DNA from: Cenarchaeum sp.
Lineage (GTDB): Archaea > Thermoproteota > Nitrososphaeria > Nitrososphaerales > Nitrosopumilaceae
Assembly: GCA_963693095.2 (NCBI GenBank)
Contig: OY843768.1
Span: 1,824,001 to 1,888,000 of the forward strand
Length of the DNA: 64,000 nucleotides
Direction: 5' to 3'
Shown: positions 1 through 64,000 of the stretch, in pieces
Numbering within the stretch: position 1 is the first letter of the stretch
Layout of the letters: every line of letters begins with the position of its first letter
The notes under the pieces: generated by a model
Database searches by the model: none
Told to the model about the DNA's origin: nothing
Seen by the model: the letters and a program-made list of their open reading frames with translations, nothing else
Position numbers and translations under genes: made by a program

Positions 1-2100
1 GGCGGCTCGCCTCCTGACGCATACATACCTGCAGCAAAGTCATCCACTGGCCTCACGCTACGTTTTAGTGCCAATTCTGTGTATGCTGGCGAGACGATCA
101 CGTTCTCCGGCCAGCTCACGTCCGGAGGTCGGTCACTCTCAGGGGCGACGATCCACATCAAAGAGGACGATCCCGCATGGCGTGATGAGTTCCTTGCAAC
201 CACCACGACTGATTCGCAAGGACGCTATTCTGTGACCTGGCGCGCGTCTGCTGCGACATTTGAGACTGACTTTGACGTGTATGCTGTCTTTGAGGGCTCA
301 TCAGACTATTTGAGGTCGACGTCTGACCGGTATACGCTTCCCGTCCTAAAGCGTTCAGGCACAATCACGATGGATACGCTGCCACGCAGCGTCCATATTG
401 GTGAGCTAGTGACCTTTTCGGGACACCTGCGCCTTCCTGGAGTGGACACGACGAACATCCTGGTGTATATCATGGACGAGGACTTTGGCGGCCCCGATGA
501 CCTCCTTGCGACTGCATATGTGGAGAGTGATGGGAGCTATTCGGTCAGCTGGGTTGCGCGCAAGGTCGACTCTGACAATGTTGCCGACATTTATGCCGTC
601 TTTGAGGGTGATGCAACGCACTATCGCCTGACGACATGCGATGACGGACCCACGCGCTCCTTTGGTGGATGGTGCAGTGACACGGTAAAGCTCTCGATCC
701 TTGCAGAGCGGCCACGCGTGAAGCCTGACCCGCCGGGAGGCCAATACATGGAGCTGACCTATTCGCTTGACTTTATGTCTAGGCCGACAGTTGCCATATC
801 GCCAAGTCGCGACTCGTATGACGTCGTTCGCCACCACATAACTCCTGCCAGGGCGGGTCTTGAGGCGCTCTCTTCGGAGCTTTCCGCGCGCCACGGAGGC
901 GACTGGCTCCTGAACTATGAGGTTCTGGAAAAGGGCAAGTGGAGAGCCAACTCAAGGGCTGACGTTGTGGTCAACCTCATCACGGGTTATGATGACGACT
1001 ATTGCAATGACGTGCTTGGGTGGGCTCCGGGCATTCGCGAGTCGCGTCCAATCCAGGTATACGTCTGCTCCACGTCGGGGCAGACGGCGCACTCCAACGC
1101 AGAGGTTATGCTGACTGCCACACACGAGTTTATTCATGCGATTGGGTTGGGACACGTGTTTAACAAGAAAAACGACATGATGTGCAGCGTCGAGGACGGC
1201 GTGCCTACATGCCCTCCCTCATACAACGAGGAACCCAGACCATCGAGCCTAGTGCTAGACGCAATCGCCGAGGTATATGGGCGCGATGGTTTTGTCGTTC
1301 CCAACAAAGGTGTCACTAACACGTATTTTGCAATATGGGACGGACGCACCTCTCCGACCACGCAGGGCGGGACACAGGCGGTTCCGACTATACGGGGTCT
1401 TGCTGACGGTGGCCGACTTGTACTTGAGACGGTACCCACACGCACGTTCTCCGAGCATGCCTCGTATGTTGAGAGCTTTGGATATTTTGGCCCCGAGCTT
1501 GAGTTCCTGAACGACACGTTCATCCTGCCCCACGATATTACCGTGAGCCTGCGGGAGTGCGGCGGAACGACCTCTTCGTATGACCAAGCATCGAGGACGA
1601 TTCTCATATGCTACGAGCGCGTGGCCGACTATGTGGATGTCACATACGAGCTAGATTTTGACGCTGATGATAGCTATGCGTATGTATTCAACAATGTCGA
1701 CTTTGAGCTGTACCGTGGCCTTGCCTATGCGCTATCTCACGTGCACGATCTGCCGACTTTTGGATATGGTGTCCACATGGCGGACAGCTTTGCTGCATAT
1801 GTCATGCTCACGTTTTACGATGATCCGACTATCGGCCAGGATATAGTGTATGACGCATCCACGCAGCTGTATGCCCAAAGCGAGTATGGCGAAGGCAACA
1901 CCGCATCCCATGCGTACGACCTCGAACGATTTCACAGGATCACGTGCTATGCGTACGGGCAGGACACAGAGTCCAACGCGTACCTTGTAACCGAGGGCTG
2001 GCTCCCCGAAAATATCAGCAGATCCTGCTCCTTGACGTATGCTAGGATGGTCGATATATGGGACACTGCGCTGTCAGGATACATGCATCCAATAGCATAA
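1..2100 (+). CDS. Large surface/secreted metalloprotease-like protein (Ig-like repeats, matrixin/metzincin domain, degenerate DUF4344-like C-terminal domain); 5'-partial
   Basis: Frame is open from position 1. Two similar beta-rich repeats (GETITFSGQL / GELVTFSGHL), zinc motif HEFIHAIGLGH followed by a Met-turn (DMM), C-terminal LPHDITV..ECG...YD....ILICYE pattern. Confidence 0.7.
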   Translation, partial: GGSPPDAYIPAAKSSTGLTLRFSANSVYAGETITFSGQLTSGGRSLSGATIHIKEDDPAWRDEFLATTTTDSQGRYSVTWRASAATFETDFDVYAVFEGSSDYLRSTSDRYTLPVLKRSGTITMDTLPRSVHIGELVTFSGHLRLPGVDTTNILVYIMDEDFGGPDDLLATAYVESDGSYSVSWVARKVDSDNVADIYAVFEGDATHYRLTTCDDGPTRSFGGWCSDTVKLSILAERPRVKPDPPGGQYMELTYSLDFMSRPTVAISPSRDSYDVVRHHITPARAGLEALSSELSARHGGDWLLNYEVLEKGKWRANSRADVVVNLITGYDDDYCNDVLGWAPGIRESRPIQVYVCSTSGQTAHSNAEVMLTATHEFIHAIGLGHVFNKKNDMMCSVEDGVPTCPPSYNEEPRPSSLVLDAIAEVYGRDGFVVPNKGVTNTYFAIWDGRTSPTTQGGTQAVPTIRGLADGGRLVLETVPTRTFSEHASYVESFGYFGPELEFLNDTFILPHDITVSLRECGGTTSSYDQASRTILICYERVADYVDVTYELDFDADDSYAYVFNNVDFELYRGLAYALSHVHDLPTFGYGVHMADSFAAYVMLTFYDDPTIGQDIVYDASTQLYAQSEYGEGNTASHAYDLERFHRITCYAYGQDTESNAYLVTEGWLPENISRSCSLTYARMVDIWDTALSGYMHPIA

Positions 2101-2193
2101 TTTTGAAAACTTGTGTGTGATGATCGTTTTTCATTACCGTCAGATCTTCTATGAACGTCCCTCGACTAGAATAGCATCATGCTGGGAGGAAGG

Positions 2194-3387
2194 TCATCTA
2201 TCCGACGTGCGTATGTGCTCGAGTGAGCTTACAGCCAGCTCTAGCGCCTTGCGCACATTCGAGCTGTCTATGCGTAGCCTGCACTCTGACTTGCGGGACA
2301 GGACAAACGGCTTTAGCCGCCTTGCCCCCTTCGGGAGTGTGGCGTTCTCTGGGGCCAGAAAGACTAGGTCAAGCCACCCCTTTCCCACGGCCAGCGCGGC
2401 AAACGCACGTTTTCTTGACTCCTCGCCATCACAAAAGTACAACCATGCTGACTCGAATGTAACAGCACCCGTCTCAGCTATATCATTTGCAACTGATCTG
2501 GCCAATGAGCGCACTGGTGGGTTTGCGCGATTCAGTGATCCAGACCAAGTTGCAGGTTTACGGCCTGCGTTATTCCAGCTCTTCCTGGGCTTGACCGCGT
2601 CGACCTCCGTCTTTTTCTTGGACGCATAGCCCATAGCTAGGCAACTGAGCCTGTCTGTAATTATGGGCATAGTTTTTTCCAATTCTTCATAAAAATCACC
2701 CTCTTCGAATCCTAACACGCACACATTTCTCTTTTTATTGTCTAAAGTCCAGTCAATATTCTCAAACGATTCTATCATTACTCGTTCTATGTTTTTGCGA
2801 ATATTATCGCTGCTGAACCGCTCTGCGGTTAATATTGCTGCATATGCAAATTCCTTGTGCTTTGTCCACATGCCAATTCGAACTAGAGCTTCGCTTGTTT
2901 CACCAATATACACTTTTTTGTCTTCTGGGTTTACAATTAACACATATACACACGGGAAATTATCCTTTGAAAATCTTTTTGAGAATACTTTTTCTAGAGC
3001 TTCCCTGAGTGCAGTTTTACGGCAAAATATGCCCTCTATTCGGTCATTTATTTTGAGGTGATAATATCCGCCCCCACTAATGTCTACAAACTTTTCGGTA
3101 TATTGGTATGGTATGGGACGAATATCGGCATTTTGCCTTTCGGCATCTTGGCTTGTAATATTCATCGTTGGCTTGTGTGTATTCTTTAGTTCATACACTC
3201 CTGCTGACACGCGTACAAATCTGCCGGGAGCTTTTATCATGTATGCCCCTACCGTGGATGACGGGGTCTTGCCACCAAGTTTTGCCAACTTGCGCTTCTG
3301 AATCACCTCTGTGATGTCTTTACAGTTTGAGGCCCCTCGTTCTTTGAGAACCGCCACTATTGCGTCTTCGAGTTTCATCTGTTTCAC
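2194..3387 (-). CDS. HARE-HTH (HB1/ASXL-like wHTH) plus GIY-YIG nuclease protein
   Basis: N-terminus LEDAIVAVLKE...GGKTPSSTVGAYM...GVYEL fits HARE-HTH; CVYVL...KVYIGET...RI fits GIY-YIG; lies next to the RM locus. Confidence 0.7.
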   Translation of the reverse strand: MKQMKLEDAIVAVLKERGASNCKDITEVIQKRKLAKLGGKTPSSTVGAYMIKAPGRFVRVSAGVYELKNTHKPTMNITSQDAERQNADIRPIPYQYTEKFVDISGGGYYHLKINDRIEGIFCRKTALREALEKVFSKRFSKDNFPCVYVLIVNPEDKKVYIGETSEALVRIGMWTKHKEFAYAAILTAERFSSDNIRKNIERVMIESFENIDWTLDNKKRNVCVLGFEEGDFYEELEKTMPIITDRLSCLAMGYASKKKTEVDAVKPRKSWNNAGRKPATWSGSLNRANPPVRSLARSVANDIAETGAVTFESAWLYFCDGEESRKRAFAALAVGKGWLDLVFLAPENATLPKGARRLKPFVLSRKSECRLRIDSSNVRKALELAVSSLEHIRTSDR

Positions 3388-3555
3388 AATGCCTAGGCAT
3401 AATACTAATAAATCTGCCGCTTGGTGCTACATATAATCTATGGCTGAAACACCACGCACAGCTCACACGGTGGCTTTTCGCCGGATCGGGTCATACAACA
3501 TAGATTATACATAGGAAAAGTTTGCTGTTGCCTCTACACGTACAACCAAATGCTC

Positions 3556-4248
3556 TCACGTGCTGATTGCATATTTGTCAAGTTCGGTTCTTGATTTTGA
3601 AACTTGCGGATAACATTGTGCAACCAGACTCCAGTAGCGTTTTGAATGATTTCTAATTTTTATGTGACATAGCTCGTGCACAATTACATAATCTATGAGG
3701 TGTCGTGGAAGTGCAAGAAGTTTTGCATTTAGGTTGATAGTGTGGTTTTTAGTTGCGCTACCCCATCGACTTTTATGTTTTTTAATATTGATCTGACTTG
3801 GTTTTATTCCAATTTTCTTGCTGATTATGGATGTTCTTTGTGGGAGATATGTTTGTGCTTTTTTATAAATCCAATCTTGGTAGTATTGTTCGATCAATCG
3901 TGATGTAATTTTATTCTTTGATGTTCTATACATAAATTGTCTGTTTTTAAATTCAAACATATCTTCTCCAGCACAAATGTGTATGGGATATTGATGTCCA
4001 AGATATGATTTAAATTTGATAGATCCTTGTTGGTTTTTGTCTAAGCTATTTTGTATTGTTTTGTATTTTTTTGTAATGCGTGGATTCAGCTTCACGATCA
4101 TATCTCTAATCTCACGTTCAGATTTCGTCGCCGGGACTATAACACGTATTTCATTATGGCTTATCTGAACCTCTGATGTCATTTTGCGTTTGGTCTTTAT
4201 AATTGTGCATTTGACCATACGGTTGTTTAAGTTAATGCTATTGCGCAT
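3556..4248 (-). CDS. SprT/YgjP-like (DUF45, M48-like) zinc metalloprotease accompanying type I RM
   Basis: KSRWGS...INLN..L and IDYVIVHELCH...NHS..YW motifs; overlaps the hsdR stop, a common arrangement. Confidence 0.85.
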   Translation of the reverse strand: MRNSINLNNRMVKCTIIKTKRKMTSEVQISHNEIRVIVPATKSEREIRDMIVKLNPRITKKYKTIQNSLDKNQQGSIKFKSYLGHQYPIHICAGEDMFEFKNRQFMYRTSKNKITSRLIEQYYQDWIYKKAQTYLPQRTSIISKKIGIKPSQINIKKHKSRWGSATKNHTINLNAKLLALPRHLIDYVIVHELCHIKIRNHSKRYWSLVAQCYPQVSKSRTELDKYAIST

Positions 4249-7222
4249 AGTGATTTTTCACCAAATCTCTTATTTTCTCTAACGCGGAATCTATGTCTGT
4301 GCCAACTTGTTTCTCTTTTTGAAGCATTTCGTAAATGTCTTTTTGGATATCTTTATCAATTGTGGGTTTGTCTGGCCAATCGATAATTTGCGTATAGGGG
4401 ATTAGTTGTTCAAACAGCTTTATTGATAGATTAACACTTGCTTCTTTTCCCACGATTGGCATCATCACATTGTATATTGCAAATTCGAATGGTGTTGCTT
4501 CATAACTTCCAAACACGTCTTTGATCACTTTTTCACGGTTCACAGCATCGTTGTAAATGTCGACAAGTTCATCTAAATATAGCTCTAAATTTTCTATTCT
4601 GCGCATATTTTCATCTCTGATGATCTTTTCTAATCGTTCTTTTAGTGATTCAGCATATGTCGGATCTGTAGCCCATATTTCTTTAATCACTATTCTAATC
4701 CTATTTTTTAATAGTGCTGCTCGAGCAGCTTTAGATTCAATTTTATTATTTATAATATCTAGAAAATGTTTGTTTATTATCTGTTGCTGATTAATCAAAA
4801 TCTCTATATCTCCCGCCACAATGTGTTTATTAATTATATCTTTAATCTTTTCTCCATACAATTTCATATAGACGTCATGTCTTCCATAATACGTTGCAAG
4901 CCAACGAAGGCATCTTGCCATGAGTCTCCAGTTATCAATATAAGAAATAGCATTTTTATCAGGCAATGCAGCATTTAAAATGTTTAAAAATTTTCGAAAA
5001 TCGCTTTCAAACTTGGCTCTTTTTTCTGAATTTTCAAATGCTATTATGACAGTATTATGATTTTTGTAGTTAATTTTTTCTAGATGTTTCATTGCTATTT
5101 TACAGGCCACATCTAGATCTGCATATATCTTGCCAAGTGGCACAAGCGCATCAACGATATCCATACTATCAAAAGCTAGAAATGCTTTGTGCAATTCTTG
5201 TGTTACTCCATAGTAATCAACTATTATACCATGAGTTTTTTCTGTTGTGTATGGCCGGTTTACTCTTGCTATTGCTTGTAGTAAGTTATGATCGCGCAAT
5301 CCTTTATCCAGATACAACGCCTGACAGATTGGCGCATCATATCCTACCAGCAACATATCCACAACAATCAAGATCTTAGTTGGGTCATCGGAACGCTTGA
5401 ATTTCTCTGCTGTTATTCCACACTCTTCTTTTGTTAGATGGTGCACATTCCAACTCTGCCCGTCTTGGTCGTATCCTTCATAATCGCTCATTATGATCGT
5501 GGATTTTGGAGAATTGGCTATGCTGTCTAACGCTTTTTTATATAATACCGCTGCAGCTCTTGACGATGTGACTAACATAGCTTTACACCCATTGGGTTTT
5601 ATGTATTCTGTATAGTGTTTAACTATATCATTCGCGATCATTTCTATGCGATGTGGTGCTTCGGCCAGTGAATTTTTTGTCACATATTTTTGTTTAACTA
5701 TTTTTCTTGTGTCTTCATCACAATCAGCAAAAACGTGTTCGAATAACTCGTCAATGTTATCATACCCGTCAACATACACTTTAGGCAAACGCCCGTCATA
5801 CGTTATGGGCAATGTTGTCTTGTCGGCCTGCGATTCTCTAAATCCATACTTGTCAATCAATGGTCCAAATATATCAAATGTGCTTTTATCTTGCCTATCA
5901 ATTGGGGTTCCCGTAAACGCATAAAATATTCCATTTGGTAACGATGCTCGCATATTTGCTGCCTTTATCCTAAATTGACTTCTGTGTGCTTCGTCTACGA
6001 GGCAGAGCACGCGTTCTTTAATGCAGATGCCTACACCGTCAAACTTATCAATAACCGTCATGATCGTCTTTCCTCTTGGGTTTTTGAGCAACTCTGCAAG
6101 ATCTTTTTTACTGGATGCTCTGTGTGGGTTGGCAAATCCATAATTTTTAAATGTGTTGGAAATCTGTCGATCTAGCTGGGTTCTATCAGTAATAACAACG
6201 ATTGGAATGTTTGCAAATTTTCGTTTTGCTAGTATTGCAAGCCAGACCATTGACAATGATTTTCCTGATCCTTGTGTGTGCCACACTACGCCTCCTTTGC
6301 TCTTATCGTGTGTGTGAATACGCTCAATCGCTTTTGTGACAGCTCGTAATTGTGGATATCTTGCCACAATTTTAATTTCTTTATTGTTTTTTGTATCATA
6401 CATTACGAAATTTTGTAGAGTGTGTAATAAAATACTTTTTGATAAAAGACTCCCAATCAAAATTTCCTGTTCTCTAGCTTGCCCATTTAATTCCTTTAGT
6501 TCATTTTTTGTATAAGGATATCCATCAGACCATGGCGTATAATGATTTATCTCCGTTTCAATCGTACCCACTCTGGCAATGTCTCCACAGGTTGCAACTA
6601 AGAGGTGATTATAGTAAAAAAGTTGTTTATGACCCTGTGTTGTATTTTGATACTTGCGTAAATTATCCATAAATGCCTTTTCAATTGGATCAGGTATTGA
6701 TGGTGCCTTACATTCTATAACTACCAGAGGAATTCCATTTACAAAAATGACAATATCTGGAAAAATGGAGCGTTTATACCCGTCTACTCTAAACTGATTT
6801 GTGACAAGGAAATTATTATTTTCTGGATTATCAAAATCAAAAAAGTTAATGCGTATTGATGTACTAACACCATTTGTTTTTCTCTTAATCGTGACGGGAA
6901 TTGTATCATTTGTTTGTGACCAACCTACTAGTTTTGCATGGATTTTACGATTTGTTGTTACTGGAGTATCTGATGATTTGTTTTCTTTAAGTTGTTTCAC
7001 CGCTTCATCAATTTCTTCGTCACTGATTCCGGGATTTAATTTTTCTAGTGCTGTATGTAAACGTGTATGCAATAACACATCTCGGTAGTCGATCCTTTCT
7101 TCCTTGTTCAGCTCTGATCTTGATTTATACTCGTAGCCCATTGCCACTAGTTGCCTTAGAGCTGGCAGCTCTACTAAGCTCCCCTCCTCGCCGCCATCGA
7201 CGTCATACTCTCCTTGAACCAC
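4238..7222 (-). CDS. hsdR: Type I restriction enzyme, restriction subunit
   Basis: PDIVIFVNGIPLVVIECK nuclease motif, HTQGSGKS Walker A, DEAHRSQ, FTGTP, LLQAIARVNR. Confidence 0.96.
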   Translation of the reverse strand: MVQGEYDVDGGEEGSLVELPALRQLVAMGYEYKSRSELNKEERIDYRDVLLHTRLHTALEKLNPGISDEEIDEAVKQLKENKSSDTPVTTNRKIHAKLVGWSQTNDTIPVTIKRKTNGVSTSIRINFFDFDNPENNNFLVTNQFRVDGYKRSIFPDIVIFVNGIPLVVIECKAPSIPDPIEKAFMDNLRKYQNTTQGHKQLFYYNHLLVATCGDIARVGTIETEINHYTPWSDGYPYTKNELKELNGQAREQEILIGSLLSKSILLHTLQNFVMYDTKNNKEIKIVARYPQLRAVTKAIERIHTHDKSKGGVVWHTQGSGKSLSMVWLAILAKRKFANIPIVVITDRTQLDRQISNTFKNYGFANPHRASSKKDLAELLKNPRGKTIMTVIDKFDGVGICIKERVLCLVDEAHRSQFRIKAANMRASLPNGIFYAFTGTPIDRQDKSTFDIFGPLIDKYGFRESQADKTTLPITYDGRLPKVYVDGYDNIDELFEHVFADCDEDTRKIVKQKYVTKNSLAEAPHRIEMIANDIVKHYTEYIKPNGCKAMLVTSSRAAAVLYKKALDSIANSPKSTIIMSDYEGYDQDGQSWNVHHLTKEECGITAEKFKRSDDPTKILIVVDMLLVGYDAPICQALYLDKGLRDHNLLQAIARVNRPYTTEKTHGIIVDYYGVTQELHKAFLAFDSMDIVDALVPLGKIYADLDVACKIAMKHLEKINYKNHNTVIIAFENSEKRAKFESDFRKFLNILNAALPDKNAISYIDNWRLMARCLRWLATYYGRHDVYMKLYGEKIKDIINKHIVAGDIEILINQQQIINKHFLDIINNKIESKAARAALLKNRIRIVIKEIWATDPTYAESLKERLEKIIRDENMRRIENLELYLDELVDIYNDAVNREKVIKDVFGSYEATPFEFAIYNVMMPIVGKEASVNLSIKLFEQLIPYTQIIDWPDKPTIDKDIQKDIYEMLQKEKQVGTDIDSALEKIRDLVKNHYAQ

Positions 7223-7709
7223 GCATCAAACCACCACATTTTCCTATATTAAGACTCGGCCTTTATTCATAGTTAAATGTGTGCCTGCAATGCCAATTGT
7301 CTCGGACAAAGGGCGAAGATACGACTTTGGTAGTTATCGTTCACAACAGCAAGCGGTTATTCCGTTGAAGCGCCAGCAGTCTGCCCTGTGCTCGAGAAGG
7401 CTCAAAATGGTTCCTGCTGTCGTCCGAGGTTTGGCGATTGCTCGAAGCACCAGATCTGCCGTAGGGCGTATGGGTGGATATTTCAGGATCGTGGCTTGCT
7501 GTCCGGCCAAACACTGTTCCTAACCTGAGACACCCTGTATTCGATATTGGGGGTATGTTGTGGATGTGTGCTACGCCAACTGTCCATTAGTACGTCGTTA
7601 GTTTTACCACACACCACTACACATAATACGCCGTTTGTTCGGCTTCCCCTGGGGCTTATTTAGTGACGGCAGTGTGATGTTTATAAAGAAGGGCTGTGGC
7701 GCTTGCGTC

Positions 7710-9191
7710 GTGAGCAAAGTCTCGTTAGACGATCTCCAACGTCATCTTTGGAAAGCTGCTGATATATTACGTGGTTCTCTTGACGCATCAGAGTTTCGTC
7801 AACCTATAATGACGATTTTGTTTTTAAAACGGCTTAACGACCAATTTGAAGAAAATATTGATTTATTGATCGCAAAGGGAAAATCCAAAAAAGATGCCAT
7901 GAAACATTTCAATCACAAGTTTTTTGTTCCGAGCAGTGCTCGTTGGGAAACGCTTGCTTCGGCCACATCTAATATTGGAGCTGTGATTAACAAGGCATGC
8001 AAAGACATAGAATCTAAAAATTCTAATCTTAAGGGAGTGTTATCAAATATTGATTATGCAGATCATAGAAAATATTCTAATACAAATCTTGCCCATCTTA
8101 TATCTCATTTCAATGAACCTCGTTTACGTAATGCTGATCTTGAAAAAGAAGATATTTTTGGAGATGCTTATGAATATCTATTAGAACAATTTGCCGATGC
8201 TACAAAAAAGAGAGGTGGTGAGTTTTTTACTCCACGAGAAGTGGTAAAGTTATTAGTCAACCTAGTTGATCCTAAAGAACGAATGAGAATTTGTGATCCT
8301 ACATGTGGTTCTGGCGGGATGCTTATATTATCAAGACGTTATGTTGAAAAACATGGTGGTAATCCGCGCAACATAACTTTACATGGTCAAGAATCTAACC
8401 ACAGCAATTTATCTATGTGTAAAATGAATATGGTTTTACATGGCATTGCCGATTTCAGAATTGAACATGGTGACGTTTTGACTGATCCTCAATTACTTAA
8501 ACATAACAAACTTGATACGTATCATAAAGTATTGGCGAATTTTCCATTTTCTATGGATTGGCCTCACACAATGCCTGATCCATATGGACGATTCAAATAT
8601 GGGCGCCCTCCTGCAAAAAATAAAGCTGATTTTGCTTTTATTCAACATATGCTCTCCCAGTTACGCTCTGACGGACAGGCTGCAATTATCTGTTCACAGG
8701 GAGTTCTTTTTCGAAGTGGTGTTGAAAAACAAATTAGATCTGGTATGATTAACGATGATATTATTGAGGGCGTCATAGCATTACCTGAAAAACTATTTTT
8801 TGGTACCGGGATTCCGGCCTGTGTATTATTGTTAAATAAAGCAAAGCCGAAACGACATAAACATACGGTTATTTTCATTTCTGCCACAGATGATCGTCTT
8901 GAAGAATCCACTAGGAACAAGCTCCGTCCTCAAGATATTATAAAAATTGTTAATGCTTATAATAATTATATTGACATTGATCGCTACTGTCATATTGCCG
9001 ATCTGGCCGAAATTCAAGATAATGATTATAATCTAAATGTGCCCAGATATGTTGATACTACACCACCTGAAACTCCAGTTGACATTCAAACCGTTATTAA
9101 TAAATTACATCAATTAAAACATCAACGTGCTAAACTTGAATCTAAAACTATTGATGATTTACGTATGCTGAAATTTAAAATCTCAAAGTGA
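7710..9191 (+). CDS. hsdM: Type I restriction-modification methyltransferase subunit
   Basis: LWKAADILRG N-terminal domain, GEFFTP, DPTCGSGG (motif I), NFPF (motif IV). Start moved to GTG 7710, downstream of TTTATAAA at about 7681. Confidence 0.95.
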   Translation: MSKVSLDDLQRHLWKAADILRGSLDASEFRQPIMTILFLKRLNDQFEENIDLLIAKGKSKKDAMKHFNHKFFVPSSARWETLASATSNIGAVINKACKDIESKNSNLKGVLSNIDYADHRKYSNTNLAHLISHFNEPRLRNADLEKEDIFGDAYEYLLEQFADATKKRGGEFFTPREVVKLLVNLVDPKERMRICDPTCGSGGMLILSRRYVEKHGGNPRNITLHGQESNHSNLSMCKMNMVLHGIADFRIEHGDVLTDPQLLKHNKLDTYHKVLANFPFSMDWPHTMPDPYGRFKYGRPPAKNKADFAFIQHMLSQLRSDGQAAIICSQGVLFRSGVEKQIRSGMINDDIIEGVIALPEKLFFGTGIPACVLLLNKAKPKRHKHTVIFISATDDRLEESTRNKLRPQDIIKIVNAYNNYIDIDRYCHIADLAEIQDNDYNLNVPRYVDTTPPETPVDIQTVINKLHQLKHQRAKLESKTIDDLRMLKFKISK

Positions 9192-9198
9192 TGTGTTT

Positions 9199-10404
9199 AT
9201 GCTTACATCTGATATTTCAATTTGGCCTTCATTTCCGCTTTCTGCAGTGTGTAAAGTAAATACAGACACTCGTACACCTTCGTCAATTTACGTAGGAATT
9301 GAACATATTATTCCCAACACTAATAGCCTCAACGGTTATGGAAATATAGCGAATTTTAAAACTTCTCGCATTTTTCAATCAGGTAATCTGCTATATGCTA
9401 AACTTGGACCGGCATCTAATAAAATCTGGCTTGCAAATCACAGTGGGCATTGCTCCACTGATATTATTCCTCTCTCCCTCATATCAAAATTGTTTGTTCC
9501 TAAATTTTTGTTATATGTTCTTTCTCACACACGTTTTATTCATCATGCTATTTCAACATCATCTGGCACAATCATGCCACGAACTAGTTGGAATAATATT
9601 AAAAATTTTCATATTCCTGCCCCTCCAATTCAAGAACAACGTCGCATCGCGTCAATTCTGGCTAATATTGACGCACTAATCGAGAACGTGGAGGAAACTA
9701 TGTCAAGCTATGGAAAACTGAAACAAGGTTTGATGCAGCAGTTATTCACAGTGGGTGTAGGTCATTCACAATATCAGACAGTACGTGTTCAGTTTAGCAA
9801 ACAATCAACAATTCCAAAATCTTGGATTATAGAATCATTATCGTCATTCGGAAAAATTATTGGAGGCGGAACGCCCAGTACAAAAAATAAAGAATATTGG
9901 AACGGTGACGTATTATGGGCCACTCCTTCGGATATTACTGAATTAAAATCAGTATTTATAAACAACACAAAAAGAACAATTACAGAAAAAGGACTGAAAA
10001 AGAGTGCGGCAAAGCTTCTCCCCCCACATTCAATATTAATAACAACACGAGCGACAATTGGGGCGATGGCCATCAATACAAGACCAATGGCCACTAATCA
10101 GGGATTTCACAGCATATGCTGCAATTCACATTACGTACCGTCATTTATATTTTATTTAATAATGCACCATAATTCAAAATTATTAAGATATGCAGACGGA
10201 ACAACATTTTTAGAAGTGGGAAAAACTGATCTTGAAAAAATCAGAATTGCGTTACCACCAAAAAAAGCAGAACAGCGCAAGATTGCGTCAATTCTGTCAG
10301 GAGTTGATGCAATATTAGAAAATTATTGTTCATACAAGAACGAATTAGAACAACTTAAACAAGGGCTCATGCAACAGCTCCTTACCGGCAAAATGCGAAT
10401 ATAA
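9199..10404 (+). CDS. hsdS: Type I specificity subunit, co-transcribed with hsdM (TRD-a + TRD-b)
   Basis: Two TRDs each followed by conserved EQRRIASIL / EQRKIASIL and LKQGLMQQL(F/L)T helices; directly follows hsdM. Confidence 0.93.
   Translation: MLTSDISIWPSFPLSAVCKVNTDTRTPSSIYVGIEHIIPNTNSLNGYGNIANFKTSRIFQSGNLLYAKLGPASNKIWLANHSGHCSTDIIPLSLISKLFVPKFLLYVLSHTRFIHHAISTSSGTIMPRTSWNNIKNFHIPAPPIQEQRRIASILANIDALIENVEETMSSYGKLKQGLMQQLFTVGVGHSQYQTVRVQFSKQSTIPKSWIIESLSSFGKIIGGGTPSTKNKEYWNGDVLWATPSDITELKSVFINNTKRTITEKGLKKSAAKLLPPHSILITTRATIGAMAINTRPMATNQGFHSICCNSHYVPSFIFYLIMHHNSKLLRYADGTTFLEVGKTDLEKIRIALPPKKAEQRKIASILSGVDAILENYCSYKNELEQLKQGLMQQLLTGKMRI
9649..9750 (+). repeat. 102-bp inverted repeat, left copy (central conserved region of hsdS)
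   Basis: Reads as the exact reverse complement of 13078-13179 (gcgtcaattctggctaat...gcagttattcaca). Confidence 0.93.
10267..10300 (+). repeat. Short inverted repeat (30-34 bp) in the distal conserved region of hsdS
   Basis: gcagaacagcgcaagattgcgtcaattctgtcag is the reverse complement of 11451-11484 (1 mismatch); its first 30 bp are the reverse complement of 13168-13197. Confidence 0.9.
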
Positions 10405-10406
10405 CT

Positions 10407-11336
10407 TTAAATTTCTAACGAATGCATTACTTTTCTAAATTCTTGGAAACACTGGTCAATAGTGGGTGTTAGATATATGCCATCAAGGCCATTTTTATGC
10501 CCCATTAATTTTTCAGCAATGTTATAATTGACTTGATTATCAAGTTTTAACGTGGTGTTAAAAAATTTACGAAAACCATGATCAACTTGAACATCATAAC
10601 GCAGTTTATTTTTAATTCTTTTAACTGCGCTTTTATTGACATGACGTGCTATTACTGATCGAGCCCCTGACCATTGTAATGGTCGTACATCATGTACTTT
10701 CTTCATACTAAATAAATTACGAAACAGGGGAGACGCGTTAGTCAGATTTTCTCCATGCCTAACACGTTCAGCAACATAACAACGTAGTGCCGTTGTAGCT
10801 TGAGGAGTTAAAAATGACCAATATTCATCAACCGTCCCTGCATAATTTGTTATGCCCATACAACCCTCTGGCATTTTGATAGTGTGACCAAATTGTAATG
10901 GGTGATCAAAGATACCAATTCTGACTCCTGTTGACGCAAGAAATAAAATTAAAGCTCTATCCCTACTGTTCGTAGCCGTATTCATAATTTGTTGAATTTC
11001 AGAACGAGTCCAGCATCGTAATTTGATTGGCTTAAGTTTTGATGGATACATTTTATGAATAAGATCCCAATCAAGTTGAATCTGATTCATGACAAAAAAA
11101 TGTTTAAGGCCTAAAAATTTAGTTGGCAATGAATTTGGATTTATTGTATTTTTTAAATAAATTAAGTAATCTTCGACATAAATCTGCAGTTGTTTATTTT
11201 GAATTGTTATTAATTCATCGCTGTGTTTTATATTAATAAATGACATAAATGATTTTAGATGAGACACATAATTATGTTTTGTATATTTTGACTTTATAGA
11301 CTCTTCAAACCGCATCCAGCTTCGTTGTCTTGACAT
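10407..11336 (-). CDS. Tyrosine recombinase/integrase, putative hsdS invertase
   Basis: Catalytic residues present: STGVRIG (R), HGFRK (HxxR), LMGH, GIYL (Y); lies between inverted hsdS copies. Confidence 0.9.
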   Translation of the reverse strand: MSRQRSWMRFEESIKSKYTKHNYVSHLKSFMSFINIKHSDELITIQNKQLQIYVEDYLIYLKNTINPNSLPTKFLGLKHFFVMNQIQLDWDLIHKMYPSKLKPIKLRCWTRSEIQQIMNTATNSRDRALILFLASTGVRIGIFDHPLQFGHTIKMPEGCMGITNYAGTVDEYWSFLTPQATTALRCYVAERVRHGENLTNASPLFRNLFSMKKVHDVRPLQWSGARSVIARHVNKSAVKRIKNKLRYDVQVDHGFRKFFNTTLKLDNQVNYNIAEKLMGHKNGLDGIYLTPTIDQCFQEFRKVMHSLEI

Positions 11337-11586
11337 TTCTAAATTCCTTTTGTTCGAATTAATATTTTTAGTAATATGTTAAAAAATATAGTCATTAATA
11401 CTAATTTCTATTGCTAAAAATATTCATTTTATTAAGATATGACGCAATTTCTGACAGAATTGACGCAATCTTGCGCTGGTCTGCTAAAGGCGGAACAAGA
11501 ATTTTCAATTTTGAAAATTGTTTGGCATTAATATTGGGTTGTACTCCTTGAGTATGCTCTGATTTAACCCATGACCAATACATATA

Positions 11587-12691
11587 TACTCACGAGCTAA
11601 AGTTCGTGTGACCTTCCACGACCTTCCTGTTCAGGTATGCGTAGATGTTCAGGTTGAACCGCTTGGTCCTGAGGTACTCGCCGACCGCGATCCTCAGCTC
11701 GTCCAGGGTTCGTGGTTGCCCCGGGACCCTGACGTCCCTCTTGAGTATGCGCCACGTCCCCTCGATGGCGCTTAGCTGCGGGGATCCCACCGGCAGCTCG
11801 ATGAGCTTGATCTCGCCGTTGGCGCGCAGCAGGTTCTTGACCGCCCCCGCGCGGTGCTGGGGAGCCCTGTCGACGATGACGGCGATCTTGCCGAACTTCC
11901 CGTGCAGCTCCGCAAGGTACTGCGCGAACGTGTCCGCGTTGAACTTGTCGCGCGTCCGGAACGCCTGCCGCCCGTCCTCGGCGATCGCCCCGTACACGAC
12001 GATCCGCTCGTGGCTCCCGGTGTACGGCTCGTAGACGGGCACCGTGCGCGGCGTCCAGTGCGTCGCCATGCCCCCGGCGTCGTTCACGATGATCGACTCG
12101 TCCTGCACCAGCATCGTGTATCCCGCGCGCGCCAGGCGTGGCGCCGCCCCCGCAAGGCGCCGCTGCCAGCTGCGGACGGCGGACGCGCTCGCCCTGTTGA
12201 CGTGGGCCTTTCGCGGCCTCTTGCGCGAGAGGCCGAACTCGCGCATGAGCCTCCTCACGCTGGCTATGTGGAACAGTGTCCCCGCCGCCCCGGCGATCCT
12301 GTCGCGGACCGCGGCCGGGGTCGTGGGGGATCCCGACGCGTCGGCGAGGATCCCGTCGAGCGCCGTTCGCGGCACGGCCAGCGGCCTCCCGGAGCGCGGG
12401 AGGTCGCGGAGGGCGGGAAGCCCGCCCTCCCGGTACCGCGCAACCCACTTGCCGACCCACCCCGGGCACCGCATCAGCGTGTCCGCCGTGTCCTCGTGCG
12501 TCATGCCCATGTTGACCACGCAGTGCACGGCGAGCATCCTGTCCCTCACGTGCCCGCTCTTCTCGCTGTGGTGCGCGTCCCTCAGCTCCTCCCGCTTCCG
12601 GTCGTCCATGCCCTGGCGCGGGAGGGGGCGATCAATATAGCTGCGGGGTCGGGGAAACTTGATCATCTATACGAACTTTAGCTCGTGAGTA
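11587..12691 (-). mobile_element. IS630-family insertion sequence (about 1.1 kb)
   Basis: Perfect 21-bp terminal inverted repeats (tactcacgagctaaagttcgt 11587-11607; acgaactttagctcgtgagta 12671-12691), TA target duplication (11585-86, 12692-93), sharp GC contrast with the AT-rich flanks. Confidence 0.95.
11590..12666 (-). CDS. IS630-family transposase
   Basis: N-terminal HTH (W..RYREGG..AL.D.PRSGRP) and DDE triad QDES / VDRA / AIEGTW, in a single frame. Real start may be the ATG of MDDRKREEL. Confidence 0.93.
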   Translation of the reverse strand: MIKFPRPRSYIDRPLPRQGMDDRKREELRDAHHSEKSGHVRDRMLAVHCVVNMGMTHEDTADTLMRCPGWVGKWVARYREGGLPALRDLPRSGRPLAVPRTALDGILADASGSPTTPAAVRDRIAGAAGTLFHIASVRRLMREFGLSRKRPRKAHVNRASASAVRSWQRRLAGAAPRLARAGYTMLVQDESIIVNDAGGMATHWTPRTVPVYEPYTGSHERIVVYGAIAEDGRQAFRTRDKFNADTFAQYLAELHGKFGKIAVIVDRAPQHRAGAVKNLLRANGEIKLIELPVGSPQLSAIEGTWRILKRDVRVPGQPRTLDELRIAVGEYLRTKRFNLNIYAYLNRKVVEGHTNFSS

Positions 12692-13659
12692 TAGCTATGT
12701 GTGTATTGTTCAAGAAATCTTGGTTCCATTTTTTGAGGATTGATTTGAAATCTAATTAAATAACTAGCAAATATGCAAACGCCAAATTTTTCTTTAAACA
12801 ACAACGTTCTTCCAACACTTCCCGTTCTTGCAAATAGTAAATCGTTATGTTTTAGAACATATTTTTCATTACCTGTCAATTTTGTAGATACCTTACTCTC
12901 ATCACTAAGAGCTCCCTCATCGTTTATGTCTGTAATTCGAATATATCTGGGCAAATTAATGTTATATGGCATTGCCGGGTCAGAAACTCCATACTGTGAT
13001 TTCCCAATAGTGAGTTCTGATAACTGCGCGGTCTTCCATTGGACTGTTTTCTGGTAGTTTGAATGATCCACACCCATTGTGAATAACTGCTGCATCAAAC
13101 CTTGTTTCAGTTTTCCATAGCTTGACATAGTTTCCTCCACGTTCTCGATTAGTGCGTCAATATTAGCCAGAATTGACGCAATCTTGCGCTGTTCTGCTAA
13201 AGGCGGAACAAGAATTTTCAATTTTGAAAATTGTTTGGCATTAATATTGGGTTGTACTCCTTGAGTATGCTCTGATTTAACCCATGACCAATACATATAG
13301 CTATGTGTGTATTGTTCAAGAAATCTTGGTTCCATTTTTTGAGGATTGATTTGAAATCTAATTAAATAACTAGCAAATATGCAAACGCCAAATTTTTCTT
13401 TAAACAACAACGTTCTTCCAACACTTCCCGTTCTTGCAAATAGTAAATCGTTATGTTTTAGAACATACTTTTCATTACCTGTCAATTTTGTAGATACCTT
13501 ACTCTCATCACTAAGAGCTCCCTCATCGTTTATGTCTGTAATTCGAATATATCTGGGCAAATTAATGTTATATGGCATTGCAGGGTCAGAAACTCCATAC
13601 TGTGATTTCCCAATAGTGAGTTCTGATAACTGCGCGGTCTTCCATTGGACTGTTTTCTG
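12692..13659 (-). repeat. Direct repeat of a whole TRD (606-bp period) inside the second hsdS
   Basis: QKTVQWKTAQL...YTHSY is encoded twice; the second copy continues at 11455-11586 beyond the IS. Only a few point differences were seen. Confidence 0.92.
13078..13197 (-). repeat. Right copies of the hsdS inverted repeats (102 bp at 13078-13179; 30 bp at 13168-13197)
   Basis: Reverse complement matches 9649-9750 and 10267-10296. Confidence 0.93.
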
Positions 13660-13812
13660 ATATCGATTTCTTATTTGTTTTTTTATGCGCGGCACTTGTC
13701 GTTTGTTAGGCTGTTGGGACACCATCTTGTAACTTTCAACCCTCGACTCTAATATGCTAATATTAACTTATACTGATGCGCAAAATTTGTTTGGTGATCC
13801 TTCTAAATCTTG

Positions 13813-14387
13813 CTAAAAGTCATCTACTTTACGTACAATTTGCACACCAGAGTAAGAAGAATGCTTGTGAACGATGCCCCTAGTTGCGCCCAAGTATAGA
13901 GAGGCCATGCCATGATTGAGGTGCGCCCTGGGGTTCTCGGGGTTTATGCGAATCGCCACCTTGGCGTTCTTGACGGCCTCCTCGGCTCTGTCCACCGCGC
14001 TGAGGATCACTGCGCGATCAGAGTGCCCATCATCATTGTCGCCGTCCAGCTCGATTGCGTGCCCCGTGGCCTCAGGTGCCTCGGCGTTGCGCCCAAGATT
14101 AGAGGGCACGCCCGAGATAGGGGTGCAAGTTGTGCTCTCCGGATCTATCTCGATTCTGCGCCTGTACTCCCCGACTGCCTCCTCGCGCCGACCGCGCATG
14201 AGCAGCGCCGTCCCCCTCCTAGAATGGACACTCGCGCCTCCCTGCCCAGCTCGATCGCGCGATCAAGTGCGCCAATGGCCTCCTCACAGCGACCGAACTC
14301 GAGGAGGATCGTGCCCCTGCAATGGTGCGCCTCGGCGACGTTCGCGTGTTTTGCGAGGGCCATGCCCATGACATAGTGACTCTCCAT
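13813..14387 (-). pseudogene. Frameshifted TPR gene remnant, homologous to the C-terminal half of the TPR gene at 18909-20162
   Basis: AEAHHCRGTILLEFGRCEEAIGALDRAIELG and DGHSDRAVIL..VDRAEEAVKNAKVAIRINPENP are split over several frames; similarity ends near 13890 at the AT-rich junction. Confidence 0.85.
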
Positions 14388-14556
14388 GTAACCGCGTCCT
14401 TTGTAATGCTTTACCTCTTGCTTCTGCGCAGCACCTCGGCCTTGTCTAGGCGGTAGACCATATTGCCTGGTTCTCTTGCAAGTTGGCGATCGATATGCCA
14501 GAGTTCGTCATCATCCATTAGGCGTATTATGCTGGTTTCAATGTTACCTGCGCCGT

Positions 14557-15753
14557 CTACCTGCGCCTCGTTCTCGGCCGTGGGGTGTCTGTACTTATTA
14601 CCTCCATCATCGGATCGCTCTCAATGGAATGTGCAAACGAGTCACACGCCTCAGACTCACGTCCCAGTTTTGCCAACGCCACGCCCTTGATATAACATGC
14701 CCGCGCATACTCCATCCGTATGTTGTCATATGGTCCCCATCGCATATAGCTCTCATCGAGCCTGTTTTCGCCTTCTAGCGCCCGCACGCAATCGTCTAGC
14801 GCCTCATCATATTGTCCAAGATTAATGAGCGCATAGCATCTATCGAGAGAAAAACTAAATTCGTCATCATCATCTGTGTATCGCCACACCTCTGCTTCAA
14901 AGCTTGCGCGTGCGGCGCTGTGGTTTCCCTGCGTGTGCAGCCTGACTCCTTCTCTCATGCCCTTAAAAATGGCTGATATGACTATCGCTGGATACTTGGC
15001 ATACACGCGATTTGCTACCGTCTTGTCTGAGGACAGTTCAGCATACATATGACGAAGCTCCCTGGGCAAATTAGGTCGTGAATCCTGTAGTGACATGCTC
15101 ACGTAACCCGGGTGTGTGCCGTTACGCAGATCTTCTAGCACTATGTCACACAGGGATTCTGGCCTCCATTCACCCCCCACCTCACTCGTATGTGACTGAT
15201 GATCCCACTGTGATTCCCCCTCCCACGTTCTCTCGTATATGATATCTAGCTCGCATGAGTGACGTACCGCCCAATCCATGGCATGTAGGTGGCCTCCCTT
15301 CCTTGACCTTCCCGCAATGTAGCACATTTGAGTCTCGATATTTCCTGGTGCGATCTTGAGCGCTTTCCCGGCCATTTCTAAAGCTAGCTCACGTTTCTCA
15401 GATACTGATAATGGCGCTGCATATTCGTCTCCATATTCGTCTGCACCATAGAATTCTTCTTGAGACGTTGTATGCTCCTCACCATCCAGGTAAATCCTGG
15501 CGGCCAGCTCGTATGGAGCAGCAATGTCGGGGTTTAGCTTTATCGCATCTTCACACGCCTTGATGGCCACAATATATTCCCCGTGCCAGCGTGCAACCTC
15601 TGCCATGTCTAGATGGGCAAACACATTTTTGGGATTTCTTGAAATTTCGTCCTTGCATAGCTTGAAGTCATCTTCCCACCCGTTGTAACTCACAAAGCCC
15701 CACGCATTTTGGTTAATGCCCCGCATAACTGCCAAATCGCCTTCCAGCTCCAT
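14557..15753 (-). CDS. Divergent TPR-containing protein, probably frameshifted near its 3' end
   Basis: TPR-like segments (AIKACEDAIKLNPD, ALINLGQYDEALDDC, YIKGVALAKLGR). A TPR-like reading continues in another frame from about 14610 to 14411 (DDGGNKYRH...EPGNMVYRLDKAEVLRR). Confidence 0.7.
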   Translation of the reverse strand: MELEGDLAVMRGINQNAWGFVSYNGWEDDFKLCKDEISRNPKNVFAHLDMAEVARWHGEYIVAIKACEDAIKLNPDIAAPYELAARIYLDGEEHTTSQEEFYGADEYGDEYAAPLSVSEKRELALEMAGKALKIAPGNIETQMCYIAGRSRKGGHLHAMDWAVRHSCELDIIYERTWEGESQWDHQSHTSEVGGEWRPESLCDIVLEDLRNGTHPGYVSMSLQDSRPNLPRELRHMYAELSSDKTVANRVYAKYPAIVISAIFKGMREGVRLHTQGNHSAARASFEAEVWRYTDDDDEFSFSLDRCYALINLGQYDEALDDCVRALEGENRLDESYMRWGPYDNIRMEYARACYIKGVALAKLGRESEACDSFAHSIESDPMMEVISTDTPRPRTRRR

Positions 15754-15794
15754 TTATTAACATAGCTATGCGCTGACCACAACTCCCACGTCTA

Positions 15795-18700
15795 TTGCCC
15801 ACTACACAAAAGCTTCACAACATTTTGTCCACAATGCTTAACAATAACCACACACCATCCCAAACCATGACCCCGTGGTTCGGTCATGGATTTCTCGGAA
15901 AGCCAAAGCGCAAGTTCCTCAACGGCCAGCCGGATCCAGAGTATTGGGGGCCAGGATTCCATGAAAACCTCCGCGAGCCGCCGACTCGCAAGGGCGTCGT
16001 AGTCCACGAAATCTCACCAGTCCAGGACAGGTACTCTACGATACTCGCATCGGCCTCGCCACGCTCACTAGAGATAGTAAAGAATCCAGGAGACGAGGGA
16101 ATCCACATACTCGCGTCGGCCGCACCCGATGACGAGTCATATCCGGCCGAGACTGGCCATGACTGCACGCCAGTGGATGCGGCAGCACCAAAATGGATAC
16201 ATGACGAACGTGCGCGCGCATTTGACGTAGAGCTCACAACACAGCTAAACTTTGCGCCAGTCACCCCGCCAGCCCACGCGCTAAACATGCTCGCGCGAAC
16301 CATCGCCCCCAGGGTGTCAGACGGCATGTGGATACTGGCAGTCTTTGAGAACCGTACTGACATACTCGCGAGGCTAGCGCTACGTGCGCATGACGCAATA
16401 TCAGAGGCGCAGGAAATGGAGGGCGACATGGGCCTGACGGCGCGCACGCTAGAGCCCCACTATGCGGCGCGCGCCGGCTCGCCGCTAGCGGCCCTCTCGG
16501 TCAGGGGCGCGTTCGTGTCTGACTCGCCGGCGGCCATACTAGACTCACTAGACGCCACATTTGGCGCCATATCCATAGAGTGCGACACGCTCACCACGTG
16601 CTCCTATGACACTAAACGCTTCATCCCGTGGCTCGAGTCGCGCCAGCTTGCATCCGAGGGCGCATACGATTTACTTGACCAAAACTGCGCAATGTGGAAG
16701 GATCCCCGCCTTGGCTTTGGGCGCGACATGACCCCAATCCTGGTCCTCACGCCATCCGAGCTCTCTGCCCTCCTGCGCATCCCAGACGATCCGGCACTCG
16801 ACATTCGGTACATGCGGCGCAGGCGCGGGGGCGCAAAGGAGGACGTTCTTGGCCACGACCTCGCCTCAAACGACTATTCGCGCCTCACGGTCTCGAGTGC
16901 CTCGATATCGCCCGAGCACATGCTGGCCCACACGTACCTTCTTGGCGCAACGGGCACGGGCAAGACGAGCCTCATGCGCTCATTTGCGCACCACATCAGC
17001 ACGCCAAAGCAGGGCTACCTCCCCCCCGCGCTCATCATCATCGACGTAAAGGACGATGACGGACCGGCGTATTTCACGCAGCTAGACCCCGAGGTGATCG
17101 CCTCGGGCCGCGTGAGATACATTGACATAAACCACACCGACTTTGCGATAAACCCCCTCGAGCTGCCGCCGCACACAGAGTCCACGCGCGACCTAGTCGT
17201 CTCGCGCAAGGTGGGCCAGGTCGCCTCGTTCCTAAAGGAGGTCTACAGCCAGCGTACCCTCATGGTCCAAGTCGAGCGCCTGATCAGGCTCCTCCTCACG
17301 CACCTCTACTCGCGCTCGTCCTCGCCCACGATGGCCGACCTTTACAACATCATCACGACGAACCTCAATGACCCGACGGCGGCGGCCAGGCGCATGGCGA
17401 CGGCCTCGCCCGAGCTCTCACAAGCCCTCTCCTCGCTAGCAAAGATGCCGCGAGACTCGTGGATACCGCTCATCAACAGGATCGAGCCGTTCGCAGTCGA
17501 CGCATACATGAAAAAGAGGTTCTCGGTGCGCCACGGCACAGTCGACTTTGCAAAGATGCTAGAGCCCGGCCAGATCACGATAATTCGCGCATCAGAGGCC
17601 GAGACGCCCCAGCACGCGCACCCAATAATACCCACGATTATATCGCTTGGGATATGGAACGCGCTGCTCGCGCGCGCCGAGTCTCGAGCCGAGCGCACGC
17701 CTGTCATGCTCTTTCTTGACGAGTTCCACATGATGCGCGACGTCACGCTCCTAAAGTCAATGCTCTCGCGCGGGCGTTCACTGGGCCTGGGCCTGGTCCT
17801 CGCGCACCAAAACCTCTCACAGGTCGACCGGTCGCTCCTTGACACGATAATGGGCAACACGTCAACGCACATACACGGCAGGGTCCTGGGGGTCGACGCG
17901 CGCACGATCGCAACGGTGATGGATCCGGCCCATGCGGCCGAGCTCACAGACCAGATCAGCGGCCTGCCAGACCACTCGTTTCTCATAAGCAGGGTCCCGC
18001 CCGCCGGCGCCGAGCGCGCGCCACCGGTGCGATTTGAGGCCCACGCCCCGCCGCCGTGCGTCATGGATCCTGCCCAGCTAGAGGCGTTCCAGGAGAAAAT
18101 GTCCGAGCTCCACCAGCCCGACCGCACTGCTGACTCTACGCCGCTTGACGCGTGGAGGTCAGAGCTCCTCGTCGAGCTGCCCACCCGGCTCGAGTGGCAC
18201 ATCATCATCGCGATGCGCCACGCCGGCTCTAGCACCGTGCCGCTAGCAAAGGGCGCGGTCCTCGCGGGCCTCATCAGGGAGCGCCACGCCGTCTCTAGCG
18301 CACTCTCCTCGATGGTGCGGCGCGGACTGGTCCAAAGGGTCTCATCAGTCAGGTGCGGCAGCGAGGAGCGCCCGACGCACGCGCTCACCGAGGCCTGCAA
18401 AAAGATGTACCTGCCCGAGTCCTTTGGCTCGATCGGAACAGCAAAGGGCATCGAGGAGGCAGCCAGGGCGGCCTTTGAGCACCATGTCTCACTGGGCCAC
18501 TTTGTCACAGTCGCCTCGCAGGGCAGGACGATCGACTCAAAGAACACAGTCGACATGATAGCGTATGACTATGAGACTGACAGCGCGCGCAGCGTCGAGG
18601 TCGAGTCTATAACGGAGGTAAAGAGCAACCCCGAGCACGTCATATTCAACATGACAAAGTGGGAGGACATGGGCTTTGTCGGCTGCGACACATGGTCTGC

Positions 18701-18830
18701 CAACCCCGCCGTCGTGAGCCTGCGCGAGAGGGTTCCCGAGCCGACGCGCATGGCAGTCACGTGCCATGTCCTGCAGGACGGCGAGTGGACAAGCCGCACG
18801 GCGGTCCAGGAAAAGATTGGGGGGACGTGA
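15795..18830 (+). CDS. HerA/VirB4/VirD4-like (FtsK-HerA superfamily) ATPase with C-terminal wHTH and PD-(D/E)XK-like region
   Basis: HTYLLGATGTGKT (Walker A), IIIDVK, INPLE, LFLDEFH (Walker B), RGRSLGLGLVLAHQ (arginine finger region), MGNT; tail has LSSMVRRGLV (wHTH-like) and VDMIAY...SVEVES. Start codon uncertain. Confidence 0.82.
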   Translation: MPTTQKLHNILSTMLNNNHTPSQTMTPWFGHGFLGKPKRKFLNGQPDPEYWGPGFHENLREPPTRKGVVVHEISPVQDRYSTILASASPRSLEIVKNPGDEGIHILASAAPDDESYPAETGHDCTPVDAAAPKWIHDERARAFDVELTTQLNFAPVTPPAHALNMLARTIAPRVSDGMWILAVFENRTDILARLALRAHDAISEAQEMEGDMGLTARTLEPHYAARAGSPLAALSVRGAFVSDSPAAILDSLDATFGAISIECDTLTTCSYDTKRFIPWLESRQLASEGAYDLLDQNCAMWKDPRLGFGRDMTPILVLTPSELSALLRIPDDPALDIRYMRRRRGGAKEDVLGHDLASNDYSRLTVSSASISPEHMLAHTYLLGATGTGKTSLMRSFAHHISTPKQGYLPPALIIIDVKDDDGPAYFTQLDPEVIASGRVRYIDINHTDFAINPLELPPHTESTRDLVVSRKVGQVASFLKEVYSQRTLMVQVERLIRLLLTHLYSRSSSPTMADLYNIITTNLNDPTAAARRMATASPELSQALSSLAKMPRDSWIPLINRIEPFAVDAYMKKRFSVRHGTVDFAKMLEPGQITIIRASEAETPQHAHPIIPTIISLGIWNALLARAESRAERTPVMLFLDEFHMMRDVTLLKSMLSRGRSLGLGLVLAHQNLSQVDRSLLDTIMGNTSTHIHGRVLGVDARTIATVMDPAHAAELTDQISGLPDHSFLISRVPPAGAERAPPVRFEAHAPPPCVMDPAQLEAFQEKMSELHQPDRTADSTPLDAWRSELLVELPTRLEWHIIIAMRHAGSSTVPLAKGAVLAGLIRERHAVSSALSSMVRRGLVQRVSSVRCGSEERPTHALTEACKKMYLPESFGSIGTAKGIEEAARAAFEHHVSLGHFVTVASQGRTIDSKNTVDMIAYDYETDSARSVEVESITEVKSNPEHVIFNMTKWEDMGFVGCDTWSANPAVVSLRERVPEPTRMAVTCHVLQDGEWTSRTAVQEKIGGT

Positions 18831-18908
18831 GGCGCCGATGGGCGCTGTGGGCCATGCGCCTGACCTGTGCAATCTCTGGCCACGCCGTACGCCCCAAACC
18901 TCCCTGTG

Positions 18909-20162
18909 CTATTCCCGCACCGCCCCATAGCGCCTTGCAATCTCTTCCTGCGCCCTTTGCGCCCCCGGCACCCTCTTGAAGGCCTCCTCGGCCTCACCGG
19001 GGCGACCAAGCACCATTAGCGCTGCACCCATGCCCAGGTGGCCGGCGACGATGTCAGGGTCCAGCTCGACTGCGCGCTCGTATGCGCCCAGGGCCTCCTC
19101 GTTGCGCCCAAGCAGGGTGAGGGCCAGGCCATGACTGGCGTGCGCCATGGGATTCTCGGGGTTTAGGCGAATCGCCACGCTTGCGCTCTTGACGGCCTCC
19201 TCGGACCTGTCCATCGAGTTGAGGATCATTGCGCGATTAGAGTGACCGTCACCATTGTCGCCGTCCAGCTCGATCGCGCGCTCTGTGACCTCTAGGGCCT
19301 CGGCATTGCGCCCAAGGTCAAAGAGGGCACGCCCGAGATGGATGTACGAGTTGTACTCTTTGGGATCCAGCTCGATTGCGCGCCTGTGCGCCTCGGCTCC
19401 CTCCTCGCGCCGAGCGCGCAAGAGCAGCGCCGTCCCCCTCCTCGAGTGGACACTCGCGTCTCGCTGGCCAAGCTCGATCGCGCGATCAAGGGCATCGATG
19501 GCCTCCTCACAGCGGCCGGACTCGAGGAGGATCATGCCCCTGCAGCTGTGCGCCTCGGCGGCGTTTTCGTGTTTTGCGATAAACGTGTCGAGTCCTGCGA
19601 GCGCCTCCTCGCTGCGTCCGGCCCTGTGCAGCGCCTCGGCGTGACACTTTTGCGCCAGCGCCGAGTCAGGCGTCATGGCCACCGCCTCGCCTGCTGCGGC
19701 CACTGACTCTTCATGGCGTCCCGATCCTGCCAGGATGATCGACTTCATCTCGAGCGCAAAGTCGTCATCAGGCTCCAGCTCCACTGCGTGGCTCACCGCG
19801 GCCAGTGACTCCTCGCGGCGCTCAAGCGCGCAGAGCGCCAGCGAACGGAGCGTGTGCGCCCTGGCAGAGCCGGCCCTCACCCTTACGGCGCGCTCGGCCA
19901 CCTCTAGGCCATCATTGAGCCGCCCCGCCTTGAGATGGGCCATGCCGAGCCTGAACATAGAGTCAATGTCCCCAGAGTCAAGCTCGATTGCCCTCTTCCA
20001 GTACACTATGGAATCCTCGTCACGGTTCAGCGCGCATAGGGCGTAGCCCATGCGCCTTTGTGCGACTGTGTCATCGGGCCTCTCGCGAACCTCCCGCTCG
20101 CACTCCTCTAGTGGCATCGGCTCGTCGTCCTTGCCTGCCGAGCCCCCGCTTCCCGAGCCCAT
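18909..20162 (-). CDS. TPR array protein A (about 417 aa)
   Basis: Tandem 34-aa repeats (A...G..L..LGR.EEA....RAIEL.P); start reassigned to MGSGS downstream of the TATA box. Confidence 0.92.
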   Translation of the reverse strand: MGSGSGGSAGKDDEPMPLEECEREVRERPDDTVAQRRMGYALCALNRDEDSIVYWKRAIELDSGDIDSMFRLGMAHLKAGRLNDGLEVAERAVRVRAGSARAHTLRSLALCALERREESLAAVSHAVELEPDDDFALEMKSIILAGSGRHEESVAAAGEAVAMTPDSALAQKCHAEALHRAGRSEEALAGLDTFIAKHENAAEAHSCRGMILLESGRCEEAIDALDRAIELGQRDASVHSRRGTALLLRARREEGAEAHRRAIELDPKEYNSYIHLGRALFDLGRNAEALEVTERAIELDGDNGDGHSNRAMILNSMDRSEEAVKSASVAIRLNPENPMAHASHGLALTLLGRNEEALGAYERAVELDPDIVAGHLGMGAALMVLGRPGEAEEAFKRVPGAQRAQEEIARRYGAVRE

Positions 20163-20365
20163 GTCCCAGGCTGCCAGGGGGCTGCTCCTATAATTTTTGT
20201 CCCGCAATCAGGCACTGTCCACGAATGATCCCACGATTCATGCCGGCATCTCTCAAACCGCTCAAGACTGCGCAAAGGCTCTCACCCGAGGACGCTGTGG
20301 GCTGTGGGCCGTGCGCCTGCCCTGCGCAACATCCGGCCACGCTGTGCGCCCCAAGTCTCCCCTGC
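20163..20365. repeat. Conserved intergenic unit of the TPR array; copies at about 21604-21800 and 27642-27840, partial copy at about 18840-18905
   Basis: Shared blocks ctgtccac.aatg.t.....gattcatgc and g.cgctgtgggcc.tgcgc.tg.......caa..tc.ggccacgc..t.cgccc.aa. Confidence 0.85.
20189..20198 (-). promoter_or_regulatory. Archaeal TATA box (AAAAATTATA) copied with each TPR gene; also at 21630-21639, 23076-23085, 26685-26694, 27668-27677, 29119-29128
   Basis: Only AT-rich patch in GC-rich spacers, 25-26 nt before ATG GGC TC in six genes. A related AATTATTATATCAAA precedes the genes starting at 30259 and 31546 with equal spacing. Confidence 0.8.
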
Positions 20366-20397
20366 CAGAACCCCGCCATCCCAAAGCGCCCTCGCGC

Positions 20398-21603
20398 CTA
20401 GTCCTGCTCCTTTTGCGCCTCGGCTGCCCTCTTGAATGCCTCCTTGGCCTCTGCATGGCGACCCAGCACGGCCAGCGTCTCGGCCCTCCCATCGTGGCCG
20501 ATGCCCATATCTGGCTCCAGCTCGACTGCGCGATCAAAGGCGGCCAGGGCCTCCTCGTTGCGTCCAAGCAGGGAGAGGGCCATGCCGTGGCAGATATGCG
20601 CCACAATGTTCCTCGGGTTTATGCGAATCGCCACCTTGGCACTCTTGACTGCCTCGTCGGCCCTGTCCAGCCTGTTTAGAGTCCCCGCGAGATCGCTGTG
20701 CCCCTCATCACGGTTGCCGTCCAGCTCGATTGCGCGTTCTGTTGCCTCGAGCGCCTCGGTGTAGCGCTTTAGGCGAAAGAGGGCGCGCCCGAGATAGAGG
20801 CGCAACTTGTACTCTTTGGGATCAATCTCGATTCCGCGCCTGCATGCCTCGGCTGCCTCCTCGTGCCGACCGCATCCGAACAGCGCACTCCCCATCATCA
20901 AGTAAACCTTCGAGCCTCCCTGACCAAGCTCGATCGCGCGATCAAGGGCGTCGATGGCCTCCTCGGAACGTCCGCTCTCAAAGAGGACAGTGCTCCTGTG
21001 GCAGTGTGACTCGGCGTCGTCTCCGTCTGCTGCGATGAGCGCGTCGAACTCGGCTAGCGCCTCCTCGCTGCGGCCGATCCCGTGCAGCGCATCGGCGCGG
21101 TGCATGTGCGCTGATGCCGAGTCAGGGTTCAGCTTCACCGCCTTGTCTGCTGCGTCCATCGCCTCGTCCATGCGCCCCAAGCCCACCAGGATAACTGACT
21201 TTAACTCGTGTGACCCGCTATCGTCAGGATTGAGCTCGACTGCGAGATTCACCGCCGCCAGCGCCTCCCCGATGCGCCCAAGCGAGCCGAGCGCCAACGA
21301 ACGGAGCATGTGCGCCTTGGACGAATCAGCCCTTGCGCCAATCGCGCGCTCGGCCGCCTCTAGGCCATCATTGTACCGCCCCGCCCTGAGATGTGCAATG
21401 CAGAGGTTGACTAGCGCATCAAAGCCCACGGGATCGAGCTCGACTGCCCTTTGCAAGTACGCCAGCGCCTCCTCACCGCGACCCAGACTGGTCAGCGCGT
21501 CCCCCATGCGCCTCTGCGCGACTGCGTCATCGGGCCTCTCGCGAACCGCCCGCTCGCACTCCTCTAGTGTCATCGGCGTGGCCTCCTCGCTCCCCGAGCC
21601 CAT
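20398..21603 (-). CDS. TPR array protein B
   Basis: Tandem TPRs, collinear paralogue of A; start at MGSGSEEA. Confidence 0.92.
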   Translation of the reverse strand: MGSGSEEATPMTLEECERAVRERPDDAVAQRRMGDALTSLGRGEEALAYLQRAVELDPVGFDALVNLCIAHLRAGRYNDGLEAAERAIGARADSSKAHMLRSLALGSLGRIGEALAAVNLAVELNPDDSGSHELKSVILVGLGRMDEAMDAADKAVKLNPDSASAHMHRADALHGIGRSEEALAEFDALIAADGDDAESHCHRSTVLFESGRSEEAIDALDRAIELGQGGSKVYLMMGSALFGCGRHEEAAEACRRGIEIDPKEYKLRLYLGRALFRLKRYTEALEATERAIELDGNRDEGHSDLAGTLNRLDRADEAVKSAKVAIRINPRNIVAHICHGMALSLLGRNEEALAAFDRAVELEPDMGIGHDGRAETLAVLGRHAEAKEAFKRAAEAQKEQD

Positions 21604-21796
21604 GTCCAGGGCTGCCACGGGGCTGCTCCTATAATTTTTGTCCTGCAATCAGGCCCTGTCCACGAATGGTTCTGCGATTCATGCCGACATTTCTCAAACC
21701 GCAAGACTGCGCAGGACCCTCACCCGAGGACGCTGTGGGCCGTGCGCCTGCCCTGCGCAACATCTAGGCCACGCTGTGCGCCCAAAGTCTCTGACG

Positions 21797-23050
21797 CTAG
21801 ATCCCCGATATCCCGATGTTCTTTGCCTTTTCGTCCTGCTTCCTTTGCGCCCCAGGCACCCTCTTGAGGGCCTTCTTTGCCTCCGCATGGCGGCCCAGCA
21901 CGCCTAGCACCTCGGCCATGCCCTCATGGACCATGGCCATGTCTGGCCTCAGCTCTAGTGCGCGCTCATAGGCGGCCAAGGCCTCCTCGTTGCGCCCAAG
22001 CAGGGAGAGGGCCTTGCCGTGGCCGACATAGGCCGTGCATCTCAGCGGGTTTATGCGCATCGCCGCCTTTGCGCTCTCGGCGGCCTCGGCAGCCCTGTCC
22101 ATATTGTTTAGAAGTGCCGCGCGATCACTGTGACCCTCGTCATGGTTGTATTCCAGCTCGATTGCGCGCTCTGTAACCTCGAGCGCCTCGGCGTGGCGAT
22201 TTAGGGCAGTGAGGGCGCGCTCGAGATAGATGTGCAGGTCGTAATCCTTGGGATACAGCTCGATTCCGCGCCTGCATGCCTCGGCTGCCTCCTCGTGCCG
22301 ACCGAGCACGAACAGCATGGCCCCCTTGCTCAGGTGAACCCTCGAACCGCCCATCCCCAGCTCGATCGCGCGATCAAAGGCCTCGAGGGCATCCTCGCCA
22401 CGTCCGCACTCTGAGAGGATCTCGCCCCTGCAGTGGTGCGCCTCGGCATCCTCTCGGCCCGTGGCGATGAGCGCGTCGATCTCTGCTAGCGCCTCCTCTT
22501 CGCGGCCGAGCTCGACTAGCGCCTCGGCGCGCAGCCTGTGCGCTTTGGCCGAGCCGGGGTCCGGCGCCTCGGCCTCGCCTCCTGCGGCCCTTGCCTCGTC
22601 ATGGCGTCCCATGGCAGTCAGGATCCTTGCCTGCATCTCGCGCGTTACGGGCTCATCAGGATCAAGCTCGACTGCGCGACTCACCGCCACGCGCGCCTCC
22701 TCGAGGCGTCCATTCGCGGCGAGCGCCGTCGCGTGGGCCATGTGCGTCCTGGACAGATCGCCCCTTGTCTCCACCGCACGCTCGGCCATCTCGAGGCCCT
22801 CCTTGCGCCGCCTCATCTTGAGATAGACAAGGCTAATGCAGAACATCGTCCTGACGTCACTCGAATCGAGCTCGACGGCCCTCTTCCAGTATACCATGGC
22901 ATCCTCGTCACGGCTCAGCGCGCTTAGGGCGTAGCCCATGGCCCTTTGCGCGTCCACGTCATCAGGCCTGCCGCGCACCCGCCGCTCGCACTCCTCAAGC
23001 GATATCGAGCCGTCGTCCCTGCCTGCCGCGCCCCCGCCTCTTGAGCCCAT
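21797..23050 (-). CDS. TPR array protein C (417 aa)
   Basis: Tandem TPRs; closest paralogue is F (27839-29092). Confidence 0.92.
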   Translation of the reverse strand: MGSRGGGAAGRDDGSISLEECERRVRGRPDDVDAQRAMGYALSALSRDEDAMVYWKRAVELDSSDVRTMFCISLVYLKMRRRKEGLEMAERAVETRGDLSRTHMAHATALAANGRLEEARVAVSRAVELDPDEPVTREMQARILTAMGRHDEARAAGGEAEAPDPGSAKAHRLRAEALVELGREEEALAEIDALIATGREDAEAHHCRGEILSECGRGEDALEAFDRAIELGMGGSRVHLSKGAMLFVLGRHEEAAEACRRGIELYPKDYDLHIYLERALTALNRHAEALEVTERAIELEYNHDEGHSDRAALLNNMDRAAEAAESAKAAMRINPLRCTAYVGHGKALSLLGRNEEALAAYERALELRPDMAMVHEGMAEVLGVLGRHAEAKKALKRVPGAQRKQDEKAKNIGISGI

Positions 23051-23129
23051 GTCTCAGGCTGCCAGGGGCTGCTCCTATAATTTTTGCCCTGCAGTCGGGC
23101 ACGGTTGCCCTATACGGAGAGCAGGGGCG

Positions 23130-23876
23130 TTACCCGTTCCTGTCCTCCTCCATCCACCCCGGGTTCTCGGCCCTGACCCGCTCATCGGCCCTCCGCCTCC
23201 TAAAGGCCAGCAGGGGCGTCTCGCCGGTCTTCATGTCGAGGGCAAAGTGGAGCCTCTCCTCGTTATAGTAGCCGATAAAGTCGCCGATCCTGGCAAAGTT
23301 GTCGACCTCGTCCTCGAAAGTCTGAAAGAACCTTCCGGCCTTGCCGCTGGTCCGGGAGTGGCCGGCGCGCGACAGGACGTGCGATATTCCGGCATTGCGC
23401 AGCTCCTGCTCAAAGATCGTCGGCGTCTGGCCGCTGCGCGGGGCGCCGCGCCGGCTCGCCGTGAACTGCGTCCCGTGGTCCGAGAGCACCTGCGCCGGCG
23501 CGCCAAACCTCCCGATCGCGTGGTGCAGCACGAGCGCCGTGTTGCCTGACGTGGCCTCAGAAAAGACGCCATACCCCGTCACGCACCTCGACGCGTCATC
23601 AAGGTACGCGACGAGGTGCGAGCCCGGAAGCGGCCCGTATTTCATCACGTGCCAGTCCACGTGCCACATCGCGTTGGAGTACTTTCGCTCAAAGCGAACC
23701 CACTTGCGCTTTTGCGGCCTTGCCCCCGAGCCCTTGACTGCGCCCCCCGCTGCCAATGTGCGGCACGCCGCGCCGTGCGCTATTTTTAAGTTGTTGAGCC
23801 GAATGCGCATGACTGGGAGAACCACGCCGACGGGGTTGCGCGAGTACCCGCCGAGAGCCTCGTCGAGCTGCGTCAT
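23130..23876 (-). pseudogene. Degenerate IS481-family (rve/integrase core) transposase
   Basis: RFERKYSNAMWHVDWH, YLDDASR, SDHGTQF, YYNEERLH. The third catalytic Glu is absent (GKAGRFF where GKxERF is expected); no terminal repeats recognised. Confidence 0.8.
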
Positions 23877-24196
23877 GCGGGGCCAGACCCTGGCGATCGC
23901 GCACTGCGCCTCTTGCGCTTGCCCTGACGCTTGCCCTTTAGCGCGTTAACGCCGCGCTCCTCCCACAGATCGACCCATTCTTCGACCTGCCCTGCCTTTA
24001 GCTCCACGTTCAGCTCCCGCCCTAGCTCCCTGGCCACCTTCTTGCACGACATGTTGATGTCCACGACCATGTGCACGGCCAGCATCCTCATCCACGCCTC
24101 CTCGTCACGCTCAGCACGCATCGTCCACTTTAGCAATGCCAGCTCGTCATCGTCCGCGTCCCGGCACAAGCCCCACACACCCCCTGCTACCGCCAC
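23873..24196 (-). CDS. HTH protein resembling the N-terminus of the IS630 transposase (possible remnant)
   Basis: RMLAVHMVV...W...W.E.G..AL aligns with RMLAVHCVV...W...Y.EGG..AL of the transposase at 11590-12666. Confidence 0.6.
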   Translation of the reverse strand: MAVAGGVWGLCRDADDDELALLKWTMRAERDEEAWMRMLAVHMVVDINMSCKKVARELGRELNVELKAGQVEEWVDLWEERGVNALKGKRQGKRKRRSARSPGSGPA

Positions 24197-24243
24197 CTCG
24201 CGCAGTCCTGCTCAGCACTGCCCGCACCACAAACCCCCCAAGG

Positions 24244-26658
24244 CTATCTCCGCGCCATCCCAAGGCGCCTTTTAATCTCGTCCTGCGCCTCTTGTGGCCC
24301 AGGCACCCCCTTGAGGGCCTCCTCGGCCTCGGCGGAACGGCCCAGATCGATTAGCGTACCGATCATGCCCGCGTGGCCGGCGACGAGCCCGGGGTCCAGC
24401 TCGACTGCAAGCTCGTATGCGCCCAGGGCCTCCTCGATGCGGCCAAGCAAGGTGAGGGACATGCCATGGCTGAGGTGCGCCATGGAGTTCTTGGGGTTTA
24501 TGCGAATCGCCACACTCGCGCTCTTGACGGCCTCCTCGGCCCTTTCCATCGCGTTGAGGATCATCGCGCGATCAGAGTGCCCGTCACTGTCGTCGCCGTT
24601 CAGCTCGATTGCGCGCTCCGTGGCCTCGAGTGCCTCCTCGTTGCGCCCAAGTTCATAGAGGGCACGCCCGAGATGGAGGTGCAAATAGTGCTCTTCGGGC
24701 TCCATCTCGATCCCACGCCTGTACTCCTCGACTGCCTCCTCGTGCCGGGCGCACATTGCCAGCGCTGCCCCCCTCTTTGAGTGGATCCTCGAGCCCCCCT
24801 GACCAAGCTCGATCGCGCGATCAATGGCGCCGATGGCCTCCTCGGCATGGCCGCCCTCGAGGAGGACAGTGCCCCTGCAGTGGTGCGCATCAGCGTCGCC
24901 CTCACCGTCTGCGATGAGCGCGTCAAGCTCGGCTAGCGCCTCCTCGCTGCGGCCAAGCCCGTGCTTGGCCATTGCGCGATGCGTGCGCGCCCATGGCGTT
25001 CCGGGATCCCGCGCAAGCGCGTCTTCGGCAGCATCTAGCGCATCTTTATGGCGGTCAAGGTTCAGCAGGCACTCTATCTGCCACGCGTGCGCTATGGTGA
25101 GCCCTGGATGTGCCCTGACCTCCTTCTCGGCGGCCTTGAGGGACTCCTCGAGGCGCCCAAGCCCGTTTAGCGCCACGGATCGGAACATGTGCACACCTTC
25201 CATGTTATGGCCAGCTCCGATCACGCGCTCGGCGGCATAAAGAAGGTCATCATCAGACCCATTGTTGGCAATGCACTGCATGGCCTCAAGAGCCGTCGCC
25301 TCGCTGGCCGGATCGAGCTCGACGGCCTTTCTCCAGTGCGACACGGCCTCCTCGTTACGCCCGAGCCCCTGGAATGCATAGCCCAGGTCGACTCGCGCCC
25401 AGGCGTCATCGGGTCTCTTGCGAACAGCCTGTTCGCACTCCTTGAGCGTCATCGGCATGTCGCCCTTGCTCTCCGGGCCTGCCGTGCCGCCCTCACCGCG
25501 TCTCCATGATGCGACAATTTCCTGTTCGAGCAGTCCGGCTCCCGCATCCGGGCGACTGCTCATATCACTGACAAGCTCGCACAGTTCGTCATTGTGGGGC
25601 TCTATGGCCATTGCCGTCTCAAAGGCGGCCATTGCATCAGAGTGACGGCCAAGTCCCATCAGCGCATTTCCCCTGCCGACGTGTGCGGCCCAGTTCTTTG
25701 GCATGAGCTCGATGGCCCTGTCAAACTCCTTTAGGGCCTCCTCGCTGCGCCCGAGCATTACGAGCGCGTTGCCGTGGTTGATGCGCACCAGGGCATTTTG
25801 CGGATCGATGCGAATCGACTTCTCGATGGCCTTGAGCGCATCGTGCGGCCTGCCCATGTTGCCCAGTGCAGCCCCGTGATTGCTGAGCACCTCGGCCTCG
25901 TTGGCTGCGCGATCGGCCACGTCGTCACCACTGGGCACTGCGTCTTCAATCACGGTATCGGCCTTCAGTATCGCCACACGCCCAGAGACGTCGGCGGCCT
26001 CATCGCTCCTGCCCGCCCTAGTCAGCGCGGTGATCAGGCACTTGTGGCAATAGACACTGTTGGGCTCCAGCTCTACTGCGCGCCTAAACTCGCCCGCAGC
26101 CTCCTCGTGGCGCCCCAGATGCCCTAGCGCGTTGCCGAGATTCAGGTGGACATCACAGGAATCAGGCGCCAGCTCTGCTGCGCGCGCAAAGCACTCGGCG
26201 GCCTCCTCAAAGTTGTCCTTATTTTCCAGCGCACACCCCAGCTTTATGTGGGCCATGGCCCTTCCGGGATTTCGCCTCACTGCGCGCCTCAGCGCCGACA
26301 TGCCCTCCATGCGGTACCCAAGATTCTCTCGCGCCACGAGCCTGCCAATGTTTGCGACTATGCTGTCCGGCTCGATCTTTACTGCGCGCTCAAAGCACTC
26401 AAGGGCCGCCTCGTTATCCCCGTGGAGGCCGTGGATCGAGGCTATGCGCGCCAGTGTGCGCACATTGGCCGGATCCAGCTCCATTGCGCGCTCAAGGTGC
26501 GGCAGGGCCCTCCGTGCGTGGCCAATCCTAAACAGCGTGTTCCCCATGTCCCTGTGCGCACGCGCATCATTGGGCCTCTGGCGAAGCGCCTCCTTGCACT
26601 CCTCAAGCGACATCGGCGCATCGTACTTGCCTGCCGCGCCCTCGTTCCCCGAGCCCAT
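24244..26658 (-). CDS. TPR array protein D, double-length fusion of two array units
   Basis: Two copies of the N-terminal PM(S/T)L.EC..A.R.RP.DA motif (at the start and at about 25450); N-half resembles H, C-half resembles A. Confidence 0.92.
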   Translation of the reverse strand: MGSGNEGAAGKYDAPMSLEECKEALRQRPNDARAHRDMGNTLFRIGHARRALPHLERAMELDPANVRTLARIASIHGLHGDNEAALECFERAVKIEPDSIVANIGRLVARENLGYRMEGMSALRRAVRRNPGRAMAHIKLGCALENKDNFEEAAECFARAAELAPDSCDVHLNLGNALGHLGRHEEAAGEFRRAVELEPNSVYCHKCLITALTRAGRSDEAADVSGRVAILKADTVIEDAVPSGDDVADRAANEAEVLSNHGAALGNMGRPHDALKAIEKSIRIDPQNALVRINHGNALVMLGRSEEALKEFDRAIELMPKNWAAHVGRGNALMGLGRHSDAMAAFETAMAIEPHNDELCELVSDMSSRPDAGAGLLEQEIVASWRRGEGGTAGPESKGDMPMTLKECEQAVRKRPDDAWARVDLGYAFQGLGRNEEAVSHWRKAVELDPASEATALEAMQCIANNGSDDDLLYAAERVIGAGHNMEGVHMFRSVALNGLGRLEESLKAAEKEVRAHPGLTIAHAWQIECLLNLDRHKDALDAAEDALARDPGTPWARTHRAMAKHGLGRSEEALAELDALIADGEGDADAHHCRGTVLLEGGHAEEAIGAIDRAIELGQGGSRIHSKRGAALAMCARHEEAVEEYRRGIEMEPEEHYLHLHLGRALYELGRNEEALEATERAIELNGDDSDGHSDRAMILNAMERAEEAVKSASVAIRINPKNSMAHLSHGMSLTLLGRIEEALGAYELAVELDPGLVAGHAGMIGTLIDLGRSAEAEEALKGVPGPQEAQDEIKRRLGMARR

Positions 26659-26879
26659 ATCCGCAACGGCCACGGGATCGCTCCTATAATTATTGCCCGG
26701 CAACGGGGCTCTTCACGAACGCGCACGAGCCGATGTCAGGGGGGTTCTTGCGCGACACGAAAATTCCCGTCTCTGGCACCACGCTGCGCGTACCGTCGAT
26801 CCTGACCCCTGCCAGCTCGCCCCTGCCAGCGCACCCATTCAGGCCCCGCGTCTCCCAATGGCGCCTCACGCAGGCCTAG

Positions 26880-27641
26880 TTATCGCACACGCCGTGTGTC
26901 GATGAACATTATTCCTTTCATTGCAGCCGCGCCGACACCGTGCAACAGCGACTCTTCTGTCCACCTCCTCACCCACTCGTTAGCCTCCCTGGCCTCGACG
27001 TGGCGACCCATGTCCTTTAGCACGGTGCCTATGCACGCGTGAGCGACAGGGAGTTCTGGATCTAGCTCGAGGGCTTGCTCTTGCTCGTCCAGGGCCTCCT
27101 CGATGCGCCCGAGCTCGTACAGCGCACTGCCGCGGTGCGAGTGCGCCATGGCGTTCTCGGGATTGATGCGAATGGCAATCTCGGCGCTCTTGAGCGCCTC
27201 CTCGGGCTTTTCTAGATTGAGAAGTATCACCGCGCGCTCCGTGTACGGCTCATCACAGTCATGGCAGATCTCGATCGCGCGATTCATGCACTCAAGCCCA
27301 TACTCAAGGCGCGCTGCCCCTATCAAGAGGCCTCCGAGATCCATGTGCGCCTCATAGTCGTTAGGCGACATCTCTATGGCGCGGCCGTATGCCTTGAGTG
27401 CCTCCTTGGCGCGCCCTGCGCCCTGCAGCGCATTGCCCCTCCTGCGGTGAGTCAGCGAGCCGCTGCTGTCATCAAGCGATATGGCTAGTTTATACGCCTC
27501 GCCTGCCTCCTCGTATCGACCACACTCCTGCAGCGCATCACCCATGCACTTTTGCGCGACTGCGTCATCAGGCCTATCGCGCACCGCCAGCTCACACTCT
27601 TCGAGTGTCATCGGCATGGCCTCCTCGCTCCCCGAGCCCAT
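26880..27641 (-). CDS. TPR array protein E (short member)
   Basis: Tandem TPRs; N-terminus nearly identical to B (MGSGSEEA.PMTLEECE.AVR.RPDDAVAQ). Confidence 0.9.
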   Translation of the reverse strand: MGSGSEEAMPMTLEECELAVRDRPDDAVAQKCMGDALQECGRYEEAGEAYKLAISLDDSSGSLTHRRRGNALQGAGRAKEALKAYGRAIEMSPNDYEAHMDLGGLLIGAARLEYGLECMNRAIEICHDCDEPYTERAVILLNLEKPEEALKSAEIAIRINPENAMAHSHRGSALYELGRIEEALDEQEQALELDPELPVAHACIGTVLKDMGRHVEAREANEWVRRWTEESLLHGVGAAAMKGIMFIDTRRVR

Positions 27642-27838
27642 ATCCGCAACGGCCACGGGATCGCTCCTATAATTTTTGTCCCGCAATCGGGCACTGTCCA
27701 CAAATGATCCCGCGATTCATGCTGACAGGGATCTCCTCGAACCGTCAAAGACTGCGCAGGGCTCTGCCGGAGACGCTGTGGGCCGTGCGCATGTCAGGCG
27801 CAACATCTGGCCACGCCATGCGCCCCAAATCCCTGCCG

Positions 27839-29092
27839 CTAGATCCCCACTGCCCCGGCGCGCCTTCCCATCTCGCCCTGCCTTCTTTTCGCCTCGGGCA
27901 CCCTCTTGAGGACCTCCTTGGCCTCTGCATGCCGGCCCAGCACGCTTAGCGCCTCGGCCCTGCCCGTGTGGCCCATGACGATATCTGGCCTCAGCTCGAC
28001 TGCGCGCTCATAGGCGGCCAGGGCCTCCTCGTTGCGCCCAAGCAGTGAGAGGGCCATGCCGTAGCTGATATGGGCCATGCAGCCCAGCGGGTTTATGCGA
28101 ACCGCCTCCTTTGCGCTCTTGACGGCCTCGCCGGCCCTGTCCATCTTGTTTAGAAGCATCGCGAGATCACTGTGCCCATCGTCACGGCTGGCGTCAAGCT
28201 CGATTGCGCGCTCTGTGAACTCGATCGCCTCGGCCCAGCGATTTAGGCTAGCGAGGGCGCGCCCGAGATAGAGGTGCAGGCCGTAATCTTTGGGATACAC
28301 CTCGATTCCGCGCCTGCACGCCTCGATTGCCTCCTTGTGCCGACCGCGCAAGAGCAGCATGGTTCCCTTTCTCAAGTGAACCTCCGGACCGCCCATCCCC
28401 AGCTCGATCGCGCGATCAAAGGCGTCGATGGCATCATCGCCACGTCCGCTCTCCGAGAGGATCACGCCCCTGCAGTGGTGTGTCTCGGCATCGTCTCCGC
28501 CTGCTGCGATGAGCGCGTCGAGCACTGCTAGCGCCTCCTCGCCGCCGCCGAGCTCGGCTAGCGTCTCGGCGCGCCGCGTGTGCGCTGCAGCCGAGCCAGG
28601 ATTTGGCGTCTCGGCCCCGCCTCCTGCGGCCCCCGCCTCGTCATGGAGCCCCATGGCCGTCAGGATCCTTGCCCGCATGTCGCGCGCCATGTCATCATCA
28701 TGATCAAGCTCGACTGCGCGATTCACCGACACCAGCGCCTCCTCGAGGCGTCCAAGCCCGGCGAGCGCCGCCGCACGGATCGTGTGCGCCCTGCCCAGAT
28801 CGCCGTTTGCCTCCACCGCACGCTCGGCCATCTCGAGGCCCTCCTCGCGCCGCCTCATCTTGAGGTGGGCCAGGCTCATGCTGAGCATCGACTCGAAGTC
28901 TCCGGGATCTAGCTCAACTGCCCTCTTCCAGTACACCAGGGCATCCTCGTCACGGTCCAGCGCGCCTAGGGCGTTGCCCATGTACCTTTGCGCAAATACG
29001 TCATCAGGCATCTCGCGTACCCGCCGCTCGCACTCCTCGAGTGACATCGACTCGTCGTCCTTGCCTGCCGAGCCCCCGCCTCTTGAGCCCAT
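27839..29092 (-). CDS. TPR array protein F (417 aa)
   Basis: Tandem TPRs, paralogue of C. Confidence 0.92.
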   Translation of the reverse strand: MGSRGGGSAGKDDESMSLEECERRVREMPDDVFAQRYMGNALGALDRDEDALVYWKRAVELDPGDFESMLSMSLAHLKMRRREEGLEMAERAVEANGDLGRAHTIRAAALAGLGRLEEALVSVNRAVELDHDDDMARDMRARILTAMGLHDEAGAAGGGAETPNPGSAAAHTRRAETLAELGGGEEALAVLDALIAAGGDDAETHHCRGVILSESGRGDDAIDAFDRAIELGMGGPEVHLRKGTMLLLRGRHKEAIEACRRGIEVYPKDYGLHLYLGRALASLNRWAEAIEFTERAIELDASRDDGHSDLAMLLNKMDRAGEAVKSAKEAVRINPLGCMAHISYGMALSLLGRNEEALAAYERAVELRPDIVMGHTGRAEALSVLGRHAEAKEVLKRVPEAKRRQGEMGRRAGAVGI

Positions 29093-29164
29093 GTCTCAGG
29101 CTGCCACGGGTCTGCTCCTATAATTTTTGCCCTGCAGTCAGGCAGGCGCGTGCCTAGCGCGCGC

Positions 29165-30259
29165 CTAGTCGATGGCCTCGGCCCTCGCATCGGCCTCGTC
29201 TGCCTCAACTGGCCGGTCGAGCGCGCGCAGGGCAGCGGCCATCCCCGTGTGGGCGATGATGAGGTTGGGGGCAAGCTCGGCGGCGAGCTCGTATGCGCCA
29301 AGGGCCTCCTCGGCGCGCCCGAGGGCCATGAGCGCATCGCCGTGGTACACGTGGACCGGAGGATCGTCCGGACTAGCGCGAATCGCCACCTCGAGGCACT
29401 CGACGGCCTCCTGTGCCCTGCCCAATGCGGTCAGCGCACGCCCGCGCTCGGTGTACGAGCCGGCGTGGTCTGGGCGCAGCGCGATCGCGCGGTCGATATA
29501 CAAGATCGCCTTGTCCGGGCTCCCGAGGTCAGTCAGGACGCTGCCGAGGTAGAGGAGCGCAACGTGGTCGCCGGGCGCCATCCTCAGCGATCGCTCCTGC
29601 GCCTTGACGGACTCGGCGAGCCGACCGAGCCTGTGGAGCGCAATGCCCCTCCTAAAGTGGGCCATCGAGTTCTCATAGCCCGCGGCGATCGCGACATCAA
29701 ATGACTCGAGGGCCTCCCCGTCGCGGTGCATGTCGAGGAGAATCAGGCCGATCTCATATTGGGACATTGCCCAGTCCCTGTCAGTGCGCGTGATCTTGGA
29801 GAGCTCCTCGAGGGCCTCCTCGTCGCGGCCCAGGCCGCGCAGTGCGCGCGAGCGGCACGTGTGCACGCCCACCAGGCTCGCGTCCAGGGCAACGGCCGAG
29901 TCTGCGGACTCGAGTGACTCGGCGGCGCGCCCGAGCGTAAACATGACCATGGCCCGCAGCATGTGCGCGCCGGCCGAGCGCGGATCGGCAGCTATTGCGC
30001 GGTCTGCGGTCTCGATGGCCTCGGCGTTCCTGTCAAGGTGCGCCAGGGTCAGGCCTGCGCTAGTCAGCGGGTTCACGTCTGTGGGATCGAGCTCAAAGGC
30101 ACGCCTCCAGTGCTCTATGGCCTCCTCGTTGCGCTTTAGGTCATAGAGCACACTCGCAATGTCCTTGTGCGCATTGGCATCATCAGGCCTCTGGCGGACC
30201 GCCTCCTCGCAGCCCTCGAGTGTCATCGGCGCGTCATCGCCGCCCTTTGCGTCTGCCAT
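29165..30259 (-). CDS. TPR array protein G
   Basis: Tandem TPRs with PMTLEGCEEAVRQRPDD N-terminal motif. Confidence 0.92.
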   Translation of the reverse strand: MADAKGGDDAPMTLEGCEEAVRQRPDDANAHKDIASVLYDLKRNEEAIEHWRRAFELDPTDVNPLTSAGLTLAHLDRNAEAIETADRAIAADPRSAGAHMLRAMVMFTLGRAAESLESADSAVALDASLVGVHTCRSRALRGLGRDEEALEELSKITRTDRDWAMSQYEIGLILLDMHRDGEALESFDVAIAAGYENSMAHFRRGIALHRLGRLAESVKAQERSLRMAPGDHVALLYLGSVLTDLGSPDKAILYIDRAIALRPDHAGSYTERGRALTALGRAQEAVECLEVAIRASPDDPPVHVYHGDALMALGRAEEALGAYELAAELAPNLIIAHTGMAAALRALDRPVEADEADARAEAID

Positions 30260-30307
30260 GCGCCGGCCGCGGCGCCGCTTTGATATAATAATTGCCCATG
30301 ATCGCGA

Positions 30308-40033: not shown

Positions 40034-41692
40034 CTACCCTACGGCTATTATACCTTTTTGAATCAAGAACTCTAGACCATTCACAAAGTCGTCGTCTCCC
40101 ACGAGGCCCTCTGCCCACCACCGCGCAGTCTCCTTTACCCACGACGGGATGGTCGCCGCGCCGGCCCCGCCCTCGCGCTCGGCGCTAGCCGAGATTACGC
40201 CGTTCTCGATGAGGTATGCGATACCAGAGGCAAATGTCGCATCATCAATGTCGCCGTCGGCCCACCAGAGCGCGTTGCTGCGTATCCAGTCAGGGACCGC
40301 CTGTGGTGCTGCCCCGCCGAGCTCTATTATGCCCGAGCCGATTCCGGCGTACGCGGGGTCAAAGTCAAGGCCGACGGTTCCCTGTCCGTAGAGGAGGAGG
40401 TCGAGCCTGTACGTGCCGGCGCCGGGAAAGTCAACCTCGACAATGTCGATTCCCTCAGACGCAAACGCGCCGGGGCTCTGGCCCATGGCCGCCTCGCCGA
40501 GGTTGCGCACAAGCTCTGTGCCGGCCACGTGGTCTGCGAGTATGTGGCCGTATCGCGCGTTCTTTAGCAGGTTGCCGGACTCGTCAAAGAATGCGATCTC
40601 GAGCGGGACTGCGCCAGTGGACGCGCGCGCATCCCAGGAGACGCTGACTGTTGCGCCGACTCGCTCATCTGTGTCATCGGGGTTTACCAGAAAGAACTCT
40701 GTCGAGTTTTGGTCGACATTGTCCTCGGGGACGAGCTCAAAGGTCATCATGCCGCTCTGCTCGTGCTCGGCTCCGAGCTCGGCGTTTATGCGCTGGAGCT
40801 CGGCAGTCGTGACGAGAAAGTGTATGACGTTGCGGTCCTCGTACGTGTATGGGTCGACTAGGAGGACGCGCTTGTCGAGCCTGACGCCGTCGACATAGCC
40901 GGCGTATGTCCTGTCAGGCGCGTACGTCGTGAACGACTTTGGGACCTGGATCTCCTCGTGGACTATCTGGACCAGATCGACATACTCGGGACTCCAGTCA
41001 AATGGCATGTCAAAGGAGAGGGACTCGCGCTTTTCATCATAGCGTATGTTGGAGACCTCGTCATAGTATGTCTTTATCGCGGCCGGAACCTCGGCGTGCG
41101 CGGTTCTTATCGTGAACGGCTGCACGTCAGCCACGCTGACGAACGTGTCATAGTTGAGCATCTCAGTTAGGATCGTCCTTGCGCTAGTCGCGCCGGCTAT
41201 GCCGACCTTTACGTTATAGAGGCCGCCGCGGTCAAATATGGGCCCCTGTATGACGACGTTGCTCTGGCCCTGCGCATAGAGCGCGCCGGGTGCCGTGGGG
41301 TGCTCGCTGCCAAAGTATCGCGTGCATTTCCAGAGGAGCGGCTCGGCGCAGCCCTCCCTTGGGCGCAGCGTCACGTCGAGCTTGCCGTCGGTGTCAAAAA
41401 AGAGGTTTCTGGCAATGAGGTCATCTCCGCGCCATATCTCGATCTTGTACGTGACGTCGCCAAAGTCCTCACTCGTGCCAACGTCATAGAACCTGACTGC
41501 CATCGAGGCCTCGGTTATATCCTGCGCCGTGAGGTCTGACGGCGTGAGCTGCGTGCTCACCGTGACGTCACGGCCCCCGAGGTCCAGCGGCGGGGCGACA
41601 TCGCCCCCTAGGCCATGGCCAAACGAGTCTGACATGGCAGGCACTGCGGCGAGGATCGCCGCTACTGCCGCAAGGGCTGCCCATGTCTTCAT
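40034..41692 (-). CDS. Secreted protein with C-terminal (V/I)P.W(I/V)(R/K) repeats typical of thaumarchaeal surface proteins
   Basis: Signal peptide; VPDWIRSNALWWADG.I.D..F..GI.YLI..G and IPSWVKETARWWAEG repeats. Confidence 0.8.
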   Translation of the reverse strand: MKTWAALAAVAAILAAVPAMSDSFGHGLGGDVAPPLDLGGRDVTVSTQLTPSDLTAQDITEASMAVRFYDVGTSEDFGDVTYKIEIWRGDDLIARNLFFDTDGKLDVTLRPREGCAEPLLWKCTRYFGSEHPTAPGALYAQGQSNVVIQGPIFDRGGLYNVKVGIAGATSARTILTEMLNYDTFVSVADVQPFTIRTAHAEVPAAIKTYYDEVSNIRYDEKRESLSFDMPFDWSPEYVDLVQIVHEEIQVPKSFTTYAPDRTYAGYVDGVRLDKRVLLVDPYTYEDRNVIHFLVTTAELQRINAELGAEHEQSGMMTFELVPEDNVDQNSTEFFLVNPDDTDERVGATVSVSWDARASTGAVPLEIAFFDESGNLLKNARYGHILADHVAGTELVRNLGEAAMGQSPGAFASEGIDIVEVDFPGAGTYRLDLLLYGQGTVGLDFDPAYAGIGSGIIELGGAAPQAVPDWIRSNALWWADGDIDDATFASGIAYLIENGVISASAEREGGAGAATIPSWVKETARWWAEGLVGDDDFVNGLEFLIQKGIIAVG

Positions 41693-41836
41693 GCGTTGAA
41701 GGAGACCATTTTTCCTTATTAACCATGGCATTGGGCCACGCGTGGGATCAGGGATCTCCCCAGTGTTTGCGAACAGCCGTCCCTGTTGGGCGTGAGCCTC
41801 TAGCTAGTGTCTCTCTGGGTCGTTGCCATGCCCGCC

Positions 41837-43561
41837 CTAGCGCACTATGACGGCACCAGTCATCCATGGGTGCACTATGCAATAGTACGGATAGTCGCCA
41901 ACATCCTCGAACGTGTGCTCGAATGTGTTGCCTGCCAGCAGCAGGCTGCTGTCAAACTCGCCTGTGATGCCGCCGGCCAGGGATCCGGCCGTGACCGTGT
42001 GCGCCACGGTGTCTATGTTGTCCCACGTTACCGTGGTTCCAGGATCCACTTCGATCGTGGGGGGCAGGTAGCACTCGTCAGTCTCCTCGCATCCGGCCAC
42101 ACCGGTTCCTTCTGGTATCATTACCGTGGGACTCGTGGTCTGCGGAGCGGTCGGCGGGGTCACAGGAACCGTGGGCGGCTCTGGGATGCTGACCGGCGGG
42201 GTCACCGTCGGCGGGGTCACAGGAACCGTGGGCGGCTCTGGGATGCTGACCGGCGGGGTCACTTGAACGGGTGGAGCGGGCGGCTCTGGGATGCTGACCG
42301 GCGGGGTCACTTGAACGGGTGGAGCGGGCGGCTCTGGGATGCTGACCGGCGGGGTCACTTGAACGGGTGGAGCGGGCGGCTCTGTCTCCCCCCGCACCAT
42401 CACAACTCCGGCCTGCCACGGGTGCACTATGCAATAGTACGGGTACTCGCCAACATCCTCGAACGTGTGATTAAAGGTGCTGCCTGCCAGCATCAGGCTG
42501 CTGTCAAACTCGCCTGTGATGCCGTCAGTCAGGGATCCGGCCGTGACCGTGTGAGCCACGTTGTCGATGTTCTCCCACGTCACCGTGGTTCCCGGATCAA
42601 CCTCGATCGTGTGGGGAATGTAGCACTCGTCAGTCGTCTCGCATCCGGCCACACCGGTTCCTTCTGGTATCATTACCGTGGGACTCGTGGTCTGCGGAGC
42701 GGTTGGCGGGGTTACTGGAACCGGAGCGGGCGGCTCTGGCACGCTGACCGGCGGGGTCACTTGAACAGGTGCGGGGGCAGCCGGCTCTGTCTCTCCAGGC
42801 ACCATCACAACCCCGGACATCCATGGGTGGATTATGCAATAGTATGCGTGCTCGTCGGCCTCGTTGAACACGTTCCTGAACCTCTCTCCGGGATAGATCA
42901 ACAGGCTGTCAAACTCGCCGGACGGGCCGGTGGCAACGTTGCCGGCCACAACAGTGTGGCTGACGACGTCATTGTTCTCCCATGTCACTAGGGCCCCGCG
43001 CCCAACCTCCACTGACATGGGCACATAGCACTCGCCGGCCTCTTCGCACCCTGGCACGCCGGCACCGTCGCCTATGCTGATCGTCGTGTCCATGGAATTC
43101 GGCGCCGGCATCCTGGCGTCATCACCACGTTCTGCAACGGTTATCTGCGCAACTGACTTTGGGGCCAGGGCCACAGGGCTCTCCGTGGACTCCCACACGA
43201 GCGCAGTCGCCTCATAGACTCCGGCCTGCGGGGGAATCCACACGACAGAGAGCGTTCTTGACTCGCCGACAGACAGCTCTCCGCCAACCCACATCAGGGC
43301 TCCCGTAATGTCGTCTGCGTCGTTCACCTGCACAATGTACGCGTATTGCTGTTCTACGTTCTGTGAGTTTGTGATCATCGTCGAGATCAGTATCGCCTCG
43401 CCGACGTCACTGCGCACCACTGCCTCGCCGGCCACGTTCGTTATGCGTATGTCACCTATGGTCACAGGCGCATCACGCCATGCAGGCTCGGCCTCTTGCG
43501 CAAACGCGGCCGGAACGGCCACCATGGCTAGCATGACCATTGGCAAGATCCACGCTGACAT
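41837..43561 (-). CDS. Secreted triple-cupredoxin protein with Pro-rich linkers
   Basis: Signal peptide; three domains with GCE....CY.P, HTV and YYCI(I/V)HPW(M/Q). Confidence 0.9.
   Translation of the reverse strand: MSAWILPMVMLAMVAVPAAFAQEAEPAWRDAPVTIGDIRITNVAGEAVVRSDVGEAILISTMITNSQNVEQQYAYIVQVNDADDITGALMWVGGELSVGESRTLSVVWIPPQAGVYEATALVWESTESPVALAPKSVAQITVAERGDDARMPAPNSMDTTISIGDGAGVPGCEEAGECYVPMSVEVGRGALVTWENNDVVSHTVVAGNVATGPSGEFDSLLIYPGERFRNVFNEADEHAYYCIIHPWMSGVVMVPGETEPAAPAPVQVTPPVSVPEPPAPVPVTPPTAPQTTSPTVMIPEGTGVAGCETTDECYIPHTIEVDPGTTVTWENIDNVAHTVTAGSLTDGITGEFDSSLMLAGSTFNHTFEDVGEYPYYCIVHPWQAGVVMVRGETEPPAPPVQVTPPVSIPEPPAPPVQVTPPVSIPEPPAPPVQVTPPVSIPEPPTVPVTPPTVTPPVSIPEPPTVPVTPPTAPQTTSPTVMIPEGTGVAGCEETDECYLPPTIEVDPGTTVTWDNIDTVAHTVTAGSLAGGITGEFDSSLLLAGNTFEHTFEDVGDYPYYCIVHPWMTGAVIVR
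42150..42390 (-). repeat. 48-bp tandem repeats encoding EPPAPPVQVTPPVSIP
   Basis: Three near-perfect 16-aa units plus variants. Confidence 0.9.
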
Positions 43562-43672
43562 CTGTCCGGAGGGCGTGACCCGTCTGAATAAATACCCATC
43601 GTGACCGGTGCGCGCGCACTGACAGGGCACACGCGCCAATGTTTAATTACAGATGGCCAGGGCACGCCCCGC

Positions 43673-44494
43673 ATGGGGCTCGCAGCGGCAATCATTCCGG
43701 CCATGCTGCTCATCGCAGTCGCCGGCACCGCACACGCGCAGATGCAGTCAATGCCGACTGACGGCGGCGCGCTCATAGTCGAGCTCTCGCCGACACCCGA
43801 GATGCCGCAGCCCGGCGAGGTTGTGCTGGGGATCAACTTTGTCAATCCCACAACGCAGGACACGCAGGTTCACATTGATTACGCAATGAACGTCACGATG
43901 GGCGGCATTACGTACGCGAGCGTCGAGCGATCGCACACCGCAGAGGGCAGAGTTCGCATACCCATGACACTCGATGATGCCGGCACGTATGAGGTCACAG
44001 TCATGACTGACGGAATATTCTTCCAGCCGATACCTGCCCAGTTTGCAATGTTCTCACTTGGCGTAGGCGTTGCCTCGGGGACAACGGGCGAGCCGGCGCC
44101 GTCGGAGAACGGAGGGGGATGCCTCGTGGCCACGGCCGCATATGGGACCGAGCTTGCCCCACAGGTCCAGTCACTGCGCGAGCTCCGTGACAGAACCGTC
44201 ATGGGCACCGAGTCGGGCAGGGCGTTTATGGCTTTGTTCAACTCGGCATACTATGCGTTCTCGCCGGCGATCGCCGACATGGAGCGCCAGAACGAGCACC
44301 TTCGCGGGGCTATTGCGCTAGCGATCACGCCGATGGTGGCCACATTGGGCCTCCTCGAGGGCGCCGGAATCGAGGGTGATGCCGAGATGGTCTCATATGG
44401 CCTAGCCGTGATCGCGCTAAACGTGGGCATGTATGTGGGCACGCCTGCGCTGGCAGCCGTGGGAATCAGGCGTTTGGCCGCCTGTCGTGCCTAG
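43673..44494 (+). CDS. CFI-box-CTERM domain surface protein
   Basis: Signal peptide; GGGCLVATAAYGTELAPQVQ.LRELRD...FN..YY.FSP; C-terminal TM. Confidence 0.88.
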   Translation: MGLAAAIIPAMLLIAVAGTAHAQMQSMPTDGGALIVELSPTPEMPQPGEVVLGINFVNPTTQDTQVHIDYAMNVTMGGITYASVERSHTAEGRVRIPMTLDDAGTYEVTVMTDGIFFQPIPAQFAMFSLGVGVASGTTGEPAPSENGGGCLVATAAYGTELAPQVQSLRELRDRTVMGTESGRAFMALFNSAYYAFSPAIADMERQNEHLRGAIALAITPMVATLGLLEGAGIEGDAEMVSYGLAVIALNVGMYVGTPALAAVGIRRLAACRA

Positions 44495-44528
44495 TAGGTA
44501 TTTATTTACCCGTGGTGTCCGTGCGTCA

Positions 44529-45650
44529 ATGAAGACAGCAACGATAGGAACGCTCTTTGCGATTCTAGCCATTGCGACATCAACTATGGCACACGCGCCC
44601 GCGTATGCGGAGCACGCCGACGATCCGACGGTCACTGTACCGGCGGGAACGGGCGTGGCCGGATGCGAACTGACTGACGAGTGCTACCTTCCCCCCCTGA
44701 TCGAGGTGGGTCCGGGAACCACGGTAACGTGGGACAACATAGACACCGTGGCACACACAGTCACGGCCGGATCACTGACTGACGGCATCACAGGCGAGTT
44801 TGACAGCAGCCTACTGCTGGCAGGCAACGTCTTTGAGCACACGTTTGAGGAAGTCGGAGACTATCCGTACTATTGTATAGTGCACCCGTGGATGGCAGGC
44901 ATGGTTCAGGTCACACCGTATGACCACCATGACGACGATGATGCCCATGGAGATGACGCAGACAAGATGATGGGAGACGAGGACAAGATGATGGACGGCG
45001 ACAAGATGAAAGACGAGGACAACATGATGGACGAGAGGGAGAATACTATGCCCCTTACGGACATGATGATGGATGATGACGCAATGATGGAAGGCGACGA
45101 GATGATGCAGAACGGCGACGAGATGATGGACGACGGCATGATGTCAAACGACATGGAGAACATGCAAGAGATGATGCCGAGCACCATGGGAGACATGATG
45201 GGCGGCATGATGATGACGCTTGAAGGCGGCGAGGTCATGGTTCACGTGTCCGCAATGGACGACCCAATGGCCGGTGAGCCACTCGAGCTAGCACTCGCAT
45301 TCACAGACAGCGAAGGCATGATGACACAGCACGTAAACTATGACATCCGCGTGACGCAGGGCAACATGGTCGTGTTCAGTGATAGCAGCGTCCATGACCA
45401 CCAGGCAGGCAGTCCGGCAATGGTAACCACAAGGGTACTAGAGTCAGACGATCCAGTCGACGTTCGCGTGACGTTCCAGGGCTTTGGATTGCCCGGATCG
45501 TCGATAGCCGAGCGCACTGGCCCCACAGGCGAGATGGTCGAGTTTGAGCAAGTTCCAGAGTTTGGCACCATCGCAGTGATGGTGCTCGTTGTGGCAATCG
45601 TAAGCATTGTCGCAGTGACCTCACGGTCAAGCGTGTTCCAGCGAGTCTAG
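44529..45650 (+). CDS. PEFG-CTERM cupredoxin protein with Met/Asp-rich linker
   Basis: Signal peptide, YYCIVHPWM, long Met-rich tract, VPEFGTIAVMVLVVAIVSIV sorting signal. Confidence 0.9.
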   Translation: MKTATIGTLFAILAIATSTMAHAPAYAEHADDPTVTVPAGTGVAGCELTDECYLPPLIEVGPGTTVTWDNIDTVAHTVTAGSLTDGITGEFDSSLLLAGNVFEHTFEEVGDYPYYCIVHPWMAGMVQVTPYDHHDDDDAHGDDADKMMGDEDKMMDGDKMKDEDNMMDERENTMPLTDMMMDDDAMMEGDEMMQNGDEMMDDGMMSNDMENMQEMMPSTMGDMMGGMMMTLEGGEVMVHVSAMDDPMAGEPLELALAFTDSEGMMTQHVNYDIRVTQGNMVVFSDSSVHDHQAGSPAMVTTRVLESDDPVDVRVTFQGFGLPGSSIAERTGPTGEMVEFEQVPEFGTIAVMVLVVAIVSIVAVTSRSSVFQRV

Positions 45651-45661
45651 GAAACCACAAC

Positions 45662-46282
45662 TTATCTTCTTTTTATGAGCGCCATAGTGGCGAGTGCGAT
45701 CCCTGCCACGCCAAATGCCGCGCCAAACAGGGCAATGTCGTATGTGACGGGGTCAGCCGCCGGAGCCGCAGGACCGCCTGATGATAACTCGCGCTGCATC
45801 GCCGAGACTGTGCTGCGCAGGGCATCAATGTCGGCGTTGCCCGAGGACTCCCTTGGCGGAAAGTCAAGGGCAGCAGTCCTCTCCACATCCTCTATGCGGA
45901 CAGGCGTGTCGACTGGCGTCTCGCCTATGGTGCCCTCTAGGTGGACAGAGTACGAGCCGGCCCTAGTCGGAATTATCTTTGTGTAATAGTGGCCAGGCTT
46001 TGGGTCATTGAGTATCTCGGCTGTGCGCTCGATGCCGCCAAACTTTAGCGTCACCTCGATGCCCGCAAACGATCCGGCAACGCCGCGCCTGACGCCCTCG
46101 CTCCCGCCGGACTCTGTGACCGAATAGACGACGGTGTTGCGCATCCCCTCGATGGGCGGCTCTATTCCCCAGCCGACCTCGATCTCATAGGGGCCGACCT
46201 CTACTGTCGTGTGTGCACTGGCCATCGGCACGCCGATGGCTAGCGAGGCTGCGATGACCATTGCGACAAAGAGCGCGCGCAC
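45662..46282 (-). CDS. Hypothetical membrane-anchored secreted protein
   Basis: Signal peptide ending ASAH, VGW..EPP, C-terminal TM followed by KRR; start reassigned to GTG 46282. Confidence 0.7.
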   Translation of the reverse strand: MRALFVAMVIAASLAIGVPMASAHTTVEVGPYEIEVGWGIEPPIEGMRNTVVYSVTESGGSEGVRRGVAGSFAGIEVTLKFGGIERTAEILNDPKPGHYYTKIIPTRAGSYSVHLEGTIGETPVDTPVRIEDVERTAALDFPPRESSGNADIDALRSTVSAMQRELSSGGPAAPAADPVTYDIALFGAAFGVAGIALATMALIKRR

Positions 46283-46402
46283 TGTGCTGCGGGCAGACGC
46301 CGCAGGCGTTTTAAGCCTTTGGCGCCCACGCGTCGCAGACACGCAAGGCGATCCCATGCCACAGATAGCTATTTAGCAAACTCGAAAGCACGCCAACTCG
46401 CA

Positions 46403-49400
46403 ATGAGGCACGCCGCCGCAGCACTCCTCGCCGTACTCGCCGGAATGGGCGCGGCGTATGCGTTCACCGGCGACACGGTGAGCCTGCCGCAGGAGCGGCC
46501 TGACGTGCAAGCGCTGCTCACGTCTGGCATAATCGAGACCGGAGAGATTCGCGAAGACCTCGCAACGAGATATCTCGTCTTCGGCGAGGGCTCGCGCGGG
46601 TTCTCGACTGTACTTGGCTACTCGGAGATTCCGAGAGCTGCCGCACTGGGGCACCGGATAGCTCCTGACATGCGAACCGAGCTGCACAACAAGACGGCAA
46701 CTGACGTGTCTAGGATTGGTGAGCTCTCCGGCACGCTGCACGTGCGCGAGGAGCACGGACTCGACGGGACTGGCGTGCGCGTTGCCATAGTCGACACGGG
46801 AGTAGACTTTTCAAATCCTGACTTGCGCCATGCCCTCGCGCGAGACCCCGTGACAAACCATCCCGTAATGCTCGATGCTGACGCGCAGGGGATCGTCCTG
46901 ACAAACTCTACGTTCGTCGCGCGAATTGGCGATGACGGGACAATATCCGAGTACGGTTCCGTGCTGCCCGAGTGGGCAACGTCATCAGTCAGGGTCGAGC
47001 CCACGGGCGTGTACCTTGACATCGAGCGCGGGGGCAGCGGGACCAGGGTCGCCGTGTACAACTCGTTCTTTCCAGAGGCCGGACCGGGCACCGGACCAAT
47101 ATTCAACGCGACGATGGATGATGACATGAGGATCGGCCATGGCCCGGACGACTATATCGTCTCAAAGAGCGGCGTCTACCGCCTGGGCGTGATATACCAG
47201 GGGTCCCTCGAGGGCGCGCTAGTCGGCCTGCAAGTCGTCCCAGTCCTCGTGACTGACGCAGTAAAGGCCGGCGTGTATGACACGATAATCCCCGACCTCT
47301 CGACGTCGTGGCTCGACTATACGCGCTCCTCGCTGCCCGCCGGCATGATGCCCGACTATGACTTTGACTTTACCGACGAGGTTCCCGTCGTGCTCGGCTC
47401 GGGCAACGAGACGCTCGTGTACGACTCTGATGATGACGGCCTGGGCGACTATAGCGTCGGGACGATCGGCGCGCACGTGCTCGACGTGTATGGCGCGCTG
47501 CGCGGCAACGCGACAGGCGAGCCGGCCACGGGTCCGGACCTGCGAATGCTCCCGCCGATGGACCCTGGAGGGGAGTTTTTTGGCATAATGGCCGACTCGG
47601 TCGGCCACGGCACGTCTAGTGCCGCAACAGTCGCCGCAGCCGGCACGATCGAGTACGACATTTACAACTCTACATCAAGGCACACGATCACTGGTGCGGC
47701 CCCCGGCGCGTCGATAGTGCCGATAAAGGCCCTCTGGTACGGTGACACGCCGCACGCGTGGATGTGGGCCGCAGGCATGGACCTGCGCGATGACGGGACG
47801 TGGAGGTACACGGGCTCGCCACGGGCCGACATTGTCTCAAACAGCTGGGGCGCGCCGCAGTTTCCGGCCACGGGCGAGGCGCCGGGCCTTGACACAGTCT
47901 CGCTTCTCCTCTCGTACCTCTCGATGCCGGGATCCCTCAGGCCAGACTATCCCGGCGTGCTCTTTGTGGCTAGTGCCGGAAACTCTGGCCACGGGTATGG
48001 CACGATGAGCGCGCCGGGCGCAGCCCCATTCGCGCTGACTGCCGGCGCGACGACGAACAGCGCGTTCATCGGATATGGGAACTTTGAGGGCGAGCCGCGC
48101 TTTGGCAACTCGACGGCCTCGCACGGCCACCTCGTGGACTTTAGCAGCCGCGGACCGACGACTATCGGCGATCCAAAGCCGGACATGCTCTCAACAGGGG
48201 CATACTCTTTTGTGCCGGCTAGCGTCCTGCGCGCCCCGCGAGATGACGGCCCGCACGAGCCGTTCTCGCTCTTTGGCGGGACCAGCATGGCGGCCCCAAT
48301 GGTCTCCGGCGCTGCTGCAGTCACACTCGAGGCACTTCGCACGCAGGACGGGTATGGGCCTGTCAGCCCGCACAGGCTAAAGTCGATACTGGTATCGACT
48401 GCGGCTGACACGGGAAACGACGCGCTGGCGCAGGGCGCAGGCCTGGCCAACGCGACTGGCGCCGTCTCGTTTGCGCGCGGTGAGGCCGGCTCGTTTCTAG
48501 TCACAAACGACGCGACGCACGGCAACGTGCTAGACGCGATGCGTGAGCCGCTGGGCCTCCTCAACGCGACGGCCCTCGGACTGCGCGAGATTCGCATGCC
48601 CGAGGGGACACACGCGCACACGTCGTGGTATGGCGGCAGGGTCATGGCAGGCGAGTCGATGACTGCGACATTTACGATCGAAAACCCGTCTGATGAGCCG
48701 CTCGACGTCTCCGTCAGGCCAGAGTCGACATCACTATTGTCATCCTCGACGTATGCGGGAGTCACCACGCCGCACGAGGTCGACCCAGAGCTAAACGACT
48801 ATGGCGTGTTTGCGCCAAACTATGTCCCCCTCTCCGGCGTTGCGGCCCATGACACGCTAGAGTCGTACTTTGATGAGGCCTCGATACCGCCCGAGTCAAG
48901 CCTCCTGGTCCTGAGCGCAAGCTTTGGCCTCGGCGAGTTTATGAACATGACTCTAAACGAGGAGGCATACGCGTCAGACATCCGCCTCTCCTCGCTGTAC
49001 CTGTATGACTGGGTCGACTCGGACAACAGCACGCGCCCCGAGTCCTCCGAGCTCGCCCTCGTCTCGCGGGCCGGCTCTTGGGGAACGGTCCAGGAGCTGC
49101 GCGTCTCCGAGCCGGCCGCGCAGTTTGAGGGCACGCCGCTCGTCGGGATTTACCCACTGCCGACGCGCTATTCGTACTGGACGGGTGACACGGGGACAAA
49201 CTCTACGTCGATGGAGTACGCGCTGACGGCATCCTATTATGCGCCATCGCGCTGGGACGCAGTCTGGCTTGAGACTGACGAGCTCGTCGTGCCGCCAAAC
49301 TCAAAGGCCCGCCTCCGCGCCACAGTAGTTGTGCCCGAGTCCGCCGAGCCCGGCGTGCATCAGGGGTTCTTGCGCTTTGAGGGCGACTCGCAGGTGACGC

Positions 49401-49918
49401 TAGTGCCCGTGTCGTATGCCGTAAAGGTGCCCGTGGGGGAGCGCACGGTTCCCGTCGAGCGCGTGGCATCGACTACGCCGCGCTCGCCGGGGGAGATTCG
49501 CGGCGCCTTTGACATGGTCAGCACGTACATGGCCGGAGACTGGAGCCAGCACCACTTTGACGTGGATGACCCATCGGCAAGCTCTGCAGTCATCGACGTG
49601 TCATGGGAGGATCCGCAGACTAGCGTCACGGCATTCGTCGTCGAGCCGGGCGGCTCGATAGCCGCATCAAGCGCGCCGCCCGGCGCGTTTGGCGGGATAC
49701 TCGGGTGGCCGTCCTCGGACTGGCTCGGCCCCACGGAGTTCAGCCAGGGCGGCGGGTTTTTCCCCGTGACTGGGCGCAACTCTACATCGACGCTGTTCGT
49801 CGCGCCGGTCAACGCGACTGGCACGTATGGCATCATGGTACACGCCACAGTCTTTGGGGCCGGCGAGCGCGGAGACGCGCTAGCCGAGCCGATATCAGTC
49901 GGCGTGCAGGTTCGCTAG
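46403..49918 (+). CDS. S8 (subtilisin-like) serine protease, secreted
   Basis: VAIVDTG (Asp), GHGT (His), SAGNSG (oxyanion Asn), GGTSMAAP (Ser). Confidence 0.93.
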   Translation: MRHAAAALLAVLAGMGAAYAFTGDTVSLPQERPDVQALLTSGIIETGEIREDLATRYLVFGEGSRGFSTVLGYSEIPRAAALGHRIAPDMRTELHNKTATDVSRIGELSGTLHVREEHGLDGTGVRVAIVDTGVDFSNPDLRHALARDPVTNHPVMLDADAQGIVLTNSTFVARIGDDGTISEYGSVLPEWATSSVRVEPTGVYLDIERGGSGTRVAVYNSFFPEAGPGTGPIFNATMDDDMRIGHGPDDYIVSKSGVYRLGVIYQGSLEGALVGLQVVPVLVTDAVKAGVYDTIIPDLSTSWLDYTRSSLPAGMMPDYDFDFTDEVPVVLGSGNETLVYDSDDDGLGDYSVGTIGAHVLDVYGALRGNATGEPATGPDLRMLPPMDPGGEFFGIMADSVGHGTSSAATVAAAGTIEYDIYNSTSRHTITGAAPGASIVPIKALWYGDTPHAWMWAAGMDLRDDGTWRYTGSPRADIVSNSWGAPQFPATGEAPGLDTVSLLLSYLSMPGSLRPDYPGVLFVASAGNSGHGYGTMSAPGAAPFALTAGATTNSAFIGYGNFEGEPRFGNSTASHGHLVDFSSRGPTTIGDPKPDMLSTGAYSFVPASVLRAPRDDGPHEPFSLFGGTSMAAPMVSGAAAVTLEALRTQDGYGPVSPHRLKSILVSTAADTGNDALAQGAGLANATGAVSFARGEAGSFLVTNDATHGNVLDAMREPLGLLNATALGLREIRMPEGTHAHTSWYGGRVMAGESMTATFTIENPSDEPLDVSVRPESTSLLSSSTYAGVTTPHEVDPELNDYGVFAPNYVPLSGVAAHDTLESYFDEASIPPESSLLVLSASFGLGEFMNMTLNEEAYASDIRLSSLYLYDWVDSDNSTRPESSELALVSRAGSWGTVQELRVSEPAAQFEGTPLVGIYPLPTRYSYWTGDTGTNSTSMEYALTASYYAPSRWDAVWLETDELVVPPNSKARLRATVVVPESAEPGVHQGFLRFEGDSQVTLVPVSYAVKVPVGERTVPVERVASTTPRSPGEIRGAFDMVSTYMAGDWSQHHFDVDDPSASSAVIDVSWEDPQTSVTAFVVEPGGSIAASSAPPGAFGGILGWPSSDWLGPTEFSQGGGFFPVTGRNSTSTLFVAPVNATGTYGIMVHATVFGAGERGDALAEPISVGVQVR

Positions 49919-50262
49919 TGCGGTTTGGTTTTGGCCAGCTCGGCATTGAGGGAGAGCCGCACGGCGATTGGATGCGACGCCAGGTACTGTGATATCGCCT
50001 TGTCATGCTTTTTTGCAAACGCGCGAAGCATGTGGCCGCACTCTAGCTCGTCGCAGCCTGGATAAAGTGCGGCGCACTTGCGCCGGGCCTGCTGCTCAGG
50101 CGAGCATTTTGAGCATATCTTTTCCTTATAGTGCCTGCGATACTCCTGACCCAGTCCCAGTATCCTGTCTCCGTCCTCTAGCCAGTCGACCACACGCTCG
50201 TCCCAGGCCTCGTGCGCAGGTGACCTTGGGACATCCCTGATCTCCAATCCTTCCTTGCCCAC
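49915..50262 (-). CDS. Hypothetical Cys-rich protein
   Basis: CSKC...C...C...C..H cluster; plausible metal binding. Confidence 0.65.
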   Translation of the reverse strand: MGKEGLEIRDVPRSPAHEAWDERVVDWLEDGDRILGLGQEYRRHYKEKICSKCSPEQQARRKCAALYPGCDELECGHMLRAFAKKHDKAISQYLASHPIAVRLSLNAELAKTKPH

Positions 50263-50345
50263 GGTTCGCCCCTGATCTCATAGATCAAAAGACAGTTTGA
50301 TTGCGCAAATTTGGTTTATAGATCAACCTTTTGTGTCATACTGAT

Positions 50346-51326
50346 CTAAATACTAGATCTATAAAGCTTTGGTACCGTCATGCGTAACCCCTCCTTTTTC
50401 ATACAATAATCTCCAAATGTTGATGCTCTGATCTCATCATGTATGACAGAAAGCTCTTCCTGGATAGAATTAAAAGAATGTAGCTCTGCTAGTTCATGAC
50501 CGTACTCTTCGGGTTTTTCTTGGTAGCACCAGTCGTCCCTGTTAAATAAGTGAACTGTGTTACCTCTTACCGGGGGCCAACTAAAGCAAAACGTGTGTAC
50601 ACCGTACATCAATCCTTTGACTATGTTTGATGTTGTGTTGGGATTGTTTTTACTTCCCTGCGTTCGTCGAGGGAATAATCCTGTCATATTGCACCATTTC
50701 TTTTTAGTGTAGAGTAGCTTTGACAGCATGATCCATTTTTCCACCGCCCCATAACGTGCCCATCGTATGTTGAGACGATTATACCTACTTTCATCCACTA
50801 TATATCTGGCTTTTTCTGTTAACTGTGGCAGCGGACATTCCATATCTATTGTGGGACACTTGATTTGATCAGTGTCGAAATTTTCCAATTCTTCAAGATC
50901 GTTTTTTAATCCATCAACATCTTGCCTCATGTCAGATTCTGGACACGCAATGAATGTGGTGCCGAGATCTTTTTGAAGGTTCAAAATATCAATCCTAGTG
51001 GTGTGCGAGAAAGTAATATTACGTCCAAAACTCATGGATGTCACTTTTGGTTTGTGCCCGTCTTTCATTTTCTGAAACTCCCGCTTTATCTTTTTTTGCG
51101 TATTCAGATCTGTTATTTTCCCACCAGATTTTTCTTCATGATGATAGTTAAACATGTCCGCAGCAATTTTCTTACCAGTACTTGTTGCGTTGCTATAGTC
51201 ATGATTATTTGCACATAATGACGGCAATTTATACTCTTCACCGTTTATTACGACTTTTAGGCAATTTCCCCTTATGCCTCGGGTCTGATCCTCATCTGAT
51301 CGCACTGATTTGATCTCTAGCTGCAT
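50346..51326 (-). CDS. Hypothetical protein, AT-rich insertion
   Basis: 326-aa ORF with composition unlike its flanks; TATA-like element at about 51346-51356. Confidence 0.75.
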   Translation of the reverse strand: MQLEIKSVRSDEDQTRGIRGNCLKVVINGEEYKLPSLCANNHDYSNATSTGKKIAADMFNYHHEEKSGGKITDLNTQKKIKREFQKMKDGHKPKVTSMSFGRNITFSHTTRIDILNLQKDLGTTFIACPESDMRQDVDGLKNDLEELENFDTDQIKCPTIDMECPLPQLTEKARYIVDESRYNRLNIRWARYGAVEKWIMLSKLLYTKKKWCNMTGLFPRRTQGSKNNPNTTSNIVKGLMYGVHTFCFSWPPVRGNTVHLFNRDDWCYQEKPEEYGHELAELHSFNSIQEELSVIHDEIRASTFGDYCMKKEGLRMTVPKLYRSSI

Positions 51327-51581
51327 GACCCCTCGCTAGTTCACATAATTATTAAATGTAATCATTGACATGGCCCTCGCCGCTGACTGCCCACGGATTG
51401 ACAAGCGCCATGACCCCGTGCGCAGGGCCGAACATGGGCGGATCTCCATGGCCTGATCGCAGCTAGCCCGCCGATCCGCACCGGCCGCAAGGGATCCATG
51501 GCGGCGATCACGTCCATGAGTGGCACCTGCGCAGAAATTCCGAGTAGGTTTATAACCAAACTTGGGCGGCGCGCCCCACAG

Positions 51582-52190
51582 ATGTCCGAGGAGGCAAGGG
51601 CCGGGGGCTCCAGCGGCCTCTCGAGGCGCGACTTTCTCAAGCTTATGGGCGCCGCTGGCACTGGCCTCGCATTTGCTCCGTTCGTGCCGTGGGGCCAGTT
51701 CATGCCAAACCCGTCATCTGCGTCCCTCGAGCGCGTGCCCGTCGAGCTGCCAGACGGGTCGCAGGCCAACGCCGCGACGTTTCCAGTAAACCATTCTGAG
51801 GTCATCACGTACCCGCGGACCGGCGATCGCGTTCTTGATGAGGAGGCGTTTCGCAAGTGGCAGCTCATACGCCTGCCCGAGGAGCTCGGCGGCACGGCCA
51901 ACGACGCAAGCTCGTTTCGCGCATTTAGCATGGTCTGCCTCCACCTGTGGTGCCTCTGGAAGTACTGGCCCGATGCGGGCCGTCGGCGCGGCGAGTGCCC
52001 GTGCCACGGGAGCATGTATGACGCGCGCACGGGAACGTCATTTGCCGGTCCGGCATCACTCCAGGCCCCGCCGTCAGACACGCTTCCAAAGCTCGACCTC
52101 GAGGCCGGCAGTGATGGCCTCTTGTGGATAAAGCCCCCAGTCTGGGGCGTCAATGACAACGGTGTGGTGGGCTATGGCCGCTTTGTATGA
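51582..52190 (+). CDS. petC: Rieske 2Fe-2S protein of complex III
   Basis: Tat signal SRRDFLK; CLHLWC and CPCHGS ligands. Confidence 0.94.
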   Translation: MSEEARAGGSSGLSRRDFLKLMGAAGTGLAFAPFVPWGQFMPNPSSASLERVPVELPDGSQANAATFPVNHSEVITYPRTGDRVLDEEAFRKWQLIRLPEELGGTANDASSFRAFSMVCLHLWCLWKYWPDAGRRRGECPCHGSMYDARTGTSFAGPASLQAPPSDTLPKLDLEAGSDGLLWIKPPVWGVNDNGVVGYGRFV

Positions 52191-53649
52191 GGGCCGCCAG
52201 ACTGGCGCCGTAGGATTTTTCCACTGGCTCTGGGACGGCTTTGAGCGCACGATATTTGCCGCCGTAAAGTTCTCGTTCCCGTCAAGGTTTGTGAGCCCGT
52301 TTGGGTTTCTTGGAATGCTCACGTTCATCGTGTTCATCATACTTGGCGTCTCTGGCGCGCTCCTCATGTTCTACTATCAGCCGATACTCGATCGCGCATG
52401 GGACAGCGTCCAGTTCATCAATGACGAGGTTCCGTTTGGGTTCCACATACGCAACATACACTATCACGGGTCAAACGCGATGGTTCTCCTGGCCATACTC
52501 CACATGTACTATCAGTATTTCAGCGGCCGCTACAAGATACGCAACGAGCTCCTCTGGGTGACCGGAGTCATACTCGGCACGGTCACGATACTCGAGGCGT
52601 TCACCGGATATGACGTGATATTCAGCGAAAGGGCCGAGCTTGCGATCAGCATTGCCGCATCGCTGACCAACTCTATACCGGTAATAGGGCCGACGATCCG
52701 AGAGTCCGCATTTGGGGCCGGATTTTCGGACTTTGTCCTGCGCTTCTATGCGCAGCACGTCTTTATCCTGCCCGTCGTCATGCTCGGCCTCATGGCGGTC
52801 CACTTTCCTAGGTTTCTCGTCTTTGACGTGCCCATGGTCATGGCGATCTCGGGCGCAATACTCATCACGGGCGGCGTGTTTCCAATAGACCTTGGGTTCA
52901 AGTTCGAACCCACGGTGCCGCCGGGGATCACGGTTCCCGAGTGGTACCTGACTGCGCTCTATGCGTTCTTGCGCACGCAATACGACAAGTTCGTGACCGG
53001 CGTGCTCTGGCCGGGCCTCTTTATACTCGCGCTGCTCCTCGTCCCGTTCATCGACCGCTACAAAAAGTTCTCCTGGAAGGATCGCCCCCTCATCACGGCC
53101 TTTGGCATAACGGGAATCGCGCAGATGATGGTCACGACATACTGGGGGTTCTACATACCCTCTGACACGTCAATACCGCTCGTCGAGCGCCTCGTCATCG
53201 ACCCGATATACCTCTACACGGTGATGATCCTCCTCGTGCCGCTAGGGTTTGGGTTTAGCTATATGATGATCCATATGGCCCGCGAGGCCGAGCGAAAGGC
53301 AAAGCTCGCCAAGGAGACCGGGCCGCGCCAGGTCGCAAAGATAGACCTGTCTGACAAGTGGGTCAACTGGATAATCATCGCGCTCATCGCGTTCCAGGTC
53401 TTCCTCAACATTGCCGCATACAATGCCGCACTCGCCGGAATGAAGAACCTGTCGCTGTTCTGGGTCGGCCTCATACTCGTCGTCTTTGCGGCGTTCTTTC
53501 ACGTGTACCGCTATGGCCTCGGCAAGGCCAAAAAGCTGCCCACGCCGCCGCCGGGCATCGTGGCCCGCGAGAGGCCAAAGGCCATCGAGGCGGCCCCCGA
53601 GACGCCCGAGCTGCCCGAGTCTGGCACGCCTGATGGCGCAAAGGCATAG
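52174..53649 (+). CDS. petB: Cytochrome b/b6 of complex III
   Basis: RNIHYHG, ILHMY, QHVF, VHF heme ligands; PEWY motif. Confidence 0.95.
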   Translation: MAALYEGRQTGAVGFFHWLWDGFERTIFAAVKFSFPSRFVSPFGFLGMLTFIVFIILGVSGALLMFYYQPILDRAWDSVQFINDEVPFGFHIRNIHYHGSNAMVLLAILHMYYQYFSGRYKIRNELLWVTGVILGTVTILEAFTGYDVIFSERAELAISIAASLTNSIPVIGPTIRESAFGAGFSDFVLRFYAQHVFILPVVMLGLMAVHFPRFLVFDVPMVMAISGAILITGGVFPIDLGFKFEPTVPPGITVPEWYLTALYAFLRTQYDKFVTGVLWPGLFILALLLVPFIDRYKKFSWKDRPLITAFGITGIAQMMVTTYWGFYIPSDTSIPLVERLVIDPIYLYTVMILLVPLGFGFSYMMIHMAREAERKAKLAKETGPRQVAKIDLSDKWVNWIIIALIAFQVFLNIAAYNAALAGMKNLSLFWVGLILVVFAAFFHVYRYGLGKAKKLPTPPPGIVARERPKAIEAAPETPELPESGTPDGAKA

Positions 53650-53708
53650 TGTGCCCGGGAATCTCTACACCCACTCACATCTGCGTCATGCGGTCAATGG
53701 TGTGCCGC

Positions 53709-54455
53709 TCAGTATTCAATGACAACGTCAGGATCAGTGTCTAGCGCCTTTCTGAGATACGGGCTCCCATCGTCCTCTCTTCCAAGACGCACTAGCACAA
53801 CGTACTTTTCATAATTTATCTTGGCGTTATCGGGCTTTATCTCTAGTGCGTAATTTAGCGCCTGCAACGCCTCGTTGTTTCGCCCCATGACGAGCAGCAC
53901 GGTGCCCTTTAGCGCATAAGCCCACTCATGCCTGGCTTCTAGCCCCATGGCGCGCTCTATGGACTCTAGTGCCTCGTTATGGTGTCCCTGCATCGCAAGT
54001 GCCTGTGCCTTGCCCATGTGAAGCCAGGCATATCTCGGGTTTAGCTTCAGTCCACGCTCAAAGCACTCTAGGCCCTCCTCCACCTTGTTCTTGCCTAGCA
54101 GGAGATCACCCAACAGGCGGTATGCGTTCCAGTGGTCCGGATCAAGCCTTGTTGCGTGACGCATCTCCTCTATTGCCATATCGCGCTCCCCAATTGCTGC
54201 CATTACAGCGCCCTTGACAAAGTGCGCGTCTGCGAGATTGGGATCCAGCGATATGGCAGCCTCTGCTCTCTCAAGGGCCTCCTCAACATAATCAAAGTAG
54301 TACAGGGCTGCGGCCACGTCGGCGTGTGCACTGGCGCTGTCGCGGTTCTCCTGCAGCGCGAGCTCTGCCCTGTGAAGCTCCCCGAATGCAGCCTCCATGC
54401 CATCCTTGTCGGCCTCTACGTCCACGACCCCCGGCAGCTCTAGAACTGTCTTCAT
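53709..54455 (-). CDS. TPR protein (paralogue of 55892-56665)
   Basis: Tandem TPRs; start MKTVLE shared with the paralogue. Confidence 0.9.
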   Translation of the reverse strand: MKTVLELPGVVDVEADKDGMEAAFGELHRAELALQENRDSASAHADVAAALYYFDYVEEALERAEAAISLDPNLADAHFVKGAVMAAIGERDMAIEEMRHATRLDPDHWNAYRLLGDLLLGKNKVEEGLECFERGLKLNPRYAWLHMGKAQALAMQGHHNEALESIERAMGLEARHEWAYALKGTVLLVMGRNNEALQALNYALEIKPDNAKINYEKYVVLVRLGREDDGSPYLRKALDTDPDVVIEY

Positions 54456-54668
54456 GCAGGGCGAACACTGCCCGTTCCATAAAAATTGAACGTGGTCTGT
54501 CACGCATGAGGTCAGCGCCCATGGCAGTTCATGCCTATGCAGGCGCCGCAGTGGCCAAGTCGATCGACAGGATCACGCCTATTTGGCAAAATGGGCTGGT
54601 GGTGTGCTGACCCTATACGCTCCATCGATCATGTGACTTAATAGTCAGTAGCGCCGCTTCTGGCTCCG

Positions 54669-55805
54669 ATGATTCGGGCAGACGCGTTCAGGAATGCGGC
54701 GATCAGGATACTGCAGAAATCGCGCACGCCGCTCCATTTTGAGCGCATTGCGGACAGGGCGTTGACCCAAAAAATTATTCTGCTGGGCGTGAATGTGCTA
54801 GATGACTATATGGGTGCAGTATTACGCCACGATATGGAACAATACGGCAGCAGATCGGCGTTTGTCGAGACCGCTCCGGGACATTATGGGCTAAACCCGG
54901 ATCGGGCATCAAATATGCCTGTTGAGGAGACGGAAAAATCAATGCCAAAGACCGCCGAGTTCAAAAAAGCCGCAATTCACATACTGCGCGGCTCCCTAGG
55001 CCCGCTTCATTTTGGGCACATCACGGCAAGGGCTGTGTCTGAAGGCATGCTCCGGCCTAACAGGTATACGATTACGGCACTCATGGGAGAGATTCTTCAA
55101 AACGATGTCATGCGCAACGACAAGCAATCCGTGTTTACTGCCACAACTGATGGTTCTTATCGCCTAAACACAAATCATCCACACTCCAAAATGTCTTTTC
55201 CTAAACACATCGTTCCACGGTCTACACAACATGCACATTCTTCCCAAACTGCCGTGTCAACCAATGCTCCTGAGCAAACAGGTAGTATCCAAACCATATT
55301 TGAGTCTCACTCACCTAAACCGCCATTGCCCAGTTCGCGCAACTTGCCTTTTTTGAAAGCGTATGTGGGCAAGGGGGGAGAACACCTAGTGGCTAGCAAA
55401 TTGCTCTTTTTGAGATACAATGTGAGTGTGCCAACAGTGGATATGGGAGCCGATCTATTGGTCACAAAAGATGGCTCTTCCCACTATTACATACAAGTAA
55501 AAACTATAACAGAAGTTGACAATAAATATCGTTTTCACATTACAATCAATTCCTTTTATAGGCAAAATGCTGACAATATGTTCTATGTATTCGTCCTCCG
55601 CCCCACTCACTCCGAGCATGCTGCCGAAGAGACCTTTTTGATCATTCCCCATAATGTGCTGGAACAGGGCATACGTCACAAATACATAAAAACTGGCCAC
55701 AAATACTTTTCTTCTATTTTTCTTCCAACAGGCGGCAATTTTGCCATGGGCTCACCTAAAAACGACATTAGCCGGTTTGTTAATAACTGGAAGTTGATCG
55801 GATAG
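54669..55805 (+). CDS. Tandem HARE-HTH domains fused to a PD-(D/E)XK restriction-like nuclease
   Basis: Two F..AAI.IL.....PLHF..I..RA...F......G.Y.LN repeats; GKGGEHLVASKL...GADLL...IQVKT. Confidence 0.8.
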   Translation: MIRADAFRNAAIRILQKSRTPLHFERIADRALTQKIILLGVNVLDDYMGAVLRHDMEQYGSRSAFVETAPGHYGLNPDRASNMPVEETEKSMPKTAEFKKAAIHILRGSLGPLHFGHITARAVSEGMLRPNRYTITALMGEILQNDVMRNDKQSVFTATTDGSYRLNTNHPHSKMSFPKHIVPRSTQHAHSSQTAVSTNAPEQTGSIQTIFESHSPKPPLPSSRNLPFLKAYVGKGGEHLVASKLLFLRYNVSVPTVDMGADLLVTKDGSSHYYIQVKTITEVDNKYRFHITINSFYRQNADNMFYVFVLRPTHSEHAAEETFLIIPHNVLEQGIRHKYIKTGHKYFSSIFLPTGGNFAMGSPKNDISRFVNNWKLIG

Positions 55806-55891
55806 TCATGCTCTAACGCATCTGGCACGCTGGATATACAGCTGTCTATTAGTGTGACATGGGATGTTGTTTCCCGCTCAACTCTGACAAT

Positions 55892-56665
55892 CTACACAGT
55901 GCTATTGCCTTCGTCGTCATAATATCCCGTGGAAACGTTGGGATCCAGTTCTAGCGCCTTTCCGAGTGAATCGCTTCCCTCCTCTTCTCGCCCAAGGCGC
56001 TCCAAAGCAAACCATCTGTTAAAATTTGTCTTGGCAACGTTGGGTCTTATCTCTAGCGCACGGTCTAACGCAAGCACGGCTTCCTCGTTGCGCCTCATTA
56101 TGATCAGCACAGCGCCCTTGAGCGCATGAGCCGACTCGTGCCGTGGCTCCAGTTCTATGGCACGCTCTAGGGACTCTAGAGCTTCCTCGTTGTGCCCCTG
56201 TATCGCAAGTGCATACGCCCTGCCCACGTGGAGTCCGGCATATCTAGGGTTTAGCTGCAGTCCTAGCTCATAGCACTCTAGGCTTTCCTCCACCTTGTTC
56301 TTGCCTAGCAAAAGATCGCCCAACAGGCGGTATGCGTTCCAGTGACCCGGATCAAGCCTTGTTGCGCGGCGTACCTCCACTAGTGCCATGTCGCGATCCC
56401 CCATTTCTGCCAATGCCGCACTCCTGACAAAGTGCGCGTCTGCGAGATCGGGATCCAGCAATATGGCGGCCTCTGCGTTCTCGAGGGCCTCCTCGACATA
56501 GTTGAGACGGTACAGGGCTGCGGCCACGTCGATGTGAGCCTTGGCGCTATCGAGGTTATCCTGCAGCGCGATCTCTGCCCAGTGGAGCTCCATGACTGCG
56601 TCGTTTTGGCCATCTGTGCCACCCTCAGTATCCACAACCCCCGGCCGCTCTAGAACCGTCTTCAT
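55892..56665 (-). CDS. TPR protein (paralogue of 53709-54455)
   Basis: Tandem TPRs; about 55 bp of upstream sequence also duplicated (54456-54509 vs 56666-56719). Confidence 0.9.
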   Translation of the reverse strand: MKTVLERPGVVDTEGGTDGQNDAVMELHWAEIALQDNLDSAKAHIDVAAALYRLNYVEEALENAEAAILLDPDLADAHFVRSAALAEMGDRDMALVEVRRATRLDPGHWNAYRLLGDLLLGKNKVEESLECYELGLQLNPRYAGLHVGRAYALAIQGHNEEALESLERAIELEPRHESAHALKGAVLIIMRRNEEAVLALDRALEIRPNVAKTNFNRWFALERLGREEEGSDSLGKALELDPNVSTGYYDDEGNSTV

Positions 56666-56812
56666 GCAGGGCGAACACCGCCCGTTCTATAAAAATTGAA
56701 CGTGGCCTGTCACGCATGATGCTCGCACTGACCACCTCTGTTGCCTTGTGTGCCGTCTAGGGCGCGCCGACCCTGTAAGCTTTATAACGCAATTCCCGGC
56801 GCCTCGCGCCGC

Positions 56813-57271
56813 TTGGCATCACCGCAGAACGCATACGGGATTGGCGTGATGACTGTCATCGTCGCACTAGTCGCCGGCTCGGTCTTTTACCAAGAGTTCT
56901 ACCTGCCCGAGTCCTCGGCAAAGCCGTCTGTTGATGAGCACATCCTCCATCCGACCGGATCGTCGACCATTGACATGATCGACGGCTCGGCCAACCAGGA
57001 CCAGGCCGACAACTTTGTGCCAAAGCTCGTCAATATCCAGCTAGGAATAGACAATATCGTCACGTGGACGAACTCGGATGAGACTGCGCACACCGTGACG
57101 CCTGACCACAGGGTAGCTGACTCGTACAGCGGCACGTTTGGCTCAGTCGGAGTCGTAAAGCCCGGCGAGGCATACGAGTTTGTCTTTACAGAGCCTCACG
57201 AGATAGAGTACCACTGCGAGCCGCACCCGTGGATGACGGGCAAGATTATCGTCACAAAGCAGCGCTTCTAG
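56813..57271 (+). CDS. Membrane-anchored plastocyanin-like cupredoxin (probable complex III partner)
   Basis: TM anchor, AHTVT, YHCEPHPWM; start reassigned to TTG 56813 after TTTATAA. Confidence 0.88.
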   Translation: MASPQNAYGIGVMTVIVALVAGSVFYQEFYLPESSAKPSVDEHILHPTGSSTIDMIDGSANQDQADNFVPKLVNIQLGIDNIVTWTNSDETAHTVTPDHRVADSYSGTFGSVGVVKPGEAYEFVFTEPHEIEYHCEPHPWMTGKIIVTKQRF

Positions 57272-57615
57272 CCGCGCGACACAAAGACGACGCTGCTGTC
57301 GACCTCCTTGTGCTGCTCTATTATCGCCGCGCGCACGCGAATCTCATGCGCCGCCTTGATCGCCGGCTCGACTTTTGCGACAAAGTCCGCAGTCCCATCA
57401 GGCATGTCCGCACTCGGGACAAAGAGCCTGGACTTTGTGCCCGCCTGCGCCTTGCCGTTGCATGACTCGAATGAGACTAGCGAGTTTGACCCCGTGACCT
57501 GCGCGTATATCATGACGCCGTCATGCCTGCCGCCATAAGTGATGGTGACGCGCCCGCGCAGCGTGTCACTCCCGCCCTCGTCGACTGACACGGTGCATGC
57601 GCCCATGGCCGCCAT
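57268..57615 (-). CDS. Hypothetical protein
   Basis: Compact ORF with host-like codon usage and an upstream AT-rich box. Confidence 0.65.
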   Translation of the reverse strand: MAAMGACTVSVDEGGSDTLRGRVTITYGGRHDGVMIYAQVTGSNSLVSFESCNGKAQAGTKSRLFVPSADMPDGTADFVAKVEPAIKAAHEIRVRAAIIEQHKEVDSSVVFVSRG

Positions 57616-57653
57616 TGCGCGCGCGCCCGATAATTAACCTTGGCGTGTGATCA

Positions 57654-57728
57654 CGGGTCCAGAGGGCTTCGATCCCTCGACCATTGGATTAGAAGTCCAA
57701 CACTCTGTCCATGCTGAGCTATGGACCC
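57654..57728 (-). tRNA. tRNA-Arg(TCT)
   Basis: GGGTCCA/TGGACCC acceptor stem, TTGGA-ctTCTaa-TCCAA anticodon arm, GAGGGATCGAAGCCCTC T arm. Confidence 0.95.
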
Positions 57729-57754
57729 GTCGGCGAGTGCGACCCCGTTTCATT

Positions 57755-58639
57755 TTAAGGGTTTACGGCCCAGCGGCCATGCGCGTCATCGCGTCCGGCC
57801 TTGAAGAGAAACTGTTGCGCGTATCCGGCGTACGGGCCATACCTTTTCACAACGGCATCATGCACATTGGCGTACGTGCGCGGCGTGACTCCGGTGATCT
57901 TGCCGGCAAGGGACTCCTCGCCCATCGATGCCAGTATGCGGGCCATCCAGCGGTCCAGGGGAAACGCGTCGAGCCTCTCCAGGGAGAAGAGCATGACACA
58001 GTCGGCCACCTTTGATCCAACGCCGGGCACTGCGAGGAGTGACTCGAGCGCATCGCCGTATGGCGCGCCGCGCAGCGCACCCAGCTCGAGGCGTCCGGAT
58101 GCGACCATGTGGGCGGCCCGCCTGACGTATTTCGCGCGATACCCCAGGCCGCATGAGGCAAGGCCGGCGGCATTTGCGCGCGCAAGCCTAGAGGGCTCTG
58201 GAAAGAGGCAAAACTCGGCGCCCTCGTGCGTCGTGCGCTCGCCGTACCTTGCGCAGATGCGCCGCAGCGAGTCCCTGATCCTCGGTATGCTAGAGTTCGC
58301 CGACGTGATGAACGTGATGAGGCACTGGAACGCGTCCTGGCGCATGAGGCGCAGGCCGGCCAGGCGCCTCACTGCAGCATCCACCCTGCGATCGCGCGAT
58401 ATGTCGCGCAGTATGGCCTCAATGTCATCATCCTGCCTGAATATGTCCGGCGCGACGCCGGCGTGCGAGGAGATGCGCGGCCTCGAGCGCGACGAGTCGA
58501 CCGTTATGGCGTGCGCTCCGTCGACGCCACGCCAGAGGTCACCGTCGCGCTCCCAGAGAAAGACCTGCCCGCTGTTTATGCTCAACTCGACGTCAATGTG
58601 CCGCCTAGACGGTGACTGTCTCGTTGGCGACTGCGGCAT
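57755..58639 (-). CDS. ogg: 8-oxoguanine DNA glycosylase/AP lyase (OGG1-like, HhH-GPD)
   Basis: SGQVFLW, GLRLMRQD, GLGYRAKY, PGVGSKVADC, FPLD, GYAQQFLF; start uncertain. Confidence 0.92.
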   Translation of the reverse strand: MPQSPTRQSPSRRHIDVELSINSGQVFLWERDGDLWRGVDGAHAITVDSSRSRPRISSHAGVAPDIFRQDDDIEAILRDISRDRRVDAAVRRLAGLRLMRQDAFQCLITFITSANSSIPRIRDSLRRICARYGERTTHEGAEFCLFPEPSRLARANAAGLASCGLGYRAKYVRRAAHMVASGRLELGALRGAPYGDALESLLAVPGVGSKVADCVMLFSLERLDAFPLDRWMARILASMGEESLAGKITGVTPRTYANVHDAVVKRYGPYAGYAQQFLFKAGRDDAHGRWAVNP

Positions 58640-59876
58640 GCGCGTCGAGGCCAAACTTTTCATGGATCTCGCGCGCAAACGTCTCGCACGACTCGGCGTC
58701 ACCATGGACCGTGATGACCTTTGGGCTGCCCTTTATGCGCTTGACCATGTCAAAGAGGTCGGTTCGGCCAGAGTGGCCAGAGAACTCGAACTTGCGAACC
58801 TGTGCGGCTGCCGCGCGCGACCCGCCGCGAATCTGGACCTTGCCGGTCTCGAGGAGCTTGCGGCCCGGCGTGCCCTCGCCCTGGTACGACACTAGCGCGA
58901 TGCCGTTTCGGTCATTAAACGCAATCTCTTGGAGGTAAAAGACGGCGTTGCCCCCGACTAGCATGCCGGCCGGAGATATCACGACGCACGGGCCCTCGAG
59001 GTTTCTCTTGCGGTCCTCGTGGCTCTTTATGGCGATTGCGTGGCCGACTGCGTCCTCAAAGACCTTTGGATCGCGCAGATAGTCCGGATTGTCCATTATA
59101 ATGTCATTGACCTTTAGTGCCATGCCGTCCATGATGACGCGGTGCTCAAAGTTTGCGTTGCGCAGGACGCATGCGATCTCTTGTGACCTCTCGACAGAGA
59201 ATGACGGGATGAACAGTATTCCCTTGCGGTCCATGACCTCGCTCGCAAACTCGAGCAGTCCGGCCTCTGAATCTTTTCTTGGCGGCTGGTCCTTTAGCGC
59301 GTACGTGCTCTCTGTTATCAATAGGTCGATCTCACCGACGTCAAAGTCTGCCTCACGCAGCATCCTCGAGCCGCGCACGTTGACGTCTCCGGTGTAAAAG
59401 AGGCGCCTCTTGTCGGCCTCTACGATCACGGTGCTCCCGCCAACGACGTGGCCGGACTCGCGCAGCTCGACTTGCGCATCGCCAATCCTGAACGGCTCGC
59501 CAAAGGAGTGGTGAGTCGCATTGCTCATCATCGCCTTTACCTCGCGCGACTCGTACTGGTGGCGGCCCCGCTCTATCTTTATCATGTCCTCTATGAGGAG
59601 CCTCGAGAGCTCCATCGTCGGCTTTGTCGCATGGACCCCGACGCCCTCGCCGCCTCCGGCAAAGAGGGCCGGCACGTTGCCCGAGTGGTCAAGGTGCGCG
59701 TGCGTGATCACCGCACCGGCGATGTCCTTTGGCCTGACGTGCGTCGGGTACTGGGGCGGGTCTCCACGCCGGCCAAACATGACGCCATAGTCGAGGAGGA
59801 GCTTTGTCGAGCCTGCCTCGACCATGAATGCCGAGCGACCCACCTCACCGGCGGCGCCCAGAACGCTTACGTTCAC
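58605..59876 (-). CDS. MBL-fold beta-CASP ribonuclease
   Basis: LGAAGEVGRS, THAHLDHSG, SGHVVG, YTGD, ESTY, FSGH, VHGD. Confidence 0.93.
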   Translation of the reverse strand: MNVSVLGAAGEVGRSAFMVEAGSTKLLLDYGVMFGRRGDPPQYPTHVRPKDIAGAVITHAHLDHSGNVPALFAGGGEGVGVHATKPTMELSRLLIEDMIKIERGRHQYESREVKAMMSNATHHSFGEPFRIGDAQVELRESGHVVGGSTVIVEADKRRLFYTGDVNVRGSRMLREADFDVGEIDLLITESTYALKDQPPRKDSEAGLLEFASEVMDRKGILFIPSFSVERSQEIACVLRNANFEHRVIMDGMALKVNDIIMDNPDYLRDPKVFEDAVGHAIAIKSHEDRKRNLEGPCVVISPAGMLVGGNAVFYLQEIAFNDRNGIALVSYQGEGTPGRKLLETGKVQIRGGSRAAAAQVRKFEFSGHSGRTDLFDMVKRIKGSPKVITVHGDAESCETFAREIHEKFGLDAHAAVANETVTV

Positions 59877-59990
59877 TGCGTGGAGGCCCCCTGATCGTGC
59901 TTTAAAACCCTCTCTATGCGACCCCCTCGGGGGCGCCTGCGCCCACCACTGTCTAAAGCTTTAATTATAGCCAGATCGGCGGCTGCCCCC

Positions 59991-60209
59991 ATGGGCAGAA
60001 GCTACCAAGATTGGCTGAACCAGCAGGATCAGGCACTCGTGGCCAAGGTTAGAGCCGGCGACGAGTCGAACAAGCCTCTCCTGAACCAGATCAACTGGAT
60101 CTGGGTTGCCAATCTTATGAACAAAAAGGCAGAACTGAACCCCTCCTCAGCCGAGCTCCTCGACTGGGTGACATCGGGTCAGATCGAAGCCATGAGAAAG
60201 AACAAGTAG
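59991..60209 (+). CDS. Small hypothetical protein
   Basis: ATG about 25 nt after TTTAATTATA; strongly biased codon usage. Confidence 0.75.
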   Translation: MGRSYQDWLNQQDQALVAKVRAGDESNKPLLNQINWIWVANLMNKKAELNPSSAELLDWVTSGQIEAMRKNK

Positions 60210-60336
60210 GCGTAAACACTATGCGCTCACTATTTTTGAGTACGACAGGCACGCTGTGCGCCGCACGCCTGAAAATAACCCCGTTATAAGACTTCTATTA
60301 TGGTTTAAATACCTATAGGGGTATCCTGATTCAACA

Positions 60337-60639
60337 ATGCCAATAGCAATATTGCCTGATGTGGACGAGCAGAGGTGTATAGGCTGCGCACTATGCGTGG
60401 AGATATGCACTTCACTCGGACCAGACGTACTGCGCGTAAAGCCCGTAGAGGGCTGGAAGAGGGGAAAGGCGTTTGTCTTTTATCCGGAGAGATGCATTTC
60501 TGACGGCGCATGCATAGGTGTGTGCCCGACGAAGTCCATCTTTTGGATGAGGCCAATGAACTACACCGCGGGTCAGCCCGTGCCTCTCCACAAGAACGGC
60601 GTGTTCGTGAAGGGCTGGGCAGAAGACGCTGCAAACTAG
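60337..60639 (+). CDS. 4Fe-4S dicluster ferredoxin
   Basis: CIGCALCVEIC and CISDGACIGVCP. Confidence 0.93.
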   Translation: MPIAILPDVDEQRCIGCALCVEICTSLGPDVLRVKPVEGWKRGKAFVFYPERCISDGACIGVCPTKSIFWMRPMNYTAGQPVPLHKNGVFVKGWAEDAAN

Positions 60640-60650
60640 CGAGCTCCCAG

Positions 60651-64000: not shown

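Follow-up and report, generated by a model that had tools for sequence, protein, structure and literature searches.

A probable recombinase-driven hsdS inversion switch, cut back by an insertion sequence, on a horizontally acquired island of a thaumarchaeon

Inverting hsdS systems and the archaeal locus

In bacterial pathogens, much work has been devoted to restriction-specificity genes that undergo programmed inversion, a process that resets the methylome and alters which foreign DNA is cut. In the hsd locus of Mycoplasma pulmonis, two complete, inverted hsdS genes recombine at short sites within their conserved regions to create chimeric genes; hsdR and hsdM lie between the hsdS genes, and the recombinase, HvsR, is encoded elsewhere and serves other loci too. 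The extra hsdS copies of the Streptococcus pneumoniae ivr locus are partial and silent. This pneumococcal locus, SpnD39III/ivr (cod), is described as combining type I hsdRMS genes and extra inverted hsdS sequence with inverted repeats in the hsdS coding sequence and a locus-encoded tyrosine recombinase (CreX/IvrR/PsrA), a design in which in-frame exchange of recognition domains gives rise to several specificities (PMC7394358).

These features are shared by a locus in the 64-kb stretch of archaeal DNA analysed here (the window). An earlier note, made from the window alone, had placed an hsdM-hsdS pair on the positive strand and a tyrosine recombinase and second hsdS on the negative strand. This layout is borne out; hsdS1 (+) and hsdS2 (−) are convergent and flank the recombinase gene. 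Inversion is proven in the pneumococcal system, whereas in the archaeal locus it is inferred from sequence. In contrast to the pneumococcal locus, each archaeal hsdS gene is full-length and has its own start, and one functional tail would be passed between the two. Unlike M. pulmonis, the archaeal system has its recombinase gene between the two hsdS genes, inside one invertible segment. The enzyme belongs to a thaumarchaeal clade and its nearest curated model is archaeal XerA, and it is these affiliations, rather than a direct sequence comparison, that set it apart from the pneumococcal recombinase.

No archaeal example of an inverting hsdS locus was found in the literature, supplementary tables lying outside the search, in agreement with the earlier note, whose author was aware of none. 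Archaea have been left out of the large inversion surveys consulted, which extended to bacteria only (Milman 2023) or to very few archaeal data sets: Sekulovic 2018 included six archaea, with no inversions found, and the 42 archaeal data sets of Chanin 2023 are all from Euryarchaeota or Crenarchaeota. The window probably contains an hsdS inversion switch that is driven by the recombinase and sits on a low-GC island of horizontal origin; an insertion sequence (IS) has reduced the combinations open to the switch from four to two.

The low-GC island and its restriction-modification genes

The host is a thaumarchaeon of the ammonia-oxidizer type, in the same family as Cenarchaeum and Nitrosopumilus. 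Its SSU rRNA fits the archaeal Rfam model (1457.6 bits) better than the bacterial model (1098.5 bits), so that the archaeal label is correct. The island is clearly foreign to this host and horizontally acquired; its GC content is 0.374 compared with 0.605 for the host (approximately 23 points apart), dropping at the left boundary from 0.51 to 0.42-0.34 between positions 2000 and 4000, and it was not found in the same-genus genomes searched.

The content of the island is type I restriction-modification. At its left end, a HARE-HTH domain protein is encoded on the negative strand (2194..3387; Pfam PF05066, 35.4 bits), followed by a YgjP-like (M48-type) metallopeptidase gene (3556..4248, −; Pfam PF01863, 159 bits) that lies directly downstream of hsdR and overlaps its 3′ end. 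The hsdR gene (4238..7222, −) is an intact ORF of 994 aa whose product has both the N-terminal nuclease domain and the SF2 motor of a type I restriction subunit (Pfam HSDR_N 122.5, SWI2_SNF2 225 and T1R_D3-like 81.4 bits). On the positive strand, hsdM (7635..9191) encodes the m6A methyltransferase subunit (Pfam N6_Mtase 348 and HsdM_N 95 bits), a gamma-class N6-adenine methyltransferase by TIGR00497 (264.4 bits, cut-off 242.75); its true start codon may lie several codons within the annotated ORF.

Starting 2 nt past the hsdM stop codon, hsdS1 (9193..10404, +) is complete, encoding TRD-a, a central conserved region, TRD-b and the full C-terminal tail, with two Methylase_S stretches. The second gene, hsdS2, is in two pieces on the negative strand. 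Its 5′ piece (12692..13725; Pfam Methylase_S 76.6 bits) has its own ATG, a first TRD-c, a central conserved region and most of a second TRD-c, and its 3′ piece (11401..11586; Pfam Methylase_S 37.7 bits, 96% identical to 13158-13299) carries the end of the second TRD-c, the recombination site termed C below and a truncated tail, the stop codon of which falls 22 codons past the start of that site. The two pieces are separated by a 1105-bp IS630-family element (11587..12691, −) within the second TRD-c, which makes the 60-aa ORF at 11401-11583 the 3′ end of hsdS2. When the element and one TA are deleted in silico, hsdS2 becomes a single 405-aa ORF, and the HsdS arrangement of two recognition domains between conserved regions is thus found in hsdS1 as it stands and in hsdS2 once the IS is removed. 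The target-recognition domain is doubled within hsdS2, the two copies sharing 164 of 165 residues and differing at 4 of 495 nt, with a direct repeat of 300 nt at 99% identity between 12690-12989 and 13296-13595. Both the split of hsdS2 and its doubled TRD-c had been overlooked in the earlier note.

The family assignment of the insertion follows from a DDE_3/IS630 transposase (11590-12666, −; NF033545 146 bits, cut-off 100), 21-nt perfect terminal inverted repeats (23 nt counting the TA) and a TA target duplication at 11585-11586 and 12692-12693. The GC content of the element is 0.681 compared with 0.37 for the island. There are eight full-length copies in the genome, all 100% identical, and because this copy matches the seven others perfectly, it is very recent.

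Palindromic sites and the recombinase clade

The repeats and cores reported in the earlier note were all recovered in place. The 102-bp inverted repeat (9649-9750 / 13078-13179) is exact, with identity ending one base further on either side, and its left arm forms a separate 102-nt Logan contig at approximately double depth. The shorter inverted repeats pair 10267-10300 with 11451-11484 (1 mismatch in 34) and 10267-10296 with 13168-13197 (0 mismatches in 30). The core GCGTCAATTCTG occurs exactly four times in the window, at 9649 (+), 10285 (+), 11455-11466 (−) and 13168-13179 (−), against an expectation of 0.01 from shuffles, none of 100 of which reached four occurrences.

All four cores belong to a longer, 29-bp palindromic site consisting of the arms ATTG[C/A]RTCAAT and RTTGAYGC around a 10-nt spacer, encoded in frame by the codons I-A-S-I-L-x-x-(V/I)-D-A of both conserved regions of each hsdS. 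Site A, in the central conserved region of hsdS1 (9646..9674, +), reads ATCGCGTCAAT-10 nt-ATTGACGC, its left arm having one mismatch to the clade consensus, and site B, in the C-terminal conserved region of the same gene (10282..10310, +), fits that consensus. In hsdS2, site C of the C-terminal conserved region (11441..11469, −) has the left arm and 9 of 10 spacer bases of site B with a degenerate right arm, and site D of the central conserved region (13154..13182, −) has consensus arms and a spacer identical to that of site A. The inverted repeats therefore lie within the hsdS reading frames and in register, and since each of the four sites encodes I-A-S-I-L in one common codon phase, every exchange would be in frame. 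When the four conserved regions are aligned, they form a mosaic in which the partner changes exactly at the core, site D being identical to site B over 18 nt upstream of it and to site A over 90 nt downstream.

The putative catalyst, a site-specific recombinase encoded at the locus itself, is a tyrosine recombinase of 309 aa (10407..11336, −; Pfam PF00589 27.7 bits, barely above the cut-off of 27.1), the gene of which lies between sites B and C and hence within the smaller invertible segment. Its catalytic set (R, H-x-x-R, H/W, Y) is complete, with R139, H253, R256, H280 and Y288 invariant in 27 homologues. The AF2 model (pLDDT 79.1) has a two-domain fold of core-binding and catalytic domains, for which Foldseek returned XerA (5hxy) as the best match (E 1e-10), followed by Cre, IntI and lambda Int, and also XerH, all with probability 1.00. 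Archaeal XerA (PDB 5hxy, 4a8e) is thus both the best-matching solved fold and, through XerA_Arch (NF040815), the nearest curated sequence model. Identification as the housekeeping XerA was nevertheless rejected, as the score of 53.5 bits is far below the family cut-off of 220 and the recombinase is absent from all four same-genus genomes searched (72-99% complete), so that it is no orthologue of the chromosome-dimer resolvase. A search of the host genome with NF040815 returned the recombinase as its sole match (47.4 bits).

A quick maximum-likelihood tree was built with 75 relatives from 80 contig loci together with the window. The recombinase of the locus falls in a thaumarchaeal clade (31 rows, SH-aLRT 99) that also includes 22 of the 23 rows linked to hsdS, 8 of them flanked by hsdS on both sides and 14 on one; five further rows have no hsdS and four have short flanks, so that 5 of the 27 members with adequate flanks lack hsdS within 3 kb. 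Outside the clade, 20 of 44 rows have flanks of at least 3 kb and no hsdS, 23 have short flanks, and the single row beside hsdS is a long-branch second recombinase. The hsdS-recombinase-inverted hsdS arrangement that the earlier note proposed to look for in other archaeal genomes does recur: the order hsdM-hsdS, convergent recombinase and inverted hsdS′, with conserved-region inverted repeats, is also present in loci L035, L040, L058 and L075, and L050 and L057 share the hsdS-recombinase-hsdS′ core but have hsdM on the strand opposite to the adjacent hsdS.

The palindromic site tracks this clade. Its strict pattern was found 28 times in sense within hsdS ORFs and once elsewhere in 899 kb searched, and a looser pattern, over 877 kb, was read 64 times in hsdS and 3 times outside it. 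Of the 54 hsdS regions of the class, all 5 that have a clade recombinase contain the site, compared with 0 of the 49 that have none. In a control restricted to the same IASIL peptide, which is small on the recombinase-free side (6 sites), ATTGCRTCAAT is found in 34/35 recombinase-linked sites versus 0/6, the right arm in 33/35 versus 0/6 and the Ser codon TCA in 35/35 versus 0/6, counts that are not independent because both sets are made up of relatives. The only departures in the arms among the 35 sites are site A, site C and a frameshifted fragment in L038. The codons flanking the arms are saturated with synonymous change across loci while the arms and their fixed spacing are kept, and the arms are alike in two conserved-region classes, IASIL...VDA and IESIF...IDA. 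By these counts, preservation of the site at synonymous codon positions is confined to hsdS genes with a recombinase of the clade. In all seven loci with four sites, the central-region spacers are identical and the C-terminal spacers differ by 0-1 bases within the locus; central and C-terminal spacers of one locus differ by 2-6 bases, and spacers of different loci by a median of 6 of 10 bases.

These patterns bear on two other explanations. In the first, the locus is rearranged through its 102-bp and 30-34-bp repeats by general, RadA-dependent homologous recombination or gene conversion, and catalysis does not come from the recombinase. The length of the A/D repeat suffices for such exchange, pneumococcal spnIII recombination has been reported to be independent of all known site-specific recombinases (PMC6620402), and gene conversion could just as well have maintained the identical spacers and the long identical repeats. 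However, this explanation accounts neither for short palindromic arms conserved with fixed spacing amid synonymous saturation, nor for the same arms in both conserved-region classes, nor for the tracking of the recombinase clade by the site, and we regard it as unlikely.

About as unlikely, in our assessment, is the second, in which the low-GC island is a cryptic integrated element with type I restriction-modification cargo, the recombinase serves as its integrase, and the hsdS repeats reflect ordinary similarity between paralogues. The island is of foreign origin, as such an element would be, and the wider family of the recombinase is not hsdS-linked. Thaumarchaeal integrated elements commonly carry XerC/D-like integrases, which share the superfamily and the phylum of the recombinase, together with type I subunits, as described by Krupovic et al. 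2019 (PMC6563490); the top-20 arCOG table given there for 74 elements counts 11 S, 9 M and 6 R subunits, and the word "inversion" is absent from its main text. The relatives in the tree that are not linked to hsdS may be integrases of this kind. Unlike those, members of the hsdS-linked clade sit between specificity genes that contain a conserved site, and the gene in the window is internal, between two hsdS genes, rather than at the island edge. The spacers covary between partner sites, and the site is confined to hsdS genes accompanied by the clade recombinase, both of which speak against an integrase. The alternative that the earlier note had named against itself, in which an island integrase would act at a tRNA, is not supported. 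No direct repeats (att) of at least 16 nt flank the island (12-nt seed), and the only tRNAs in the window are at 31.7 and 57.7 kb, the nearest being 18 kb from the right edge of the island and approximately 20 kb from the recombinase gene. Of the 80 loci, one has a tRNA no more than 1 kb from its recombinase, and L040 has a separate, very divergent recombinase at the island edge, 313 bp from a tRNA-Lys.

Predicted switching, present state and significance

In the inversion switch that we favour, the locus-encoded recombinase would act on four 29-bp sites, with the arms common to all and the spacer deciding the partner; both the binding of the sites and the inversion of DNA are predicted from sequence patterns. 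Sites A and D, with identical spacers, are in inverted orientation, and recombination between them would therefore invert 9.66-13.17 kb and exchange the second recognition domains. Recombination between B and C, the spacers of which differ at 1 of 10 positions, would flip a 1.1-kb segment carrying the recombinase gene and the two tails, moving the only complete C-terminal tail from one hsdS to the other. Because each gene is full-length and has its own start codon, while the locus has one complete tail, this exchange would decide which gene is complete. An intact locus could thus produce four complete HsdS proteins, a-b, a-c, c-b and c-c, giving four methylation and restriction specificities, if hsdS2 is transcribed from its own promoter as is assumed here.

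At present, the expressed gene is a-b, and since the IS has destroyed the second TRD-c, only a-b and c-b would remain available as complete genes. The earlier note had proposed that inversion swaps TRD-b for a TRD-c′ and exchanges C-terminal tails; the architecture supports both exchanges, but the swap would bring the IS-disrupted TRD-c into the hsdM-linked gene and create an OFF state rather than a new specificity, and the tail exchange would determine the complete gene. Its broader claim, that this is the architecture of an inverting hsdS locus, is strengthened by the hsdS-linked recombinase clade, the site that tracks it and the spacers shared between partners, and "phase-variable" is applied to the locus in that predictive sense.

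Sites A and C are each off consensus in one arm, so that switching in this genome may have slowed or ceased altogether; together with the broken hsdS2 and the recombinase branch, which at 0.68 is the longest end branch of its clade, they fit a locus in decay. It is possible, with somewhat less than even probability, that the locus inverted in a donor lineage and is here a frozen remnant, with no programmed switching and only hsdS1 (a-b) in use. The disruption of hsdS2, the long branch, the presence of two of the three arm departures in this one locus and a host GC content so far above that of the island all speak for a remnant, and the contigs of four runs all agree with the reference arrangement as far as they extend. 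These Logan contigs break at every repeat and contain no joints, and they are blind to orientation, as no new words arise when DNA is inverted through an exact repeat of more than k=31; no simple inversion was found between any pair of the compared loci. However, the recombinase ORF is intact and retains all 59 columns invariant in 27 homologues, sites B and D are consensus, and the 102-bp A/D repeat is still exact, although decay in the absence of recombination or conversion would erode it. The recent arrival of the IS likewise speaks against a frozen remnant.

Beyond the window, we lean narrowly towards the view that Nitrosopumilaceae, the marine and symbiotic ammonia-oxidizing archaea, have their own lineage of hsdS invertases, probably derived from integrases of thaumarchaeal elements and acting on a palindromic hsdS site of about 29 bp with pairing set by the spacer, which would be the first programmed inversion and epigenetic phase variation in Archaea, independent of the bacterial shufflons. 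The recombinase, at 309 aa, and its 29-bp site, whose spacer would define the partner, make a compact pair that, if this view holds, could provide a tool of archaeal origin comparable to Cre/lox. The window would show the fate of such a system after transfer to a high-GC host, where it was struck by a resident IS. Nitrosopumilus-type archaea are major marine nitrifiers and common sponge symbionts. If the proposal is correct, the system is carried by some of the ocean's most abundant microbes, and cells of one Nitrosopumilus-type clone would differ in restriction barrier and methylation pattern, with bearing on virus-host dynamics, gene flow and perhaps gene regulation in these archaea.

Architecture of the locus and its genomic setting

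The genome carrying the window (2.0 Mb in two contigs, with the window at 1,824,001-1,888,000) belongs to a thaumarchaeon in the family of Cenarchaeum/Nitrosotalea-type relatives, its SSU rRNA scoring 1457.6 bits against the archaeal Rfam model versus 1098.5 bits against the bacterial model. A low-GC island extends from approximately 2200 to 13800, with a GC content of 0.374 (insertion sequence left out) versus 0.605 for 14001-64000. Encoded here are a HARE-HTH protein, a YgjP-like peptidase, and a type I restriction-modification (RM) locus consisting of hsdR (4238-7222, negative strand), hsdM (7635-9191, positive strand), hsdS1 (9193-10404, positive strand), a 309-aa tyrosine recombinase (10407-11336, negative strand) and hsdS2 (negative strand, ATG at 13725). 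The only Methylase_S matches of the genome are those of this hsdS1/hsdS2 locus. The recombinase is absent from all four same-genus genomes searched. The class sample includes a single complete genome of this genus, in which no hsdS is found. The island was acquired recently. Directly to its right, at least seven clustered genes encode tetratricopeptide-repeat proteins of 128-819 aa (13813-15753 and 18909-29092, negative strand); their GC content is host-like. Among these genes, 15795-18830 on the positive strand encodes a 1011-aa protein matching TrwB/VirD4-type coupling proteins and HerA/DUF87 ATPases; it may be the relic of a conjugative element.

An earlier note had read 9199-13725 as an invertible hsdS locus, with hsdM and one hsdS on the positive strand, followed by a tyrosine recombinase and a second hsdS on the negative strand. 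The genes are present as claimed, and re-alignment confirmed the position of every repeat: the 102-nt inverted repeat (9649-9750 and 13078-13179) is exact with both ends sharp, while the shorter inverted repeats carry one mismatch in 34 nt (10267-10300 and 11451-11484) and none in 30 nt (10267-10296 and 13168-13197). The sequence GCGTCAATTCTG occurs in four copies in the 64-kb window versus 0.01 expected. Overlooked in that note was an insertion sequence (IS) of 1105 bp at 11587-12691, with a GC content of 0.681, perfect inverted ends of 21 nt and a TA duplication, the transposase of which scores 146 bits against the IS630 model (cut-off 100). Eight full-length copies of this element, 100% identical, are found in the genome: that in the window and those at 226519, 731047, 754361, 937010, 1791256, 1943329 and 1948721 of the same genome's contig (G000:C1). 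A relative of 68-69% identity is present in 11 copies plus two fragments, many of which cluster at 1.63-1.95 Mb, and this IS630-type family appears to be active in the genome.

The insertion point lies within hsdS2, and scripted excision of the IS and one TA yields a single 405-aa frame. hsdS1 encodes two unlike target-recognition domains (TRD-a and TRD-b) and a full tail. In hsdS2 one recognition domain (TRD-c) is present in two copies, identical at 164 of 165 residues with 4 differences in 495 nt, and the truncated tail stops 22 codons past the start of the last site. The 87-bp region upstream of hsdS2 is AT-rich as judged by eye, and transcription of this gene from its own promoter is assumed.

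A palindromic site within hsdS codons

The 12-nt core of the repeats is a portion of a larger element located in the hsdS conserved regions. Alignment of 35 conserved regions encoding the residues IASIL, from 13 recombinase-linked loci, gives the consensus ATT GCR TCA ATY CTN NNN NNN RTT GAY GCA, in which the arms ATTGCRTCAAT and RTTGAYGC are mutual reverse complements. These arms are near-invariant, third codon positions included (ATT in 34/35, TCA in 35/35, GTT or ATT in 34/35); the 10 bases separating them are variable, and the four codons 5′ of the site show free synonymous variation. Other loci of the recombinase clade described below have a different class of conserved region, K-I-E-S-I-F-x-x-I-D-A, whose arms depart from these by a single base, ATTGAATCAAT ... 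ATTGATGC.

Within 899 kb, a strict pattern of the site occurs 28 times in the sense direction inside hsdS frames and once elsewhere, the lone outside match being a fragment's site read on the opposite strand. With a looser pattern, 877 kb yields 64 readings in hsdS and three outside; two of the three are both strands of a single isolated site and the third, at a contig start, adjoins an hsdS remnant. The isolated site, a full palindrome at 5220-5249 of locus L044, lies outside any hsdS frame approximately 1.8 kb upstream of the recombinase and may be the relic of a lost hsdS copy.

As a control, 54 hsdS regions were collected from 151 genomes of the class, and a clade recombinase was called at a profile score of at least 450. 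The looser pattern is present in 5/5 regions with such a recombinase and in 0/49 of the others, 43 of which have an HsdS match by our own profile and several of which have more distant recombinases nearby. The new information lies in the negatives, since the five positives coincide with five loci of the first set. Six of the negatives encode IASIL using other codon combinations (ATC, ATA or ATT; GCT, GCC, GCG or GCA; TCC, TCT or TCG) and end in D-S, D-E or D-N, not D-A. Neither arm is matched in any of these six (0/6 and 0/6); the arms thus do not simply follow from the peptide that they encode. This control is small and its sequences are related, and the results are therefore reported as counts with no probability attached.

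The recombinase and its linkage to hsdS

The recombinase scores 27.7 bits against Pfam Phage_integrase, barely above the threshold of 27.1. Its nearest curated model is archaeal XerA, an identification that was rejected because the score of 53.5 bits falls far below the cut-off of 220. A profile of 27 homologues matches XerA structures weakly, and an AlphaFold model (pLDDT 79.1) matches XerA, Cre, IntI, lambda Int and XerH at probability 1.00. Residues R139, H253, R256, H280 and Y288 are invariant across the homologue alignment. Database searches returned 276 relatives at E ≤ 0.001, the best being 67% identical, and short contigs from Logan or JGI account for those of 61-67% identity. A single-protein query found no related loci in genome or metagenome contigs, and metagenome contigs scanned using the aligned closest homologues yielded distant relatives only, at no more than 40% identity. 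A half-site-like word, TTGC[GA]TCAAC, is found within the recombinase gene itself, at 10939 (negative strand) in the window and near position 7398 of many loci, such as L032, L036, L040, L042 and L075. It falls on the codons L-A-S-T immediately 5′ of the catalytic arginine and may be a coincidence arising from the A-S codons that the two share.

Scanning one genome per species identified 115 relatives, and 80 loci were kept, 79 of which carry archaeal titles (Nitrosopumilus, Nitrosopumilaceae, Thaumarchaeota, Nitrosotalea and similar). The exception, L051, is a 3086-nt contig from a MAG labelled Hyphomicrobiaceae bacterium; it encodes a clade recombinase and an hsdS bearing the thaumarchaeal site, and is probably a mis-binned archaeal contig. 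Genes were mapped using our own HsdS, HsdM, HsdR and recombinase profiles, iterated on the open reading frames of these loci. In a quick maximum-likelihood tree of 75 recombinases, that of the window sits in a 31-member clade (SH-aLRT 99), in which hsdS lies on both sides of the recombinase in 8 members, on one side in 14 and is not found within 3 kb in 5, with short flanks in 4. The 44 recombinases outside the clade comprise 20 with no hsdS, 23 with short flanks and one long-branch second recombinase, from L040. The gene order of the window recurs in L035, L040, L058 and L075, where hsdM-hsdS is followed by the recombinase and a second hsdS on the opposite strand. In L050 and L057 the core of hsdS, recombinase and second hsdS is retained, with hsdM opposite in strand to the adjacent hsdS. 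The inverted repeats of related loci are likewise located in the conserved regions, and the distal hsdS often ends right after its last site.

An alternative named in the earlier note, that the recombinase is the integrase of the island acting at a tRNA, draws on the XerC/D-like integrases of thaumarchaeal integrated elements, which often carry type I RM genes according to the available text of PMC6563490. It does not fit the present locus: the gene is internal in position, no att repeats were found and no tRNA lies nearby in the window, and the data on the site are at odds with it. Moreover, L040, which also contains a type I RM locus with an hsdS-flanked recombinase (its hsdM split in two frames), has a separate, very divergent tyrosine recombinase (13218-14096) at the island edge, 313 bp from a tRNA-Lys (14409-14484). 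Adjacency to a tRNA was dropped as a discriminator between integrase and invertase, as a tRNA was found within 1 kb of the recombinase in only 1/80 loci by ARAGORN, which archaeal intron-bearing tRNAs may escape.

Predicted exchanges and possible traces of recombination

The locus contains four 29-bp sites sharing one codon phase: A (9646-9674) and B (10282-10310) on the positive strand, and C (11441-11469) and D (13154-13182) on the negative strand, with A and D in central and B and C in C-terminal conserved regions. Recombination between A and D would invert the intervening DNA and swap TRD-b with the second TRD-c. Recombination between B and C would flip 1.1 kb of DNA spanning both tails and the recombinase gene, passing the one complete tail to hsdS2. 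An intact locus could thereby produce a-b, a-c, c-b and c-c combinations; now that the IS interrupts the second TRD-c, the complete genes left would be a-b, the present state, and c-b, made from the hsdS2 start after A × D exchange. The TRD swap proposed in the earlier note would now bring in a domain broken by the IS.

Spacers were compared in the seven loci with all four sites found (L035, L040, L047, L050, L057, L075 and the window). The central pair is identical in 7/7 loci and the C-terminal pair differs by 0 in four and by 1 in three, versus 2-6 differences between central and C-terminal spacers and a median of 6 of 10 between loci. Such a pattern is what a tyrosine recombinase needing spacer homology would be expected to produce, and this requirement would hold exchanges in register. 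The pattern follows in part from the longer identical repeats flanking the central sites, and gene conversion could be an alternative means of its upkeep.

When aligned, the four conserved regions of the window form a mosaic at the core, site D being identical to B over 18 nt upstream and to A over 90 nt downstream, which fits past crossovers at this point. Homologous recombination between the repeats, independent of the locus-encoded recombinase, is also possible. An all-against-all megablast of 84 loci found no pair differing by plain inversion. Two Nitrosopumilus loci, L031 and L036, are 99.3% identical across 4.3 kb, hsdM included, and share a recognition domain that occupies the first hsdS position in one locus but the second in its counterpart (L031 4266-5583 and L036 5244-6416), with breakpoints near conserved-region sites; recognition domains thus move in this group.

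It is possible that the present locus is a frozen remnant. In site A the left arm carries one mismatch, and the right arm of site C is degenerate; the 35 sites show one further arm departure, in a frameshifted fragment in L038. Four sequencing runs of one study contain 0.94-0.98 of the sequence words, and one of another study contains 0.38. Logan contigs covering 8800-14000 stop at each repeat, ending at 9678/9649, 9750/9721, 10295/10273, 11478 and the IS ends. They contain no joints; no new 31-mers arise when DNA inverts through an exact repeat of more than 31 nt, so such contigs are equally expected with or without inversion. All loose ends among those listed are close to the IS ends (11575-11585 and 12693) or beyond 13.9 kb. 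An inverting hsdS mechanism driven by the recombinase of the locus is fairly likely.

Type I systems with multiple hsdS genes in archaeal species are mentioned in the introduction of Huang 2020 (PMC7672463). The word "archaea" is absent from the main texts, as available, of Atack 2020 (PMC7394358) and Atack 2019/2020 in FASEB J (PMC7383803), and the scan described in the available text of Milman 2023 (PMC9881135) is limited to bacteria. Available portions of Chanin 2023 (PMC10028968), which covered 42 data sets from Euryarchaeota and Crenarchaeota, report 12 archaeal invertons, listed in its Data S2, and those of Sekulovic 2018 (PMC5903667) report no inversions in 6 archaea. Two reviews of archaeal RM (PMC10609329 and PMC11033074) contain neither "recombinase" nor "inversion" in their available text, the former having no word beginning "inver". 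Our search of openly accessible main texts found no paper joining ammonia-oxidizing archaea, type I restriction and phase variation. The original interpretation of an inverting hsdS locus was right in kind: the system is probably the thaumarchaeal counterpart of such loci, with a recombinase clade of its own and a defined site, and an IS has damaged it in this genome.
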